Shown: piece by piece, positions 1 through 56,521 of the stretch
Position numbering within the stretch: position 1 is the first letter of the stretch
How the letters are laid out: the number at the start of each line of letters is the position of its first letter
NCBI GenBank assembly: GCA_964637135.1
Contig: CAZWTX010000015.1
Location: 1-56,521, forward strand
Source: an uncultured Methanospirillum sp.
GTDB taxonomy: Archaea > Halobacteriota > Methanomicrobia > Methanomicrobiales > Methanospirillaceae
DNA length: 56,521 bases
Direction of reading: 5' to 3'
The notes under the pieces: generated by a model
The model's database searches: none
What the model saw: only the letters and a program-made list of their open reading frames with translations
What the model was told of the DNA's origin: nothing
Position numbers and translations under genes: made by a program

Positions 1-1
1 G

Positions 2-103
2 CAGGAACAGGCACAGGCTTCAGCAGCCCCGGAAACCGGTGGCGAAGCGAAGTCCGGCGATGACAATGTCGTCGATGCAGACTTCACCGAGAAGAAGGAG
101 TAG
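2..103 (+). CDS. dnaK: Chaperone DnaK, C-terminal tail (partial, runs off window start)
   Basis: Frame from nt 2 reads [39 protein letters not shown] is the typical DnaK tail, and it lies 8 nt upstream of dnaJ. Confidence 0.9.
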
Positions 104-111
104 AGCCCGAA

Positions 112-1242
112 ATGGTTGCGGCGGATTACTACGAGATCCTGGGGGTATCCAGGACTGCCGATGAGAAAGAACTGAAAAAAGCCTACCGCAACCTGGCCCG
201 GAAATATCATCCTGACGTGAACAAGGATCCCGGAGCCGAAGACAAGTTCAAGGAGATTAACGAGGCATACAGCGTCCTCTCCGACAGCCAGAAACGGGCC
301 CAGTACGATCACCTGGGGCATGAGAACTTCACCAATGCCTCGAAGGGATCGTACGGCGGCGGTGGATACGGCGGCGGGTTCAATGCCGATTTCTCCGGGT
401 TCGGGGATATCTTTGACTTTGCGAGCGATATCTTCGGCGGAGGCCGGCGCCGGGGGGGGCCCCGCCGGGGTGACGATCTCCTCATGCGGCTCGAGGTCTC
501 GCTGAAGGATGCCGTCTTCGGCGTTGACCGGGATATCGAGGTGCTCCATGCCGAGGCCTGTAAAACCTGCAACGGAACCGGATCAGAGACGAAGAACCTG
601 AAGACCTGTCCGAAGTGCAACGGTTCCGGGCAGGTAAGGCAGGCAACCCAGACCCCGTTCGGCAACTTTGTCCGGCAGACGACCTGCGACGCCTGTCACG
701 GCCGGGGGAAGATAGCGGAAAAACCCTGTCCGTCCTGTCACGGCACCGGTCACTCGAAGGTGAAACGGACCGTGTCAGTGCATATCCCGGCAGGTGTCGA
801 GACCGGGATGCGGCTCCGGCTCGAGGGGTACGGAGAGGCCGGGGACTTTGGGGCTCCGAACGGGGATCTCTACCTTGAGCTCCATGTGAAACCCGACTCG
901 CGGTTCAGGCGTGATGGTGATACCCTTCTGGTGCAGGTGTCCATCTCGCCGGCCCAGGCGGTACTCGGAACAACGGTCACCGTCCAGACCATCGACAACC
1001 GGAACCTCGAGGTGAAGGTGCCTGCCGGGACACAGACCGGGAAACGGCTCCGGCTCGCCGGGGAAGGCGTGCGGAAACGCGGACGCCCGGGAGATCTCCT
1101 CGTCCAGGTGGACGTCGTCATCCCGAAGAATGTCTCCGGACCGGCGAAAGAATATTACGAGAAGATCCTTGAACTCGAAGGGACCCCGAAAGGCGACGGA
1201 AATGATAAGAAAGGATTCTTCGAATCCATCCTTAAAGGCTAA
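112..1242 (+). CDS. dnaJ: Chaperone DnaJ
   Basis: J domain with HPD, G/F-rich linker, four CxxCxGxG repeats, C-terminal domain. Confidence 0.98.
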
Positions 1243-1244
1243 AT

Positions 1245-1257
1245 CTTTATTTTTTTC
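1245..1257 (+). terminator. Oligo-T archaeal terminator candidate after dnaJ
   Basis: TCTTTATTTTTTT immediately after the stop codon. Confidence 0.45.
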
Positions 1258-1315
1258 CCGATTGTTCTGATTAGGCATCCAAAAGCTTAACTGGCTTTAA
1301 AGAGAGATTCTTTGT

Positions 1316-1678
1316 ATGGGCAGGCTCCTTCTGGTAGATGATGCTGCGTACATGCGTCGGCTTGTCGGCATCATGGCAAAAAAAGGAGGGCATGAGATTG
1401 TCGGGGAGGCAGAGACGGGGGCTGAGGCTATCGAGCGGTACAAGGAGTTGAAGCCGGATCTGGTCGTTCTTGACATCCTGATGCCAGACGGCAGCGGACT
1501 GGAAGTCCTTAAACAGCTGAAAGAGATCAATCCGGAGGTCAGGGTCATCATGTGCACGGCATCCGAACAGTCAATACATGTCGATGAAGCACTCCGTTCG
1601 GGGGCAAAAGGCTATGTTGTCAAGCCGTTTTCACAGGCCGATCTCCTTGAAAAGATCGATACCGCTCTTTCTTCGTAA
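1316..1678 (+). CDS. cheY: Single-domain response regulator (CheY-like receiver)
   Basis: LLVDD, phospho-acceptor Asp in VLDILMP, conserved Thr (CTA) and KPF; 120 aa. Confidence 0.85.
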   Translation: MGRLLLVDDAAYMRRLVGIMAKKGGHEIVGEAETGAEAIERYKELKPDLVVLDILMPDGSGLEVLKQLKEINPEVRVIMCTASEQSIHVDEALRSGAKGYVVKPFSQADLLEKIDTALSS

Positions 1679-1726
1679 GGATTCCCCAGCCTCCTTTATG
1701 CGACTGTGCAACCAACCTGTTCAGCC

Positions 1727-2701
1727 GTGAAATGTATTCTTGAACTCTCCGGTGAACACCCGGACCTTCCCAGGGAAGAGATTGCCGCAATAGGGAAGGT
1801 CACCGGGCACCGGACCCAGGTTGCGGTTGCCGAGATTGCGCATCCTGAACAGGTCAGCCGGCTTGCCTATACCCATGTCGCGATGCAGTACCTCGGCGAG
1901 TGCGACGCTGATGAGGCTGCATTCTCCATACTGCTTGACGATCTCGCGATAGAATCAGACAAACCCTTCTGCGCTCGGGTCAGGAAGATGGCTGATTCAG
2001 GTCTTGACGCCTCAACGACGTTCCTGGAGCGGATGATCGGATCCCGGATACGGGGACCGGTCTCGGTCTCTGCGCCGGAACGGGTATACCGGGCGGTCGT
2101 GTCCGGTGGGCGGATCTTTTTCGGAGAGGTCTTCTTCACCCTTGATCGGGATCCCTACCATGAGCGAAAGCCAGGGAACCGTGCATTTTTCCACCCGGGG
2201 GTGATGATGCCGAGAATGGTCCGGGCCCTGGTCAACCTCTCCGGGGCAGCGCCCGCTTCAACGGTGCTCGATCCCTTTTGCGGCACCGGCGGGACACTGA
2301 TAGAGGCAGGAATGATCGGCTGCCGGGCAGTCGGAACCGATGCCGATCCGCTAATGGTCGCAGGAACCTGCCAAAACCTACCCGGGGCGTATGTCGCGGT
2401 TGCCGATGTCAGGCACCTGCCGTTTCCCGATGGCTCCATCGATCACGTGGTCTCCGATCTCCCGTACGGCCAGTCGGTGTTCATCATTGGTTCAGGGCTC
2501 GATCTCCTGTACCGGGATGCCCTTGCCGAGATACGGCGGGTCATCCGGCCGGGGAAGCGATCGGTGATCGTGACACATCGCGATATCCGTCCCCTTGTCG
2601 GGGAGTTCTTCACGATAACCGGGTACTATGAACAGCGGGTGCACCGGAGCCTGACCCGGCGGATCCTCGTGGTAACCCGTCCCGACCGGCCAGCGACGTG
2701 A
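1727..2701 (+). CDS. tRNA (guanine-10-N2)-(di)methyltransferase, Trm11/TrmG10 family (THUMP + MTase)
   Basis: ELSGEHP N-terminus, FFHPGVM, LDPFCGTGG SAM motif, DLPYG, QRVHRSLTR. GTG at 1727 is the more likely start than 1706. Confidence 0.85.
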   Translation: MKCILELSGEHPDLPREEIAAIGKVTGHRTQVAVAEIAHPEQVSRLAYTHVAMQYLGECDADEAAFSILLDDLAIESDKPFCARVRKMADSGLDASTTFLERMIGSRIRGPVSVSAPERVYRAVVSGGRIFFGEVFFTLDRDPYHERKPGNRAFFHPGVMMPRMVRALVNLSGAAPASTVLDPFCGTGGTLIEAGMIGCRAVGTDADPLMVAGTCQNLPGAYVAVADVRHLPFPDGSIDHVVSDLPYGQSVFIIGSGLDLLYRDALAEIRRVIRPGKRSVIVTHRDIRPLVGEFFTITGYYEQRVHRSLTRRILVVTRPDRPAT

Positions 2702-2752
2702 CCGGACAGGGAGGAGGTTTATCTGTAACCTTCCCTAAATGAGATAGTCTGT

Positions 2753-3361
2753 ATGGCCTTCACATTCTTTTTCAGGGATGCCCAGACACTCACCCTCGCA
2801 ATAGAACATTTTATCCCCTTTGTCCAGAGCAGATCCCGGATATATGTCTGGAGTGCCGGCGCTGCGATGGGACAGGAGCCATACACGCTCGCTATCCTCC
2901 TTCGGGAGCACATGGGGCCGCATCTCTTCAAGAATATCCGCCTGTTTGCCACCGATATTGATCCTGATAACCAGTACCGCCCGGTCATCGAGGCGGGAGT
3001 ATACCCGCTCCGCGACCTTGAGCGGATCCCCCCTGATATCCTCCAGCGGTACTTCCGTGCCCATCCTGAAAAACCGGACTTTTGCATCCTGAACGAGGAG
3101 ATCATGAATGCGGTTGTCTTCCAGAAACATGATCTCCTCAGTTTTGAGCCGATCCGCTCTGGCATTCACATGATCGTCTGCAAGAATGTCCTCCTTCATT
3201 TCACTCCCGAAGAGCGGCTCGCGGTCTGGAAGATGTTCTGGAGTTCCCTTGAAACGGGCGGGTTTATGCTCCATGAACACACACAGAAACTTCCTGAGGA
3301 GATGGACGGGAAATTTGACCAGATCGTGATGAATGCCCAGATCTTCAGGAAGAAAAGCTGA
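2753..3361 (+). CDS. cheR: Short CheR-type SAM-dependent methyltransferase (no N-terminal helical domain)
   Basis: TFFFRD, VWSAG..GQEPYTLA, ATDID, HDLL, IVCKNVLLHF motifs. Confidence 0.8.
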   Translation: MAFTFFFRDAQTLTLAIEHFIPFVQSRSRIYVWSAGAAMGQEPYTLAILLREHMGPHLFKNIRLFATDIDPDNQYRPVIEAGVYPLRDLERIPPDILQRYFRAHPEKPDFCILNEEIMNAVVFQKHDLLSFEPIRSGIHMIVCKNVLLHFTPEERLAVWKMFWSSLETGGFMLHEHTQKLPEEMDGKFDQIVMNAQIFRKKS

Positions 3362-3363
3362 GC

Positions 3364-3963
3364 ATGCTGATATCCAATCTGACCACCGGGAGCCACGAGT
3401 ATACCTCGAATGCGTACCACGTTACCGGGTCGTATTATTCCCTGTCAGATCTCAACACGCTCATTGATGCCGGCAGGGATCCGGCAATAATGGATACCCT
3501 GAAACAGATCCGGACCGGCATCGGGAAGAAACCCGTGGAACAGATTTTCCTCACCCATTCCCATTTCGATCATGCCGAGATGTGCAGGCAGGTGATCATA
3601 TCATGGGGAGTCCCGGTATATGCCCATCCGGCCTCCCGGCTCACCGGGGTAATCCCGGTCGGCGACCGGCAGTACTGCCATATCGGGGATCGGGACTGCG
3701 AGATCATCCATACTCCCGGGCATAGCGAGGACTCGATCTGCATCCTCTGCAGGGAAGAGGGAATTCTCTTCTCCGGCGATTCTCCGGTCAGGATCTATAC
3801 CCCCGACGGGGAGTACCCCGGGGCATACCTGGAGGCGTTCGAGTATATCTGCTCGCAGCCGGTACGGGTGATCTATCCCGGCCACGGGGATCCCATCACC
3901 GAGAATACCGCATCCATCCTGGAACAGTCCCTGAACAACCTGCGCAAAAGCCGGATTTTCTGA
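3364..3963 (+). CDS. MBL-fold metallo-hydrolase
   Basis: THSHFDH, HTPGHS, FSGD, YPGHG. Confidence 0.9.
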   Translation: MLISNLTTGSHEYTSNAYHVTGSYYSLSDLNTLIDAGRDPAIMDTLKQIRTGIGKKPVEQIFLTHSHFDHAEMCRQVIISWGVPVYAHPASRLTGVIPVGDRQYCHIGDRDCEIIHTPGHSEDSICILCREEGILFSGDSPVRIYTPDGEYPGAYLEAFEYICSQPVRVIYPGHGDPITENTASILEQSLNNLRKSRIF

Positions 3964-3965
3964 TC

Positions 3966-4571
3966 ATGGGATCTGCACACGTCACCAATCTCACGGAAAA
4001 AAGCGAGATCTATACCGCGAATGCCTGGCTGTACGCCTGCGATGAGGGGGGGGAGGGGTGTCTCTCCCTGATCGATACCGGCTGTGATCCGCGGATCCTC
4101 TTCCAGCTCAGGGATCTGTGGCGAAAGACCGGTTCCCGGCCGCTTGACCAGATCCTCCTCACCCACGGTCATTATGATCATGCGAAAATGGTCAGGCCGA
4201 TTGTTGAGGAGTTTCCCGTTCCGGTGTACGGATGGTCCTCGTATACGCCGGGGATCGATCACGTCTTCGCTGACCACCAGGAGATCCGGGCAGGACCCGA
4301 TACCCTTGAGATCATCCATGTGCCTGGTCATACCACCGATTCGGTTGTGATATACTCGAGAAATGAGGGATTTCTCTTCTCCGGTGACAGTCCGATCTTC
4401 ATCTGGGGAACGGACGGAACGTACGAACCGATGTTTGTGCACGCGTTTGAGACGATCATGGATCTCGATGTCACCACAATCTATCCCGGCCATGGCGAAC
4501 CGGTCACCGAGGATGTGCGTTCCGTCCTTGAATCATCGTACCGGAACCTGAAGAGAAGCCGGATCATATAG
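3966..4571 (+). CDS. MBL-fold metallo-hydrolase (tandem paralog)
   Basis: THGHYDH, HVPGHT, FSGD, YPGHG; colinear with the preceding gene. Confidence 0.9.
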   Translation: MGSAHVTNLTEKSEIYTANAWLYACDEGGEGCLSLIDTGCDPRILFQLRDLWRKTGSRPLDQILLTHGHYDHAKMVRPIVEEFPVPVYGWSSYTPGIDHVFADHQEIRAGPDTLEIIHVPGHTTDSVVIYSRNEGFLFSGDSPIFIWGTDGTYEPMFVHAFETIMDLDVTTIYPGHGEPVTEDVRSVLESSYRNLKRSRII

Positions 4572-4628
4572 CCTCTCCGGCATCTCTATATGCAGGCATT
4601 TTAACGCCATCGTCCCTATGTATAGGGA

Positions 4629-5936
4629 GTGAAGACGGTAATTCTCGGAGGAGGCCTGGCCGGCATCACCCTGGCCCGTCTCCTTGCAGAGCGTGGAGAG
4701 GAGGTCCTGGTCCTGGAACGGGAGGATCGTCCGGGAGGACTCTGCAGATCAATAACCTTTGGAGGATTCACCTTTGACGCCGGGGGATCCCATATCCTCT
4801 TTTCCCGTGATAATGAGGTGCTCTCGTTCATTCACCGTGTTCTCGGCGGGAACCGGGGCGAGCGAAAACGGAATACCAAGGTCAGGTACAAGGACCGGTA
4901 CGTCCGCTACCCGTTCGAGAACGGTCTTTCCGAGCTCCCGAAAGAGGACTGTTTTACCTGCCTGAACGAGTTCGTGAAGAACCGGATGGCAATCGAGCGG
5001 GGGGAGGTCGCCCCGCCGGCAAATTTCCGTGACTGGATCCTATACACATTCGGGAAGGGGATCGGGGATGCCTACCTGATCCCGTACAACGAGAAGATCT
5101 GGAATTATCCCCTTGACCAGATGTCCCTCCACTGGGTTGAAGGACGGGTGCCCCGCCCGCCGGTGGAGGATATCATCCGGTCTGCCGTCGGGATCGAGAC
5201 GGAAGGGTATACCCACCAGGCCGTTTTTTCCTACCCGGTCACCGGGGGGATAGAGGCCCTGATCCACGCGATGGCCGGCCCGGTTGCAAGCCAAATCCGG
5301 ACCGGTTTTTCCGTCCGGTCGGTCAGGAAGACACCGTCCGGGTGGGAAGTCTCCGACGGGAACGAGACGATTGCTGCAGACCGGGTGATCAGCACGATCC
5401 CGCTCCAGCACCTTGCCCCCTGCCTTGAGGCCCTTCCCGAAGCGGTCAGGACCGCGATCGGTGACCTAAAATATAACTCGGTGGCCTGTATCGGGATCGG
5501 GCTCTCGGGAGAGACGCTCCCCTACTCCTGGGTCTATCTCCCCGGCCGGGATCACTCGTATGCAAACCGGATATCGTTTCCCTCGAACTTCTCGGAGACC
5601 GTCGCCCCGGCCGGGTGTTCCTCGATTCTTGCCGAGATCACCTACAATGCCGGTGACGATATCGACCGGATGAGCGATGACGCCATCCGTGACCATGTCA
5701 TAACGACGCTCGGGGCAGCCGGGATCCTCGATCCGGCACAGGTCGTGGAGACCTGTGTCGTGCGAAACCCGTTCGCCTATGTCGTCTACGATCTCGCCTG
5801 GCAGCGGAACATGCAGACGATCCGGTCCTACTTCTCCGGGATCGGGCTTCCACTCGTCGGAAGGTTCTCAGAGTTTGAGTACCTGAACATGGACGGGGTT
5901 ATCAGGTCTGTCCTGAACTTCGTGGGTGAGCCCTGA
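4629..5936 (+). CDS. FAD-dependent oxidoreductase (protoporphyrinogen oxidase / UDP-galactopyranose mutase-like)
   Basis: GGGLAG dinucleotide fold, GGLCRS, FDAGGSH, PYNEKIW, GRFSEFEYLNMD; coupled to glycosyltransferase genes. Confidence 0.8.
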   Translation: MKTVILGGGLAGITLARLLAERGEEVLVLEREDRPGGLCRSITFGGFTFDAGGSHILFSRDNEVLSFIHRVLGGNRGERKRNTKVRYKDRYVRYPFENGLSELPKEDCFTCLNEFVKNRMAIERGEVAPPANFRDWILYTFGKGIGDAYLIPYNEKIWNYPLDQMSLHWVEGRVPRPPVEDIIRSAVGIETEGYTHQAVFSYPVTGGIEALIHAMAGPVASQIRTGFSVRSVRKTPSGWEVSDGNETIAADRVISTIPLQHLAPCLEALPEAVRTAIGDLKYNSVACIGIGLSGETLPYSWVYLPGRDHSYANRISFPSNFSETVAPAGCSSILAEITYNAGDDIDRMSDDAIRDHVITTLGAAGILDPAQVVETCVVRNPFAYVVYDLAWQRNMQTIRSYFSGIGLPLVGRFSEFEYLNMDGVIRSVLNFVGEP

Positions 5937-6910
5937 TGAATGTCAACTTTGTCGTCGAGGACATGTTTGTCTTCAAGTACATCGGGTGCTCGACGGTGGC
6001 GAGGTCAATATATACCTGTCTGAAGAAGCAGGGCGACCTCAACCTGACCTGGGACCGGTTCCGTCTGGATGCCGATATCTCCCATTACCATACGTTCGGC
6101 CCGATCGCCCTCCTCAACCGACGGCTTGCCGGGGGAACGCGGATCCTGACCGCCCACTCGACTCCCCGGGTCAATATCGGGAACCTTGCCCTGACCCAGG
6201 CGATCAACAACCGGTACCCTGATATCTACCGGAAGTTTGATCACATTATCACGATCTCGGAGTCCTGCGAGCAGGAGGTCAGGGAGATGGTCCCCGATGT
6301 CCCGGTGACCCGGATCCCGAACGGGATCGATCGTTCCTATTTCCGGCCTGATCCGGAGAAGCGGGATGCATTCCGTGAGATATGGGGGATCGACGAGGCC
6401 GAGCGGGTGGTGCTGAACGTGGCCCAGGTCAGTCCGCGGAAAGGATTTTACGACTTCATGGAACTTGCAGCCCATTATCCCGAGCACCGGTTTGTCTGGG
6501 TCGGGGGGTTTCCGTACGGGCTGGCCTCTAAGGACTACCTTAAGATTAAGTGGATGATCCAGCAGCGGCCTGATAACGTGCTCTTTACCGGGTTTGTCAG
6601 GGATATCGCGGAGGCCTACTGCGGGGCTGATGTCTTCTTCATGCCGACCCATGCGGAGACGTTCGGGCTTGCCGTGCTCGAGGCCCAGGCCTGCGGGTTG
6701 CCGGTGATCGCACGCAATATTCCCGAGTTCCATGAGATCTACGGGGATTCGATCCGGTATTTCTCAACCGTTGAGGATGCCGGACGGCAGCTCCTGGATC
6801 ATGCCGCCCTCTCCTCGTGTGCTGCCGGGGCACGGGATGCAACAGCGAAGTATGATATCAGGGATGTCTGCACGAGCCATGTCAGGCTCTACGAGGAGAT
6901 AATGGCATGA
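5936..6910 (+). CDS. Glycosyltransferase family 4
   Basis: IPNGID, RKG, ETFGLAVLEAQACGLPVI (EX7E motif). Confidence 0.9.
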   Translation: MNVNFVVEDMFVFKYIGCSTVARSIYTCLKKQGDLNLTWDRFRLDADISHYHTFGPIALLNRRLAGGTRILTAHSTPRVNIGNLALTQAINNRYPDIYRKFDHIITISESCEQEVREMVPDVPVTRIPNGIDRSYFRPDPEKRDAFREIWGIDEAERVVLNVAQVSPRKGFYDFMELAAHYPEHRFVWVGGFPYGLASKDYLKIKWMIQQRPDNVLFTGFVRDIAEAYCGADVFFMPTHAETFGLAVLEAQACGLPVIARNIPEFHEIYGDSIRYFSTVEDAGRQLLDHAALSSCAAGARDATAKYDIRDVCTSHVRLYEEIMA

Positions 6911-7605
6911 TTTCAGTGGTAATACCGTCGTTTAACGAAGGAGAGCGGATAGGCCGCTGCCTTGAATCCCTGATGCACCAGACCCTCCCCCGTGACGGGT
7001 ACGAGGTCATCGTGGTGGACGGGGGATCAAAGGACAATACCCGGGAGATCGCCGGGCAGTACGCGGATATTGTCTTTATCCAGACGAGCCCGAAGGTCGG
7101 GGGAGCCCGGAACGATGGTGCCGAACGGGCGTCCGGGTCGATCATTGCGACGACCGATGCGGATACGATCCTCCCGCCCGACTGGCTGGAGCGGATCAAG
7201 GCCGGGTTTGCCGACCCGGACGTCGTGATGCTGTACGGACCGGTGTACCCGATCGAGAACACGATCAAAAACCGGGTCTACCTGAAGATGGCAAATACCT
7301 TTGCCCTTCTCGGGTATGTCACCGGGACGGTGCTCTTCACCCTCGGGTGCAACAGTGCCTTCCGGCGGGATGCATTCGTGCAGGCCGGGATGTACCGGGT
7401 CTCCGATGCCGGGGACGATCTCGAGGTGGCCCGCCGGATGGGTCTTCTCGGGAAGGTGAAATTTGACCGGAAGCTCTTCGTCGGGTTCTCCATGCGGCGG
7501 TATGATCAGTTCGGGGCGATCAAGTCGATCTGGGAGTGGTTTTACATTGTCCTCCAGGGTGGCGAGTCTGAGAAGTACTCGTACACCCGGAAGGAGTACA
7601 AGTAA
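6907..7605 (+). CDS. Glycosyltransferase family 2
   Basis: ISVVIPSFNE, VVDGGSKD, ARNDG, DAD motif. Confidence 0.9.
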   Translation: MISVVIPSFNEGERIGRCLESLMHQTLPRDGYEVIVVDGGSKDNTREIAGQYADIVFIQTSPKVGGARNDGAERASGSIIATTDADTILPPDWLERIKAGFADPDVVMLYGPVYPIENTIKNRVYLKMANTFALLGYVTGTVLFTLGCNSAFRRDAFVQAGMYRVSDAGDDLEVARRMGLLGKVKFDRKLFVGFSMRRYDQFGAIKSIWEWFYIVLQGGESEKYSYTRKEYK

Positions 7606-7786
7606 CCGGATTATCCCGGAGGGGTATCGTGAGCAGGGTTCCCCCGGGTTGCGGGGACCGGTTCTTCTCCGCTGACCTGCCCGATTATCTCATCCGGTTC
7701 CCGGGAGTTCCTGAATAAACCGGACCGATTTGACCGGGATCCGGATCTTATTTATGGCTGCACTTCTTATCTGTATAAGCACAAGG

Positions 7787-7858
7787 GTCCCGGTAGGGTA
7801 GTGGATATCCTAGAAGCCTGCGGAGCTTTTGACCCGGGTTCAAGTCCCGGCCGGGGCG
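7787..7858 (+). tRNA. tRNA-Arg (anticodon GCG), CCA not encoded
   Basis: Acceptor stem GTCCCGG/CCGGGGC, anticodon arm GAAGC-CTGCGGA-GCTTT, T arm CCGGG-TTCAAGT-CCCGG; followed by a T-rich tract. Confidence 0.95.
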
Positions 7859-7869
7859 TCAGATACTGG

Positions 7870-7889
7870 TTTTCTACCTTTTTTTGTTT
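7870..7889 (+). terminator. Oligo-T terminator after tRNA-Arg
   Basis: TTTTCTACCTTTTTTTGTTT. Confidence 0.5.
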
Positions 7890-8460
7890 GACGCTTGTTC
7901 CTCTTATTGCAGGTTTTCCCTGGAAGTATGTCCCTGATGGGATTGCAGGTGATCGGTCCAGTGTCTGCTTTGATACCAATTCGTACTTAATATTGAAAAC
8001 AGTCGATGAAAATCGTATCTCCCGGGGTGATGTTCCCCCATGACCGGGGTTTGTATATGGTACACGAGAGCGAATGGCACCTTTTGGTGGAATCTTCTGC
8101 ACTCTTGGAGTAGAGCCTGATCAGATCTGGGAGGATCTGATTCGATCCACCGGTCTCTGCCAATCGGGAGGTAGTATCGGGAAAAGCATCTGAAGAATGG
8201 GTCTTCCGACGAGTGAGAGAACTACAAATATTGGGAACAGAGTCATGTTGAAGAATTGTGAATTATTTGGATGAATTACAGCAGATTTTAAGGTTACCCG
8301 GCTCACGAATTGAAAAATGGTATGGGAAAAAAATTTTGCCGAATGCCGGATTCTTCCTTCATCTTCCTGGGTATGAGGCAGTCGGTAATCCTGACGGCTG
8401 ATATCATGGAGTGGTCTGGTTCGGCAGAGCTGAAATTCTCTGCCGGTACAGATCATGATA

Positions 8461-8934
8461 CTATACCGGTGACCAGATATTCGCGATACTATCAATATTT
8501 CTACTCTTGACAATCCATAATCCATAGATAAAGAGCATCATTACCACTGATAGTCCAATCATGGATAGTATATCTTTTTCGCTGAAATTCTGTGATATCA
8601 ACAATATAAAGTGGCGGATTATTGCAGTCAGACCGATAACTAAAATCAATTTAATATCAATATTACCACATTTGAGTTCTTTTACCGTTATATAGAGTTC
8701 TACAATGATAATCGTTATTAGTGTTGTACTGATTATTCCGAGTACCTGGGTATCTGACATCGTGCCGTCAAGTCCACAAAAAAACTCATAGATAGACAGA
8801 TATACCGAAAAAAGATTTAATATACCTATAAAGATGAACGAAGTCATTGAGAAGAAGATGAGCAGAATCATCGCAGAATCGATCCAACTAATCTCTTCAG
8901 GTTTTAGTGATCTTATAAATTCAAGTGCCTGCAT
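8461..8934 (-). CDS. PsiE-like (phosphate-starvation-inducible E) membrane protein
   Basis: About four hydrophobic helices, IIIVELYITV and LTAIIRHFI motifs; AT-rich. Confidence 0.65.
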   Translation of the reverse strand: MQALEFIRSLKPEEISWIDSAMILLIFFSMTSFIFIGILNLFSVYLSIYEFFCGLDGTMSDTQVLGIISTTLITIIIVELYITVKELKCGNIDIKLILVIGLTAIIRHFILLISQNFSEKDILSMIGLSVVMMLFIYGLWIVKSRNIDSIANIWSPV

Positions 8935-9309
8935 TTTTTCTCTTACATTGAATGGTGATCAGTGCATATAGTATGACCCGTAAGAACGGATTTATTATCC
9001 GGTTTTGATCAGGGAATTTCCGGCGTCATTGCGTAGTTTCTCAATTGATGGAAGTGACTGACTGCCTGCATCCTTTTTCAGAGAGGTTTTACGGAGAACA
9101 ATTGATGAGAACCGTAATATCGATTGATCCTCCTCAAATATGACCCATTTATGTTTCCAGCCCGTATTCAGAATCGTTTTGTGAAAGACCTCCCCCCGTA
9201 TCCTGGGGGTTTTTCTTGATATCCCCTATGAATAATCGATGAAATCTGAAATGGAGATTCTATATGGTACTGCAGGAACAATTAAAGAGAAGAAAGACTG
9301 ATTGGGAGT

Positions 9310-9591
9310 ATGATACCTCCAATAGAAGAACGAGCAATCAGACCGTGCTATAGTGCAGATGTTTCACGAAGATGTGTCCATTGTCTCTTGGATGATGATG
9401 GTACACTTCACTGTAACTTTAATATGGTCGGAGAAGCGGGATATGCGACAATACTCGGTAATGAGAAAATGCCCAATTTTTTGGAGATAAAATCTCACCG
9501 GTACAATTTATCCGAAGAAGAATCCAGAAATCAACCGTGCATTTATCACCTCACTGAAAAAGAATACTCCGAATCGATGATAGGGTACTGA
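9310..9591 (+). CDS. Hypothetical Cys/His-containing protein
   Basis: ATG preceded by GGGAG; 93-aa ORF with CxxC and several further Cys/His. Confidence 0.55.
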   Translation: MIPPIEERAIRPCYSADVSRRCVHCLLDDDGTLHCNFNMVGEAGYATILGNEKMPNFLEIKSHRYNLSEEESRNQPCIYHLTEKEYSESMIGY

Positions 9592-9652
9592 TACCGGGAA
9601 CATCTTCTATTGGTAGTCTTTCCAACATTGAAAACCTCTCCCCTCATTTCCT

Positions 9653-12600
9653 TCACGATAAGTGAGACACCGTATTCCCAAGTTCTACCACGACCTGATG
9701 TTCTCCTTCATCATCAACGAGATGTACTGTTCTATCAGGCTGGATACACCCATCAACGCTCATCGATCTGACTGCTGATCCCGGACCTCTTTTTATTATA
9801 GAGATATGATATCTTGAAGAAAGGTATTGGTAATTAATCTGGTATGATTCCCAAATCTCCGGGATACAGGGATTGAACGTCAGAAGATCCCCTCGAACCT
9901 CAAGACCGAGCAGAGATTCAAGGATCAGCGTATACATCCAGCCTGCCGATCCCGAATACCAGGTCCAGCCTCCACGTCCGGAATAAGAAGGAGCAGTATA
10001 GATATCGGACGCCATAACATACGGCTCAACCCGATATTTCTGAACATCCTGATGAGTTTTACTGTGATCGATCGGGCTGATAAACGATACCAGATTCCAG
10101 GCCTGCTCCGGATCCTTTAAAACAGCAAAAGCCATGGCTACCCAGATGGCTGCATGGGAATAATGTCCGCCGTTTTCGCGGACTCCCGGCACATATCCTT
10201 TAATGTACCCGGGATTCATCACGGATGAATCAAACGGAGGGGTGAAGAGAGAAACCAGTCCTTCATCATACCAGATAAGGTGGGTACCTACTGCCTCCAT
10301 TGCAGAGATACCTCTCTCTTTTGATGCGGCCCCGGAAAGGACAGCCCAGCTCTGGGAGAGAGAGTCTATCCTGCATTCCTGGTTGATGGAAGAGCCGAGT
10401 GGCTGCCCTGAATCGAAAAAGGCCCGGCGGTACCATTCACCATCCCACCCGGATTTTTCAAGATTATCCCGCATCAGATCGGCATTGGCCCGGCAACACT
10501 CTGCAAATCCTGGATCATTTCGACTTGTTGAGATTCTGGCAAACTGGATAAGCAGGTCATAGAGGAAAAAACCGAGCCACACACTCTCTCCCTGCCCTCC
10601 TGCCCCGACAAGATTCATCCCATCGTTCCAGTCTCCGGTTCCCATGAGCGGAAGGCCATGGACACCAACCTTCAGACTCAACCGGATAGCACGTACACAA
10701 TGCTCATAGAGCGTACCGTCTGACGCAGATATTCCAGGGAGATCATAATATGAGTCCTCGTCAGGATGCACTTTTCTCCCTTCAAGAAAAGGAACCACCT
10801 CATCAAGGATTTCGAAATCGTTGGTAGCGGTAACATATCTGCAGGTTGCATACGGGAGCCACAGATAATCATCAGAACACCGGGTCCTCACTCCGCGACC
10901 GATCGGCGGATGCCACCAGTGCTGAACATCACCTTCTGAAAACTGATGGCTGGCACAGAGGAGGAGTTGTTTTCTTGCAAGTTCTGGCTTTGTATGGATA
11001 AGGGCCATCACGTCCTGCAGTTGATCCCGGAATCCAAACGCTCCTCCTGACTGATAAAACCCTGATCGTGCCCAGAGACGGGAAACGATCGTCTGGTAGA
11101 GGAGCCATCCGTTGACGAGCAGATCCACGGATGGATCAGGTGTCGTGATGTTCACCGATCCGAGTGTTGATGCCCAGAAATCGTTCACCGCTTTCAGTGA
11201 GGCACGTGCAGCGCCGACTCCGCGATTGCGGAGAACAAGAGTTCGTGCATCCTCTTCATCACGACCGATTCCAAGGGTAAAGATGATCTCACGTTCCTCG
11301 CCCTCCGTAAGTTCACATACGACCTGGATCGCCGCACATGGATCAAGACCGGCTCCGACTTTATTGGAGAGCCGTTCCTGATCCATCGCAGCGGGTTTTT
11401 CCATCGAACCATTCCGTCCGATGAATTCGTACCGATCCCCGGTTATCGTTCTGTTCAGGATGTTTGAGTCAAGAAATGCTATCCTTCCCGGGAATTCAGA
11501 ATTATACGGATTTTTAGCGATAACCGCTCCGGTCACCGGATCTTGTTCTGTGATCACATAGGGCAGTGATCGCGACCGGGATTCTCCTAATACCCATTCA
11601 ACATAACAGGTTACGGAAAGAAACCTGGCTCTCCCGGACTGATTTTTTACCCGGAGAGAGAGGATTTTTACCGGATCATGCCGGGATACAAGGACCGTCA
11701 GGGTGGTATGAATCCCATTGCCTGCGTATTCAAAGACTGAATAACCGAATCCATGGCGGGTTATGTAATTATTACGGCCCCTGACCGGTAAGGGAGCAGG
11801 AGACCAGAATCTGCCGGTTTCTTCATCCCTGATGTACAGGGCCTCACCCGAGAGATCAGAGACCGGATCGTTTGTCCAGGGAGTAAGCCTGAATTCATGG
11901 GCATTCTCACTCCAGGTATAAGCACTCCCGCTCTCTGATATCACGGTCCCAAAATGCTCATTTGCCAGTACATTTACCCAGGGTGCCGGAGTTATCTTTT
12001 CTTTTCCGGTGAAGATGAGATACTCCTTTCCATCAGGTGAAAACCCGCCAATTCCGTTGAAATAGAGAAGATCTTCACCAGAAGTGGATAAACCGGGATC
12101 TGTCTCCCGGTTATGTGTCCGGGTGGGGATAAGCGAGGGCATCGGGATCTCATTCCAGCCAGGCCGTTCCAGTTGTTGAGCAAGAGTGCCCCTCCGATCC
12201 GATAGTATCGCCCGTGCCACTGTCTGTATAAGGATACGATCCTCATCTGACATCTGCTCCAGGCGCCGGATAAAAATCCCCCCTTTCTGATTTAACTGTG
12301 GATAATCAGAACCCTGGGGAATCTGACGCATTATCTCATCATGCAGTTCCTGCCGGTAACCAGACTGTTCCTCATTCCAGATCACCAGATCAACCATCAG
12401 ACCCTTTATTCGCCAGTATGCATGGGCCTGAACCATCTCTTTTACCAGATCGATCCCGCTCTGATGTTGAATCCTCACCAGTACGAGAGGGATATCCCCT
12501 GATATTCCATACCCCCACAGACCAGACTGGCCACGGGAGTTCTTTTCCAGTATCTTCTGGCTCGCCCGTCGCGAGGGGTGAGGATAGATAACCGAAGATG

Positions 12601-15600
12601 CAAGACTCCCAAAAACCCGGGCATCCCTCTCTGTAGCATTCAATTGTTTAAGGACAACCTGTGCATGAGTCCAGGCAAGTTCGGATACCCGATCCGCGAT
12701 GTAACTATCGTAATACTTGTCAACAAGGGCAACCGATTTATCCCGGCTTTCACTGACGCCGGTAAAAATATTCACTCCTGCAGTCTCCTGGGGATCCAAT
12801 ATGATTGTGCATCTGATGGCAACCACGGGATCAAGCACCGAACCCGCCGTGTTTGAAAGGACAGATGAATCTGTCATTGCGACAGGATTTGACAGGGAAT
12901 TCATCCTTCCGATAAAATTTGACCTGACCGTCTCGAATGAGATCTCTCGCACCACGGTGCCCTGGACCGTCATGAGATGAAACATCCATGGCGGTTTTTC
13001 ATCCTCTGAACGTGATCTTCTTGTGGCTAGTATCGCATTCTTCTCCTGGAGAAGTTCAGTCTGAACAAAAAGGTTACTGAAGGCCGGATGTGATTCATCA
13101 GAGGACTGGGGAGCCAGGACCACCTCGGCATAACTGGTAAACTCCAGGGTCCTTCGTTTCCAGGACCGGTTTGTTACGCGTATTCTTCGCAGTTCCACGT
13201 CATCTTCAGGAGAAACGATGATTTCGGTGCGGGTATCAATGTCCCGGTCCCGTCTTCTGAATTCAGCACGGGCCTGTTTAAATGTTGTTTGAAAGGTTTC
13301 AGGATTCTTTTGCGTGGGCTGGTATCCATTCGACCAAAACTCTCCACTTGCGAGATCCCTGATATAACAGAAGGTTCCCGAGTTGTCTGTGGTTGGATCT
13401 TCCCGCCACCGGGTAACGGCAAGATCGTTCCACCTGCTGTACCCTGATCCGCTATTATTCACCATCACATGGTAATGTCCGTTCGAGAGAAGGTGTACTT
13501 CAGGCCGGGGTGTCTGTGCGGTCTGAAAGGTACGCGTCAGCGATTCTGACTCACCATTCTTCTTATGCACCCCCTGGACATCACCGGTGTGTGGATAGAA
13601 CGGAGTAATACGGGGCATCTTCTCCTGAAGGAGCATGAGCGTTGCCTGAAGGGAGGGATCTGCTTCAAACCGCCGTTGCATGGGACGATTATGAAGAACG
13701 TAGGTAAGCGAAAGCAACGTCATTCCCTGGTGATGTACCATAAACGACTTCACGATCGCGTGATTCTGGCCGGGAGGAATTCGTGATGGAGTGAAATCAA
13801 CTGCCTCGTAAAAACCGTATGCCCCTGCATATCCGAGTGATTCCATCTCCTTCAGATTCATGCAGGTCAGAGAAGGATGGACCATCAGCCCCATCACTGC
13901 AGCATAAGGGGCAATGACCAGATCTTCAGAAAGACCACGCTTAAACCCTAGACCAGGAACCCCGAATGCCCGGTATTGGTAGTTCTGGTTTGCATCAATG
14001 ATATTATAGCCGGATTCTGATATCCCCCAGGGAACATTCCGCTGCCTACCATACTCCATCTGTCTGTAAACCACCGTACGGTAGGTGCGATCCAGAAGAG
14101 TATTCTCATAATTCGGCATCAGGAGGAGTGGCATGAGGTATTCGAACATCGAACCACTCCAGGAGATAAGCGTTGTTCTGCCCTTTCCGGTGGTCGTGAG
14201 CAGACGCCCTAACGCAAACCAGTGCTCCTGGGGAAGATGCCCCTGGGCAATGCCGATAAAACTGGCCAGTCGTGCTTCAGATGCGAGGAGATCGTAAAAA
14301 CTGGCATCGCGTTTGAGATCTGTTGCATTATACCCGATGGCAAGGAGTTTGCTGGCCGGATCATACAGAAACTCGTACTCGATATCAGAGTACATTTCGC
14401 ATTCCTCTGCACACTCAGATACCCTTCGAATGAGATCTTCGGCCCGGATGCTTGAGATCTCCATCTCTTCCAGCGTTCTGGCAAGCCATTGATATCCGCT
14501 CCCTGGTGTGGTGACAGGATCTGTTCCTGCTGCAACCCACTCCAGTAACGGAGAGAGTTCGCTCTGAAAAACGTCTCTGATATCAGCGATTTCCCGGAAC
14601 GTGGGAATGTGGGTTACGAGTGACTCATATTTTTCCAGGAAGAGGGAGAGAGCGGGCGAAAGGTCAGCAGGAATCTCATTCCGGAGCGTGTCCGGATAAT
14701 TTCCGGTGGACCCCCATGAAAGAACGGAGGTTACATCAGCCAGATATGTCTGTACCTGACGCAATGCTGCATCTGCCCACCACCTGACTTCATCATCAGG
14801 GTATGTACCGAGGATGACGAGAAGGTCTGACCCCGTCTCATTGAGATGGGCAAGATAGTGAATCATCTCGGGAATCGTTTTCGGTATCCGGGGTACTGAC
14901 TCCTTCATCGTCGCAATTTTTGTTCGAACGAGAACCGGTACTTCTCCCGTGCTCGGTTCAGATGCCTGCAATGCATCGGTAAGGAGATGAATCACATCAG
15001 AGAGTCCGTCGGCAAATTTCAGGGAAATAACCGGCTCGTTTGGGAGTTCATAAAGTCCCTGCCGTAGTACCAGCAGATCCGCGACAAGGTTGCCGCTATC
15101 GACCGTGGAGATGTACCGGGGAAGCAGGGGATCTAACGTTATCGTGTCATACCAGTTGTAGAAATGACCCCGGAATCTCTTCAGGTTTCCCATGGTTGCC
15201 AGAGTTTTTTGAGTACGATCGATGAGCTCACCCGCGGGAATGTACCCGAAGTCGTAGGCGGTAAGATTCGCGAGTAAAGAGAGTCCGATATCGGTTGGAG
15301 AGGTCCGATGAGCAATAGCAGCAACCGGATGTTCCTGGTAGTTGTCAGGGGGGAGATAATGATCTTCAGCCGTGACAAAGACTTCAAAAAAACGCCAGGT
15401 TTTTCGTGCAATCGTTCTCAAAAAAAGGTTTTGTTCAGGAGAAAGGGGGGGAGTCCGGGACGTTAGCGGCTGGCTTATCCACCAGGCGATGGCAGGGGAG
15501 AGAATCCATGCACCGGCGAAGATGATGCAGGAAGGAGATACCGATACTGGCAGTAATCCCGGAAGTATGAGCAATCCGGTCCCGATTACCGGTGCTGGCC

Positions 15601-18445
15601 ACATAATACCGTACGAACCGGAAACACCGGAGACCCCCCTTCGGCCAGCTTCCTGGTGGGTGGTCCATTCAAGCAGGTTCTGATGAGAGATCTTCATCCG
15701 CCAGCAGGAGCGAACAATCGCATCAAGACTGATATATGCTTCAAAGGGGAGGAAAGCCAGCGTGAGCAATGGGACGGCAATCATCCCCTGAAGATCAGGG
15801 CCCATATCATGGATATGCATCCTCCAGGTACGCCCTCCCGGCTTTCGAATGATGTTATGAGATATCGTGATTATCGGGGGAATCAGGAACAGCGATACGA
15901 TAAAAACGGTCCAGAAGAGGGGATCTGAAAGAAGCGTCCATGACAGGAGTAAAAGAAGAACGGTAACCGGGGTGGTGAGACTTCGTATCAGATTATCAAA
16001 GATCTTCCATCGTGAAAGAAAAGAGAGCGTGTTTTGTTCCTTTCGAGACGAATTATCAGGAACCGGTGAAAATATCCAGGGGAGAATCTGCCAGTCGCCT
16101 CTGATCCACCGATGTCTCCGGGTGATATCAGCAAGGTAACTTGTGGGATATTCTTCAAAGATCTGTACGTCGCTGACCAGGCCGGTCCGGGCATAGCACC
16201 CCTCCAGAAGATCGTGACTTAATATGAGATTTTCCGGAAACCGACCCTTGACTGCCTGGGAGAATGCGTTGAGATCATAGATCCCTTTTCCAATAAACGA
16301 TCCCTCGAAAAACGCATCCTGGTACACATCGGATACAACACGGGTGTAGGGATCTATTCCCCGTTCGCCCCCAAAGAGTGATACAAACCGGGAGATTCCC
16401 GATTCAGAGAGAGATATGGCCACAAGAGGCTGAAGAATGCCGTATCCTTCGCTGATCACCCGGGTTTTCGGATCGATCCAGGGTCTGTTCAGGGGATGTG
16501 CCATCGCACCAATGAGTGTTCGTGCACTATTCCGGGGGAGATCGGTATCGGTATCCAATGTAATGACATAGGTGATATTCGAAAGCGCTTCCAGATTGCC
16601 AGCGATACACGAAAACGGATTTTTCCCGGGATCTGAGAGGAATTTATTGAATGCTTCGAGGATTCCACGTTTCCGTTCGTATCCCATGAAGATTCCTTCA
16701 CCAGAATTCCAGGTACGGTTCCGGTGCATGAGAAAAAATGTATCCGGGTTTTCTTTCCGGTATTTTTCATTCAGTTTTGTAATTCCACCGGCAAGCAGGG
16801 ATACCAGTTCTGCATCTTCAGGCATCTGTGCGGCAGGGGCCGTTTTAAGATCGGTGAGCAGTGCAAAGAAGAGGTTTCTGTCCTTGTTTGCGAGAAATCT
16901 GATTTCGAGCGACTCAATCAGGTTCGCAATATCTGCAAATCCTGAAAGGACCGTAGGGATAACCACTACCGTTCTCCGATTGTTCGGGATCCCGTGAGAA
17001 TAGTCCATCTTCGGAAGAGATACCGGGGTGAGAACCAGAGTACATACCCAGTTTGTCACTTTCATTGCACTCTGACTGATGGGAAATGCGAGCAATATCA
17101 GAACGGGAAGAATGATGTACCATTCACGGGGCATGAGCCGGGTTACTGCAAAATACAGAACCATGAGGGTGGCGAATACAATCGCACCAATGTAAAGGGG
17201 AAAGAAGTGAGTATGTCCGGTCCTTTTGATCCGATCAATTCCTGACTGATGATGAAAGAGTGCTTCTTCAAGCGTCCTTCTTCCTTCATCTATCAGATAA
17301 TATCCAAGATGAGACTGTCTTTTTTTATGATGTTTGCGTTTTCTCGCTAGACTTGCATGTTCAACCGCTTTTTGTGCAACCAGGTTCTCTGAGATCCCTC
17401 CTTTCCGGGCGATCTCTTCAACCACGTGGCGATACCGGTCCCTGGTTTCAAAATCCATCGCTGCATATTCATCTGCAGGATCACTGCGAAGGGTTTGTTC
17501 AACAATACTCAGCCGTTCAACAAAAGAACGCCAGTCACTGGAATCAAGAAGGCGAAGACTGCTTATGCTGTTTCCAAAAGAGACCTGATCAGCAGCCTGA
17601 GCCTGTATCTCCGCACTGATCATCTGTTCAAGGGTCTGGTTTTTTTCAGATAACCGCTGTTCTATCCATGAAAGGGCAAACAGGAGAGGACCTGAACTTC
17701 CCTGCAGGTGGCGTGCCACCTCGGCAACAAAAGCACTGGTCAGGGGTGGATCCGAACGTGCCATATCAGCAATAACAAGAATGAGACTTTTTGGATCCTG
17801 TCGTGCCATTTTGGTCATGCAATCGACCCAGTAATTGGCAGATTCACGATCTGATCGGTTTTCTGATATAATATCGGCGACTCTGCGCAAATTCTCGATC
17901 AATGCGAGTCTGAACATGATGGGAATTGCCCATAACTCTCCGAGCCTGAGCGGTGTGACCTGCTGGTATGCATCGATAAAAACGAAGAGGTTTTCAGTAT
18001 CTATACGCCCGTCGCTGTGTGCTATGAGTTCTTTTGCGATATGGTAGACCCGGGGATAACCTTCCAGCGGTCCGTTTGCGAGGTGGGGAAGTTCTTTGCT
18101 GTATTCTTCAGGAAGATGGAGACGGGCAACGCGTATCTGCTCCTCGACAAGATAGAAATTATCCAGGAGCCATTCGCCAGCCGGGGCAACCGGTGAATTT
18201 CCTTCAATTACGGTATTGAGGAGTTTATATGCCTTTAACAGAACCTGCTCATTATCGGCAAGCCGGGGCAGAAGGCGATCTTCTCCTTTTCGCGTATCAA
18301 TCCGATAACATTCTGCAATTTCCTTTGCATGCTTCTCCAGTTGATCTCCGCTGAAGAGTTCGTCGCGAAGGGGACCCCGATCAATCTGGTCACGATGATA
18401 TCTTTTTTCCGTCCGTTCTTTTCTGGGTGCAAATGTGTTTCTCAA
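9653..18445 (-). CDS. ndvB: Cyclic beta-1,2-glucan synthase (Cgs/NdvB/ChvB-like): GT84 + central transglycosylase + GH94 phosphorylase domains
   Basis: 2930 aa. GELWAIPIM, ERKRG, TLDTDT, LSHDLLEG, RRHRWIRGDWQ; YDLLASEAR, SWSGSMFEYLMP, WGISES; QSGGAFGFRDQLQD, GDWNDGMN, ENGGHYSHAA. TTG start is uncertain. Confidence 0.92.
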   Translation of the reverse strand: MRNTFAPRKERTEKRYHRDQIDRGPLRDELFSGDQLEKHAKEIAECYRIDTRKGEDRLLPRLADNEQVLLKAYKLLNTVIEGNSPVAPAGEWLLDNFYLVEEQIRVARLHLPEEYSKELPHLANGPLEGYPRVYHIAKELIAHSDGRIDTENLFVFIDAYQQVTPLRLGELWAIPIMFRLALIENLRRVADIISENRSDRESANYWVDCMTKMARQDPKSLILVIADMARSDPPLTSAFVAEVARHLQGSSGPLLFALSWIEQRLSEKNQTLEQMISAEIQAQAADQVSFGNSISSLRLLDSSDWRSFVERLSIVEQTLRSDPADEYAAMDFETRDRYRHVVEEIARKGGISENLVAQKAVEHASLARKRKHHKKRQSHLGYYLIDEGRRTLEEALFHHQSGIDRIKRTGHTHFFPLYIGAIVFATLMVLYFAVTRLMPREWYIILPVLILLAFPISQSAMKVTNWVCTLVLTPVSLPKMDYSHGIPNNRRTVVVIPTVLSGFADIANLIESLEIRFLANKDRNLFFALLTDLKTAPAAQMPEDAELVSLLAGGITKLNEKYRKENPDTFFLMHRNRTWNSGEGIFMGYERKRGILEAFNKFLSDPGKNPFSCIAGNLEALSNITYVITLDTDTDLPRNSARTLIGAMAHPLNRPWIDPKTRVISEGYGILQPLVAISLSESGISRFVSLFGGERGIDPYTRVVSDVYQDAFFEGSFIGKGIYDLNAFSQAVKGRFPENLILSHDLLEGCYARTGLVSDVQIFEEYPTSYLADITRRHRWIRGDWQILPWIFSPVPDNSSRKEQNTLSFLSRWKIFDNLIRSLTTPVTVLLLLLSWTLLSDPLFWTVFIVSLFLIPPIITISHNIIRKPGGRTWRMHIHDMGPDLQGMIAVPLLTLAFLPFEAYISLDAIVRSCWRMKISHQNLLEWTTHQEAGRRGVSGVSGSYGIMWPAPVIGTGLLILPGLLPVSVSPSCIIFAGAWILSPAIAWWISQPLTSRTPPLSPEQNLFLRTIARKTWRFFEVFVTAEDHYLPPDNYQEHPVAAIAHRTSPTDIGLSLLANLTAYDFGYIPAGELIDRTQKTLATMGNLKRFRGHFYNWYDTITLDPLLPRYISTVDSGNLVADLLVLRQGLYELPNEPVISLKFADGLSDVIHLLTDALQASEPSTGEVPVLVRTKIATMKESVPRIPKTIPEMIHYLAHLNETGSDLLVILGTYPDDEVRWWADAALRQVQTYLADVTSVLSWGSTGNYPDTLRNEIPADLSPALSLFLEKYESLVTHIPTFREIADIRDVFQSELSPLLEWVAAGTDPVTTPGSGYQWLARTLEEMEISSIRAEDLIRRVSECAEECEMYSDIEYEFLYDPASKLLAIGYNATDLKRDASFYDLLASEARLASFIGIAQGHLPQEHWFALGRLLTTTGKGRTTLISWSGSMFEYLMPLLLMPNYENTLLDRTYRTVVYRQMEYGRQRNVPWGISESGYNIIDANQNYQYRAFGVPGLGFKRGLSEDLVIAPYAAVMGLMVHPSLTCMNLKEMESLGYAGAYGFYEAVDFTPSRIPPGQNHAIVKSFMVHHQGMTLLSLTYVLHNRPMQRRFEADPSLQATLMLLQEKMPRITPFYPHTGDVQGVHKKNGESESLTRTFQTAQTPRPEVHLLSNGHYHVMVNNSGSGYSRWNDLAVTRWREDPTTDNSGTFCYIRDLASGEFWSNGYQPTQKNPETFQTTFKQARAEFRRRDRDIDTRTEIIVSPEDDVELRRIRVTNRSWKRRTLEFTSYAEVVLAPQSSDESHPAFSNLFVQTELLQEKNAILATRRSRSEDEKPPWMFHLMTVQGTVVREISFETVRSNFIGRMNSLSNPVAMTDSSVLSNTAGSVLDPVVAIRCTIILDPQETAGVNIFTGVSESRDKSVALVDKYYDSYIADRVSELAWTHAQVVLKQLNATERDARVFGSLASSVIYPHPSRRASQKILEKNSRGQSGLWGYGISGDIPLVLVRIQHQSGIDLVKEMVQAHAYWRIKGLMVDLVIWNEEQSGYRQELHDEIMRQIPQGSDYPQLNQKGGIFIRRLEQMSDEDRILIQTVARAILSDRRGTLAQQLERPGWNEIPMPSLIPTRTHNRETDPGLSTSGEDLLYFNGIGGFSPDGKEYLIFTGKEKITPAPWVNVLANEHFGTVISESGSAYTWSENAHEFRLTPWTNDPVSDLSGEALYIRDEETGRFWSPAPLPVRGRNNYITRHGFGYSVFEYAGNGIHTTLTVLVSRHDPVKILSLRVKNQSGRARFLSVTCYVEWVLGESRSRSLPYVITEQDPVTGAVIAKNPYNSEFPGRIAFLDSNILNRTITGDRYEFIGRNGSMEKPAAMDQERLSNKVGAGLDPCAAIQVVCELTEGEEREIIFTLGIGRDEEDARTLVLRNRGVGAARASLKAVNDFWASTLGSVNITTPDPSVDLLVNGWLLYQTIVSRLWARSGFYQSGGAFGFRDQLQDVMALIHTKPELARKQLLLCASHQFSEGDVQHWWHPPIGRGVRTRCSDDYLWLPYATCRYVTATNDFEILDEVVPFLEGRKVHPDEDSYYDLPGISASDGTLYEHCVRAIRLSLKVGVHGLPLMGTGDWNDGMNLVGAGGQGESVWLGFFLYDLLIQFARISTSRNDPGFAECCRANADLMRDNLEKSGWDGEWYRRAFFDSGQPLGSSINQECRIDSLSQSWAVLSGAASKERGISAMEAVGTHLIWYDEGLVSLFTPPFDSSVMNPGYIKGYVPGVRENGGHYSHAAIWVAMAFAVLKDPEQAWNLVSFISPIDHSKTHQDVQKYRVEPYVMASDIYTAPSYSGRGGWTWYSGSAGWMYTLILESLLGLEVRGDLLTFNPCIPEIWESYQINYQYLSSRYHISIIKRGPGSAVRSMSVDGCIQPDRTVHLVDDEGEHQVVVELGNTVSHLS

Positions 18446-19219
18446 CGCCTTATTAATCTCCGATAATTTTTTCCAAATTCGAAAAATGCAAAACCAGACC
18501 GCAGGAGTTTATTGTCATTTCACTGTCAGGAGAGAAACGGCTCTCTATCGTATTATTACTTCTGATCAGTACCAAATCAGAGAAAACAGGATCAGATCTC
18601 ATCAATTCCCTGATCGGACGGGATGAACACCACGGCAGTATTCCTGAAGTAATATGCCGGACGGAAGATCCGGGGAGAGAGAAAAGACTGGCGATTCTCT
18701 CTCTTTTTCACAAATTCCGCGATGAGGGAGTATGGTTCAAGCCTGGAGAGTATACGCCATGGTGGCAGGCTCCGGGTAGTGTCAGGATATTCCTGGAACA
18801 AACGACCCAATATTCTATGCCCCATACCCCCCGATTCATATAAGGAGATACCTCGCAATCGGGCAATCCGGTTCTGGGGAGGGGCCTTGGTGGTAACACT
18901 TCAATCCCTGTGAGACGGGGGTTTATTTGCATATTACGGCCCGTATCTGGAGAAATCGGTGATAGGTTTTCACTCTCCTCGTTCCATTCCGTCAGCATCA
19001 TGGAAACCCGGGGATTCTTTTGATCACATCTAATCCTTCCGGATATTCTTTTCAGACACTATCACAAGAACAAAAAAAGACGAAAAACAATTATTGCCGT
19101 GTCGTCGCTGGTCCGGTTCCCTGTCGGTGAACGGATCCCTCTCCTTGGGCAAAAAACCTGTATCTCTCATGAAATTTCAAAAATCGGTTAAATATTTACA
19201 TTCAGAGAGCGGTTAACCG

Positions 19220-19609
19220 GTGTGAAAAAAGTCGTCTTAACAAGGGATACCTCAAAGGATGTCTACCGGTGTGATCCCTATCGGTGGATCTATTATCCTG
19301 AGAGAGGAGATCCCACCCAGAATATTCCTCCCGGCACGTCGTTTTCCGACCTGCCGGATACCTGGCGATGCCCCTCCTGCAAGGAACCGAAACGAGTGTT
19401 CGTGTGGATAGAGCGGGATCAGGAATGTACGGACAATATTGGATCATGAGGGATTTGGTTCATCTGTCCTGATAATCTCCGCCTGTACTAACCGGGATAA
19501 TCATCAGATTCCTCACCAATTCATCTCCGGACCGGACCGTATCTCTGGTATTCCCCGGGTAATGAGATGATCTCTCCGGATACATGAATTAATCAATCCG
19601 TACTGATGC
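19220..19609 (+). repeat. 390-bp direct repeat, copy 1
   Basis: Matches 25402-25791 (offset 6182); one mismatch seen (19229 A vs 25411 T). Confidence 0.97.
19222..19449 (+). CDS. Rubredoxin-like protein, copy 1 (first CxxC reads CxxY)
   Basis: YRCDPYRWIYYPERGDP..IPPGTSFSDLPDTWRCPSC follows the rubredoxin consensus. Confidence 0.75.
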   Translation: MKKVVLTRDTSKDVYRCDPYRWIYYPERGDPTQNIPPGTSFSDLPDTWRCPSCKEPKRVFVWIERDQECTDNIGS

Positions 19610-19764
19610 TTCAGATGAGTGGGTGTAACCAATCCATGGTGTTCTACCTCCTTATCAGGTAGAAGTCATCAGCCCGATGGACAGTTAATGGCGGACCTCA
19701 ATCGCCGTATGAGTAAAAGATTAGGTGGGATGGTATAATGGCTTTCAGATATGAAAGGAAATCT

Positions 19765-20538
19765 CTATTTTACCGTAGCAAGTTGCTGGGGATTCTGTTT
19801 CAGATCTGAAAATAATACCGGCTGGATATCGTATGCTTTGAATACCTGCAGGGATTCATCTTTGACCGGTTTAGAAATATCATCAATAATTGGGACGTAT
19901 TCTGAATCTTTTGTCCGGATCTCCTGGACATCATTCCATTCAAATATCAACGCCTCTATCCTATCCTTTCGAACTGAGGAAATAAGTTTTATCACCTGCT
20001 CGGGTTTTGTCCTGGTTCTCGCAATGATAAAGTCGAATGATTGGAATAATCCTGATTTCCCGGCAAGTCGTATGTCCGGTACTATTGGGATATCGTTATC
20101 GATGAGAAGTCGCTCCACATCTTCGCGGAAGAGGGATTGGATTTGCGGGCGACTGAGGTAATGCAGATCATTGATCGCAAGAATTGCCTGGATGAGATCA
20201 TGGACTTTTTGAGGGAAATTCGCTTTATCTGTTTGTATTGTTAAAGCTTCATCGGAATCAACTTTCACGCCATAGGATCGGATGACCGTTGCAAAGATCT
20301 CTTGCCGGTTTTTACCGGTTATTTCAACCCCGCTCTGTATAAGATCATGAATGGTATATCCATCGTCGGTGAGGAGGAAATGCGTCCCTTCAGGCACTAC
20401 ATATATCTGGATCCGGTCATTGTGGTTGTCTTTGAAAGGAGTAGTGATCTGATACGCACCATTCACCTGACCACAGGTAAGATTGCTTTGTAACCAGGTC
20501 TGGTATGACCCGACAAGCTGTTCACACATGCTGGTCAT
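19765..20538 (-). CDS. DUF1828/DUF1829-like protein
   Basis: ITTPFKDNHNDRIQIY, LTDDGYTIHDL, QAILAINDL, FREDV, GKSG..FDFII motifs. Confidence 0.8.
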   Translation of the reverse strand: MTSMCEQLVGSYQTWLQSNLTCGQVNGAYQITTPFKDNHNDRIQIYVVPEGTHFLLTDDGYTIHDLIQSGVEITGKNRQEIFATVIRSYGVKVDSDEALTIQTDKANFPQKVHDLIQAILAINDLHYLSRPQIQSLFREDVERLLIDNDIPIVPDIRLAGKSGLFQSFDFIIARTRTKPEQVIKLISSVRKDRIEALIFEWNDVQEIRTKDSEYVPIIDDISKPVKDESLQVFKAYDIQPVLFSDLKQNPQQLATVK

Positions 20539-21049
20539 GGAACTGCTCCTGATACGAGATATGGGGGACTCCCGTTATTGTACAATATTGACAGAATTCC
20601 TTAAAGGTTTGTATGAGGTTTTCTGGATCGGTAAATACTTCCTCAGGCATAGGGATAGCCCACCTGTCATCGAATCCATGTTGATAGATATGGAGATGGG
20701 GGCAGGGAAGGTGCGTACCGATGAATGGAGTGAATCTGTGATCGCTGGGCGGTACATCAGGGTTATCATGAGGGCGCCCGTTGAGATCAAGCCGGATGAG
20801 GTGAAACATCTCCAGATATCTGTTTTGAAATGTGCACCGGTATGTGTTGATTTTTCCCTTTCTGTCGATGTCAAACGTTATGTGGTATTTAGGATCGTAG
20901 ACGAGAGAAACGGAGAGTAACAGTACAGAGTTCGGGTTCGGGAAGCTGATCCTGGCATCAACAATCTTTTTTTCTGCCCGAATCAGGTAATCAGCCAGGT
21001 CCTGTGACATCGGAGGTATGGTTGATCGAGAGCCATCATTTTTGTCCAT
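20522..21049 (-). CDS. DUF6978-like protein
   Basis: ADYLIRAEK, TFQNR, LIRLDLNGRPHDNPD, CPHLHIYQHGFDDRWA. Real start is probably 21049 or 21010; 17-nt overlap with the next gene. Confidence 0.75.
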   Translation of the reverse strand: MDKNDGSRSTIPPMSQDLADYLIRAEKKIVDARISFPNPNSVLLLSVSLVYDPKYHITFDIDRKGKINTYRCTFQNRYLEMFHLIRLDLNGRPHDNPDVPPSDHRFTPFIGTHLPCPHLHIYQHGFDDRWAIPMPEEVFTDPENLIQTFKEFCQYCTITGVPHISYQEQFHDQHV

Positions 21050-21142
21050 TTCTCTTCCCAACTGTGTAGTATCAGGAATAATACGTCTGATGACCAGATA
21101 TAAACCGGATTCTATTTGGTGCAGTATAAATAATCTCACACT

Positions 21143-24100
21143 ATGGTCTGTCCCCCAGAAGTGCTTGAACTCGTTAATCGATTCGGTGCATACCGTGATA
21201 AATACAAATCCGGTGACTATAACGAGACGCAGCTCCGCAATGAATTTCTCAATCCTTTTTTTGAAGCACTCGGGTGGGACATATATAATAAGGCGGGCTA
21301 TTCTGAAGGATACAAAGATGTGATCCATGAAGACCGGGTTAAGATAAAAGGGGTCACCAAAGCTCCAGATTACTCGTTTCGGATTGGGACTGAACGGAAA
21401 TTTTTCGTTGAAGCCAAGAAACCAAGTGTTAATGTCAGGGAGGATCCGGGGCCAGCCCTGCAGATCCGGCGGTACGGATGGAACGCGAAACTGCCAGTTT
21501 CTATCCTGACTGATTTTGAAGAGTTTGCCATCTACGATTGCACGATAAAACCGGGCGATAAGGATGACTCCGGGCACTCCCGGATATTTTACTGTAAGTT
21601 TTCCGATTATGAAGAAAAATGGGATTGGATAGTTGAACGGTTCAGTAAAAATGGTATCCTTCACGGGGGGCTGGATACCTATACTGAAGAACTGGTGAAA
21701 GGAAAAGCGGGGAAAGGGACCGTCACGGTTGATAAGGAATTTCTTGCATCCCTTGAAACCTGGCGTGAAGCCCTGGCGAAGAATATCGCTCTTCGCAATC
21801 CAGACCTCTCCATCCGTGAACTGAATGATGCGGTTACTAAAACGATTGACCGGTTGGTCTTTCTGCGGATCTGCGAGGACCGGGGAATTGAACGGGAAGA
21901 TCAGTTGCGATTGATTGGTGAAGGAAAGGATATCTACACTCGACTGACCGATCTCTTCCGGTATGCTGATGACAAGTTCAATTCAGGCCTGTTTCATTTT
22001 TCTGATGAGAAAGGGTGGGACGAAAGCCCAGATATGCTGACGCTTTCCCTGAAAATTGATGACAAAATCCTCAAAGATATCATCAGTGGGTTATATTATC
22101 CGAAATCACAGTTTGAATTCTCGGTGATGCCGGCAGATATTCTCGGTCAGGTCTATGAACAGTTCCTTGGAAAGGTTATCCGGCTTACTGAAGGACACCA
22201 GGCAAAGGTGGAAGAGAAACCGGAGGTCCGGAAAGCTGGTGGTGTCTATTATACGCCTACCTACATCGTTGATTATATCGTCAGGCATACCGTGGGAGAC
22301 CTGGTCAGAGATAAGACACCGAAAGAGCTTGCTTCCCTCCGGGTGCTGGATCCCGCCTGTGGATCGGGTTCATTTCTGATCGGGGCGTACCAGTTTCTGC
22401 TTGACTGGCATCTCCTCTGGTATATGGAGTACCTCACTCCGCTCCTGAAAGCCGGAGCATCTCCGAATTCTAAAGAGATATGCGATCTACTTCCGGCCGG
22501 AATCAGGCAGGTTCCGGTGAAAGGGAAGAAGGGAAAATCACCGGAATATCCGCTCCCGGTGTTTCAGGTCTCTGAAACCGACTGGAAACTTACCACTGAT
22601 GAGAAGAAGCGGATTCTTATCAACAATATGTACGGGGTTGATATCGATCCGCAGGCGGTGGAGGTGACAAAGCTCTCCCTGCTCCTCAAAGTACTGGAAG
22701 GGGAGCGGGCTGAGTTGATCAATACTCAGTTGAAGATCACTGCTGAACGGGTGCTTCCGTCACTTCATAAGAATATAAAATGTGGAAATTCCCTGATCGG
22801 GAGTGATATCCTGAGTCAAATCACTCTTGATGGCGAAGAAATTTATAGGGTTAATCCATTCGATTGGGAGCGGGAATTTCCAGAGATTATAACAGGAGGA
22901 GGGTTTGATGCAGTAATCGGAAACCCTCCGTATATCAGAATACAAACCATGAAAGAATGGGCTGCTTATGAGGTTAACATATACAAAAAAATCTACTGCT
23001 CCGCTCAGAAAGGGAATTATGATATTTATGTAATATTTATAGAAAAAGGTTCGGAACTTCTCAACCAAAATGGTCGTTTGGGATTCATTCTTCCACACAA
23101 ATTTTTTACAGCAAAGTATGGAGGACCAATCCGAGAGTACATTTATCAGAAAAAAACTCTTCATAGTGTGGTTCACTTTGGCCATCAGCAGATTTTTAGT
23201 GGAGCAACAACCTATACTTGCCTCCTCTTTTTATCCAATTGTTCACAACCGAACTTTTCCTTCATATCCGTGACTGATATTGACGAATGGAAGAAATCGT
23301 CTGACCATGAAGTAATTACTATTCCTATAGAGAAGGCTTCAACTGCAGATTGGATTTTTGTTTCTGATATTAACGACTCCCTAATGAAAAAAATTGAAGG
23401 GCAGGGAAGAAAACTCGCAGAAATATCTCATACATTTGTTGGGACACAAACAAGTGCTGAGGATATTTTCGTCCTTCGAAACTGTACAACTGATTCTGAA
23501 ACCATAACCGGGTATTCTAAGGCATTAAATGAGTCCGTGACGGTTGAAAAAAATGCGGTAAAATGGTTTCTAAAAGGGAAAAATATCCGACGATATCTTC
23601 CACCTGTTACTGATTTTGCTGTTGTATGCCCGTATGAAATTACATCAGACTCATTTCATTTGTTACAAGAAAAGTCATTAAAAACAACATTTCCATTAGC
23701 GTATACCTATCTCCTCCGTAATAAGAAATTTTTGATGGAACGAGAAAAGGGGAGATTTAATGGACCGAATTGGTTTGCTTACGGTTATCCCAAAAGTATG
23801 ATATTATTTCAGCGTCACAAGATTATTTGTCCATTCTATGACAATAAAGCTGCATATTCATATGATGTTTCTGGATTTTATTTTAAAACCGGATATGGGA
23901 TAATTTTAACAGATGACGAGTATTCTGATTACTATCTTCTTGGTCTATTAAATTCAAGATTATTATTTTGGTATTATCTTCAGATCTGTACGTTCTTGAG
24001 TTCCGGGTATGCTCACTATATGACTCAATACATTGAGCAGTTACCCATTGCCCCTATTGGAAGAAATGAGGAGTCTCAAACCCGAATAATTTCTTTGGTT

Positions 24101-24274
24101 GAGAATCTGCTTGAATTATATAGACAACTTCCGAAAATTAAAGCAGACCACGAACGATCTGTCATCGAACGTCAGATCGACGCAACCGACCGTGCTATCG
24201 ACAAACTCGTCTATGAACTCTACGGTCTCACAGATGACGAGATTAGAGTAATAGAAGAGCGTGTTTATCAGTAA
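21143..24274 (+). CDS. Type IIG (Eco57I/TaqI-like) fused restriction endonuclease / N6-adenine methyltransferase
   Basis: N-terminal PD-(D/E)xK (APDY...VEAKK), GVYYTP, LDPACGSGSFL, GNPPY, C-terminal TRD ending IDKLVYELYGLT. Confidence 0.92.
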   Translation: MVCPPEVLELVNRFGAYRDKYKSGDYNETQLRNEFLNPFFEALGWDIYNKAGYSEGYKDVIHEDRVKIKGVTKAPDYSFRIGTERKFFVEAKKPSVNVREDPGPALQIRRYGWNAKLPVSILTDFEEFAIYDCTIKPGDKDDSGHSRIFYCKFSDYEEKWDWIVERFSKNGILHGGLDTYTEELVKGKAGKGTVTVDKEFLASLETWREALAKNIALRNPDLSIRELNDAVTKTIDRLVFLRICEDRGIEREDQLRLIGEGKDIYTRLTDLFRYADDKFNSGLFHFSDEKGWDESPDMLTLSLKIDDKILKDIISGLYYPKSQFEFSVMPADILGQVYEQFLGKVIRLTEGHQAKVEEKPEVRKAGGVYYTPTYIVDYIVRHTVGDLVRDKTPKELASLRVLDPACGSGSFLIGAYQFLLDWHLLWYMEYLTPLLKAGASPNSKEICDLLPAGIRQVPVKGKKGKSPEYPLPVFQVSETDWKLTTDEKKRILINNMYGVDIDPQAVEVTKLSLLLKVLEGERAELINTQLKITAERVLPSLHKNIKCGNSLIGSDILSQITLDGEEIYRVNPFDWEREFPEIITGGGFDAVIGNPPYIRIQTMKEWAAYEVNIYKKIYCSAQKGNYDIYVIFIEKGSELLNQNGRLGFILPHKFFTAKYGGPIREYIYQKKTLHSVVHFGHQQIFSGATTYTCLLFLSNCSQPNFSFISVTDIDEWKKSSDHEVITIPIEKASTADWIFVSDINDSLMKKIEGQGRKLAEISHTFVGTQTSAEDIFVLRNCTTDSETITGYSKALNESVTVEKNAVKWFLKGKNIRRYLPPVTDFAVVCPYEITSDSFHLLQEKSLKTTFPLAYTYLLRNKKFLMEREKGRFNGPNWFAYGYPKSMILFQRHKIICPFYDNKAAYSYDVSGFYFKTGYGIILTDDEYSDYYLLGLLNSRLLFWYYLQICTFLSSGYAHYMTQYIEQLPIAPIGRNEESQTRIISLVENLLELYRQLPKIKADHERSVIERQIDATDRAIDKLVYELYGLTDDEIRVIEERVYQ

Positions 24275-24300
24275 TATTTTGAAAAAAAGGATGTGATGAA

Positions 24301-25155
24301 ATGTATTCTGGCGGAAGATTACAAAATAGCCATACCTATGAGGAGATTTATCAGACAGCCTGTGATATTCTCGTTGGAAATGATCCATTAAAAAGTCCTT
24401 TTAATGGTGAAATTGCACAATATATCTCATTTCATTGTAGAATCGCAGAAATATTATATCTTCGGGAAAACAATCTTGAAAAACTTCCGCCGAATATTGA
24501 TGGTCACATCAGATTATCTGATGATGACGAAGAGATATTTCGCGATGTATTCTGGGATCTCTTCAGGCAGGGGATAATAACTCTGGGATATAACAATAGC
24601 AATGAAAAATACCCCTGGTTTCGTGTATCCTATCATGGGAAGAAGATTCTTGAAAACCAGTCATTATACTATTTCCACAGTGTTGAGACATATGAAACGG
24701 TACTCAGGGAGAATATACCTGGTATTGATGACGTAACCGTCACCTATCTGAAGGAAGCAATGCAGTCATATCTCCATGGATGTGTTCTTTCGGCAACGGT
24801 CATGTTAGGTGTGGCAACAGAGCACTCATTTGATCTCCTCCTTGAAGATGTTCAAGCAAATGTTCAATATTCATCGGTATTTGGAAATTTGTTCACAGAA
24901 AGAACTGCCCTCCAGCGAATGAACAAGTTCAAAAATACTTTCCCTCAAATCGGAAAAGATCTTCCGAAAGAGGTCAAGGAAGGATTTGATACTGATATGA
25001 TGGCAATAATGGAGACGATCAGAAATTTCAGAAACGAATCGGGACACCCTTCAGGAAAGAGGATTAGTAGAGAACAGGTGTATATTCTCCTGCACCTGTT
25101 CATACCATGTTGTAAAAAGATTTACCAGATCAGAGATTTTTTTGTGAATACCTGA
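24301..25155 (+). CDS. Hypothetical protein with C-terminal HEPN/DUF4145-like domain
   Basis: EAMQSY...SATVMLGVATE helix and RNESGH (Rx4H) motif; AT-rich. Confidence 0.65.
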   Translation: MYSGGRLQNSHTYEEIYQTACDILVGNDPLKSPFNGEIAQYISFHCRIAEILYLRENNLEKLPPNIDGHIRLSDDDEEIFRDVFWDLFRQGIITLGYNNSNEKYPWFRVSYHGKKILENQSLYYFHSVETYETVLRENIPGIDDVTVTYLKEAMQSYLHGCVLSATVMLGVATEHSFDLLLEDVQANVQYSSVFGNLFTERTALQRMNKFKNTFPQIGKDLPKEVKEGFDTDMMAIMETIRNFRNESGHPSGKRISREQVYILLHLFIPCCKKIYQIRDFFVNT

Positions 25156-25401
25156 TAATTTTCTGAAGAAGGATCTCCCACCTTCCCCGGTGATTCATCA
25201 AAAAGATGCTCATCCTGATTAACCTGGGGAATTTCAGAGGGAACGGGGGTAACTTTCACCCGCTCTTTGATATGTACTCTGATTGCTTTCAGAGGTTCAC
25301 AAAACCCATCAATCAGGCCGCTGTTTTTTATATCCATGGGAATTGCCGGGGCATATAACTGGTACACGAGGAGAAAAAAACGGTGCCAGAGATTTCAGAC
25401 C

Positions 25402-25791
25402 GTGTGAAAATAGTCGTCTTAACAAGGGATACCTCAAAGGATGTCTACCGGTGTGATCCCTATCGGTGGATCTATTATCCTGAGAGAGGAGATCCCACCC
25501 AGAATATTCCTCCCGGCACGTCGTTTTCCGACCTGCCGGATACCTGGCGATGCCCCTCCTGCAAGGAACCGAAACGAGTGTTCGTGTGGATAGAGCGGGA
25601 TCAGGAATGTACGGACAATATTGGATCATGAGGGATTTGGTTCATCTGTCCTGATAATCTCCGCCTGTACTAACCGGGATAATCATCAGATTCCTCACCA
25701 ATTCATCTCCGGACCGGACCGTATCTCTGGTATTCCCCGGGTAATGAGATGATCTCTCCGGATACATGAATTAATCAATCCGTACTGATGC
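25402..25791 (+). repeat. 390-bp direct repeat, copy 2
   Basis: Matches 19220-19609. Confidence 0.97.
25404..25631 (+). CDS. Rubredoxin-like protein, copy 2
   Basis: Same as copy 1 except residue 3 (K to I). Confidence 0.7.
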   Translation: MKIVVLTRDTSKDVYRCDPYRWIYYPERGDPTQNIPPGTSFSDLPDTWRCPSCKEPKRVFVWIERDQECTDNIGS

Positions 25792-25948
25792 ATATATTAG
25801 ATAATCACATGGTATTCGCGTCTCCCCTGACTGACCTCGTACCGCACTTTTACCGTTCGCTCTCCTGCCCCCGGACTCAAAGTGGAATATTCACCGGTAC
25901 CGGGAGGGGGAGCGGATCCATTCCCATCCTGATATACAGGTGCAAAGC

Positions 25949-26338
25949 ATGAAGATCCAGATCAATACCGGCAGAACCGTTACCCAGGGCTCGTACGTGG
26001 ATCGGAAAAATACTCCTGAATATTACCGGGAGACGTCAACCATCCGGCTGAACCCGGTCGACATGATGAACATCGGGGTTGATGACGGTGAACGCGTAAT
26101 GGCGAAGAGCGGTACGATGGGAATCGTGCTCAGGGCTCTCGCCGATGAAACAATTTCGAGCGGGACCGGTTTTCTCCCCCTTGGACCATATGCCAATTAC
26201 CTCGTGGAGGGAACGACCCACAGCACCGGGATGCCTGATTTCAAATTTCTGGTTGTGGAGATCGAACCTACCGGGGATGAGGTGCTTCGGGTGGGTGACC
26301 TCATGAAACAACTGGGGGGTGTTCCCTATGAGCGATAA
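25949..26338 (+). CDS. fwdD: Formylmethanofuran dehydrogenase subunit D (set 1)
   Basis: NTGRTVTQG, LNPVDM, GPYAN, TGMPDFK. Confidence 0.92.
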   Translation: MKIQINTGRTVTQGSYVDRKNTPEYYRETSTIRLNPVDMMNIGVDDGERVMAKSGTMGIVLRALADETISSGTGFLPLGPYANYLVEGTTHSTGMPDFKFLVVEIEPTGDEVLRVGDLMKQLGGVPYER

Positions 26339-27632
26339 GGTTCGGCATGTCATCTGTCCGTATTGCGGATGCCTCTGTGACGACATCCTGATTGAACTGA
26401 CCGACGGGAAGGTATCCGGGGTTGAGAATGCCTGTACTCTTGGCGCCCGTAAATTCCTGGACGATTCCGGAAACCGCCTGAAAAGTCCGATCATGCGCAA
26501 GGGGAACGAGTGGGTCGACATCTCCTATGAAGAGGCCGTATCATATGCCGTAGATATCCTCTCAAAAGCAGATCGGCCGCTCTTATACGGCTGGTCGGGC
26601 TGTGTAACTGAAACCCAGGCCATCGGTGTCCACCTGGCAGAGCTCATCGGCGGCGTCATCGACAGCACCACCTCGGTCTGTCATGGCCCCTCCATCCTCG
26701 CAATCCAGGAGGTCGGTCACCCCGGCTGTACTCTCGGACAGGTGAAAAACCGTGCTGACACTGTCATATACTGGGGTTCAAACCCGATAGAAGCCCATCC
26801 CCGTCACTTGAGCCGGTATACCTATTATGCCGATGCGTATTTCCTGCATAACGCATTCCGGGAACGGAAAATAATCGTTTTTGACGTGAGGAAGACAGCT
26901 ACGGCAGAGATAGCGGATATTTACGTTCAGATTGATCAGGGTGGAGATTACCATGTCCTCTCAGCGCTCCGGGCGATAATCCGTGGTCGTGAAGACCTGA
27001 TCCCGGAGCAGGTTGCCGGAGTGCCCCGGGAACAACTGATACGGGTTGCAGAGATCTGTAAATCAGCAAAATTCGGGGCTCTGTTCTTCGGGGTCGGGAT
27101 CACCATGACCGGCGGGAAATATAAGAACATCAGGAATGCCATCGAATTTGTTGATGAGTTGAACCGGCATACCAAGTGGACCATTTCCCCGATGCGTGGC
27201 CATTCGAACGTGTATGGGTCAAATGAAGTGTTCACCTGGATCTCGGGATATCCGTATGCCGTGGATTATTCACGGGGGATAGCATTTTACAACCCTGGAG
27301 AAACCACCGTTGTCGATATTCTTGCACGGGGTGAGGCTGATGCCGCCCTGATTATGGCCAGCGATCCTGGTGCCCATTTCCCGCGGGTATGCTGTGAACA
27401 CCTGGCAAAGATCCCCACTATTCTCTTTGATCCCTATCCGAGTGCAACCACCCATCTCTGCACGGTCCAGATTCCATCAGCCGTCAATGGGATTGATGCG
27501 GAGGGGACCGCCTACCGGATGGATGGCATTCCCATTAGGACCCGGAAATTTATTGAAACCGGGTATCCCTCCGACACATCCATTCTTGAGGATATCTATG
27601 AGCGGATCAGGGAGGCAAAAAGAAATGCGTGA
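26328..27632 (+). CDS. fwdB: Formylmethanofuran dehydrogenase subunit B (set 1)
   Basis: CPYCGCLCDD, SVCHGP (Cys ligand), VKNRAD, HPRHLSRY, MRGHSN, YRMD. Confidence 0.95.
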   Translation: MSDKVRHVICPYCGCLCDDILIELTDGKVSGVENACTLGARKFLDDSGNRLKSPIMRKGNEWVDISYEEAVSYAVDILSKADRPLLYGWSGCVTETQAIGVHLAELIGGVIDSTTSVCHGPSILAIQEVGHPGCTLGQVKNRADTVIYWGSNPIEAHPRHLSRYTYYADAYFLHNAFRERKIIVFDVRKTATAEIADIYVQIDQGGDYHVLSALRAIIRGREDLIPEQVAGVPREQLIRVAEICKSAKFGALFFGVGITMTGGKYKNIRNAIEFVDELNRHTKWTISPMRGHSNVYGSNEVFTWISGYPYAVDYSRGIAFYNPGETTVVDILARGEADAALIMASDPGAHFPRVCCEHLAKIPTILFDPYPSATTHLCTVQIPSAVNGIDAEGTAYRMDGIPIRTRKFIETGYPSDTSILEDIYERIREAKRNA

Positions 27633-29325
27633 ATTGCTGATAAAAAATGCCTATGTCATCGATCCCCTCCAGGGTATTCACGGAGACATCATGGATATCC
27701 CGGTTCGTGACGGGAGAATTGTCGGGAGCGTCTCCGGGAGATCCGAAGTTATCGACGCCGGAGGTCACCTGACCCTTCCCGGGGGGATCGATTCCCACAC
27801 GCATGTATGTGGTACGAAAGTGAACTTCGGCCGCTATATGAGTCCTGAAGACATGCGGGCCGGAAGAACCCCCCGGAAAGGGCCGATGTATCCGACATCC
27901 GGGTATACCGTTCCGACGACATACGGGAACAGTTACCGGTACAGTAAAATGGGATATACCACTCTTCTTGAGGGTGCCATGGCTCCCATGGAGGCACGCC
28001 ACACCCACGAGGAGTTTGCTGCGACTCCCATGCAGGATATGCTTGCGAACACGCTTTTTGACGGAAACTGGAGTCTTTTTGAGGCAGTGGGGGATAAGGA
28101 TGTCCGGCAGGCAGCGGCGGTCATCGGCTGGACGCTCTCGGCTGTGAAGGGATTTGGCATTAAACTGACGAATCCGGGCGGAACCGAAGCGTGGGGATTT
28201 GGCGATGATCTGGCCAGCATCGATGAGGAAGTACCGAACTGGACGATCACTCCCCGGGAGATCATCGACACGACGATCAAGGCATGCGAACTCCTCCATC
28301 TTCCCCATTCGGTTCATCTCCATTGCAATAACCTGGGCATGCCGGGAAATTACCGGACAACCCTGCAGACCCTCGATATCCCGTCAGACCTGAACCCGGA
28401 TCGGCAGACCTTGTATCTGACCCATCTCCAGTTCCATTCATACGGGGGAAGTACCTGGGGGGACATCCGTTCAGAAGCAGAGAAAATTGCCGGATCGGTG
28501 AATACCAAACCGCATGTCGTCATCGACATGGGCCAGGTAATGTTTGGAAGAACCATGACCATGACGGCCGATGGTCCGATGGAGTTCAGGCTCCACATGC
28601 TCCATCATAACAAATGGAGCAACCACGATGTAGAACTGGAAACCGGTTCAGGCATCATTCCCGTCTATTACAGCCGAAAAAGCCTGGTCAACAGCATCAT
28701 GTGGGCCATCGGGCTTGAGCTTGCCCTGCTCGTAAAAAATCCCTGGCAGTGTATGCTGACAACCGATAATCCGAATGGAGCGCCCTTCGTCAAGTACCCG
28801 GAGATCATCGGACTGCTCATGTCGGGGAAATACCGGGCCAGAGAGCTTGATAATGTACATAAACTCACGACCGACCGGACTTCTCTCGGTACCATCGATC
28901 GCGAACTCAGTTTTGAAGATATCGCGGTGATGACCCGGTCCGGACAGGCAAAAGCCCTGGGGTTGATTGATCAGGGCAAGGGACATTTCCGGGAGGGAGC
29001 CCTTGCAGATATTGCCGTGTACCCGGTCCGGCCGGATCAGACTGATCCGGCAATCCAGTACGAAGAGGTGATCGGGGCCTTCCAGCAGACGCTCTATACC
29101 CTGAAAGATGGCATTGTCGTCAGCAGGAACGGGGAAGTGATAACCGGTGTTGCAAACCGGACGTTCTGGACCGATCCACAGATACCCGCGGAGATGGACA
29201 TCCGGAACAGTCCCCGGTTTATTGAGAAATTTTCACGGTACTACTCGATGGACCTTGAAAATTATCTGGTTCAGGACGAATACGTGCAGCGGGGGGTTGC
29301 AATGAAGAGCGGGGTATCATCATGA
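27625..29325 (+). CDS. fwdA: Formylmethanofuran dehydrogenase subunit A (set 1)
   Basis: GGIDSHTH, NPGG, HLHCNNLG, QFHSYGG, WAIGLEL, TTDNPN; ATG at 27625. Confidence 0.95.
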   Translation: MRELLIKNAYVIDPLQGIHGDIMDIPVRDGRIVGSVSGRSEVIDAGGHLTLPGGIDSHTHVCGTKVNFGRYMSPEDMRAGRTPRKGPMYPTSGYTVPTTYGNSYRYSKMGYTTLLEGAMAPMEARHTHEEFAATPMQDMLANTLFDGNWSLFEAVGDKDVRQAAAVIGWTLSAVKGFGIKLTNPGGTEAWGFGDDLASIDEEVPNWTITPREIIDTTIKACELLHLPHSVHLHCNNLGMPGNYRTTLQTLDIPSDLNPDRQTLYLTHLQFHSYGGSTWGDIRSEAEKIAGSVNTKPHVVIDMGQVMFGRTMTMTADGPMEFRLHMLHHNKWSNHDVELETGSGIIPVYYSRKSLVNSIMWAIGLELALLVKNPWQCMLTTDNPNGAPFVKYPEIIGLLMSGKYRARELDNVHKLTTDRTSLGTIDRELSFEDIAVMTRSGQAKALGLIDQGKGHFREGALADIAVYPVRPDQTDPAIQYEEVIGAFQQTLYTLKDGIVVSRNGEVITGVANRTFWTDPQIPAEMDIRNSPRFIEKFSRYYSMDLENYLVQDEYVQRGVAMKSGVSS

Positions 29326-30095
29326 TGCAGGTTATTCTCACCATGAAACCCCGGGAAAAACCCTTTCTTCCCATAGAAGCCGAGATGATCGCACCGATGT
29401 TTTTCATCGGGAACCACGAACTGTTTGTCTGGGAAGGGAATAAAAAACGGCGTATAGAGGATATTTTCACCATTCGGAAAGAGGGGAATGTAAACTCTCC
29501 GGAAAACATCGTGGTCATCCTCCGGGGAGATACCGGCCGGGTAAAGCGGGTAGGCGAGTATATGTCATCCGGGACGATCATCGTGGAGGGTGATATCGGG
29601 ATGCATTGCGGGAATTTCATGCGAGGCGGAACCATTGAAATTCACGGCAATGCTGACGGATGGCTCGGACGTGAGATGCGTGGCGGGACCATCATCTGTC
29701 ATGGGAATACCGGAGACTACTGCGGATCCGGGTATCGCGGCGAAAAGCGGGGGATGCGTGGCGGTAAGATAGAGATCCTCGGGAATGCCGGTGATTACCT
29801 GGGAGAATACCTGACCGGCGGAGAAATCCATGTTCACGGAGATGCCGGGATGTTTGCCGGTGCAGAAATGCGTGGCGGGATCCTCGTAATCGACGGAGAT
29901 GCATGGATTCCTGCGGCCAACATGTCAAAAGGGACGTGTATCGTCAGGGGAGAGGTCCATGAGATGCTTCCGACATTTGAAAAGATTGGCGAGAAAGAAG
30001 GCCTGGTCGTGTATCATGGCGATATTGCCAACAAAGGCAAGGGCGAACTGATGATTGGTATGCCGGCGAATGACGATACCCGTTCCATCCCCTGA
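29322..30095 (+). CDS. fwdC: Formylmethanofuran dehydrogenase subunit C (set 1)
   Basis: Repeated GxxMxGG beta-helix, YRGEKRGMRGG. Confidence 0.95.
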   Translation: MMQVILTMKPREKPFLPIEAEMIAPMFFIGNHELFVWEGNKKRRIEDIFTIRKEGNVNSPENIVVILRGDTGRVKRVGEYMSSGTIIVEGDIGMHCGNFMRGGTIEIHGNADGWLGREMRGGTIICHGNTGDYCGSGYRGEKRGMRGGKIEILGNAGDYLGEYLTGGEIHVHGDAGMFAGAEMRGGILVIDGDAWIPAANMSKGTCIVRGEVHEMLPTFEKIGEKEGLVVYHGDIANKGKGELMIGMPANDDTRSIP

Positions 30096-30427
30096 TCTCT
30101 CTTTCCGGCGATGCCTGGCCCCGCCGGCATGCCCTGGTTCCTGAACTATCCATCCGGGACCACCCTTCGTGGTTTGTCAGTCTGCTGTTTTTCTCCCCTG
30201 TTGTCCGGTACCGGCCGTATCACGTTCCCGGATTGATCTGATCCGCTGACCGAAGATAATCGTGGAATGATTGTCTGTATCCATCCCGGTTCGTGGAGAA
30301 CATCAGTGAAAAAGCAATCCTATTCGAGATCATACAATTGACCAATTCAAAAATTAATTAATATGGGTTAATTATGTATGAAAAACTTGATTACTTTTAT
30401 TAAGCCGGGTAACGACGGTATATTCGT

Positions 30428-31363
30428 ATGATGAGAAGATCGTTGATTAGCATCGTGCTAATCGTTCTGGCAGTGATATCCGTCTGCAGTGTGGTTTCTG
30501 CAGAGAAAGTGACTGACCTAACCGGAGCAGAGCATTCCGCAGACCGGCTTTTAATCGGAACAACCACCAGTCTTGATGCCACCGGAGTGCTTGATGAGCT
30601 CGCCAAGAAGTTCTCTGATGAAAACAATATCAAGGTTGAGTGGGTGGCAGTCGGAACCGGCCAGGCCCTCAAATACGGAGAGAACGGAGATGTTGATGTT
30701 GTCATGGTCCATGACCGTGCAGCGGAAGACAAATTCCTTGATGCAGGATATGGAATTGACCGGCGTGTCATTGCATCCAACTACTTCATGGTCGGCGGTC
30801 CGGAGTCTGACCCGGCAAAGATCGCGGGAATGACCGCCAGTGAAGCCTTTGCAGCTATCGCTGAGGCCGGAGAGACCGATAACACGGTTATGTTTGTCTC
30901 CCGTGGTGATGCATCAGGAACCCACTCGCGTGAAAAGCTCATCTGGAAAACCGCCGGGTTTAATTACACCGATGTAAATTCCTCACCCTGGTATATCGAT
31001 GCTGCCGCAGGAATGGGACAGACCATCACCATGGCAGATGAGAAACAGGCATATACCCTTGCTGACACGGCGACCTGGAACTCAATGCAGAATGACATAG
31101 CACTTGTTCCACTCGTGACCGACGGTGAAGATCTTCTCAACATTTACGCGGTTATCATGGTAAATCCTGAAAAGTTCCCAGACGTTGCGATCAACACTGA
31201 TGCTGCCAAGAAATGGGTGAACTACCTTATCAGTGACGACACCCAGAAGGTAATCGGGGAGTTCGGCACTGAAAAGTTCGGAAAACCCCTCTTTGTTCCG
31301 GCAAAGGGAGATGCTGCAACCCTGAAAGTATCAGAAGAAGAGATCTCAAGCCCGGTAGAGTAA
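30428..31363 (+). CDS. tupA: Tungstate ABC transporter substrate-binding protein
   Basis: Signal peptide, TTTS motif, GTGQAL, DVVMVH, FVSRGDASGTH. Confidence 0.9.
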   Translation: MMRRSLISIVLIVLAVISVCSVVSAEKVTDLTGAEHSADRLLIGTTTSLDATGVLDELAKKFSDENNIKVEWVAVGTGQALKYGENGDVDVVMVHDRAAEDKFLDAGYGIDRRVIASNYFMVGGPESDPAKIAGMTASEAFAAIAEAGETDNTVMFVSRGDASGTHSREKLIWKTAGFNYTDVNSSPWYIDAAAGMGQTITMADEKQAYTLADTATWNSMQNDIALVPLVTDGEDLLNIYAVIMVNPEKFPDVAINTDAAKKWVNYLISDDTQKVIGEFGTEKFGKPLFVPAKGDAATLKVSEEEISSPVE

Positions 31364-31387
31364 TTCTGCCAAGGCCCCTTTTTTCCG

Positions 31388-32074
31388 ATGATTGATCTCT
31401 ATTCTGCGTTTCTCACCTCGATCACCTTTATTCTTACACTGAATCCGGATATTATTGAGATAACCTCAAAAACACTCCAGATCACCTTTACTTCGGTCTG
31501 TATCAGCACGCTCATTGCGCTCCCGCTCGGAACAGCCATCAATTTCATGGAATTCCGGGGAAAAAAGACCCTGATCAGTATTATCCAGACCCTCTATGCC
31601 CTTCCGACGGTCATCGTCGGTCTCCTCTGTTTCATGCTTCTCTCAAGAACCGGACCTCTGGGATTTCTTGGATTTCTCTTTACCCCGGGCGGCATGATCT
31701 TCGGGCAGACATTTCTCGTGGTTCCGATCATGACCGGACTGACTATTGCGGCCCTCCAGGGTATTAATCCGATTCTGACCGATACCATCCGTTCCCTGGG
31801 GGCAACCCGGTGGCAGTTCCTTGCCAGTCACCTCCGGGAAGCCAGGTTTACCATCATGGCAGCCGTGGTCATCGGGTTTTCACGGGCGTTATCAGAGGTC
31901 GGGGCGGCGATCATGATTGGAGGCAATATCAAGGGACACACCCGGGTCCTCACCACGGCGATATCCCTGCAGACCTCAATGGGCAATTTTGAACTGTCAC
32001 TCGCTCTCGGAATCATTCTCCTTGGTATTGCTCTTGTGATCAACCTGATTCTCGGATATCTCCAGCAGCGGTGA
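31388..32074 (+). CDS. tupB: Tungstate ABC transporter permease
   Basis: LPTVIVGL, SEVGAAIMIGGNI, TRVLTTAI. Confidence 0.9.
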   Translation: MIDLYSAFLTSITFILTLNPDIIEITSKTLQITFTSVCISTLIALPLGTAINFMEFRGKKTLISIIQTLYALPTVIVGLLCFMLLSRTGPLGFLGFLFTPGGMIFGQTFLVVPIMTGLTIAALQGINPILTDTIRSLGATRWQFLASHLREARFTIMAAVVIGFSRALSEVGAAIMIGGNIKGHTRVLTTAISLQTSMGNFELSLALGIILLGIALVINLILGYLQQR

Positions 32075-32077
32075 ACC

Positions 32078-33175
32078 ATGATACGACTGGACAATATTAC
32101 GAAAACATTCGGTGAAAAGGACGTGCTCCAGGGGATATCAGCCGAGATTTTTGCCGGACAGGTCTTCACGATCATCGGTCCGTCCGGACAGGGAAAGACC
32201 ACCCTGTTACGGCTGATCAATCTCCTTGATACCCCGTCACATGGTGAGATCTTCATCGACGGCATCCCGCTCAGAAAAGCCGGAGTTGACCGGACCGTCC
32301 TTCGCCGGCGGATGGGAATGGTATTTCAGACCCCAGTGGCCTTTAAAGAAACAGTATTTGAGAATATTGCCATCGGGCTGCGGTACAGGCATGTTTCATC
32401 CGCAGAGATCACCCGGAGGGTCCGGGAAAAACTGGACGAGATCGGTCTTTTAGGATATGAAAACCGAAAGGCTCACACCCTGTCGGGGGGAGAGATGCAA
32501 CGGGTCTCTCTTGCCCGGGTCATGATCACCGAACCGGATATTCTTCTCCTCGATGAACCGACGGCAAACCTTGACCCAATATCGACGGCGAAGATCGAGG
32601 AACTCATCAGGTATTATAACCGGGAGTGTGGCACGACGATTGTCATGTCTTCACATGACCTCTTCCAGGGGCAACGACTGGCTCACCGGATCGCCGTGAT
32701 GATGAATGGCAGGTTTATCCAGGCTGACGAGACCCTGAAAGTCTTTTCAGAGCCCCGGTCCGCTGAAGTTGCCCGGTTTATCGGGATTCGGAATGTTCTG
32801 AAAGGGACGGTGGTCGGTGCCGAAGACGGGATGACGCTTGTGGATCTGGGGGGTATCCGTGTCCGTGCCCTGAGTGCGGTTCAGACACGGGATGTGATGG
32901 TTGCCATTCGTCCGGAGGATATCACGATCTACAGCGAACCTGACGGGAAGATGAGTGCACGCAATATCCTCACCGGTACCGTTACCGAAATACGGCCGTA
33001 CGGCATCATCAGTCATGTTACTGTTGCCTGTAATGGGATTTCCCTTGCCGTTCAGGTCACCTGGCAGGCAATTCGCGATCTGGGTCTTGTCGACGGCCAG
33101 GAGGTCATGCTCTCGTTTAAAGCCCCGTCGGTCCATGTGATGCCGTCAGAAGAGCTGAATATACCAGATTCCTGA
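32078..33175 (+). CDS. tupC: Tungstate ABC transporter ATPase with C-terminal TOBE domains
   Basis: GPSGQGKT, LSGGE, LLLDEPT, SARNILTG. Confidence 0.9.
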   Translation: MIRLDNITKTFGEKDVLQGISAEIFAGQVFTIIGPSGQGKTTLLRLINLLDTPSHGEIFIDGIPLRKAGVDRTVLRRRMGMVFQTPVAFKETVFENIAIGLRYRHVSSAEITRRVREKLDEIGLLGYENRKAHTLSGGEMQRVSLARVMITEPDILLLDEPTANLDPISTAKIEELIRYYNRECGTTIVMSSHDLFQGQRLAHRIAVMMNGRFIQADETLKVFSEPRSAEVARFIGIRNVLKGTVVGAEDGMTLVDLGGIRVRALSAVQTRDVMVAIRPEDITIYSEPDGKMSARNILTGTVTEIRPYGIISHVTVACNGISLAVQVTWQAIRDLGLVDGQEVMLSFKAPSVHVMPSEELNIPDS

Positions 33176-33189
33176 TCCCCTTCTTTTTC
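33176..33189 (+). terminator. Pyrimidine/oligo-T terminator after tupC
   Basis: TCCCCTTCTTTTTC after the stop codon. Confidence 0.4.
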
Positions 33190-33218
33190 AGTAACCCGGG
33201 AGGAGGGTGCCGGTGAGG

Positions 33219-34034
33219 TTACCGGGCCCGGATGATCGTGCCGACATGCTCACCGTTGATTGCCCGGCTAATCATTCCCTTTTTATGGCCGTTGACAATC
33301 TGTACCGCGGGGATCGTCCTCGATTCAAGCATCAGTTCCAGGAGTTTTCGCTCCAGGACGAGATCTTCCATGTTTCGCTCGATGAGTTCACTGGCAGTGA
33401 TCTCCGGAATCAGCTCGGCATCCGGGTACTTGAGCGGGTGCCGGTCAAAGAGTCCGTCCACATTCTTGGCAAGGATACACCGTTTTGCCCCTAGTACTTC
33501 TGCGGCAAGAAACGCACCGGTATCAGTCCGGTGCGGGGGAATTCCCCCGTTTGACCGTTCCGACGGATGTTCGTACAGCCCGTACGGCGGAGTGCCGTGG
33601 GTGACCGGAAGAGCCCCCATTGCAAGGAGTGTTGGCAGTTCCAGAAGATCAGTCGTATGGATGCGTTTTGCCTTCCAGGGGGCAAGGAGTGTTGCCATCA
33701 TCAGGGCATTCTGCTCTGAGACTTTGCTCGTCAGTTCTGCGAGAATCCCGGTGGGCATTCCGAGATCAAGCCCGATATCCATCATATGGCGGACCCTGAC
33801 GCCGCCGCCGGTTATGATGAGCATCTGGTGATGTTCAGAGAGGGTTCCCAGTTCTTCCACGAGCGGGAGTACCACTTCCCGGCCGTAATCGATGATCCCG
33901 TGCCCGCCGATCTTGACAACATTCAGTTCAGGAAGAATTTTAACGAGGGGACGTTCTTTGTACCGATCGAAGAGCCCCTTACTGACCAGTGTTTCGCCCT
34001 GAAGTTTATTTTGAATATCATGTCTTTCGTGCAT
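33219..34034 (-). CDS. Molybdenum storage protein (MosA/MosB-like, amino-acid-kinase fold)
   Basis: VVKIGGHGIIDYG, TGGGVRVRH, EQNA, PPYGLY, IPPHRTDTGAFL, GEHVGTII resemble MoSto subunits; start ATG at 34034. Confidence 0.8.
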   Translation of the reverse strand: MHERHDIQNKLQGETLVSKGLFDRYKERPLVKILPELNVVKIGGHGIIDYGREVVLPLVEELGTLSEHHQMLIITGGGVRVRHMMDIGLDLGMPTGILAELTSKVSEQNALMMATLLAPWKAKRIHTTDLLELPTLLAMGALPVTHGTPPYGLYEHPSERSNGGIPPHRTDTGAFLAAEVLGAKRCILAKNVDGLFDRHPLKYPDAELIPEITASELIERNMEDLVLERKLLELMLESRTIPAVQIVNGHKKGMISRAINGEHVGTIIRAR

Positions 34035-34082
34035 CCGGTACCTCAATAGTATTAAGTACCGGGCGGGAGTATAGATATAGTA

Positions 34083-34122
34083 TCGGCAAACCAATTGGTA
34101 TATCCAATTGATATAATGCCGA
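34083..34122. promoter_or_regulatory. Palindromic operator candidate in divergent promoter
   Basis: CAATTGG-TATAT-CCAATTG (34092-34110) nested inside TCGGCA...TGCCGA. Confidence 0.5.
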
Positions 34123-34139
34123 ACCACGAGGTGAAACAG

Positions 34140-34343
34140 ATGAAGATCTATGTACGGGAACGCCAGAAGGTCGGAGAAGGTGTAAGGCAGCCGCAGTTCA
34201 GAGTAGTGGCCGTAACCGGCGGGCAACTTCAGATCGAGGCAACCCATTTCAGAAAGGTTGAGATCGAGTTGATCGCAAAGGATGCCGGAGCCGAACTTGT
34301 CTTCCTTGAACCGGTTCCTGATGAAGAGAAGAAAAAACACTAA
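34140..34343 (+). CDS. Small hypothetical protein (67 aa)
   Basis: ATG after GAGGTG; clean ORF divergent from the storage-protein gene. Confidence 0.7.
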   Translation: MKIYVRERQKVGEGVRQPQFRVVAVTGGQLQIEATHFRKVEIELIAKDAGAELVFLEPVPDEEKKKH

Positions 34344-34390
34344 CTTTTTACTCCGGGACATCTCACCTGACTTACGGGCTGCGGAAGATT

Positions 34391-34741
34391 ATGGCTGATC
34401 TATCTATTGATGGTCTCTTTACGGCAGCTGTATCCATGGCACTGACCCAGGACCATGCCATGACGCTTACGTTTGCTGAGACGGGAATGCGAATCCGGTT
34501 TCCCACAACAAGACGGCTGGCAGAGCACTTTCAGGTACCCCATTATTATATCCTTCCCTATTTTGCCATGATGGAAGAGCAGGACCTGATACGAAGGGAA
34601 GAGCGGGTAGGAATCCACACGACCCATACCGGCTCGGTGAAGATCGTCAGGATCATGCAACAGGATTTTTCAAAGGAAAGTATTGCATTGCTCGGTCCTG
34701 GCATGTTCAGGGAGATCTGTGCCCTCGCTGATCCGGATTGA
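34391..34741 (+). CDS. Small GntR-like winged-helix protein
   Basis: FPTTRRLAEHFQV...MEEQDLIRREERVG resembles the GntR HTH pattern. Confidence 0.6.
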   Translation: MADLSIDGLFTAAVSMALTQDHAMTLTFAETGMRIRFPTTRRLAEHFQVPHYYILPYFAMMEEQDLIRREERVGIHTTHTGSVKIVRIMQQDFSKESIALLGPGMFREICALADPD

Positions 34742-34878
34742 TGCCTCACTCCGGTTTCCCGGGTCGATTCCGGCACACCGATTCATATTTTCCCGAAAAC
34801 CCGGAACCCGGTATGAGAAGAGGGTGACAGAAGATCTCCGGTGTATGATGAGAAGATCTCCGCCACACTAGATACTGA

Positions 34879-34896
34879 TTATATCAGTTGATATAA
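34879..34896. promoter_or_regulatory. Inverted repeat TTATATCA-GT-TGATATAA
   Basis: Perfect 8-bp arms; similar to 34099-34116. Confidence 0.45.
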
Positions 34897-34959
34897 CTTC
34901 TGGTTTATCTGGTGAGGTCAGCCCGGAACACTATCTCCTTCTCCCCTCCGGGATCGGTA

Positions 34960-36825
34960 TCATGACTTCCTTTTTGCCGCGGTTTTCTGGTTACAGTATC
35001 GTATCGTCCCGGTTTCACCGGTCTCATACCCCCCGAGATGGATGAGTACCTCCTGGTATCTCCGGGAGGCAATGATCTCCGCAATTGTCCTGATATGCGG
35101 GTCATGTTCGAACAACCGTTTCGTGGTGACGAGCTCATACCGTTCAACGCCCACCTCGATGAATGGGAGTGACAATGAAAGGGCTGCTCCATATACGGTC
35201 ATCCCGAGATCAGCATCTCCGGATTTTACGGCCTGGCAGACCGCAAGATGGCTCGTGACTTCGGTATGATACCCGTCTACCTGATCCGGGGAGATTCTCT
35301 TCTGTTCAAGCAGGTAATCAAGAAGCATCCGGGTTCCTGAACCCTGCTGCCGGTTAATAAACCGATACCTCGTAATATCGTCAAACCCAAGGATTTCGCG
35401 GGATACCATCCCCTGCATCCGTTCCCCGACACAGATCAGGACGAGTTCTTCATCAGGGAAATACTTCTGGAGATATGGGATATTGTACTCGCCATTTCCG
35501 GCAAGGAGATGCATGGGGGCCAGGTGACAATCACCCCGTTTCAGGGCGAGTAATCCGTCCATACTCCCGACATGGGCAGAAGCGATCCGAATACCCTGTT
35601 TTCTGACAAGATCGGCAAGGTAATCGATGGAGGGATCATGACTCCCGGTGATCAGGACCATCTGTTCTGCTTCCTGTTCCGGCACGGTGAGTACGGCGTG
35701 AACCTCTCTCCCGATCGTACCTGCTTTCTGGTCAGCGGGTATCTTCAGGCAGGCATTGGATCTGACCAGGTTCATCTGGATTCCCGGGCCGTAGGACAGG
35801 GGGACGGCGATCCATGCATTCCGGACCTTTCCGACCGTTACCAGAACAAACTGATCTGTGCCGGGAGAGGAGGGGATCGTACCGGCCAGTCGGGCAGTGA
35901 TTTCTGCATGTTCCGGCATATTGAATCCATACCATTCCAGAACCGGTCTGAGAATCTCGCGAAGAACGGTATGGCAGGCAATAGGATATCCGGGCAGTCC
36001 GATGACCGGCCGGGAATTAATATCCCCGACAATCACCCGTTTTCCCGGTTTTATTGCTAACCCACGGACGATGACCGAACCGAGATCGGCGATGATCGCT
36101 GCAATCATGTCAGTTGCCTCATGGGACGAACCGGCAGAGATGAGTATAAGATCGTGATCGATGGCAGCCTCCTTGATTGCTGCCCGAATCATCCCCTGTT
36201 CAGCAGGAACCGGGGAGATCGGTGCGGAAATCCCTGCATCTGTGAGAAATGCTGCTGCCATGTGGATACCGCCCGCTCCTTCCTGTCCGGCCGTCGTGAT
36301 CCCGCTTCCGGTGAGAATGAGGGCCACCCTGAGATCAAGAACCGGTATCTCATGAATACCGAACTGTACCAACGCCCCGATCTCTTCGGCCCGGATCCGG
36401 GAGAGGCAGGGAAGGATCATCTCTGTGGCGGTAATCTCTTCACCGATCGGCCGGATATGCTGCCACGGACGAGCCGGGGTTCGGATCAGATATCCCTCTT
36501 CTCCCTCCTCACCATCCTCGATTCGGATAACCGCATCAAAGCGTTCATCAATGACATTCCCGGTGTTCACCCGGCAATAATCAGTCACCTGGATCGGATT
36601 CTTCCTGGTGGCACCGGTGGTATCCCGGCTTTTCACCGCCATCCCGGCCACCGCTGAACGGTGGGCAGACGGTATCGATACGGGAGAAATGATCGCTTCA
36701 GCAGTGGTCTTTCCATAGGCATCCTGAACCGGGACAGAGCGGACCCGGGGGGTGAAGGTGAACCGGTTCTGAATAAGGGTCCGTGCATCATCCAGGGAGG
36801 GCAGCGTACGGTGCCGGGGTGGCAT
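34960..36825 (-). CDS. moeA: MoeA-PBP fusion paralog with degenerate catalytic motifs
   Basis: MoeA domains plus C-terminal PBP domain (GSHD, VGSMDGL, FINRQQGSGTR). ATG at 36825 follows GAGGAG; alternative GTG start at 36843. Confidence 0.85.
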   Translation of the reverse strand: MPPRHRTLPSLDDARTLIQNRFTFTPRVRSVPVQDAYGKTTAEAIISPVSIPSAHRSAVAGMAVKSRDTTGATRKNPIQVTDYCRVNTGNVIDERFDAVIRIEDGEEGEEGYLIRTPARPWQHIRPIGEEITATEMILPCLSRIRAEEIGALVQFGIHEIPVLDLRVALILTGSGITTAGQEGAGGIHMAAAFLTDAGISAPISPVPAEQGMIRAAIKEAAIDHDLILISAGSSHEATDMIAAIIADLGSVIVRGLAIKPGKRVIVGDINSRPVIGLPGYPIACHTVLREILRPVLEWYGFNMPEHAEITARLAGTIPSSPGTDQFVLVTVGKVRNAWIAVPLSYGPGIQMNLVRSNACLKIPADQKAGTIGREVHAVLTVPEQEAEQMVLITGSHDPSIDYLADLVRKQGIRIASAHVGSMDGLLALKRGDCHLAPMHLLAGNGEYNIPYLQKYFPDEELVLICVGERMQGMVSREILGFDDITRYRFINRQQGSGTRMLLDYLLEQKRISPDQVDGYHTEVTSHLAVCQAVKSGDADLGMTVYGAALSLSLPFIEVGVERYELVTTKRLFEHDPHIRTIAEIIASRRYQEVLIHLGGYETGETGTIRYCNQKTAAKRKS

Positions 36826-36836
36826 ATCTCCTCTGT

Positions 36837-38039
36837 TCACCACAACAGTACCTCGACCAGCGACCCTGCTTCGTATCCTTCCACTGATCCGGGAATCCGG
36901 ATAACCCCGTCACTGTCAAGAAGAGTATTGGTCAGGCCGGATTTTCCAAGAACCGGTATCACCTCCGGACCGGCAAGCAGGGCCCTGACATAATCTTCCC
37001 GTCCCTGTACTGACCTGAGTGGTGTCTTCAGGCGGGAAAAAACATGTTTTTCTGAACCGGTTCTCTTCATCATCGCAGCGATCAGTTCCCGAACGATGAC
37101 AAGGAGGATCACATATGCCGAAGCCGGATGCCCCGGGAGACCAATAACCACTTTCCCGTCAATAGCTCCGACAATGGTCGGTTTTCCGGGAGATATGGCG
37201 ATACCGTGAATGAGCACCGCTCCCCGGGAGGCAATGATGTCAGCACACATATCCCGCTCTCCCTTGGAACTCCCCCCTGAGATGAGAACGGCATCACAGG
37301 ATGCTACGGCTGTATCGAGTGCCCGGGTGAGAGCGGATGCCTCATCCGGAACGATACCGTACCCCACCGGGATCGCTCCTTCTTCAGAGACAAACCCGGC
37401 ACAGAGGTACGAGTTGACATCACGAATCTGTCCCCCGGCCGGGATGGTATGTACCGGTACCAGTTCATTTCCTGTCGAGATGATCCCGATCCGGGGGCGG
37501 GATGAGGCGAGAACAGAAGATAATCCACAGGCGGCAAGGACGCCTGCCACCCGCGATGATATCGGTGTTCCGGCCTGAACGGCGATTCTGTCAGATCCAA
37601 AGTCTTCTCCCCGGAGGATGACGTTCTCCCCCGGTGCAACCGGCCGGTGAACCAGGATCTGATGGCCGAGTTCTTCACAGTACTCAATCATCGCGACAGC
37701 ATCTGCATGCGGGGGAAGGGATGCTCCGGTCGGTGTATACACACAGGTTCCGGGCAGAACCGGCCGCTCGCTGGCATCCCCCATACCGATTCGTTCGGTT
37801 AATTTCAGCATTGATGGAAGGGCTTCTCCCGCACCGGTGGTGTCAGACGACCTGACCGCGTATCCATCAACGGTGGATCGGTTGAATCCGGGAATATCGA
37901 CATCCGGAGAGATGTCTTCGGCGAGTACCCGTCCGCAGGCATCCGCAAGGTCGATTCGTTCTCCGGGGACGGGGGAAGCGATCATCCGCACGGTGTCCAC
38001 CGCCTCGGAAACGGGGATCACGGAGAGAAATCTGCTCAT
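36837..38039 (-). CDS. moeA: Molybdopterin molybdotransferase MoeA
   Basis: STVDGYAV, STGNEL, RDVN, SGGSSKGERD, PGKP, GLPGHP. Confidence 0.95.
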   Translation of the reverse strand: MSRFLSVIPVSEAVDTVRMIASPVPGERIDLADACGRVLAEDISPDVDIPGFNRSTVDGYAVRSSDTTGAGEALPSMLKLTERIGMGDASERPVLPGTCVYTPTGASLPPHADAVAMIEYCEELGHQILVHRPVAPGENVILRGEDFGSDRIAVQAGTPISSRVAGVLAACGLSSVLASSRPRIGIISTGNELVPVHTIPAGGQIRDVNSYLCAGFVSEEGAIPVGYGIVPDEASALTRALDTAVASCDAVLISGGSSKGERDMCADIIASRGAVLIHGIAISPGKPTIVGAIDGKVVIGLPGHPASAYVILLVIVRELIAAMMKRTGSEKHVFSRLKTPLRSVQGREDYVRALLAGPEVIPVLGKSGLTNTLLDSDGVIRIPGSVEGYEAGSLVEVLLW

Positions 38040-38559
38040 CTAAAACAACCTAACTGGCAGGCGCGTATCTTTATTTCGTTTTCCTGGCAGAATGTTCCTA
38101 TTTCAGAGACCGGGATATGGTATTGTTCTGCAAGAGAGAATATCCTGGTGCAGGTGATGTCGCTCATAATCCCTTCCTGTCTGAATACGGTCCGGATATG
38201 ATCGCTGTCCATGCACCATCATTCATCCTCCGTGCACAAGGTCATACCGGTCCCTCGTATGGAATGATGGATTATGCCCGGTATCCTGGCTCAGATCTTC
38301 CGTTCAGGTGCAGGTGTATCCTTCAGGCCAGGAGCATCCTTTTGTTCCTGAGAATGAGAATGACGATCTGGTTCTTGTATGGCACCATAAATAAGAATCT
38401 TGAAATGAGCGTGGACTGATACTGGTATTGTGCATCGCATGTGAATACCGGGACCATCGCTCACGTCGGTATGCCGATCCGGATTCCCTGCCGTATGATT
38501 TCTGGGGATCCACCTCATCCCCGGCCTGCGGGAATGTACCGGACTATCCAGGAAATTCC

Positions 38560-39108
38560 GTGAAAGTAATAAAAATTCCATCCCTTCTCTCCCAGGTCAT
38601 CGTTGCCGCCCTCACCGGAATCGACATGATGGAGTTTACGATCCGTGAGGAGTGTCAGTACTGCCGGGGACCCGTCAAGTTTCATGACATCAGGGCGAAG
38701 CGGTTTGCCACGGTTATTGAGAAGGGAGAGAAGAGAAATATCAATATCCGCGTGTACCGGTATTACTGCCAGGATTGTGGAAAACTCTGTTATGCCCGTG
38801 CTCCTTTTTACCCGAATACGAAGTTTGGATCCCCGGTTGCGGATCTATGCACCACTCTTGCATGGGAGCACCCGTTTAACCATGTGGCAAAAATCCTGCA
38901 GATGATCGGGATCGTTATCGATCGGGGCACTATCAGGAACTTCTCCTGCTATGAAATCCCCCCCGTCAGTTATTCCAAGATATACGGACTTCCCATCCCC
39001 CTGTCCATCTGTTACCTCTCAGACCTCTTCTCCAGAAATGTCTGGAATTATACGGTAACTCAGGAAGAGATCCTTGAAGTCTGTGGATTTTTGGTAAAAG
39101 AGGAGTGA
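38560..39108 (+). CDS. Zinc-ribbon + HTH-like hypothetical protein
   Basis: CQYC...RYYCQDCGK, then FNHVAKILQMIGIVIDRGTIRN; start uncertain (38428 or 38560). Confidence 0.65.
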   Translation: MKVIKIPSLLSQVIVAALTGIDMMEFTIREECQYCRGPVKFHDIRAKRFATVIEKGEKRNINIRVYRYYCQDCGKLCYARAPFYPNTKFGSPVADLCTTLAWEHPFNHVAKILQMIGIVIDRGTIRNFSCYEIPPVSYSKIYGLPIPLSICYLSDLFSRNVWNYTVTQEEILEVCGFLVKEE

Positions 39109-39139
39109 TGAGTACAGATGAGGAGAGATGCGTTCAGGG

Positions 39140-40393
39140 TTATCCCCCATACCCTTCTGGTTCCCGGAACATCTCGATCATTTTGTCAAAGGTATTCCCG
39201 TAATTCCGGTCGCTCTCCTCATGTTCATTCATTTTCGCAATAACCGGTTTTCCTGCCCGTTCCCCGGCATGGTACCCGAACATCACCTCCAGTTCAACCT
39301 GCAGGGCATGGAGATAAAGTGAGTTTGGAATTTCCATGGGACACCGGTCCTCGCACTGGCCGCAATTCACACATGAATCCCCGATATGCGAAACCCGGAT
39401 AAGGTGAAACATAAACGGAGGAGGTATCTGCCCTGGTTTTACGAGCCATGACTGTTTTATCCTGCAGTCAGTACAGATACACATCGGGCAGGCCTCAGTA
39501 CACTGGTAACACTTGATGCACCGGGACATGTCCCGCATCATGTGCTGGAGGAGAGAATCACCGACGATTTTTGAGAACTGTTCTGCCCGGTTTTTTGCAT
39601 TGATCGCCTTCATCGCCGTCTCGACCCGGCTTCGTGCTTCAATCCCCCTCTGTTCTGCGGCTTCAATGGTGATATTGCCGGAATCGATAGATGATGCAAT
39701 GGCCTGGGCACCTTTTTTACTGCAGACCTCGATACAGGTAGTATTACCTGAATAGTCCCCGATTACCCCCCAGTCTCCACACACAATGTCACATTGCCGG
39801 GGTATCTTAGTATCACATCGCTGGCAGCATACCCGCCGGCCATACCCTTCTGTTTCAAGATCCTCTATCGGGAGGGCTTTTGTGACGGTATCGGTCTGAA
39901 CATGGTATTTTCCTTCCGAAAAGGAGATGTTCAGGACGGTATCAGGGTCAAGGCCAAACTTCTCTGCCACCATTCGTCGTGCTGTCAGCGGGTGAATCGT
40001 ACCGCTGCAGTTCAGGCCGATAAGGATGATATTATCAAGATTGATCCGGTTTCGTTTAGACAGTTCGATGATTGCCTTCGCCTCACATCCCTTCGCGACC
40101 ACGGCAAGGCGGTGATCCGGGTGTTCCTGCAGGTATTTCATGAGGAATTTTGCCGTAGAAATGGTTCCGCAATACCGGGACCCCGAACATGACCGAAGCA
40201 GAAGAGGATCCGTGATGATCTCCACCCGGGCATCATAGATATCCGCCCCCCTGCAGAGAACACAAACGGCATCAACATCTCCTGAGGAGAGGAGATGCAT
40301 CAACAGACCGGTGACAAATCCTCCTGAAGATCCTGCCTCCCTGGTGCCGGGATCACTCGCCCATGCATAGAAGATTTCTCCAGGACGGATCAT
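39140..40393 (-). CDS. fdhB: F420-dependent formate dehydrogenase beta subunit (set 1)
   Basis: FrhB-like N-terminus (GGFVT, KGCE, IGLNC), RCIKCYQCTEACPMC, CVNCGQCEDRCP. Confidence 0.92.
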   Translation of the reverse strand: MIRPGEIFYAWASDPGTREAGSSGGFVTGLLMHLLSSGDVDAVCVLCRGADIYDARVEIITDPLLLRSCSGSRYCGTISTAKFLMKYLQEHPDHRLAVVAKGCEAKAIIELSKRNRINLDNIILIGLNCSGTIHPLTARRMVAEKFGLDPDTVLNISFSEGKYHVQTDTVTKALPIEDLETEGYGRRVCCQRCDTKIPRQCDIVCGDWGVIGDYSGNTTCIEVCSKKGAQAIASSIDSGNITIEAAEQRGIEARSRVETAMKAINAKNRAEQFSKIVGDSLLQHMMRDMSRCIKCYQCTEACPMCICTDCRIKQSWLVKPGQIPPPFMFHLIRVSHIGDSCVNCGQCEDRCPMEIPNSLYLHALQVELEVMFGYHAGERAGKPVIAKMNEHEESDRNYGNTFDKMIEMFREPEGYGG

Positions 40394-42462
40394 GTGTGTT
40401 CTTCCTGATACCGGGAGATGGCAATAGCGGCAATCTTGTGTTCGCTCATCCTGGGAAGAAATCCTGCTGACCCGTCTTCAAGATGCCGGGCAGCACGTTC
40501 GATAAACGGAAGCGGCATGAAGGTAGAACCCTTTTTAATATCCCTGACCAGGCGGGCCTTGCATACCAGCGATCCCTGTCTGAACGATACGAGGATGAGA
40601 TCGTTGTTCTTTATCTTCAGACCCGCTGCATCGTCCGGATTCATCTCAAGGTAGGCTTCGCTCATCTCATCGTTCAGGCTCTTGCACCGCCGGGTCATAC
40701 TTCCCGACTGCCAATGCCAGATGATCCTCCCGGTGTTCAGTCTGAACGGGAATTTTTTATCCGGAAGGTCTGACGGTTCTTTCCACTCGACAGGATGGAA
40801 AACCCCTTTTCCATCCGGCGTAGCAAATTCGGTTTCGTACAGGACTGCCGTTCCCGGATAGTCCCGGGTCGGGCATGGCCAGTTGATACCTTCCGGCCGT
40901 CCCACCCGCTCCCAGGTCATTCCCTGGTAATGGGGATTGACCATGCAGATCTCTTCAAATATCTCCTTCGGTTCCGTGTACGGGAACTGGTCTTTATACC
41001 CCATCCGGTCTGCCAGGGCGATGATGATATCGGTATCTGATTTTGCTTCGCCGGGGGGATCGACCGCTTTTCTGATCCGCTGGACCCGTCTTTCGGTATT
41101 GGTCTGGGTTCCATCCTTTTCAGCCCAGCATGCGGCCGGGAGAACGATATCGGCGAACTCGCAGGTTTCAGTAAAGAAGATGTCCTGAACAATGAGGAAT
41201 TCCAGATTTTTCAATCCTTTTTTGACCCCTTCCGGATCTGGCTCTGATATAACCGGGTTTTCCCCGATCAGGTACATCATTTTAATGGTTGGATGGGGTG
41301 TGCGGAGCCGCTCAAATAACTGATTGATATCATACCCTTCTTTCGGTTCACAGATCCCGTCAGGAAAATTCCATTGTTTTGCAATAAACCGGTGGGCAGC
41401 CCCGTCGGTGATTTTGGCATATCCCGGGAAAAAATGAGGAAGGCATCCGGCATCACAGGCACCCTGGACATTATTCTGCCCGCGAAGGGCATTTACCCCG
41501 GTTCCCGGCCGGCCGATGTTCCCGGTCAGCATCATCAGGTTCGCAATCGACTTCACATTGTCGACCCCGGTGTTATGCTGGGTCATTCCCATCGCGTATA
41601 GTACCGTGCACCGGTCAGCGTTGCCGATCCATTCGGCAGTCGTCCTGATGAGATCAGGGGAGACGCCACAGAGGCTGCCGGCACTCTCGGGTTCGTAACG
41701 GGGTTGGAGAACAATCTTTTTCAGCGATTCATACCGGGATGTCCGCTCACTGATGAACCTGCTGTCTTCCCATCCGTTTCTGACGATCTCTCCCATGATA
41801 CTGTTCAGGAGGAGTACATCTGACCCGCTGAAGAACTGGATAAAGAGATCTGACTGTATGGCGGTCGGGGTATACCGGGGATCCGCATAGATAAGACGTG
41901 CCCCCCGGTTTCGTGCCTTAATAATCTGCCTCCCGACTAACGGATGCTGCTCTAACGTGTTACTCCCGAGACAGAGGATACAGTCTGCCTCCCCGATGTC
42001 GGGGATTGAATTTGTCATGGCACTACAGCCAAACGCAAGAAAAAGACCCACCATGGTGGCAGAGTGGCACATTCTCGCACAATGATCGATATGACGGGTC
42101 TTCAGGACACCCCGCCCGAATTTCATGGCCAGATAGTTATCTTCATTCGAACACCGTGCCGAGGTGAGCACGGCCATCTCTTCAGGCTGGTATCCGGCAA
42201 GTTTCGTGGCGATCAGGTCAAGTGCCGATTCCCAGCTGGTCTCGAAAAAAACGTTTCCTTTCCTGATGAGGGGTTTTTTCAACCGGTCAGGATTGGATAC
42301 GAACTGATGACAATAGGTCCCTTTCGGGCAGATTCGTCCCTCATTCACCGGTGACCGGAAGTACGGGGCTGTTTCAGTAACTCTTCCGTTCTGGACGATA
42401 AGATTCACTGAGCATCCGGTACTGCAGTAGGGACAGGTGGTGGTGACCTGGTTATATGTCAT
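40390..42462 (-). CDS. fdhA: Formate dehydrogenase alpha subunit (set 1, divergent)
   Basis: TTCPYCSTGC, CPKG, DHCARMCH, LRGQNNVQG, TNTERRVQ. Confidence 0.93.
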   Translation of the reverse strand: MTYNQVTTTCPYCSTGCSVNLIVQNGRVTETAPYFRSPVNEGRICPKGTYCHQFVSNPDRLKKPLIRKGNVFFETSWESALDLIATKLAGYQPEEMAVLTSARCSNEDNYLAMKFGRGVLKTRHIDHCARMCHSATMVGLFLAFGCSAMTNSIPDIGEADCILCLGSNTLEQHPLVGRQIIKARNRGARLIYADPRYTPTAIQSDLFIQFFSGSDVLLLNSIMGEIVRNGWEDSRFISERTSRYESLKKIVLQPRYEPESAGSLCGVSPDLIRTTAEWIGNADRCTVLYAMGMTQHNTGVDNVKSIANLMMLTGNIGRPGTGVNALRGQNNVQGACDAGCLPHFFPGYAKITDGAAHRFIAKQWNFPDGICEPKEGYDINQLFERLRTPHPTIKMMYLIGENPVISEPDPEGVKKGLKNLEFLIVQDIFFTETCEFADIVLPAACWAEKDGTQTNTERRVQRIRKAVDPPGEAKSDTDIIIALADRMGYKDQFPYTEPKEIFEEICMVNPHYQGMTWERVGRPEGINWPCPTRDYPGTAVLYETEFATPDGKGVFHPVEWKEPSDLPDKKFPFRLNTGRIIWHWQSGSMTRRCKSLNDEMSEAYLEMNPDDAAGLKIKNNDLILVSFRQGSLVCKARLVRDIKKGSTFMPLPFIERAARHLEDGSAGFLPRMSEHKIAAIAISRYQEEHT

Positions 42463-42573
42463 CTGGACAGTTCACTCAATACCATTTGAAGCAGGGGATA
42501 GTTATTATTCCGCTCTTATTTCCTGCTCAAAAAAAGGGAGCGATCGCCGGGCATCGCGGGATCCTTGGGCATC

Positions 42574-44460
42574 TCATTCATCACGGTTACAATACTGGAT
42601 CGTTCCTGAACGGGTGGTTTCATACCCCCCAAGGCGGGAAAGCAGGCTTTTAAAGGAGTCTGATGCAATGAGATCCCGGATCTTTCTGATCCGGTCATCT
42701 GCTTCATACATCTTTTTCGTCGTTACGAGTTCGTACCGTTCAACACCCACCGGAACAAACGAAAGGGAAAAGGTACGGGCAGCACTCAGGATGGCCATAC
42801 CGAGGTCGGCATCCTTGTTCTGTATGGCAAGGCAGACGGCAAGGTGCGTGGTTACGTCCTTGTCATATCCGTCGATCTGGTCAGGCCGGATACCGTTCTC
42901 TTTCAGGAGATGATCGAGGAGCATCCGGGTTCCTGATCCCCGCTGCCGGTTGATAAACCGTCCGGTCAGTATCGAATCAAAACTGAGGTTATCCCGTGAA
43001 ACAACTCCCTGAATGCGTTCAGCAACACAGATCAGGACCAGTTCTTCCTCCGGGAAATATTCCTTCAGGTACGGTATGTTGTATTCACCATCATCAGCGA
43101 GGAGATGCATCGGGGCCAGGTGACAATATCCTCTCTTTAAGGCAAGTAATCCCCCCATACTCCCTACATGGGAGGAAGAGATCGCAATATTGTCATCCCG
43201 CATCATGTCTGCAATATAATCGATGACCGGATCATGGCTCCCGGTGATCAGGATCACCTGTTCGGCTTCACTCCTGGGAACGGTAAGAGACGCCGTTGTC
43301 TCCGATCCTGCCTCAAGACCTTCCTGCTCTGAGGGGATCGTCAGGTACGCATTTGCCCTGACCATGCTCATCTGGATACCAGACCCGCGTGATACGGGAG
43401 ATGCGATCCAGGTATCGCCGATCTTTCCGATGCTCGCCAGAACAAACTCGTCTGAACCGATAGAAGAGGGAATTGCCCCGGTGAGACGAACCGGGACTGT
43501 TTCAGGTTCAGGAATGATGAACCCGTGCCACCGTAACAGGGGAAGAACGATCTCCCGGAGAATGGTTGTGCAGGCAATCGGATATCCCGGCATGCCGATT
43601 ACCGGTTTGTTCCGTATCTCGCCCAGGATAACCGGTTTTGCCGGTTTTATGGCGATGCCGTGGACAAATACCTCCCCCAGGTCACTGATAACCCGGGCAG
43701 TATAATCCTTGGTTCCCTTGGATGACCCGGCAGAGATAAGGATGATATCATGATCCTCTGCCGCTTTTTCAACGGTCCATTTGATGAGATCGAGGACGTC
43801 AGGAACGATTGGATAATGGGTGACCCGCACACCGGCCTTTTTGAGTTCTGCGGCTGCCACATGCATATTACTCTCGATGACCTGGCCCGGGGCGGGGACC
43901 GTTCCCACCGGCACAATCTCACTTCCCGTCGGTATGAGTGCAATTCTGAGATCGAGAACCGGAACCTCGGTAACGCCATAACTGATCATTGCCCCGATAT
44001 CCGTGGGGCGAATCAGAGTCCGTCTCGGGATGATCATCTCGGTCTCTGCAATATCTTCGCCGACCGGCCGGATATGCTGCCAGGGATGGGCGGGAGCATA
44101 GATCGTAAATCCGTTGTTCTCCTCTTTTAGATCTTCAATCATGATCACCGCATCATACCCGTCAGGGATGGTGTTTCCCGTGTTTACCCGGACCGCATGG
44201 GGGAGTGTCTTAGGTTTCTGTTCTGTAGCACCGATTGTTTCGGCACTCCTGACGGCAATTCCATCCATTGCCGAGAGATGCGTACCCGGAAATGAGATCG
44301 GAGAGAACACTGCTTCTGCGGTAATTCTCCCTGACGCGTTCTGAACGGGAACGTGCACGATCCGCGGCTCACCGGGAAATCTCCGGTGTAATTCCGATAA
44401 TGCATCTTTCAGTGATGTAAGCGTGAAAAAACGAGTCCGTTCCTCATCTCCCTCTACCAT
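42574..44460 (-). CDS. moeA: MoeA-PBP fusion (intact motifs)
   Basis: SAMDG, PTGSE, IESN, VPD, SAGSSKGTKD, plus C-terminal PBP domain. Confidence 0.95.
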   Translation of the reverse strand: MVEGDEERTRFFTLTSLKDALSELHRRFPGEPRIVHVPVQNASGRITAEAVFSPISFPGTHLSAMDGIAVRSAETIGATEQKPKTLPHAVRVNTGNTIPDGYDAVIMIEDLKEENNGFTIYAPAHPWQHIRPVGEDIAETEMIIPRRTLIRPTDIGAMISYGVTEVPVLDLRIALIPTGSEIVPVGTVPAPGQVIESNMHVAAAELKKAGVRVTHYPIVPDVLDLIKWTVEKAAEDHDIILISAGSSKGTKDYTARVISDLGEVFVHGIAIKPAKPVILGEIRNKPVIGMPGYPIACTTILREIVLPLLRWHGFIIPEPETVPVRLTGAIPSSIGSDEFVLASIGKIGDTWIASPVSRGSGIQMSMVRANAYLTIPSEQEGLEAGSETTASLTVPRSEAEQVILITGSHDPVIDYIADMMRDDNIAISSSHVGSMGGLLALKRGYCHLAPMHLLADDGEYNIPYLKEYFPEEELVLICVAERIQGVVSRDNLSFDSILTGRFINRQRGSGTRMLLDHLLKENGIRPDQIDGYDKDVTTHLAVCLAIQNKDADLGMAILSAARTFSLSFVPVGVERYELVTTKKMYEADDRIRKIRDLIASDSFKSLLSRLGGYETTRSGTIQYCNRDE

Positions 44461-44746
44461 GGTCTCTCCTTTCCCTGGCGACCGGTTCGTTCCTCAGGGA
44501 TATTCATCGCTCTCAAGACCAGAGTATTGGTTGGATCGGGTGATATACCCTTGGAGCATCCGATTCATGTACTTTGGGGGAGAATTGACCTCCGGGACCC
44601 GGATGACTGGATTTTTTTCATGAGGACAGTATCCGGGGGGATGGATGTACGATGAGCACCTAATAACCATATAGCATCAACAAACAAAGAAATTCACAAG
44701 ATGGTATAAACCTGTGTTCACATCAGGTCACAATTATTCAACATCT

Positions 44747-44760
44747 CTGCGGCACGTCAT
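44747..44760 (+). repeat. 14-bp direct repeat CTGCGGCACGTCAT, copy 1
   Basis: Exact second copy at 45234-45247 in the same intergenic region. Confidence 0.7.
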
Positions 44761-45233
44761 CATCCTTGTGAGACCAGGTGATTTCCTGATGGCCGGATCA
44801 GGTGGTATATCAGCAAATCATGAAACCCGGGGCGATCAGCCCTCGCAGAAAAATGTTAATTCATTGAAATATACATTCTGAAAAAATAGCTTTTTTTATT
44901 AACCAGATCAGCCATGATATCTCCGTGTTCTCGCAAAATGCCCGGAAAAAACCGATGATCTTATATGGTGAAAAAAACTACGATGTAGTGCTCGATTCAC
45001 TCAGTCGGGCACAGGATTACCTGTTACGGACAGAATCATCCCGAACCATGGAGCCTTCCCGAGTTCACGCTTCATGGAGATTCTGTCCACCGAGGAAAAC
45101 GCGAATAAAATTCGCATTATCCTGTTTGTATTCATGCTATATGAATCCGGCGTCAGTATTCACTCCAGTGACCACTCTTTTCCGGGTACCTGGTATCGAT
45201 GGCACCCGAGAATCCACCATAAATAAGCAAGAC

Positions 45234-45247
45234 CTGCGGCACGTCAT
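45234..45247 (+). repeat. 14-bp direct repeat CTGCGGCACGTCAT, copy 2
   Basis: Exact match to 44747-44760. Confidence 0.7.
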
Positions 45248-45433
45248 TGGCCGAAGGAATTTCGCCGTGTAATGGAAACCTTAAATACTGAACTTTCTCT
45301 AAATGATCATCTATTTTACCTGAGCTGAAGCGCATCATAATTTCACTGTTGGTTCCTTTGCATGATGAATTCAATAAATATCCTATGAGGAATCACCAGT
45401 TTTCATCAAAAATTACGCGACAAAGAGGTGCGC

Positions 45434-45441
45434 TTAAATAG
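45434..45441 (+). promoter_or_regulatory. Candidate TATA box for fwd operon 2
   Basis: TTAAATAG about 110 nt upstream of the fwdD start. Confidence 0.35.
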
Positions 45442-45547
45442 TATTGGTGGAGACGTTCTAGTACTGTACCTGGGCAGGCATAGCAGGATCTATCCGAACC
45501 GATTATAATCCTGATTATGCTGGGGAACAGTCAAATCCGAGGAAAAA

Positions 45548-45949
45548 ATGAGCACGATATCGATCAACCTGATATCAGGTCGCACCATTCAGCAGGGTGT
45601 CTCCATGGAAGGAGGCAAGGAGAAGGATAATTACCGCCTTGCCTGTGGGATCATAGAGATTGATGAATCTGACTTCAAAAAACTGGGAGTCATGAAGAAT
45701 ACCAATGTACGGGTGACCAGTGAATTCGGTTCCGTCGTTGTAAAGGCGGTTTCGGCGACCCAGGGACCACACCCGGGAATGGCATTCATTCCCATGGGGC
45801 CATGGGCAAACAAGATCACCAGCACTGAAACCTATTCCACGGGAATGCCCACCTTCAAGGGTGTTCCGGTGACCGTTGAGCCCGCTCCTGAAGATAAAGT
45901 GATGAATTCAGTTGAACTCGTCCGTGCATACTGCTTTGGTGATAACTGA
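45548..45949 (+). CDS. fwdD: Formylmethanofuran dehydrogenase subunit D (set 2)
   Basis: SGRTIQQG, FIPMGPWAN, TGMPTFKG. Confidence 0.95.
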   Translation: MSTISINLISGRTIQQGVSMEGGKEKDNYRLACGIIEIDESDFKKLGVMKNTNVRVTSEFGSVVVKAVSATQGPHPGMAFIPMGPWANKITSTETYSTGMPTFKGVPVTVEPAPEDKVMNSVELVRAYCFGDN

Positions 45950-47268
45950 TGTCAAAAACAATCACTGATGTAATCTGTCCGTTCTGCGGAACGCTCTGTG
46001 ACGATCTCATCGTTACGACAGACGATGAAGGGAAGAAGATTCTCGGCGTCGAGAATGCCTGTGCAATCGGTGCTGAGAAGTTTATCCATTCATCAGATCA
46101 TTCCCACCGGGTAACCCGCCCCCGGAAGATGCAGGACGACGGCACCTACAAGGAGATAACCTATAAGGAAGCGATCGAGCACACTGCCCAGATCCTTGTA
46201 CATGCCAAAAAACCACTCATGTATGGCTGGTCTTCAACCTCATGTGAGGCACAGAGTGTCGGCCATGAGATTGCCGAAATGTGTGGTGCAACCGTTGACA
46301 ACACGGCAGCCGTCTGTCATGGAACCACGCTCATCGCACTCCAGAATGTCGGTATTCCGAGCTGCACCCTCGGAGAAGTAAAGAACCGTGCAGACCGGAT
46401 CATCTTCTGGGGCTGCAACCCGGCCCATGCCCACCCCCGGCACATGTCCCGGTATTCCATCTTCCCCCGTGGATACTTCACCGGAAAGGGCGCCAAGCAG
46501 CGGAAGATCATCGTGGTTGACCCCCGTCCCACCGATACCTCAACCCTTGCCGATGTTCATCTCCAGGTTGAGCAGGGATATGATTATGAACTCCTCCAGG
46601 CGCTCCGTGCAGCAATCCGGGGACAACCGCTTGCAGGAGATGTTGTCGCCGGTGTTCCCACGGAGAAGGTCTACGAAGCAGCTGAACTTCTTAAATCCGG
46701 ACGGTTCGGGGTCATCTTCTTCGGAATGGGAGTTACCCAGTCTCTCGGAAAAGACCACAACATCGATGCAGCTATCTGTCTGACCAAGGATCTGAACGAC
46801 TACACCAAGTTCTCGATCATTGCCATGCGGGGACATTACAATGTTACCGGGTCCGGCCAGGTTCTCGGCTGGCAGTTCGGATTCCCGTACTCCGTCGATC
46901 TCTCCCGTGGATTTGCCCGGTATAACCCGGGAGAGACGGGAACGATTGAAATTCTCAAACGGCAGGAAGCAGACGCGGTATTTGTGCTTGGCAGCGATCC
47001 GGGAGCCCATTTCCCGATGCAGTGTGTCAAGGAGATCTCCCGGCTGCCATCAGTGGCAATTGACCCCCATATCACCCCGACAACCGATATCTGCGACGTA
47101 CATGTCCCGGTTGCGTTCGTCGGCGTAGAAGTCGGCGGGAACTGCTATCGTATGGATAATGTTCCGATTGAGTCCAGAAAAGTCGTTGAGCCGCCGGAAG
47201 GGATGATGACCGACCAGGAGTTCCTCTCTGCAGTACTGGAACGGGTCAAGGAACTCAAGGCAAACTAG
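45949..47268 (+). CDS. fwdB: Formylmethanofuran dehydrogenase subunit B (set 2)
   Basis: CPFCGTLCDD, AVCHG (Cys ligand), VKNRAD, HPRHMSRY, MRGHYN. Confidence 0.96.
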   Translation: MSKTITDVICPFCGTLCDDLIVTTDDEGKKILGVENACAIGAEKFIHSSDHSHRVTRPRKMQDDGTYKEITYKEAIEHTAQILVHAKKPLMYGWSSTSCEAQSVGHEIAEMCGATVDNTAAVCHGTTLIALQNVGIPSCTLGEVKNRADRIIFWGCNPAHAHPRHMSRYSIFPRGYFTGKGAKQRKIIVVDPRPTDTSTLADVHLQVEQGYDYELLQALRAAIRGQPLAGDVVAGVPTEKVYEAAELLKSGRFGVIFFGMGVTQSLGKDHNIDAAICLTKDLNDYTKFSIIAMRGHYNVTGSGQVLGWQFGFPYSVDLSRGFARYNPGETGTIEILKRQEADAVFVLGSDPGAHFPMQCVKEISRLPSVAIDPHITPTTDICDVHVPVAFVGVEVGGNCYRMDNVPIESRKVVEPPEGMMTDQEFLSAVLERVKELKAN

Positions 47269-47278
47269 GGTGACAACA

Positions 47279-48979
47279 ATGAGCGAATATATCATAAAAA
47301 ACGGAACCGTCTACGATCCAAAGACCGGTGTCAAGGGCGAGGTCAAGGATGTCTGTATCAAGGACGGGAAGATCGTTGACAAGGTCTCCTCAAAGGCAAC
47401 GAGCATCGATGCCAAGGGGAAGACCGTCATGGCCGGAGCCGTCGAGGTACATGCCCACGTAGCCGGACCAAAGGTCAATGAAGGCCGGAACTTCAGACCG
47501 GAAGACAAACTCTTCTCCTACAAGCCGGGCGGCAAAAACACCCGTATGGCCGGTGGATTCTCAATCCCCACCACATTCAAGACCGGGTATGAATACGCAA
47601 AGATGGGATACACCACCGTCATGGAAGCAGCCATGCCGCCGATATATGCCCGTCACGTTCACGAGGAGATCAAGGACACCCCGATCATCGACGAGGCAGC
47701 ATTCCCCGTCTTTGGAAACAACTGGTTTGTCTTTGATTACCTGAAGAACAAGGAGATGGACAATGTTACGGCATACATCTCCTGGCTGCTCAGGACGACC
47801 AAGGGATATGCCATCAAGATTGTCAATCCCGGCGGTTCCGAAGCCTGGGGATGGGGTGAAAACTGTACCAGCATCCATGATCCGGTTCCCTACTTTGACA
47901 TCACCCCGGCCGAGATCATGAAGGGTCTCCTCACGGCAAACGAGAAGATGGGGCTCCCGCACTCGATCCACGTCCATACCAACAACCTGGGCAATCCGGG
48001 CAACTACCAGACAACCCTTGATACGTTCAAACTTGCCGAGGGGGTCAAGCCAACCAACAAGTTCGGCCGTGAACAGGTATTCCATCACACCCACGTGCAG
48101 TTCCACTCGTACGGGGGAGACAGCTGGGGAACCTTTGAATCCAAGGCAAAGGAGATCATGGATTATGTCAATGCAAACAAGAACATCACCATCGATCTCG
48201 GCTGCGTGACCCTGGACGAAACGACCACCATGACCGCAGACGGTCCGTTCGAGCATCACCTGACCACCCTGAACCATCTGAAATGGGCAAACGTGGACGT
48301 TGAACTTGAGACGAGTTCAGGTATCGTTCCGTATGTCTACGACCCGAACATCAAGGTCTGTGCCATCCAGTGGGCCATCGGTCTTGAACTGGCACTCTAT
48401 GCAAAGGATCCGATGCGGACGTTCGTGACCACCGACCACCCGAATGCCGGTCCGTTCACCCGGTACCCGCGTATCTTCAAGTGGCTGATGTCTGACAAGT
48501 CCCGGCAGGAGATGCTCAAGGGCTTTAAGAACTCTGACAAGGTCATCGCGGCAACCAACCTCGCGTCACTTGACCGTGAGATCACCATGTACGAACTTGC
48601 CCAGATGACCCGTGCCGGACCAGCCAAATCACTCGGTCTTACCGACCGGTTTGGTGGCCTCGGCGTCGGCATGGAAGCAGACGTGGGGGTCTTTGACATC
48701 CTCGAAGACAAGATCACCGACCCCGAACAGATCGAGAAGGCATTCAGTTCAGCTGAATACGTCTTCAAGACCGGAACGCTGGTCGTTGACCATGGCGAGA
48801 TCGTCAGCAACGGCAACAAGAGAACCCTCTGGGTCGATGCAAAGATTCCGCTGAACGAACAGGTCGAGCGTGACGTGAAGATGAAGTTCCTGAAATACTA
48901 CAGCATGAACCTGAACAACTACGAAGTATCAGACCACTACGTACCGAATCCGTACGTCATTGAGGTCGATTCCAACTAA
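47279..48979 (+). CDS. fwdA: Formylmethanofuran dehydrogenase subunit A (set 2)
   Basis: HAHVAG, NPGG, HVHTNNLG, QFHSYGG, TTDHPNAGPF; start 47270 or 47279. Confidence 0.96.
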   Translation: MSEYIIKNGTVYDPKTGVKGEVKDVCIKDGKIVDKVSSKATSIDAKGKTVMAGAVEVHAHVAGPKVNEGRNFRPEDKLFSYKPGGKNTRMAGGFSIPTTFKTGYEYAKMGYTTVMEAAMPPIYARHVHEEIKDTPIIDEAAFPVFGNNWFVFDYLKNKEMDNVTAYISWLLRTTKGYAIKIVNPGGSEAWGWGENCTSIHDPVPYFDITPAEIMKGLLTANEKMGLPHSIHVHTNNLGNPGNYQTTLDTFKLAEGVKPTNKFGREQVFHHTHVQFHSYGGDSWGTFESKAKEIMDYVNANKNITIDLGCVTLDETTTMTADGPFEHHLTTLNHLKWANVDVELETSSGIVPYVYDPNIKVCAIQWAIGLELALYAKDPMRTFVTTDHPNAGPFTRYPRIFKWLMSDKSRQEMLKGFKNSDKVIAATNLASLDREITMYELAQMTRAGPAKSLGLTDRFGGLGVGMEADVGVFDILEDKITDPEQIEKAFSSAEYVFKTGTLVVDHGEIVSNGNKRTLWVDAKIPLNEQVERDVKMKFLKYYSMNLNNYEVSDHYVPNPYVIEVDSN

Positions 48980-48992
48980 GGGGGAAGCAGAC

Positions 48993-49994
48993 ATGGATAT
49001 CATCAAACTCACCCCCACGAAGGTTCCTGAACTCTACCTTGAGGCAGAACAGATCAGCCCTGACGCCTTTGCCGGGAAGACAAACCCGGAGATCGGCGAG
49101 TTGTCTGTTTATATGGGAAACCAGACTTACAAACTCGCAGATTTCTTTACGATCGACGGAAAGGCCGGGGCAACGGCTGCCGATACGCGAATCGTGATCG
49201 CCGGTGACGCCGGGAAGGTCAAGTACATCGGCATGAAGATGACCGCCGGAGAGGTAGAGGTCCAGGGGAACGCTGACATGTACGTCGGTGCCTGGATGGC
49301 AGGCGGGAAGATCCTGGTCAAAGGAAATGTCGATTCCTTTGCAGGGATTGCCATGACCGGCGGCGAACTCGTCATCGAAGGGAATGCCAAGAACTACATC
49401 GGTGCTGCCTACCGTGGCGACTGGCGGGGCATGCAGGGCGGAAAGATCCTGGTCAAAGGGAGCGTCGGTTCTGATGTCGGCTCAAACATAAACGGTGGAA
49501 CAATAGAGATCGGCGGCAATGCCGATGTCCACCTGGCAACCCACGCTGATGGCGGAACCATCATTGTCCACGGCGTCGCGAAAGGCCGGGTCGGCGGACA
49601 GATGGTGAAAGGCGATATCTACGTTCTCGGCGGAATCGAGCGGATGATGCCCTCATACCGGTACGATCACGATGAAGAGGTCGAACTGAACGGGAAGAAG
49701 ACGGCTTTCAGTGTCTACTACGGAGATCTCGGGGAGCGTCACGGGAAGCGGAAAGGCGAGATCATTTACGGAAAGATCTTCCTTGCAACCGGTACAGCGG
49801 CTGTGGGTGAGAAACCTGCACCGCGAACCCGTCATGCAAACCTGAACGAAAAGCAGATGGACGCTCTTTCAGAAGCGGTCAGAGAAATGAAGGAACCCAC
49901 GGTCCAGGCTGTCCGTGCGTACATTCATGATTCATTCGGGCTTGATATGAAGCCGATGCAGGTTTCACGCCTGATCGACTCAATAAAGCGGTAA
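48993..49994 (+). CDS. fwdC: Formylmethanofuran dehydrogenase subunit C (set 2) with C-terminal extension
   Basis: GxxMxGG repeats, YRGDWRGMQGG; about 69 aa of linker and tail after the FwdC core. Confidence 0.93.
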   Translation: MDIIKLTPTKVPELYLEAEQISPDAFAGKTNPEIGELSVYMGNQTYKLADFFTIDGKAGATAADTRIVIAGDAGKVKYIGMKMTAGEVEVQGNADMYVGAWMAGGKILVKGNVDSFAGIAMTGGELVIEGNAKNYIGAAYRGDWRGMQGGKILVKGSVGSDVGSNINGGTIEIGGNADVHLATHADGGTIIVHGVAKGRVGGQMVKGDIYVLGGIERMMPSYRYDHDEEVELNGKKTAFSVYYGDLGERHGKRKGEIIYGKIFLATGTAAVGEKPAPRTRHANLNEKQMDALSEAVREMKEPTVQAVRAYIHDSFGLDMKPMQVSRLIDSIKR

Positions 49995-50088
49995 TCCCTA
50001 TTTTTCCGGACGGCTCAGCCGATCCCGGAAAATCCCTCTTCTTTAAAAAAAAACCACCAGACGGATGGATCCTGTCAGCCCGGTTTTT

Positions 50089-50841
50089 TTAGTCCCGTCG
50101 GATTGCATGATACCCGTCATCCCGTTCTTCAACGAGAAGAACTGCCGTTCCCATGATCCGAAGCGGCTGGGGGAACTTCGGAACATGAACCCGGCCACCG
50201 GTCAGCGTTCTTCCTTCAACCGTCATGACCTGGTCGATGCCGATATGCAACAGATCGCTGATTTCCACGTCTCCATGATGGTCCCTGATGGATCCGATCT
50301 GCAGGTATCTCCCGTCAGATCCACTCGCTGCAAGTCCTATTCCTGCAAGGGCTCCGATGACCCCTCCCTCGGTCCCTCCCAGTCCTTCAAGAAGAATGCC
50401 GGCATGACCGGCGATTGCCCGTGCACGATCCTGTGTCAGAACCTGGTCTTTGGCGTCAAGTCCGAACCGGACGAGTGCCGGGATGATCTGTGCACTTCCG
50501 GCGAGTGCCACCCCGGGATCGCTTCCCACGGCAGATCGTTCCCTGACCAGTGCTGTAACCAGCCCAAAGAGGCGGGGATACTCTTCAGGAGGGATGTCAT
50601 CGAGGCAGATCACCGCCCCGCTGTTATGGGAGGTATACGGGATAGACGGGTGAACAAAAAACTGGTGCCGGGTGATGTACTGAACCGGGTAGGTTTCAGT
50701 TATGATTGCTGCGATTCCGCGGGAAAGCCGTCCGGTCCCGATTGATTCAGGACTGTCCGTATCATCAATTCCGATATAGAGGGGCATAAAACTCCGGATG
50801 TTCTCCCTGTGGTCAGTCGTATCCTCGGGAAATATGGACAT
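50089..50841 (-). CDS. TiaS N-terminal (DDTD) domain-like hypothetical protein
   Basis: YIGIDDTDS...GTG, RHQFFVHPSIPYTSHNS, SDPGVA, GVIGALAGIGL; start 50841 or 50787. Confidence 0.7.
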   Translation of the reverse strand: MSIFPEDTTDHRENIRSFMPLYIGIDDTDSPESIGTGRLSRGIAAIITETYPVQYITRHQFFVHPSIPYTSHNSGAVICLDDIPPEEYPRLFGLVTALVRERSAVGSDPGVALAGSAQIIPALVRFGLDAKDQVLTQDRARAIAGHAGILLEGLGGTEGGVIGALAGIGLAASGSDGRYLQIGSIRDHHGDVEISDLLHIGIDQVMTVEGRTLTGGRVHVPKFPQPLRIMGTAVLLVEERDDGYHAIRRD

Positions 50842-51496
50842 ATACTCGCTCTCCCGGAAGTAATAGATTGTTTTTTCACCGGGAGGGTATTGCACTCCTT
50901 CCTGATTTTCATAAGATGTAACTATGTTGAGTTACCCTCCCTCCCGGTAAACCGGTAGATATTCCCCATAACCCATTGATCCCGGGGTCAGAACGGGAAC
51001 TCCCTCGCAGAAGGATTTCTCAATTCTCTCTGCAACAGGACTGGATTTCCCCACGGCTGGATATGTGATGTATTCCTGATGATCGAACGCCGAAGGGAAA
51101 AAAAGAGGGGATCCGGTGAACCCCCGGGCTCGGGATCTGATCCGGATACCCCATGATCCGTGCTCCCTTTCGGAAAAAGACCCTAATCGGGGGGAATGCG
51201 TTCACCGGTGGTGATCCCGGTTCTCCTGCCGGAATATTCCCCGGGGGAGTAATCCATACTGGTTAACCCAGACTATTCCCTGCATGGCGCTACCTGATCT
51301 CCATATCCGGATTGTTGCTCAGGATCTCATTAACACCTCCTTCTTTACAGGCAAGAATGATTTACAGACCTCCCGTCTCCTTTTGAAATTTGTTACATGC
51401 GGGATGACCTTTCCACCAGTAATCGCCAATTTTGGAAAATGTTTCAAAACCCTTATGTCACCTGGTATAACACCTATTTGTACCGAGGAATTGCAC

Positions 51497-53563
51497 ATGG
51501 AACTAAAGTATGTTCAAACGACCTGCCCGTACTGCGGTACCGGCTGTTCGTTTAACCTTGTAGTCAAGGACGGAAAAGTCCAGGGGACTGCCCCTTATCA
51601 GCGGTCTCCGGTCAACCTGGGTAAAGTGTGCCCGAAAGGACTCTATGCCCATGAATTCATCAACTCTCCGGACCGTCTGACAAAACCGCTCATCAAGAAG
51701 GACGGAAAGTTTGTTGAAGCTACCTGGGATGAAGCCCTCAAACTCATTGCATCCAAGTTCAAGTCGTTCAAGCCGGACGAGTGTGCCTGCCTGGCATCTG
51801 CTCGTGCCTCCAACGAGGATAACTATGCAATGATGAAGTTTGCCAGGGGCGTGCTCAAGACGAGACACATTGATCACTGTGCCCGTCTCTGCCATGCATC
51901 CACGGTTGCCGGCCTTGCCAACATCTTTGGTTCCGGTGCAATGACCAACTCCATTCCTGATATTGCCGAGGCAAAGTGCGTCATGGTCATCGGGTCCAAC
52001 ACCTTTGAGAACCACCCGCTCATCGGCCGCCAGGTCATGAAAGCCAAGGAGAATGGAGCAAAGATCATCTACGTCGATCCCCGGAAGACTCCGACCGGAA
52101 AGCAGGCAGATCTCTTCCTCCAGTTCTACTCAGGAACCGATGTCTGTCTCCTGAACGGCATGATGCAGGAGATTATCAAGAACGGCTGGGAGAACAAGGA
52201 ATTCATCCAGAAACGCTGCAACGGATTCGATGATCTCAAGAACGAGGTCATGAAGCCGGATTACAGCCTTGAGAATGTCTCAACCGTGACCGGTGTCCCG
52301 GTCGACGATCTGAAGACCGCTGCAGAGTGGTTTGCCAAATCCGGTGCCAGTACCATTCTCTATTCGATGGGTATCACCCAGCACACCACCGGGGTTGACA
52401 ATGTCAAGTCGGTCGGGAACATCCAGATGCTCACCGGGAACCTTGGACGGCCCGGTACCGGTGTGAACGCCCTTCGTGGACAGAACAACGTGCAGGGAGC
52501 CTGTGACATGGGAGCCCTGCCGGTTGTATACACGGCCTACCAGAAGGTCATCGACGAGGCTGCCCACAAGAAGTTCACAGATGCCTGGAAGTTCAAGGAC
52601 GGCATCGCAGAAGGAAAGAACGGGTATGAAGTCACCGTGATGATGGATGTCCTCACCGACAAGCCCGGCGAGCTCAAGTGCATGTATATCATGGGCGAGA
52701 ACCCGATGATCTCGGATCCCGACCTGACACACGTGAAACATGCCCTTGAATCCCTCGAATTCCTGGTCTGCCAGGATATCTTCATGAACGAGACGACCGA
52801 GCTTGCAGATGTCGTTCTTCCGGCTGCCTGCTATGCAGAAAAAGACGGAACCCAGACCAGTACCGAACGCCGGGTCCAGATGTGGAGAACAGCCCAGAAC
52901 CCGCCGGGAGAAGCAAAGGGAGACTGGGAGATCATTGCCGCCCTTGCCGCCGAGATGGGCTATGGAGAGCAGTTCCCCTGGAAAACGTCAGAGGAAGTCT
53001 TCAACGAGATGGCATCGGTCACCCCGTCCTATGCAGGTATGACCTACGAGCGGCTGCAGCGGCCTGAAGCACTTCACTGGCCCTGCCCGACGAAGGAACA
53101 CCCGGGAACCCCGATTCTCCACATCGAGAAGTTCGGTATGCCGGACGGGAAGGGTCTCATGACGGCAATTCCGTTCAAATACCAACAGGAACGCCCGGAT
53201 GCCGAATATCCGTTCCTCCTGACCACCGGCCGGTGCATCTGGCACTGGCATACCGGAACGATGACCCGCCGGTCTGAAAACCTCGAACGCGAAGAGCCGA
53301 CCGGATGGATCGAGATCAACCCCGAGGACGCCAAAGCCCTTGGCATCAGAAACAACGAGATGGTCAAGGCGATCAGCCGCCGTGGCGAGATCACCATCAA
53401 GGCCCGGATCACTGATACCATCAAGAAGGGTGTCATGTTCATTCCGTTCCACTTTGTTGAATGTGCAGCCAACATGCTGACCATCAATGCCCTTGACCCG
53501 ATTGCCAAGATCCCGGAGTCAAAGGCCTGTGCAGTGAAAGTTGAGAAGATTGTGGGGGCCTGA
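51497..53563 (+). CDS. fdhA: Formate dehydrogenase alpha subunit (set 2)
   Basis: TTCPYCGTGC, DHCARLCH, LRGQNNVQGACD, PFHF..AAN; ATG at 51497 after GAGG. Confidence 0.97.
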   Translation: MELKYVQTTCPYCGTGCSFNLVVKDGKVQGTAPYQRSPVNLGKVCPKGLYAHEFINSPDRLTKPLIKKDGKFVEATWDEALKLIASKFKSFKPDECACLASARASNEDNYAMMKFARGVLKTRHIDHCARLCHASTVAGLANIFGSGAMTNSIPDIAEAKCVMVIGSNTFENHPLIGRQVMKAKENGAKIIYVDPRKTPTGKQADLFLQFYSGTDVCLLNGMMQEIIKNGWENKEFIQKRCNGFDDLKNEVMKPDYSLENVSTVTGVPVDDLKTAAEWFAKSGASTILYSMGITQHTTGVDNVKSVGNIQMLTGNLGRPGTGVNALRGQNNVQGACDMGALPVVYTAYQKVIDEAAHKKFTDAWKFKDGIAEGKNGYEVTVMMDVLTDKPGELKCMYIMGENPMISDPDLTHVKHALESLEFLVCQDIFMNETTELADVVLPAACYAEKDGTQTSTERRVQMWRTAQNPPGEAKGDWEIIAALAAEMGYGEQFPWKTSEEVFNEMASVTPSYAGMTYERLQRPEALHWPCPTKEHPGTPILHIEKFGMPDGKGLMTAIPFKYQQERPDAEYPFLLTTGRCIWHWHTGTMTRRSENLEREEPTGWIEINPEDAKALGIRNNEMVKAISRRGEITIKARITDTIKKGVMFIPFHFVECAANMLTINALDPIAKIPESKACAVKVEKIVGA

Positions 53564-53565
53564 AG

Positions 53566-54810
53566 ATGGCAGCAAAAGGCGATATGGTGTATGCATGGGC
53601 AAAGGATGCCGATATCCTGAAGAAAGGAGAATGCGGCGGTGCCGTAACGGCCCTCCTGAAATACGCCCTTGAAAGCAAGACTGTCGATGCAGTCATGGCG
53701 GTCAGGAGAGGACAGGATATCTACGATGCAGTACCGGTGCTCATCACCGATCCGGCAGATGTCATCAGTACGGCAGGATCGCTCCACTGCGGAACCCTGC
53801 TGATGCCCAAGATCCTGAAGAAGTATCTTGACGGTGTCAAGGACATGAAGATCGCGGTCACCTGCAAGGGCTGCGATGTCATGGCATTCTACGAACTGGC
53901 CAAGCGGAACCAGGTCAACCTTGACAACGTCGTCATGATCGGGGTCAACTGCGGTGGTTCGGTGAGCCCGGTGGCAGCCCGCAAGATGATCACTGAGAAG
54001 TTCGGTGTTGATCCGGATACTGTCCACAAGGAAGAGATCGACAAAGGCCAGTTTATCATCGAGTACGAAGGCGGTCACAAGGGTATCAAGATCGACGAGC
54101 TCGAAGAGGAAGGCTACGGACGCCGTTCCAACTGTCGTCGCTGCAAGATGAAAGTCCCCCGCGGAGCAGATCTTGCCTGCGGGAACTGGGGCGTTATCGG
54201 CGACAAGGCCGGAAAGGCCACCTTTATCGAGATCTGTTCCGAGAAAGGAGCAAACCTCGTTACCGGAGCAGCATCAAAGGGTGCCATCGAGACGGCAGCA
54301 CCTGACCCGAAGGGCATTGAGATCAGAGGCAAGGTCGAGAAGGCCATGCTCAAGCTCGGCGACGAGTGGCGGAAGAAGGACTTTGAATCGCTCGGAACCG
54401 GAAAGGATCGTCTCAAGACGATCATGGACGAGAGTTCCCGGTGTATCAAGTGCTATGCCTGCATTGATAACTGTCCGATCTGCTACTGTGTCGAATGTTC
54501 GACAAAGAAGCCGTACTACATCACTCCCGGCCAGGTTCCGCCCGGATTCATGTTCCACCTGATCCGGTTTGCCCACATCTCTGACTCCTGTGTCAACTGC
54601 GGTCAGTGTGAAGAGCTCTGTTCCATGGATATCAGGAATGCCCTCTTCATGCACGCCCAGCAGGTCGAGATCGAGAAGATGTTCAACCATACCCCGGGTG
54701 TCGACATGACCCCGCCGATCCATGCCCTTGCAGAGGAGAAGGCTGAACGGGCACGGCTGGATGCAACCGGAACCGACTCAATCTACGAGAATATTTTCGC
54801 AGAAGAGTAA
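53566..54810 (+). CDS. fdhB: F420-dependent formate dehydrogenase beta subunit (set 2)
   Basis: ECGGAVT, AGSLHCG, RCIKCYACIDNCPIC, CVNCGQCEELC. Confidence 0.97.
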   Translation: MAAKGDMVYAWAKDADILKKGECGGAVTALLKYALESKTVDAVMAVRRGQDIYDAVPVLITDPADVISTAGSLHCGTLLMPKILKKYLDGVKDMKIAVTCKGCDVMAFYELAKRNQVNLDNVVMIGVNCGGSVSPVAARKMITEKFGVDPDTVHKEEIDKGQFIIEYEGGHKGIKIDELEEEGYGRRSNCRRCKMKVPRGADLACGNWGVIGDKAGKATFIEICSEKGANLVTGAASKGAIETAAPDPKGIEIRGKVEKAMLKLGDEWRKKDFESLGTGKDRLKTIMDESSRCIKCYACIDNCPICYCVECSTKKPYYITPGQVPPGFMFHLIRFAHISDSCVNCGQCEELCSMDIRNALFMHAQQVEIEKMFNHTPGVDMTPPIHALAEEKAERARLDATGTDSIYENIFAEE

Positions 54811-54820
54811 TCCTCACTGA

Positions 54821-54833
54821 TTCCCTTTTTTTC
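54821..54833 (+). terminator. Oligo-T terminator after fdhB
   Basis: TTCCCTTTTTTTC. Confidence 0.5.
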
Positions 54834-55392
54834 ACGATTTCACGGAATACCGGTCAGGTCACCGGTTCATACCAGAATCAGCGATCATATCCTGGCGGTG
54901 TCTTTTCCTGGGATGATTCGATCTCCAGTTTTCTTCACCGGAGAGTTCCATCCTCTTCGATCCATTCAGTCAGCATCCTGAAACCCGGGGATCCTTTCGA
55001 TCAAACCCAATCATGGTTTCTGCCGAGTGTCGGTAATCATGCATAAAAATCATTTTCACAACGGTTGGGGAGAATCCCAAACCCCCTATTGAAGAGAGTA
55101 CGGTCAGGGCACGAGGCCCCCTCCCAGGATCCGGATTCCCGGAGCGATAACAGGGGACCCAGGTATTGGTATCAGATTCTCTGGTGTGAAGATTACCGGG
55201 TAATCGGGGGTACGGCAATATCCTGATACTGCCGAACGATCTCCGTCAGATCCCGTGTTGCCGGTGAGGTTGAAGTACCGGGGGAGCGCCATCCGGGGGA
55301 CTATTTCCCTGAATTTCACTCTCCTGTTTCAGGATTATTGAAACCGGTTACCAGATGATTTTTTCAGAAATGACCGGACCAATTCACGTCCG

Positions 55393-56457
55393 TTATTTCC
55401 TGGATTTTACAACCGCCTTGTACCCGAAATATGCGGCGATGATGCTGCCTATGGTCCCGATAATCGCAACGAGAACGGTATCCGAGATGGTGAACGGTGG
55501 CGAAGGCTCTGGTTCATTGTCATGGGAAGGAGTGGATTGTGTCGTCGGGGTTGTTGGGGGTGACGTCATTTCCGGGTTGTACTGGCCTTCGAAAACAATC
55601 GTGCTCCCGGGATTCAGGATCTTTGTCTGTGATGAAGGCGTCTCAAATCTGGGGAGATCATTGTAGCGGATCGTGTATTCACCGGTCATGATCTGCTCTT
55701 CTTTCCAGGAATCTCCCGATCCTGAGAATGTACGGGGACCGGTGATCTCAAAACCGGTAGCCATGTTGGTGTTGACGATGATGGTTCCGGTGTCAGGGTT
55801 CACTACCGGGTTGTACTGTCCTTCGAAAACGATGGTGCCCCCGGGATTCAGGATCTTTGTCTGTGATGAAGGCGTCTCAAATCCGGGGAGGTCTTTGTAG
55901 AGGATCGTGTATTCACCGGCCAGGATCCGCTCTCCTTTCCAGTAATCTCCCGATCCTGAGAATGTACGGGGACCGATGATCTCAAAACCGGCGGCCATGT
56001 TGGTGTTGACGATGATGGTTCCGGTGTCAAGGGTATAGTATTCCAGGCTGACTGCATTTCCCTCAAGAGTGAGGTAATTCACGGTGAAGAGGATGTATCG
56101 GTTATCATTTCCTGCCCGTGACAGGGAGATATAGACATGCTGGGGGATCGGTTCTACCCCGAATTGATCATACCCGGTGGCTGGGATTTCAATGTCTGCC
56201 GGATCGAATTGAATGGCTCCGAGATCGATGAGACCCCGCTGTCCCAGGTTGTTTGCAAAAAATTTCCCATCGGTAAAATAGAATTCTCCGTCTGATTCGG
56301 TGCCATATTCTTTCGAAGAAAAATCAAATGAGCACTGGTTCTGGTCGTGTGCAGGTGAATAGAAAAAAGCGGAGCCGTACTCCTGGGCGGACACACCGGC
56401 ACCTGTCGTACAGAGAACAACCAGCACGATCATCGGTATCAGGTACCGGAGATTCAT
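55393..56457 (-). CDS. Secreted/surface protein with two PEGA-like repeats, P/T-rich linker and C-terminal TM anchor
   Basis: Signal peptide, duplicated 78-aa unit, TSPPTTPTT linker, hydrophobic helix followed by KSRK. Confidence 0.8.
   Translation of the reverse strand: MNLRYLIPMIVLVVLCTTGAGVSAQEYGSAFFYSPAHDQNQCSFDFSSKEYGTESDGEFYFTDGKFFANNLGQRGLIDLGAIQFDPADIEIPATGYDQFGVEPIPQHVYISLSRAGNDNRYILFTVNYLTLEGNAVSLEYYTLDTGTIIVNTNMAAGFEIIGPRTFSGSGDYWKGERILAGEYTILYKDLPGFETPSSQTKILNPGGTIVFEGQYNPVVNPDTGTIIVNTNMATGFEITGPRTFSGSGDSWKEEQIMTGEYTIRYNDLPRFETPSSQTKILNPGSTIVFEGQYNPEMTSPPTTPTTQSTPSHDNEPEPSPPFTISDTVLVAIIGTIGSIIAAYFGYKAVVKSRK
55572..56029. repeat. Intragenic tandem repeat, period 234 bp (2 copies)
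   Basis: 55572-55795 is highly similar to 55806-56029. Confidence 0.92.
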
Positions 56458-56521
56458 ATCCCGATCCTTCTTTCACCAGCTGACGGGTAATGATTCCCCC
56501 TTTCATTTGAGATTATATAAA

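Follow-up and report, generated by a model that had tools for sequence, protein, structure and literature searches.

CIMEs and composite transposons carry cargo between repeated ends without an integrase of their own. Restriction-modification (R-M) genes are reported, in work attributed to Nobusato et al. in 2000, to insert with long target duplication. Furuta, Abe & Kobayashi (2010; PMC2853133) define this class by an insert of <20 kb and a duplication of >30 bp; their repeats reach 423 bp, are 86-100% identical between left and right and often span a start or stop codon, and the release step of R-M units, by their account, has no experimental evidence behind it. Among candidate defence genes, the 145 PDC systems are called untested by Payne et al. 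(2024; bioRxiv 2024.01.29.577857), and gene conversion between nearby paralogs in Methanomicrobiales is reported in a further study (PMC4632066). Here we describe a locus from an uncultured Methanospirillum sp., in a window of 56,521 nucleotides (the whole stretch of DNA that was analysed), where direct repeats of a rubredoxin-like gene bracket four candidate defence genes.

Layout, host flanks and cargo

The left repeat copy (19220..19609, + strand), which holds the rubredoxin-like gene plus 160 bp downstream, and the right copy (25402..25791, + strand), a resident-type allele, are direct repeats of 390 bp each, delimited by genome comparison and by contigs from sequencing runs. They are spaced by 6182 and enclose 5792 bp. 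The 2.80-Mb genome, a short-read assembly of 116 contigs and 97.7% completeness, holds only these two full-length copies, so the unit is not the independent dispersed repeat that an earlier note on this DNA had considered; a paralog of its gene part lies on another contig (C12:18960-19129, 76% identity). All four repeat junctions are present in run X1, the probable source run, as separate contigs that lead from the left flank and the cargo end into the repeat, and out of it into the cargo start and the fwdD flank. The repeat-cargo-repeat layout is real in the assembly, and no run contig spans the entire unit or the entire right copy with both flanks. In X1 the collapsed repeat has depths of 15.6 and 13.7 (arms 5.5 + 5.6), less than twice the single-copy depth of 9-10, and cargo depth is 1.15 times flank depth, contig depth not being equal to copy number. 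Host DNA as the source of the repeat is supported, and the last 61 bp of the right copy align with fwdD-upstream DNA of an 88%-identical relative (run X6, records 17 and 18).

On the left, the locus is flanked by a 2930-aa protein with GH94 and glucoamylase domains (9653..18445, - strand; Pfam), presumably cyclic beta-glucan synthase-like, and on the right by the host fwdD-B-A-C formylmethanofuran dehydrogenase cluster (25940..30095, + strand; domain searches and gene order), whose fwdA and fwdC we take to be so named from gene order. The locus is absent from 24/24 genus genomes, and none of these has another cargo at the rubredoxin-fwdD site, which leaves the reusable landing pad proposed earlier unsupported. 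Long near-identical repeats bracket related cargo at none of seven loci scanned; most repeats at these loci are shorter or 76-89% alike, and at one locus (L132) a 116-bp pair, 97% alike, covers riboswitch copies. Scans of metagenome contigs with repeat motifs gave 0 matches, and scans of viral sequences with the motif and with the Type IIG protein gave 0 relatives; these blanks carry no weight, since near-identical records may be missing from the sets scanned. A promoter scan, whose models do not extend to archaeal promoters, gave no hit.

The rubredoxin-like ORF (19222..19449, + strand) encodes 75 aa as assembled, matches PF00301 (E 1.7e-18) and scores under the NCBIfam cut-off. Its first motif reads C17-D-P-Y20 rather than C-x-x-C in both assembled copies, leaving each without one Cys ligand and without the two CxxC motifs of a rubredoxin, whereas CxxC is kept in 21/21 family matches with the same N-terminal extension (20 from relatives plus the C12 paralog, which is intact).

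As the earlier note had read them, the four cargo ORFs include no recombinase or transposase in a Pfam comparison, and all 4 are assigned otherwise by PADLOC, Pfam and structure matches. Its reading that terminal inverted repeats are absent also stands: comparing the two 80-nt ends of the cargo, and likewise those of the unit, gave none of 7 nt or more. Three tyrosine recombinases (PF00589) are encoded in the genome, only on contigs C1, C31 and C50. The junctions carry no tRNA end (best shared word 9 nt among 48 tRNAs), and dif-like palindromes there are at background, being found in 41% of random stretches. Nor do the repeats form the ends of a composite transposon, as they code for a rubredoxin, number only two and have no inverted ends.

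The earlier reading of the cargo as defence-like is supported. PDC-M24B (19765..20538, - strand; 257 aa; DUF1828 + DUF1829; PADLOC E 6.7e-86, Pfam) is a defence candidate that adjoins PDC-M24A (20522..21010, - strand; DUF6978; about 162 aa from the presumed start codon; PADLOC E 9.9e-41, PF22398 E 2.2e-33), as the system requires, and the pair recurs at other Methanomicrobiales loci. The third gene (21143..24274, + strand) is an open frame of 1043 aa with a PADLOC match to REase_MTase_IIG (E 3e-252). From its motifs (PD75..E90-A-K, motif I at 401, NPPY at 594) it is a predicted Type IIG enzyme, a single chain that unites a nuclease of the PD-(D/E)xK type with methylase motifs I and IV and a target-recognition domain. 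The target-recognition region is of low GC, near 22930-24170 in the GC profile, and a homolog from another genome (G023) aligns at the DNA level only outside it.

The fourth gene (24301..25155, + strand) encodes a 284-aa protein with a predicted N-terminal winged helix and C-terminal HEPN domain, based on a structure model (pLDDT 88) and conservation. The HEPN R-x4-H motif is present as R244-N-E-S-G-H249, and R241, R244, N245 and H249 are invariant in 85/85 aligned sequences of the family. The model aligns with the HEPN protein AF0298 at Z 10.1 (rmsd 3.5, 118 aligned) and with RnlA at Z 9.2; the top VIA-align matches are mostly HEPN, at Z 8.4-10.1 (<13, for a helical bundle), with Roquin ROQ second at 9.7. 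A Foldseek search with the model gave no match at E<=0.001, and Atlas matches, at 0.97, are only to clusters without names. On the model, this wHTH-HEPN protein is likely a toxin-like RNase. The family is widespread (>1000 clusters).

Cargo GC is 42.6%, compared with 52.4% for the genome, where 16/1167 windows are as low. Cargo pieces free of any difference are present in runs from 4 studies; coverage gaps in the cargo in runs X3 and X6 were given no evidential weight.

Both cargo ends are, by homology, broken parts of a fluoride-resistance island. Next to the left repeat lies an orphan fluoride riboswitch (crcB motif; 19653..19715, - strand; Rfam RF01734, 39.8 bits, cut-off 34), the only one found in the genome; DNA at 19660-19761 is 74% identical to the fluoride island of a relative (G002), and the ATG behind the riboswitch opens only 8 codons, with no fluoride-related gene downstream. 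Next to the right repeat lies a 3' fragment (about 38 codons; 25263..25376, - strand) of a wHTH gene of Methanomicrobiales fluoride-resistance islands, 61-62% identical in amino acids to residues 158-196 of 199 in G002 (E 3.6e-7), with homology fading at about 25380. The riboswitch and wHTH gene are about 135 bp apart in G002 and flank the defence genes in the window. Other island parts (dynamin-like, prenyltransferase-like, MFS and full wHTH genes) were not found in the genome. A dynamin-like gene remnant in the repeat was rejected, as 450/3000 random segments scored equally high; the riboswitch, seen at first as a motif shared by about 40 genomes of the order, was dropped as a recombination site once Rfam named it; and the mismatch at 25411 as a trace of wHTH-derived microhomology is unsupported, since homology fades near 25380.

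Divergence and probable exchange between the repeat copies

The near-identity of the two copies is partly an assembly artefact. The single mismatch noted earlier holds for the assembly (19229 A, 25411 T) but not for runs X1, X2 and X5, which show 8-21 differences. Inside the repeat, X1 has a bubble of two arms over 19448-19466, which differ by 8 substitutions at depths of 5.5 and 5.6 and cannot be phased. A contig of X5 links 12 differences to the cargo start, and one of X2, covering 19225-19690, has 20 substitutions and one 1-bp gap (21 differences). The X2 contig opens with the left-copy base at 19229, passes the alternative patch and enters the cargo, a path that shows an integrated left copy in a second study; evidence from X2, X5 and X6 consists of one contig each, at depth 3-7. 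Because run contigs carry these differences, true left-right identity is about 94-98%, not 99.7%, the assembled value being inflated by bubble collapse. The locus is a caution against dating events by near-identical repeats in short-read genomes.

Left-copy differences number 21 in X2, 12 in X5 and at least 8 in X1, each set nested in the previous one, although the absence of the 19510-19540 differences from X1 may reflect bubble removal, which would leave two allele states rather than three. The divergent patch, lost from the assembly, is confined to 19423-19540 of the left copy; its 21 sites fall within 118 of 380 bp, and 0/200000 random placements were equally tight. The copies agree at every base over 19230-19422 and 19541-19609 and differ by 18% between those stretches, a pattern that the single crossover proposed earlier does not produce alone. 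The other listed X2 pieces show 1 difference from the window in 1989 bases, the lineage being otherwise >99.9% identical. Allele lengths read by hand from run contigs differ too: the X2 left allele has a stop at codon 69, giving 68 aa and ending at the same codon as the C12 paralog of the same length, and the X1/X5 alternative allele reads through to 89 aa, having lost both stops, which is what a recombinant would show. The nested left-copy alleles thus probably reflect ongoing recombination between the copies, as the earlier note had anticipated, and not the very recent event that it had read from an inflated identity; they suggest that recombination between the copies outpaces mutation in the lineage, with the cargo retained.

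A cargo-free allele, which the earlier note had expected as a single full repeat, was found in a truncated form. In run X6, from another study, a contig runs from the left flank through the repeat to the fwdD flank without cargo and without 19118-19274, a gap that takes 55 bp from the start of the repeat. Its joint is a 12-bp microhomology (11/12) between 19118..19129 (+ strand) and 19275-19286 or 25457-25468, so this allele is no clean empty site and may be a later deletion. No joint for the circle or the clean empty site also predicted was seen among the contigs listed for 6 runs, examined out of 20 runs listed; the 390-bp repeat hides such joints in high-depth contigs.

Origin of the repeat-bracketed cargo

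We favour, at a probability of roughly 0.55, a single R-M insertion with long target duplication, made by host repair, after which the copies exchanged sequence by homologous recombination. Defence genes would first have entered an island, separating its wHTH gene from its fluoride riboswitch, and an illegitimate-ended piece would then have joined the rubredoxin-fwdD site, with the target duplicated from 2 nt before the start codon. The copies would have diverged afterwards, or a donor patch would have come with one of them, and RadA-type gene conversion, or excision and re-entry into a sister chromosome, would erode the left-copy patch. Cargo-deleting crossovers would be selected against, virus defence being a likelier reason than addiction, which seems doubtful when the Type IIG enzyme is a single chain. 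We infer the order of these events, and the divergent patch could have arrived with donor DNA.

An unlikely alternative follows the earlier note: a circle carrying the cargo and a single donor-type repeat would have entered the rubredoxin gene through one crossover and would still be able to leave and return. The left copy changes from resident-type at its 5' end to alternative at its 3' end, and the 3' ends of the right copy and of the cargo-free allele are of the resident type, which fits a crossover in 19230-19422; excision and re-entry would also produce the X5 allele, and the 1.15-fold cargo depth in X1 would allow for some circles or tandem copies. However, a diverged donor should differ in the coding part and the last 69 bp, and there is only 1 difference outside the patch. 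The missing circle joint and clean empty site weigh against it as well, although the repeat could hide them, and no gene for replication or for a recombinase lies in the cargo, while contig depth gives no copy number. A bolder version, in which a recombinase-free archaeal defence module uses a dead host gene as a recombination handle and its 6.2-kb unit excises, re-enters sisters and amplifies under virus pressure, we consider improbable. If it were true, the nested left-copy alleles would be footprints of such cycles, and the locus would put to a natural test two still unproven steps, release and re-infection, of the virus-like life cycle that has been proposed for R-M systems.

Remodelling in place is a doubtful history too: a fluoride island at the rubredoxin-fwdD boundary would have gained defence genes and undergone a 6.2-kb tandem duplication and then deletions, with no arrival as a unit. 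Both cargo ends are decayed island parts, X6 has a microhomology deletion at the same site, and the site is rearranged, as fwdD directly follows a hydrogenase-type operon in 8/8 relatives' fwdD loci viewed. Yet three or more events would be required, no other island part occurs in a genome 97.7% complete, and no relative was found with an island at this site. Movement in trans of a non-autonomous, CIME-like element by a site-specific recombinase, with the 390 bp incidental, is very improbable: tyrosine recombinases occur on other contigs, and in one genome (G013) related defence and fluoride genes adjoin a primase-like mobile-element gene with homologs in this genome, but the junctions have no tRNA end and dif-like palindromes only at the random rate, and the cargo ends cut through genes of another locus. 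An assembly artefact, with one chromosomal copy and cargo from a separate molecule or strain, is likewise very improbable, despite a short-read source graph that alone cannot separate an integrated unit from chromosome plus circle and a repeat depth below twice that of the flanks, since cargo and flank depths are similar, the X2 contig joins a left-type start to the cargo start and difference-free cargo pieces occur in runs of 4 studies.

Comparison with described systems

In mostly non-subscription literature, no paper was found on integrase-independent defence with direct repeats, a fluoride riboswitch in Methanospirillum or target duplication in a methanogen. Of the marks of CIMEs and composite transposons, neither an att core nor a tRNA target was found at the locus, nor were IS copies and inverted repeats at its ends. 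The PDC-M24 genes, like the PADLOC system (Payne et al. 2024), are adjacent and match both profiles. PDC-M24B shares DUF1829 with the validated DS-6B protein of DS-6/HipAD, which pairs it with DUF3037 and a HipA kinase (PMC13092281), whereas here it is paired with DUF1828 and DUF6978. PDC-M24 and wHTH-HEPN make two defence candidates in a methanogen, and anti-virus defence matters to digester stability. The gene conversion described in PMC4632066 likewise homogenises nearby paralogous sequences, and in the same order, but it has acted for billions of years on essential genes of a single operon; what brackets the foreign cargo here is a rubredoxin copy that is likely dispensable.

Repeat-flanked type II R-M systems of H. 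pylori, for which loss by intramolecular recombination is proposed, are a further parallel, but empty strains there keep a single repeat copy (bioRxiv 2023.06.29.547018), whereas the one empty contig here is joined through microhomology and keeps a shortened copy. The closest likeness is to the long-target-duplication class (PMC2853133): R and M homologs (fused as Type IIG), a 5792-bp insert, a 390-bp duplication, no mobility gene, a non-dispersed host repeat, imperfect copies and a spanned translation start or stop. The architecture is thus that of a described route of R-M movement and opens no new class, and circles or tandem copies, if found, would make the locus a test of the R-M release step. 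It differs from the set of Furuta et al. in its added PDC-M24 and wHTH-HEPN genes, fluoride-island remnant ends and nested mosaic copies across samples, and in that the one allele found without cargo falls short of a clean single copy. No archaeal case survived the 2010 screen, whose longest repeats (Table 3) reach 393-423 bp (PMC2853133); with 390 bp, this archaeal locus ranks among those with the longest repeats.

Repeat copies in the assembly and in sequencing runs

The window is the entire contig C15 of a 2.80-Mb genome in 116 contigs (97.7% complete), which to judge by its genes and database matches comes from a member of the Methanomicrobiales, probably Methanospirillum. Two direct repeats of 390 bp, at 19220-19609 (left copy) and 25402-25791 (right copy), enclose 5,792 bp of cargo and differ in the assembly by a single mismatch (19229 A versus 25411 T). 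They begin 2 nt upstream of a rubredoxin start codon and form the most identical of 19 pairs in a self-comparison of the genome (≥120 bp, ≥88%). The genome search returned no third full copy, so the dispersed repeat contemplated in the earlier note can be set aside; a paralog of the gene part on contig C12, adjoining what is presumably a superoxide dismutase-like gene, is 76% identical. Elsewhere in the window, a 61-bp intergenic stretch (18975-19035) recurs 36 kb away at 54953-55012 with 84% identity, and a tandem pair of 233-bp copies (92%) lies in a predicted secreted protein (55566-56032).

Six of 20 listed sequencing runs were compared with the window, all as Logan contigs; X1 is the probable source run and hence not independent of the assembly. 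X1 contigs lead into the repeat both from the left flank and from the cargo end, and out of it to the start of the cargo and to the fwdD flank (the host formylmethanofuran dehydrogenase cluster). Inside, they form a bubble of two 79-bp arms, one of window type (depth 5.6), the other differing by 8 substitutions at 19448-19466 (depth 5.5). Of the 12 places changed in X1 over 13 kb, 8 sit in this bubble, which makes the presence of a second strain unlikely. A contig from X5 (same study, other sample) carries these 8 substitutions plus 4 at 19510-19540 and runs on into the cargo start, and one from X2 (another study), spanning 19225-19690, adds to those 12 a further 8 substitutions and a 1-bp gap at 19423-19439. 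As the X2 contig has the left-copy base at 19229 (its 20 other letters all accounted for) and the X5 contig continues into cargo, the divergent patch is part of the left copy in both runs, and we infer the same for X1, whose four absent differences may reflect bubble removal. The earlier description of copies identical apart from one base therefore holds for the assembly and fails in the reads, where the left copy carries 21 differences in X2, 12 in X5 and probably at least 8 in X1.

The 21 differing sites cluster in 118 of 380 bp; none of 200,000 random placements was as tight. Outside the patch, X2 has 1 difference in 1,989 bases among the pieces listed, and the cargo pieces listed for X2, X3, X4 and X5 (at least 11) have none. 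Weighing against this picture, contigs from X2, X5 and X6 are single and of low depth, and repeat depths of 15.6, 13.7 and 11.1 are below twice the single-copy value. X1 cargo depth is 1.15 times flank depth, a contig depth that gives no copy number. Read by hand, the X2 rubredoxin allele stops at codon 69, like the C12 paralog, and the resident (right-copy) allele at codon 76; in the X1/X5 allele both stops are gone and the frame reads to codon 90, as would be expected of a recombinant.

Cargo genes and fluoride-island remnants

As first noted, the insert holds four defence-like genes and no recombinase among them; the genome's three PF00589 matches all lie on other contigs. PDC-M24B (19765-20538, minus strand; DUF1828/1829) and PDC-M24A (20522-21010, minus strand; DUF6978) are PADLOC matches, and are followed on the plus strand by a Type IIG gene with an open frame and nuclease and adenine-methylase motifs (21143-24274) and a predicted 284-aa wHTH-HEPN protein (24301-25155). 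The 145 PDC systems are described as untested in the portion of Payne et al. drawn on here (bioRxiv 2024.01.29.577857), and DUF1829 also occurs, with other partners, in the validated DS-6B protein, according to the excerpted source (PMC13092281). PDC-M24B was not found in the 18 genus genomes searched; across the order, 41 of 350 genomes gave matches, many of them partial. One cargo protein has a 76% homolog named Methanospirillum sp. In a relative (G023), IIG and HEPN genes again lie next to each other, but in a different context. The IIG target-recognition region (22930-24170) is AT-rich (36%) and has no DNA-level alignment with the 84%-identical G023 homolog, which suggests exchange of the specificity domain.

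The 284-aa protein has no family match in Pfam, NCBIfam or PADLOC and 1,049 homolog clusters. In its structure model (pLDDT 88), the N-terminal part aligns to winged helices and the C-terminal part to HEPN proteins (AF0298, Z 10.1, rmsd 3.5 over 118 residues; RnlA, Z 9.2). All 85 sequences compared keep R244-N245-x3-H249. Because such Z values are indecisive for helical bundles and Foldseek with this model gave no significant match, we call it only a likely HEPN RNase. A homolog in an Acidobacteriota genome (L167:6426-15921) has neighbours that we take to be nucleotidyltransferase- and nuclease-like genes, consistent with a defence role for the family.

Cargo GC content is 42.6% against 52.4%, and is equally low in 16 of 1,167 genome windows. 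Near its left end lies a 47-bp motif identified as a fluoride riboswitch (39.8 bits), the sole one found in the genome. The motif matched roughly 40 of 300 genomes in the order, and here just an 8-codon ORF lies downstream. At the other end, 25263-25376 encodes the last ~38 residues of a wHTH protein, with 61-62% identity to that of relative G002. In G002 the wHTH gene ends ~135 bp from a riboswitch, in an island whose neighbours are presumably dynamin-like, crcB, DUF190 and enolase genes; in the window the defence genes sit between the two remnants, both of which end within ~50 bp of the repeats. By this comparison the cargo appears to be a cut-out of a fluoride island. The remaining island genes were not found in the genome, save enolases and a separate crcB-crcB-DUF190-like cluster (C10:49655-50692), beside which no fluoride riboswitch was found; the genome's sole riboswitch is the orphan in the cassette. 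G002 has six riboswitches above cut-off inside 14 kb, and a 116-bp direct repeat (97%; L132:4633-4748 and 9736-9851, contig C5) covers riboswitch copies within a fluoride island and brackets three genes that we take to be one transposase-like and two MutS-like. A ~1,050-aa primase-like gene with a 166-aa companion occurs in three relatives (L127 in G013, L128 in G014, L051 in G009) and on contigs C30, C41 and C18 of this genome; such regions adjoin fluoride islands and a Type IIG gene in the genus, and perhaps they serve as the vehicle for cargo of this kind.

The rubredoxin-fwdD site and its probable history

Both assembled rubredoxin copies read C17-D-P-Y20; since all 21 family matches (the C12 paralog and 20 in relatives) keep CxxC, the host can probably do without the gene. 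Family members matched in 19/24 genus genomes, never covering the repeat's 3' part. A hydrogenase-type operon directly precedes fwdD in 8/8 fwdD loci viewed in relatives, unlike in the window (25792-25940); in this genome that operon ends at a contig edge (C4:1-2100). In several relatives (loci L023, L026, L038, L042, L043) a rubredoxin family gene directly follows fwdC of the other fwd cluster and none does here (48960-53563), so the window's gene may be a displaced ortholog. The idea of a landing pad found no backing, as no other cargo was seen at the rubredoxin-fwdD site among the relatives' genomes searched.

An 808-bp contig from X6 (sediment, another study; depth 6.7) lacks the cargo: 291 letters, whose shown end is window 19088-19117, are followed by 25457-25973 with one other letter, joined inside a 12-bp microhomology with 11/12 identity. 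Two origins fit this contig, an empty site that separately lost 157 bp or the loss of 6,339 bp in one step from the filled allele; clean crossing-over between the repeats would not produce it. A cargo-free allele is in this sense present, while no skip joint of a complete single-repeat site is listed in the six runs. Because another X6 contig, at 88% identity, begins to align at 25731, the repeat's last 61 bp are native fwdD-upstream DNA.

We favour, with a probability of roughly 0.55, a one-off event in which the cargo would have inserted once, duplicating a long host target, with later gene conversion between the copies. Integration of a circle at the repeat, as the earlier note proposed, is a weaker candidate: if one crossover had brought in a diverged donor, differences would be expected all along the donor-derived parts, whereas 21 of them fall within 118 bp and the other 272 bp hold 1. 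Because of this clustering every model requires homogenisation after duplication, including duplication in place plus deletion, which we consider rather unlikely. Site-specific movement in trans and assembly artefact are both very improbable. The nested left-copy alleles show homogenisation at work in a nearly clonal lineage. Polyploidy would favour conversion in methanogens. Gene conversion is reported in Methanomicrobiales in the source as excerpted (PMC4632066). The cargo is kept in samples from four studies, which suggests selection. For Type II systems, post-segregational killing is described in the passages drawn on (PMC2993543, PMC12707154); since such killing is doubtful with a single-chain IIG enzyme, a benefit in defence more likely explains the retention.

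Comparison with known systems

Restriction-modification (R-M) insertion with long target duplication is reportedly also covered by Nobusato (2000). The class was defined by Furuta et al. 2010 (PMC2853133), in whose excerpted text repeats reach 423 bp and often lie across a start or stop codon, no archaeal case survives the screen, and release and re-infection are said to be without experimental evidence. Loss of repeat-flanked R-M is described for H. pylori, again in an excerpt (bioRxiv 2023.06.29.547018), and no methanogen case of such insertion is among the literature matches listed. Five of six features of the class, insert size and repeat length counted separately, were found here; for the sixth, an empty site, there is only the X6 microhomology contig. 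Going by the excerpted description, the cassette resembles the class in its R-M cargo, lack of recombinase, 390-bp host repeats and repeat spanning the rubredoxin start codon, and differs from the surviving 2010 set in its archaeal host. It belongs to an already described architecture and is not a new class.
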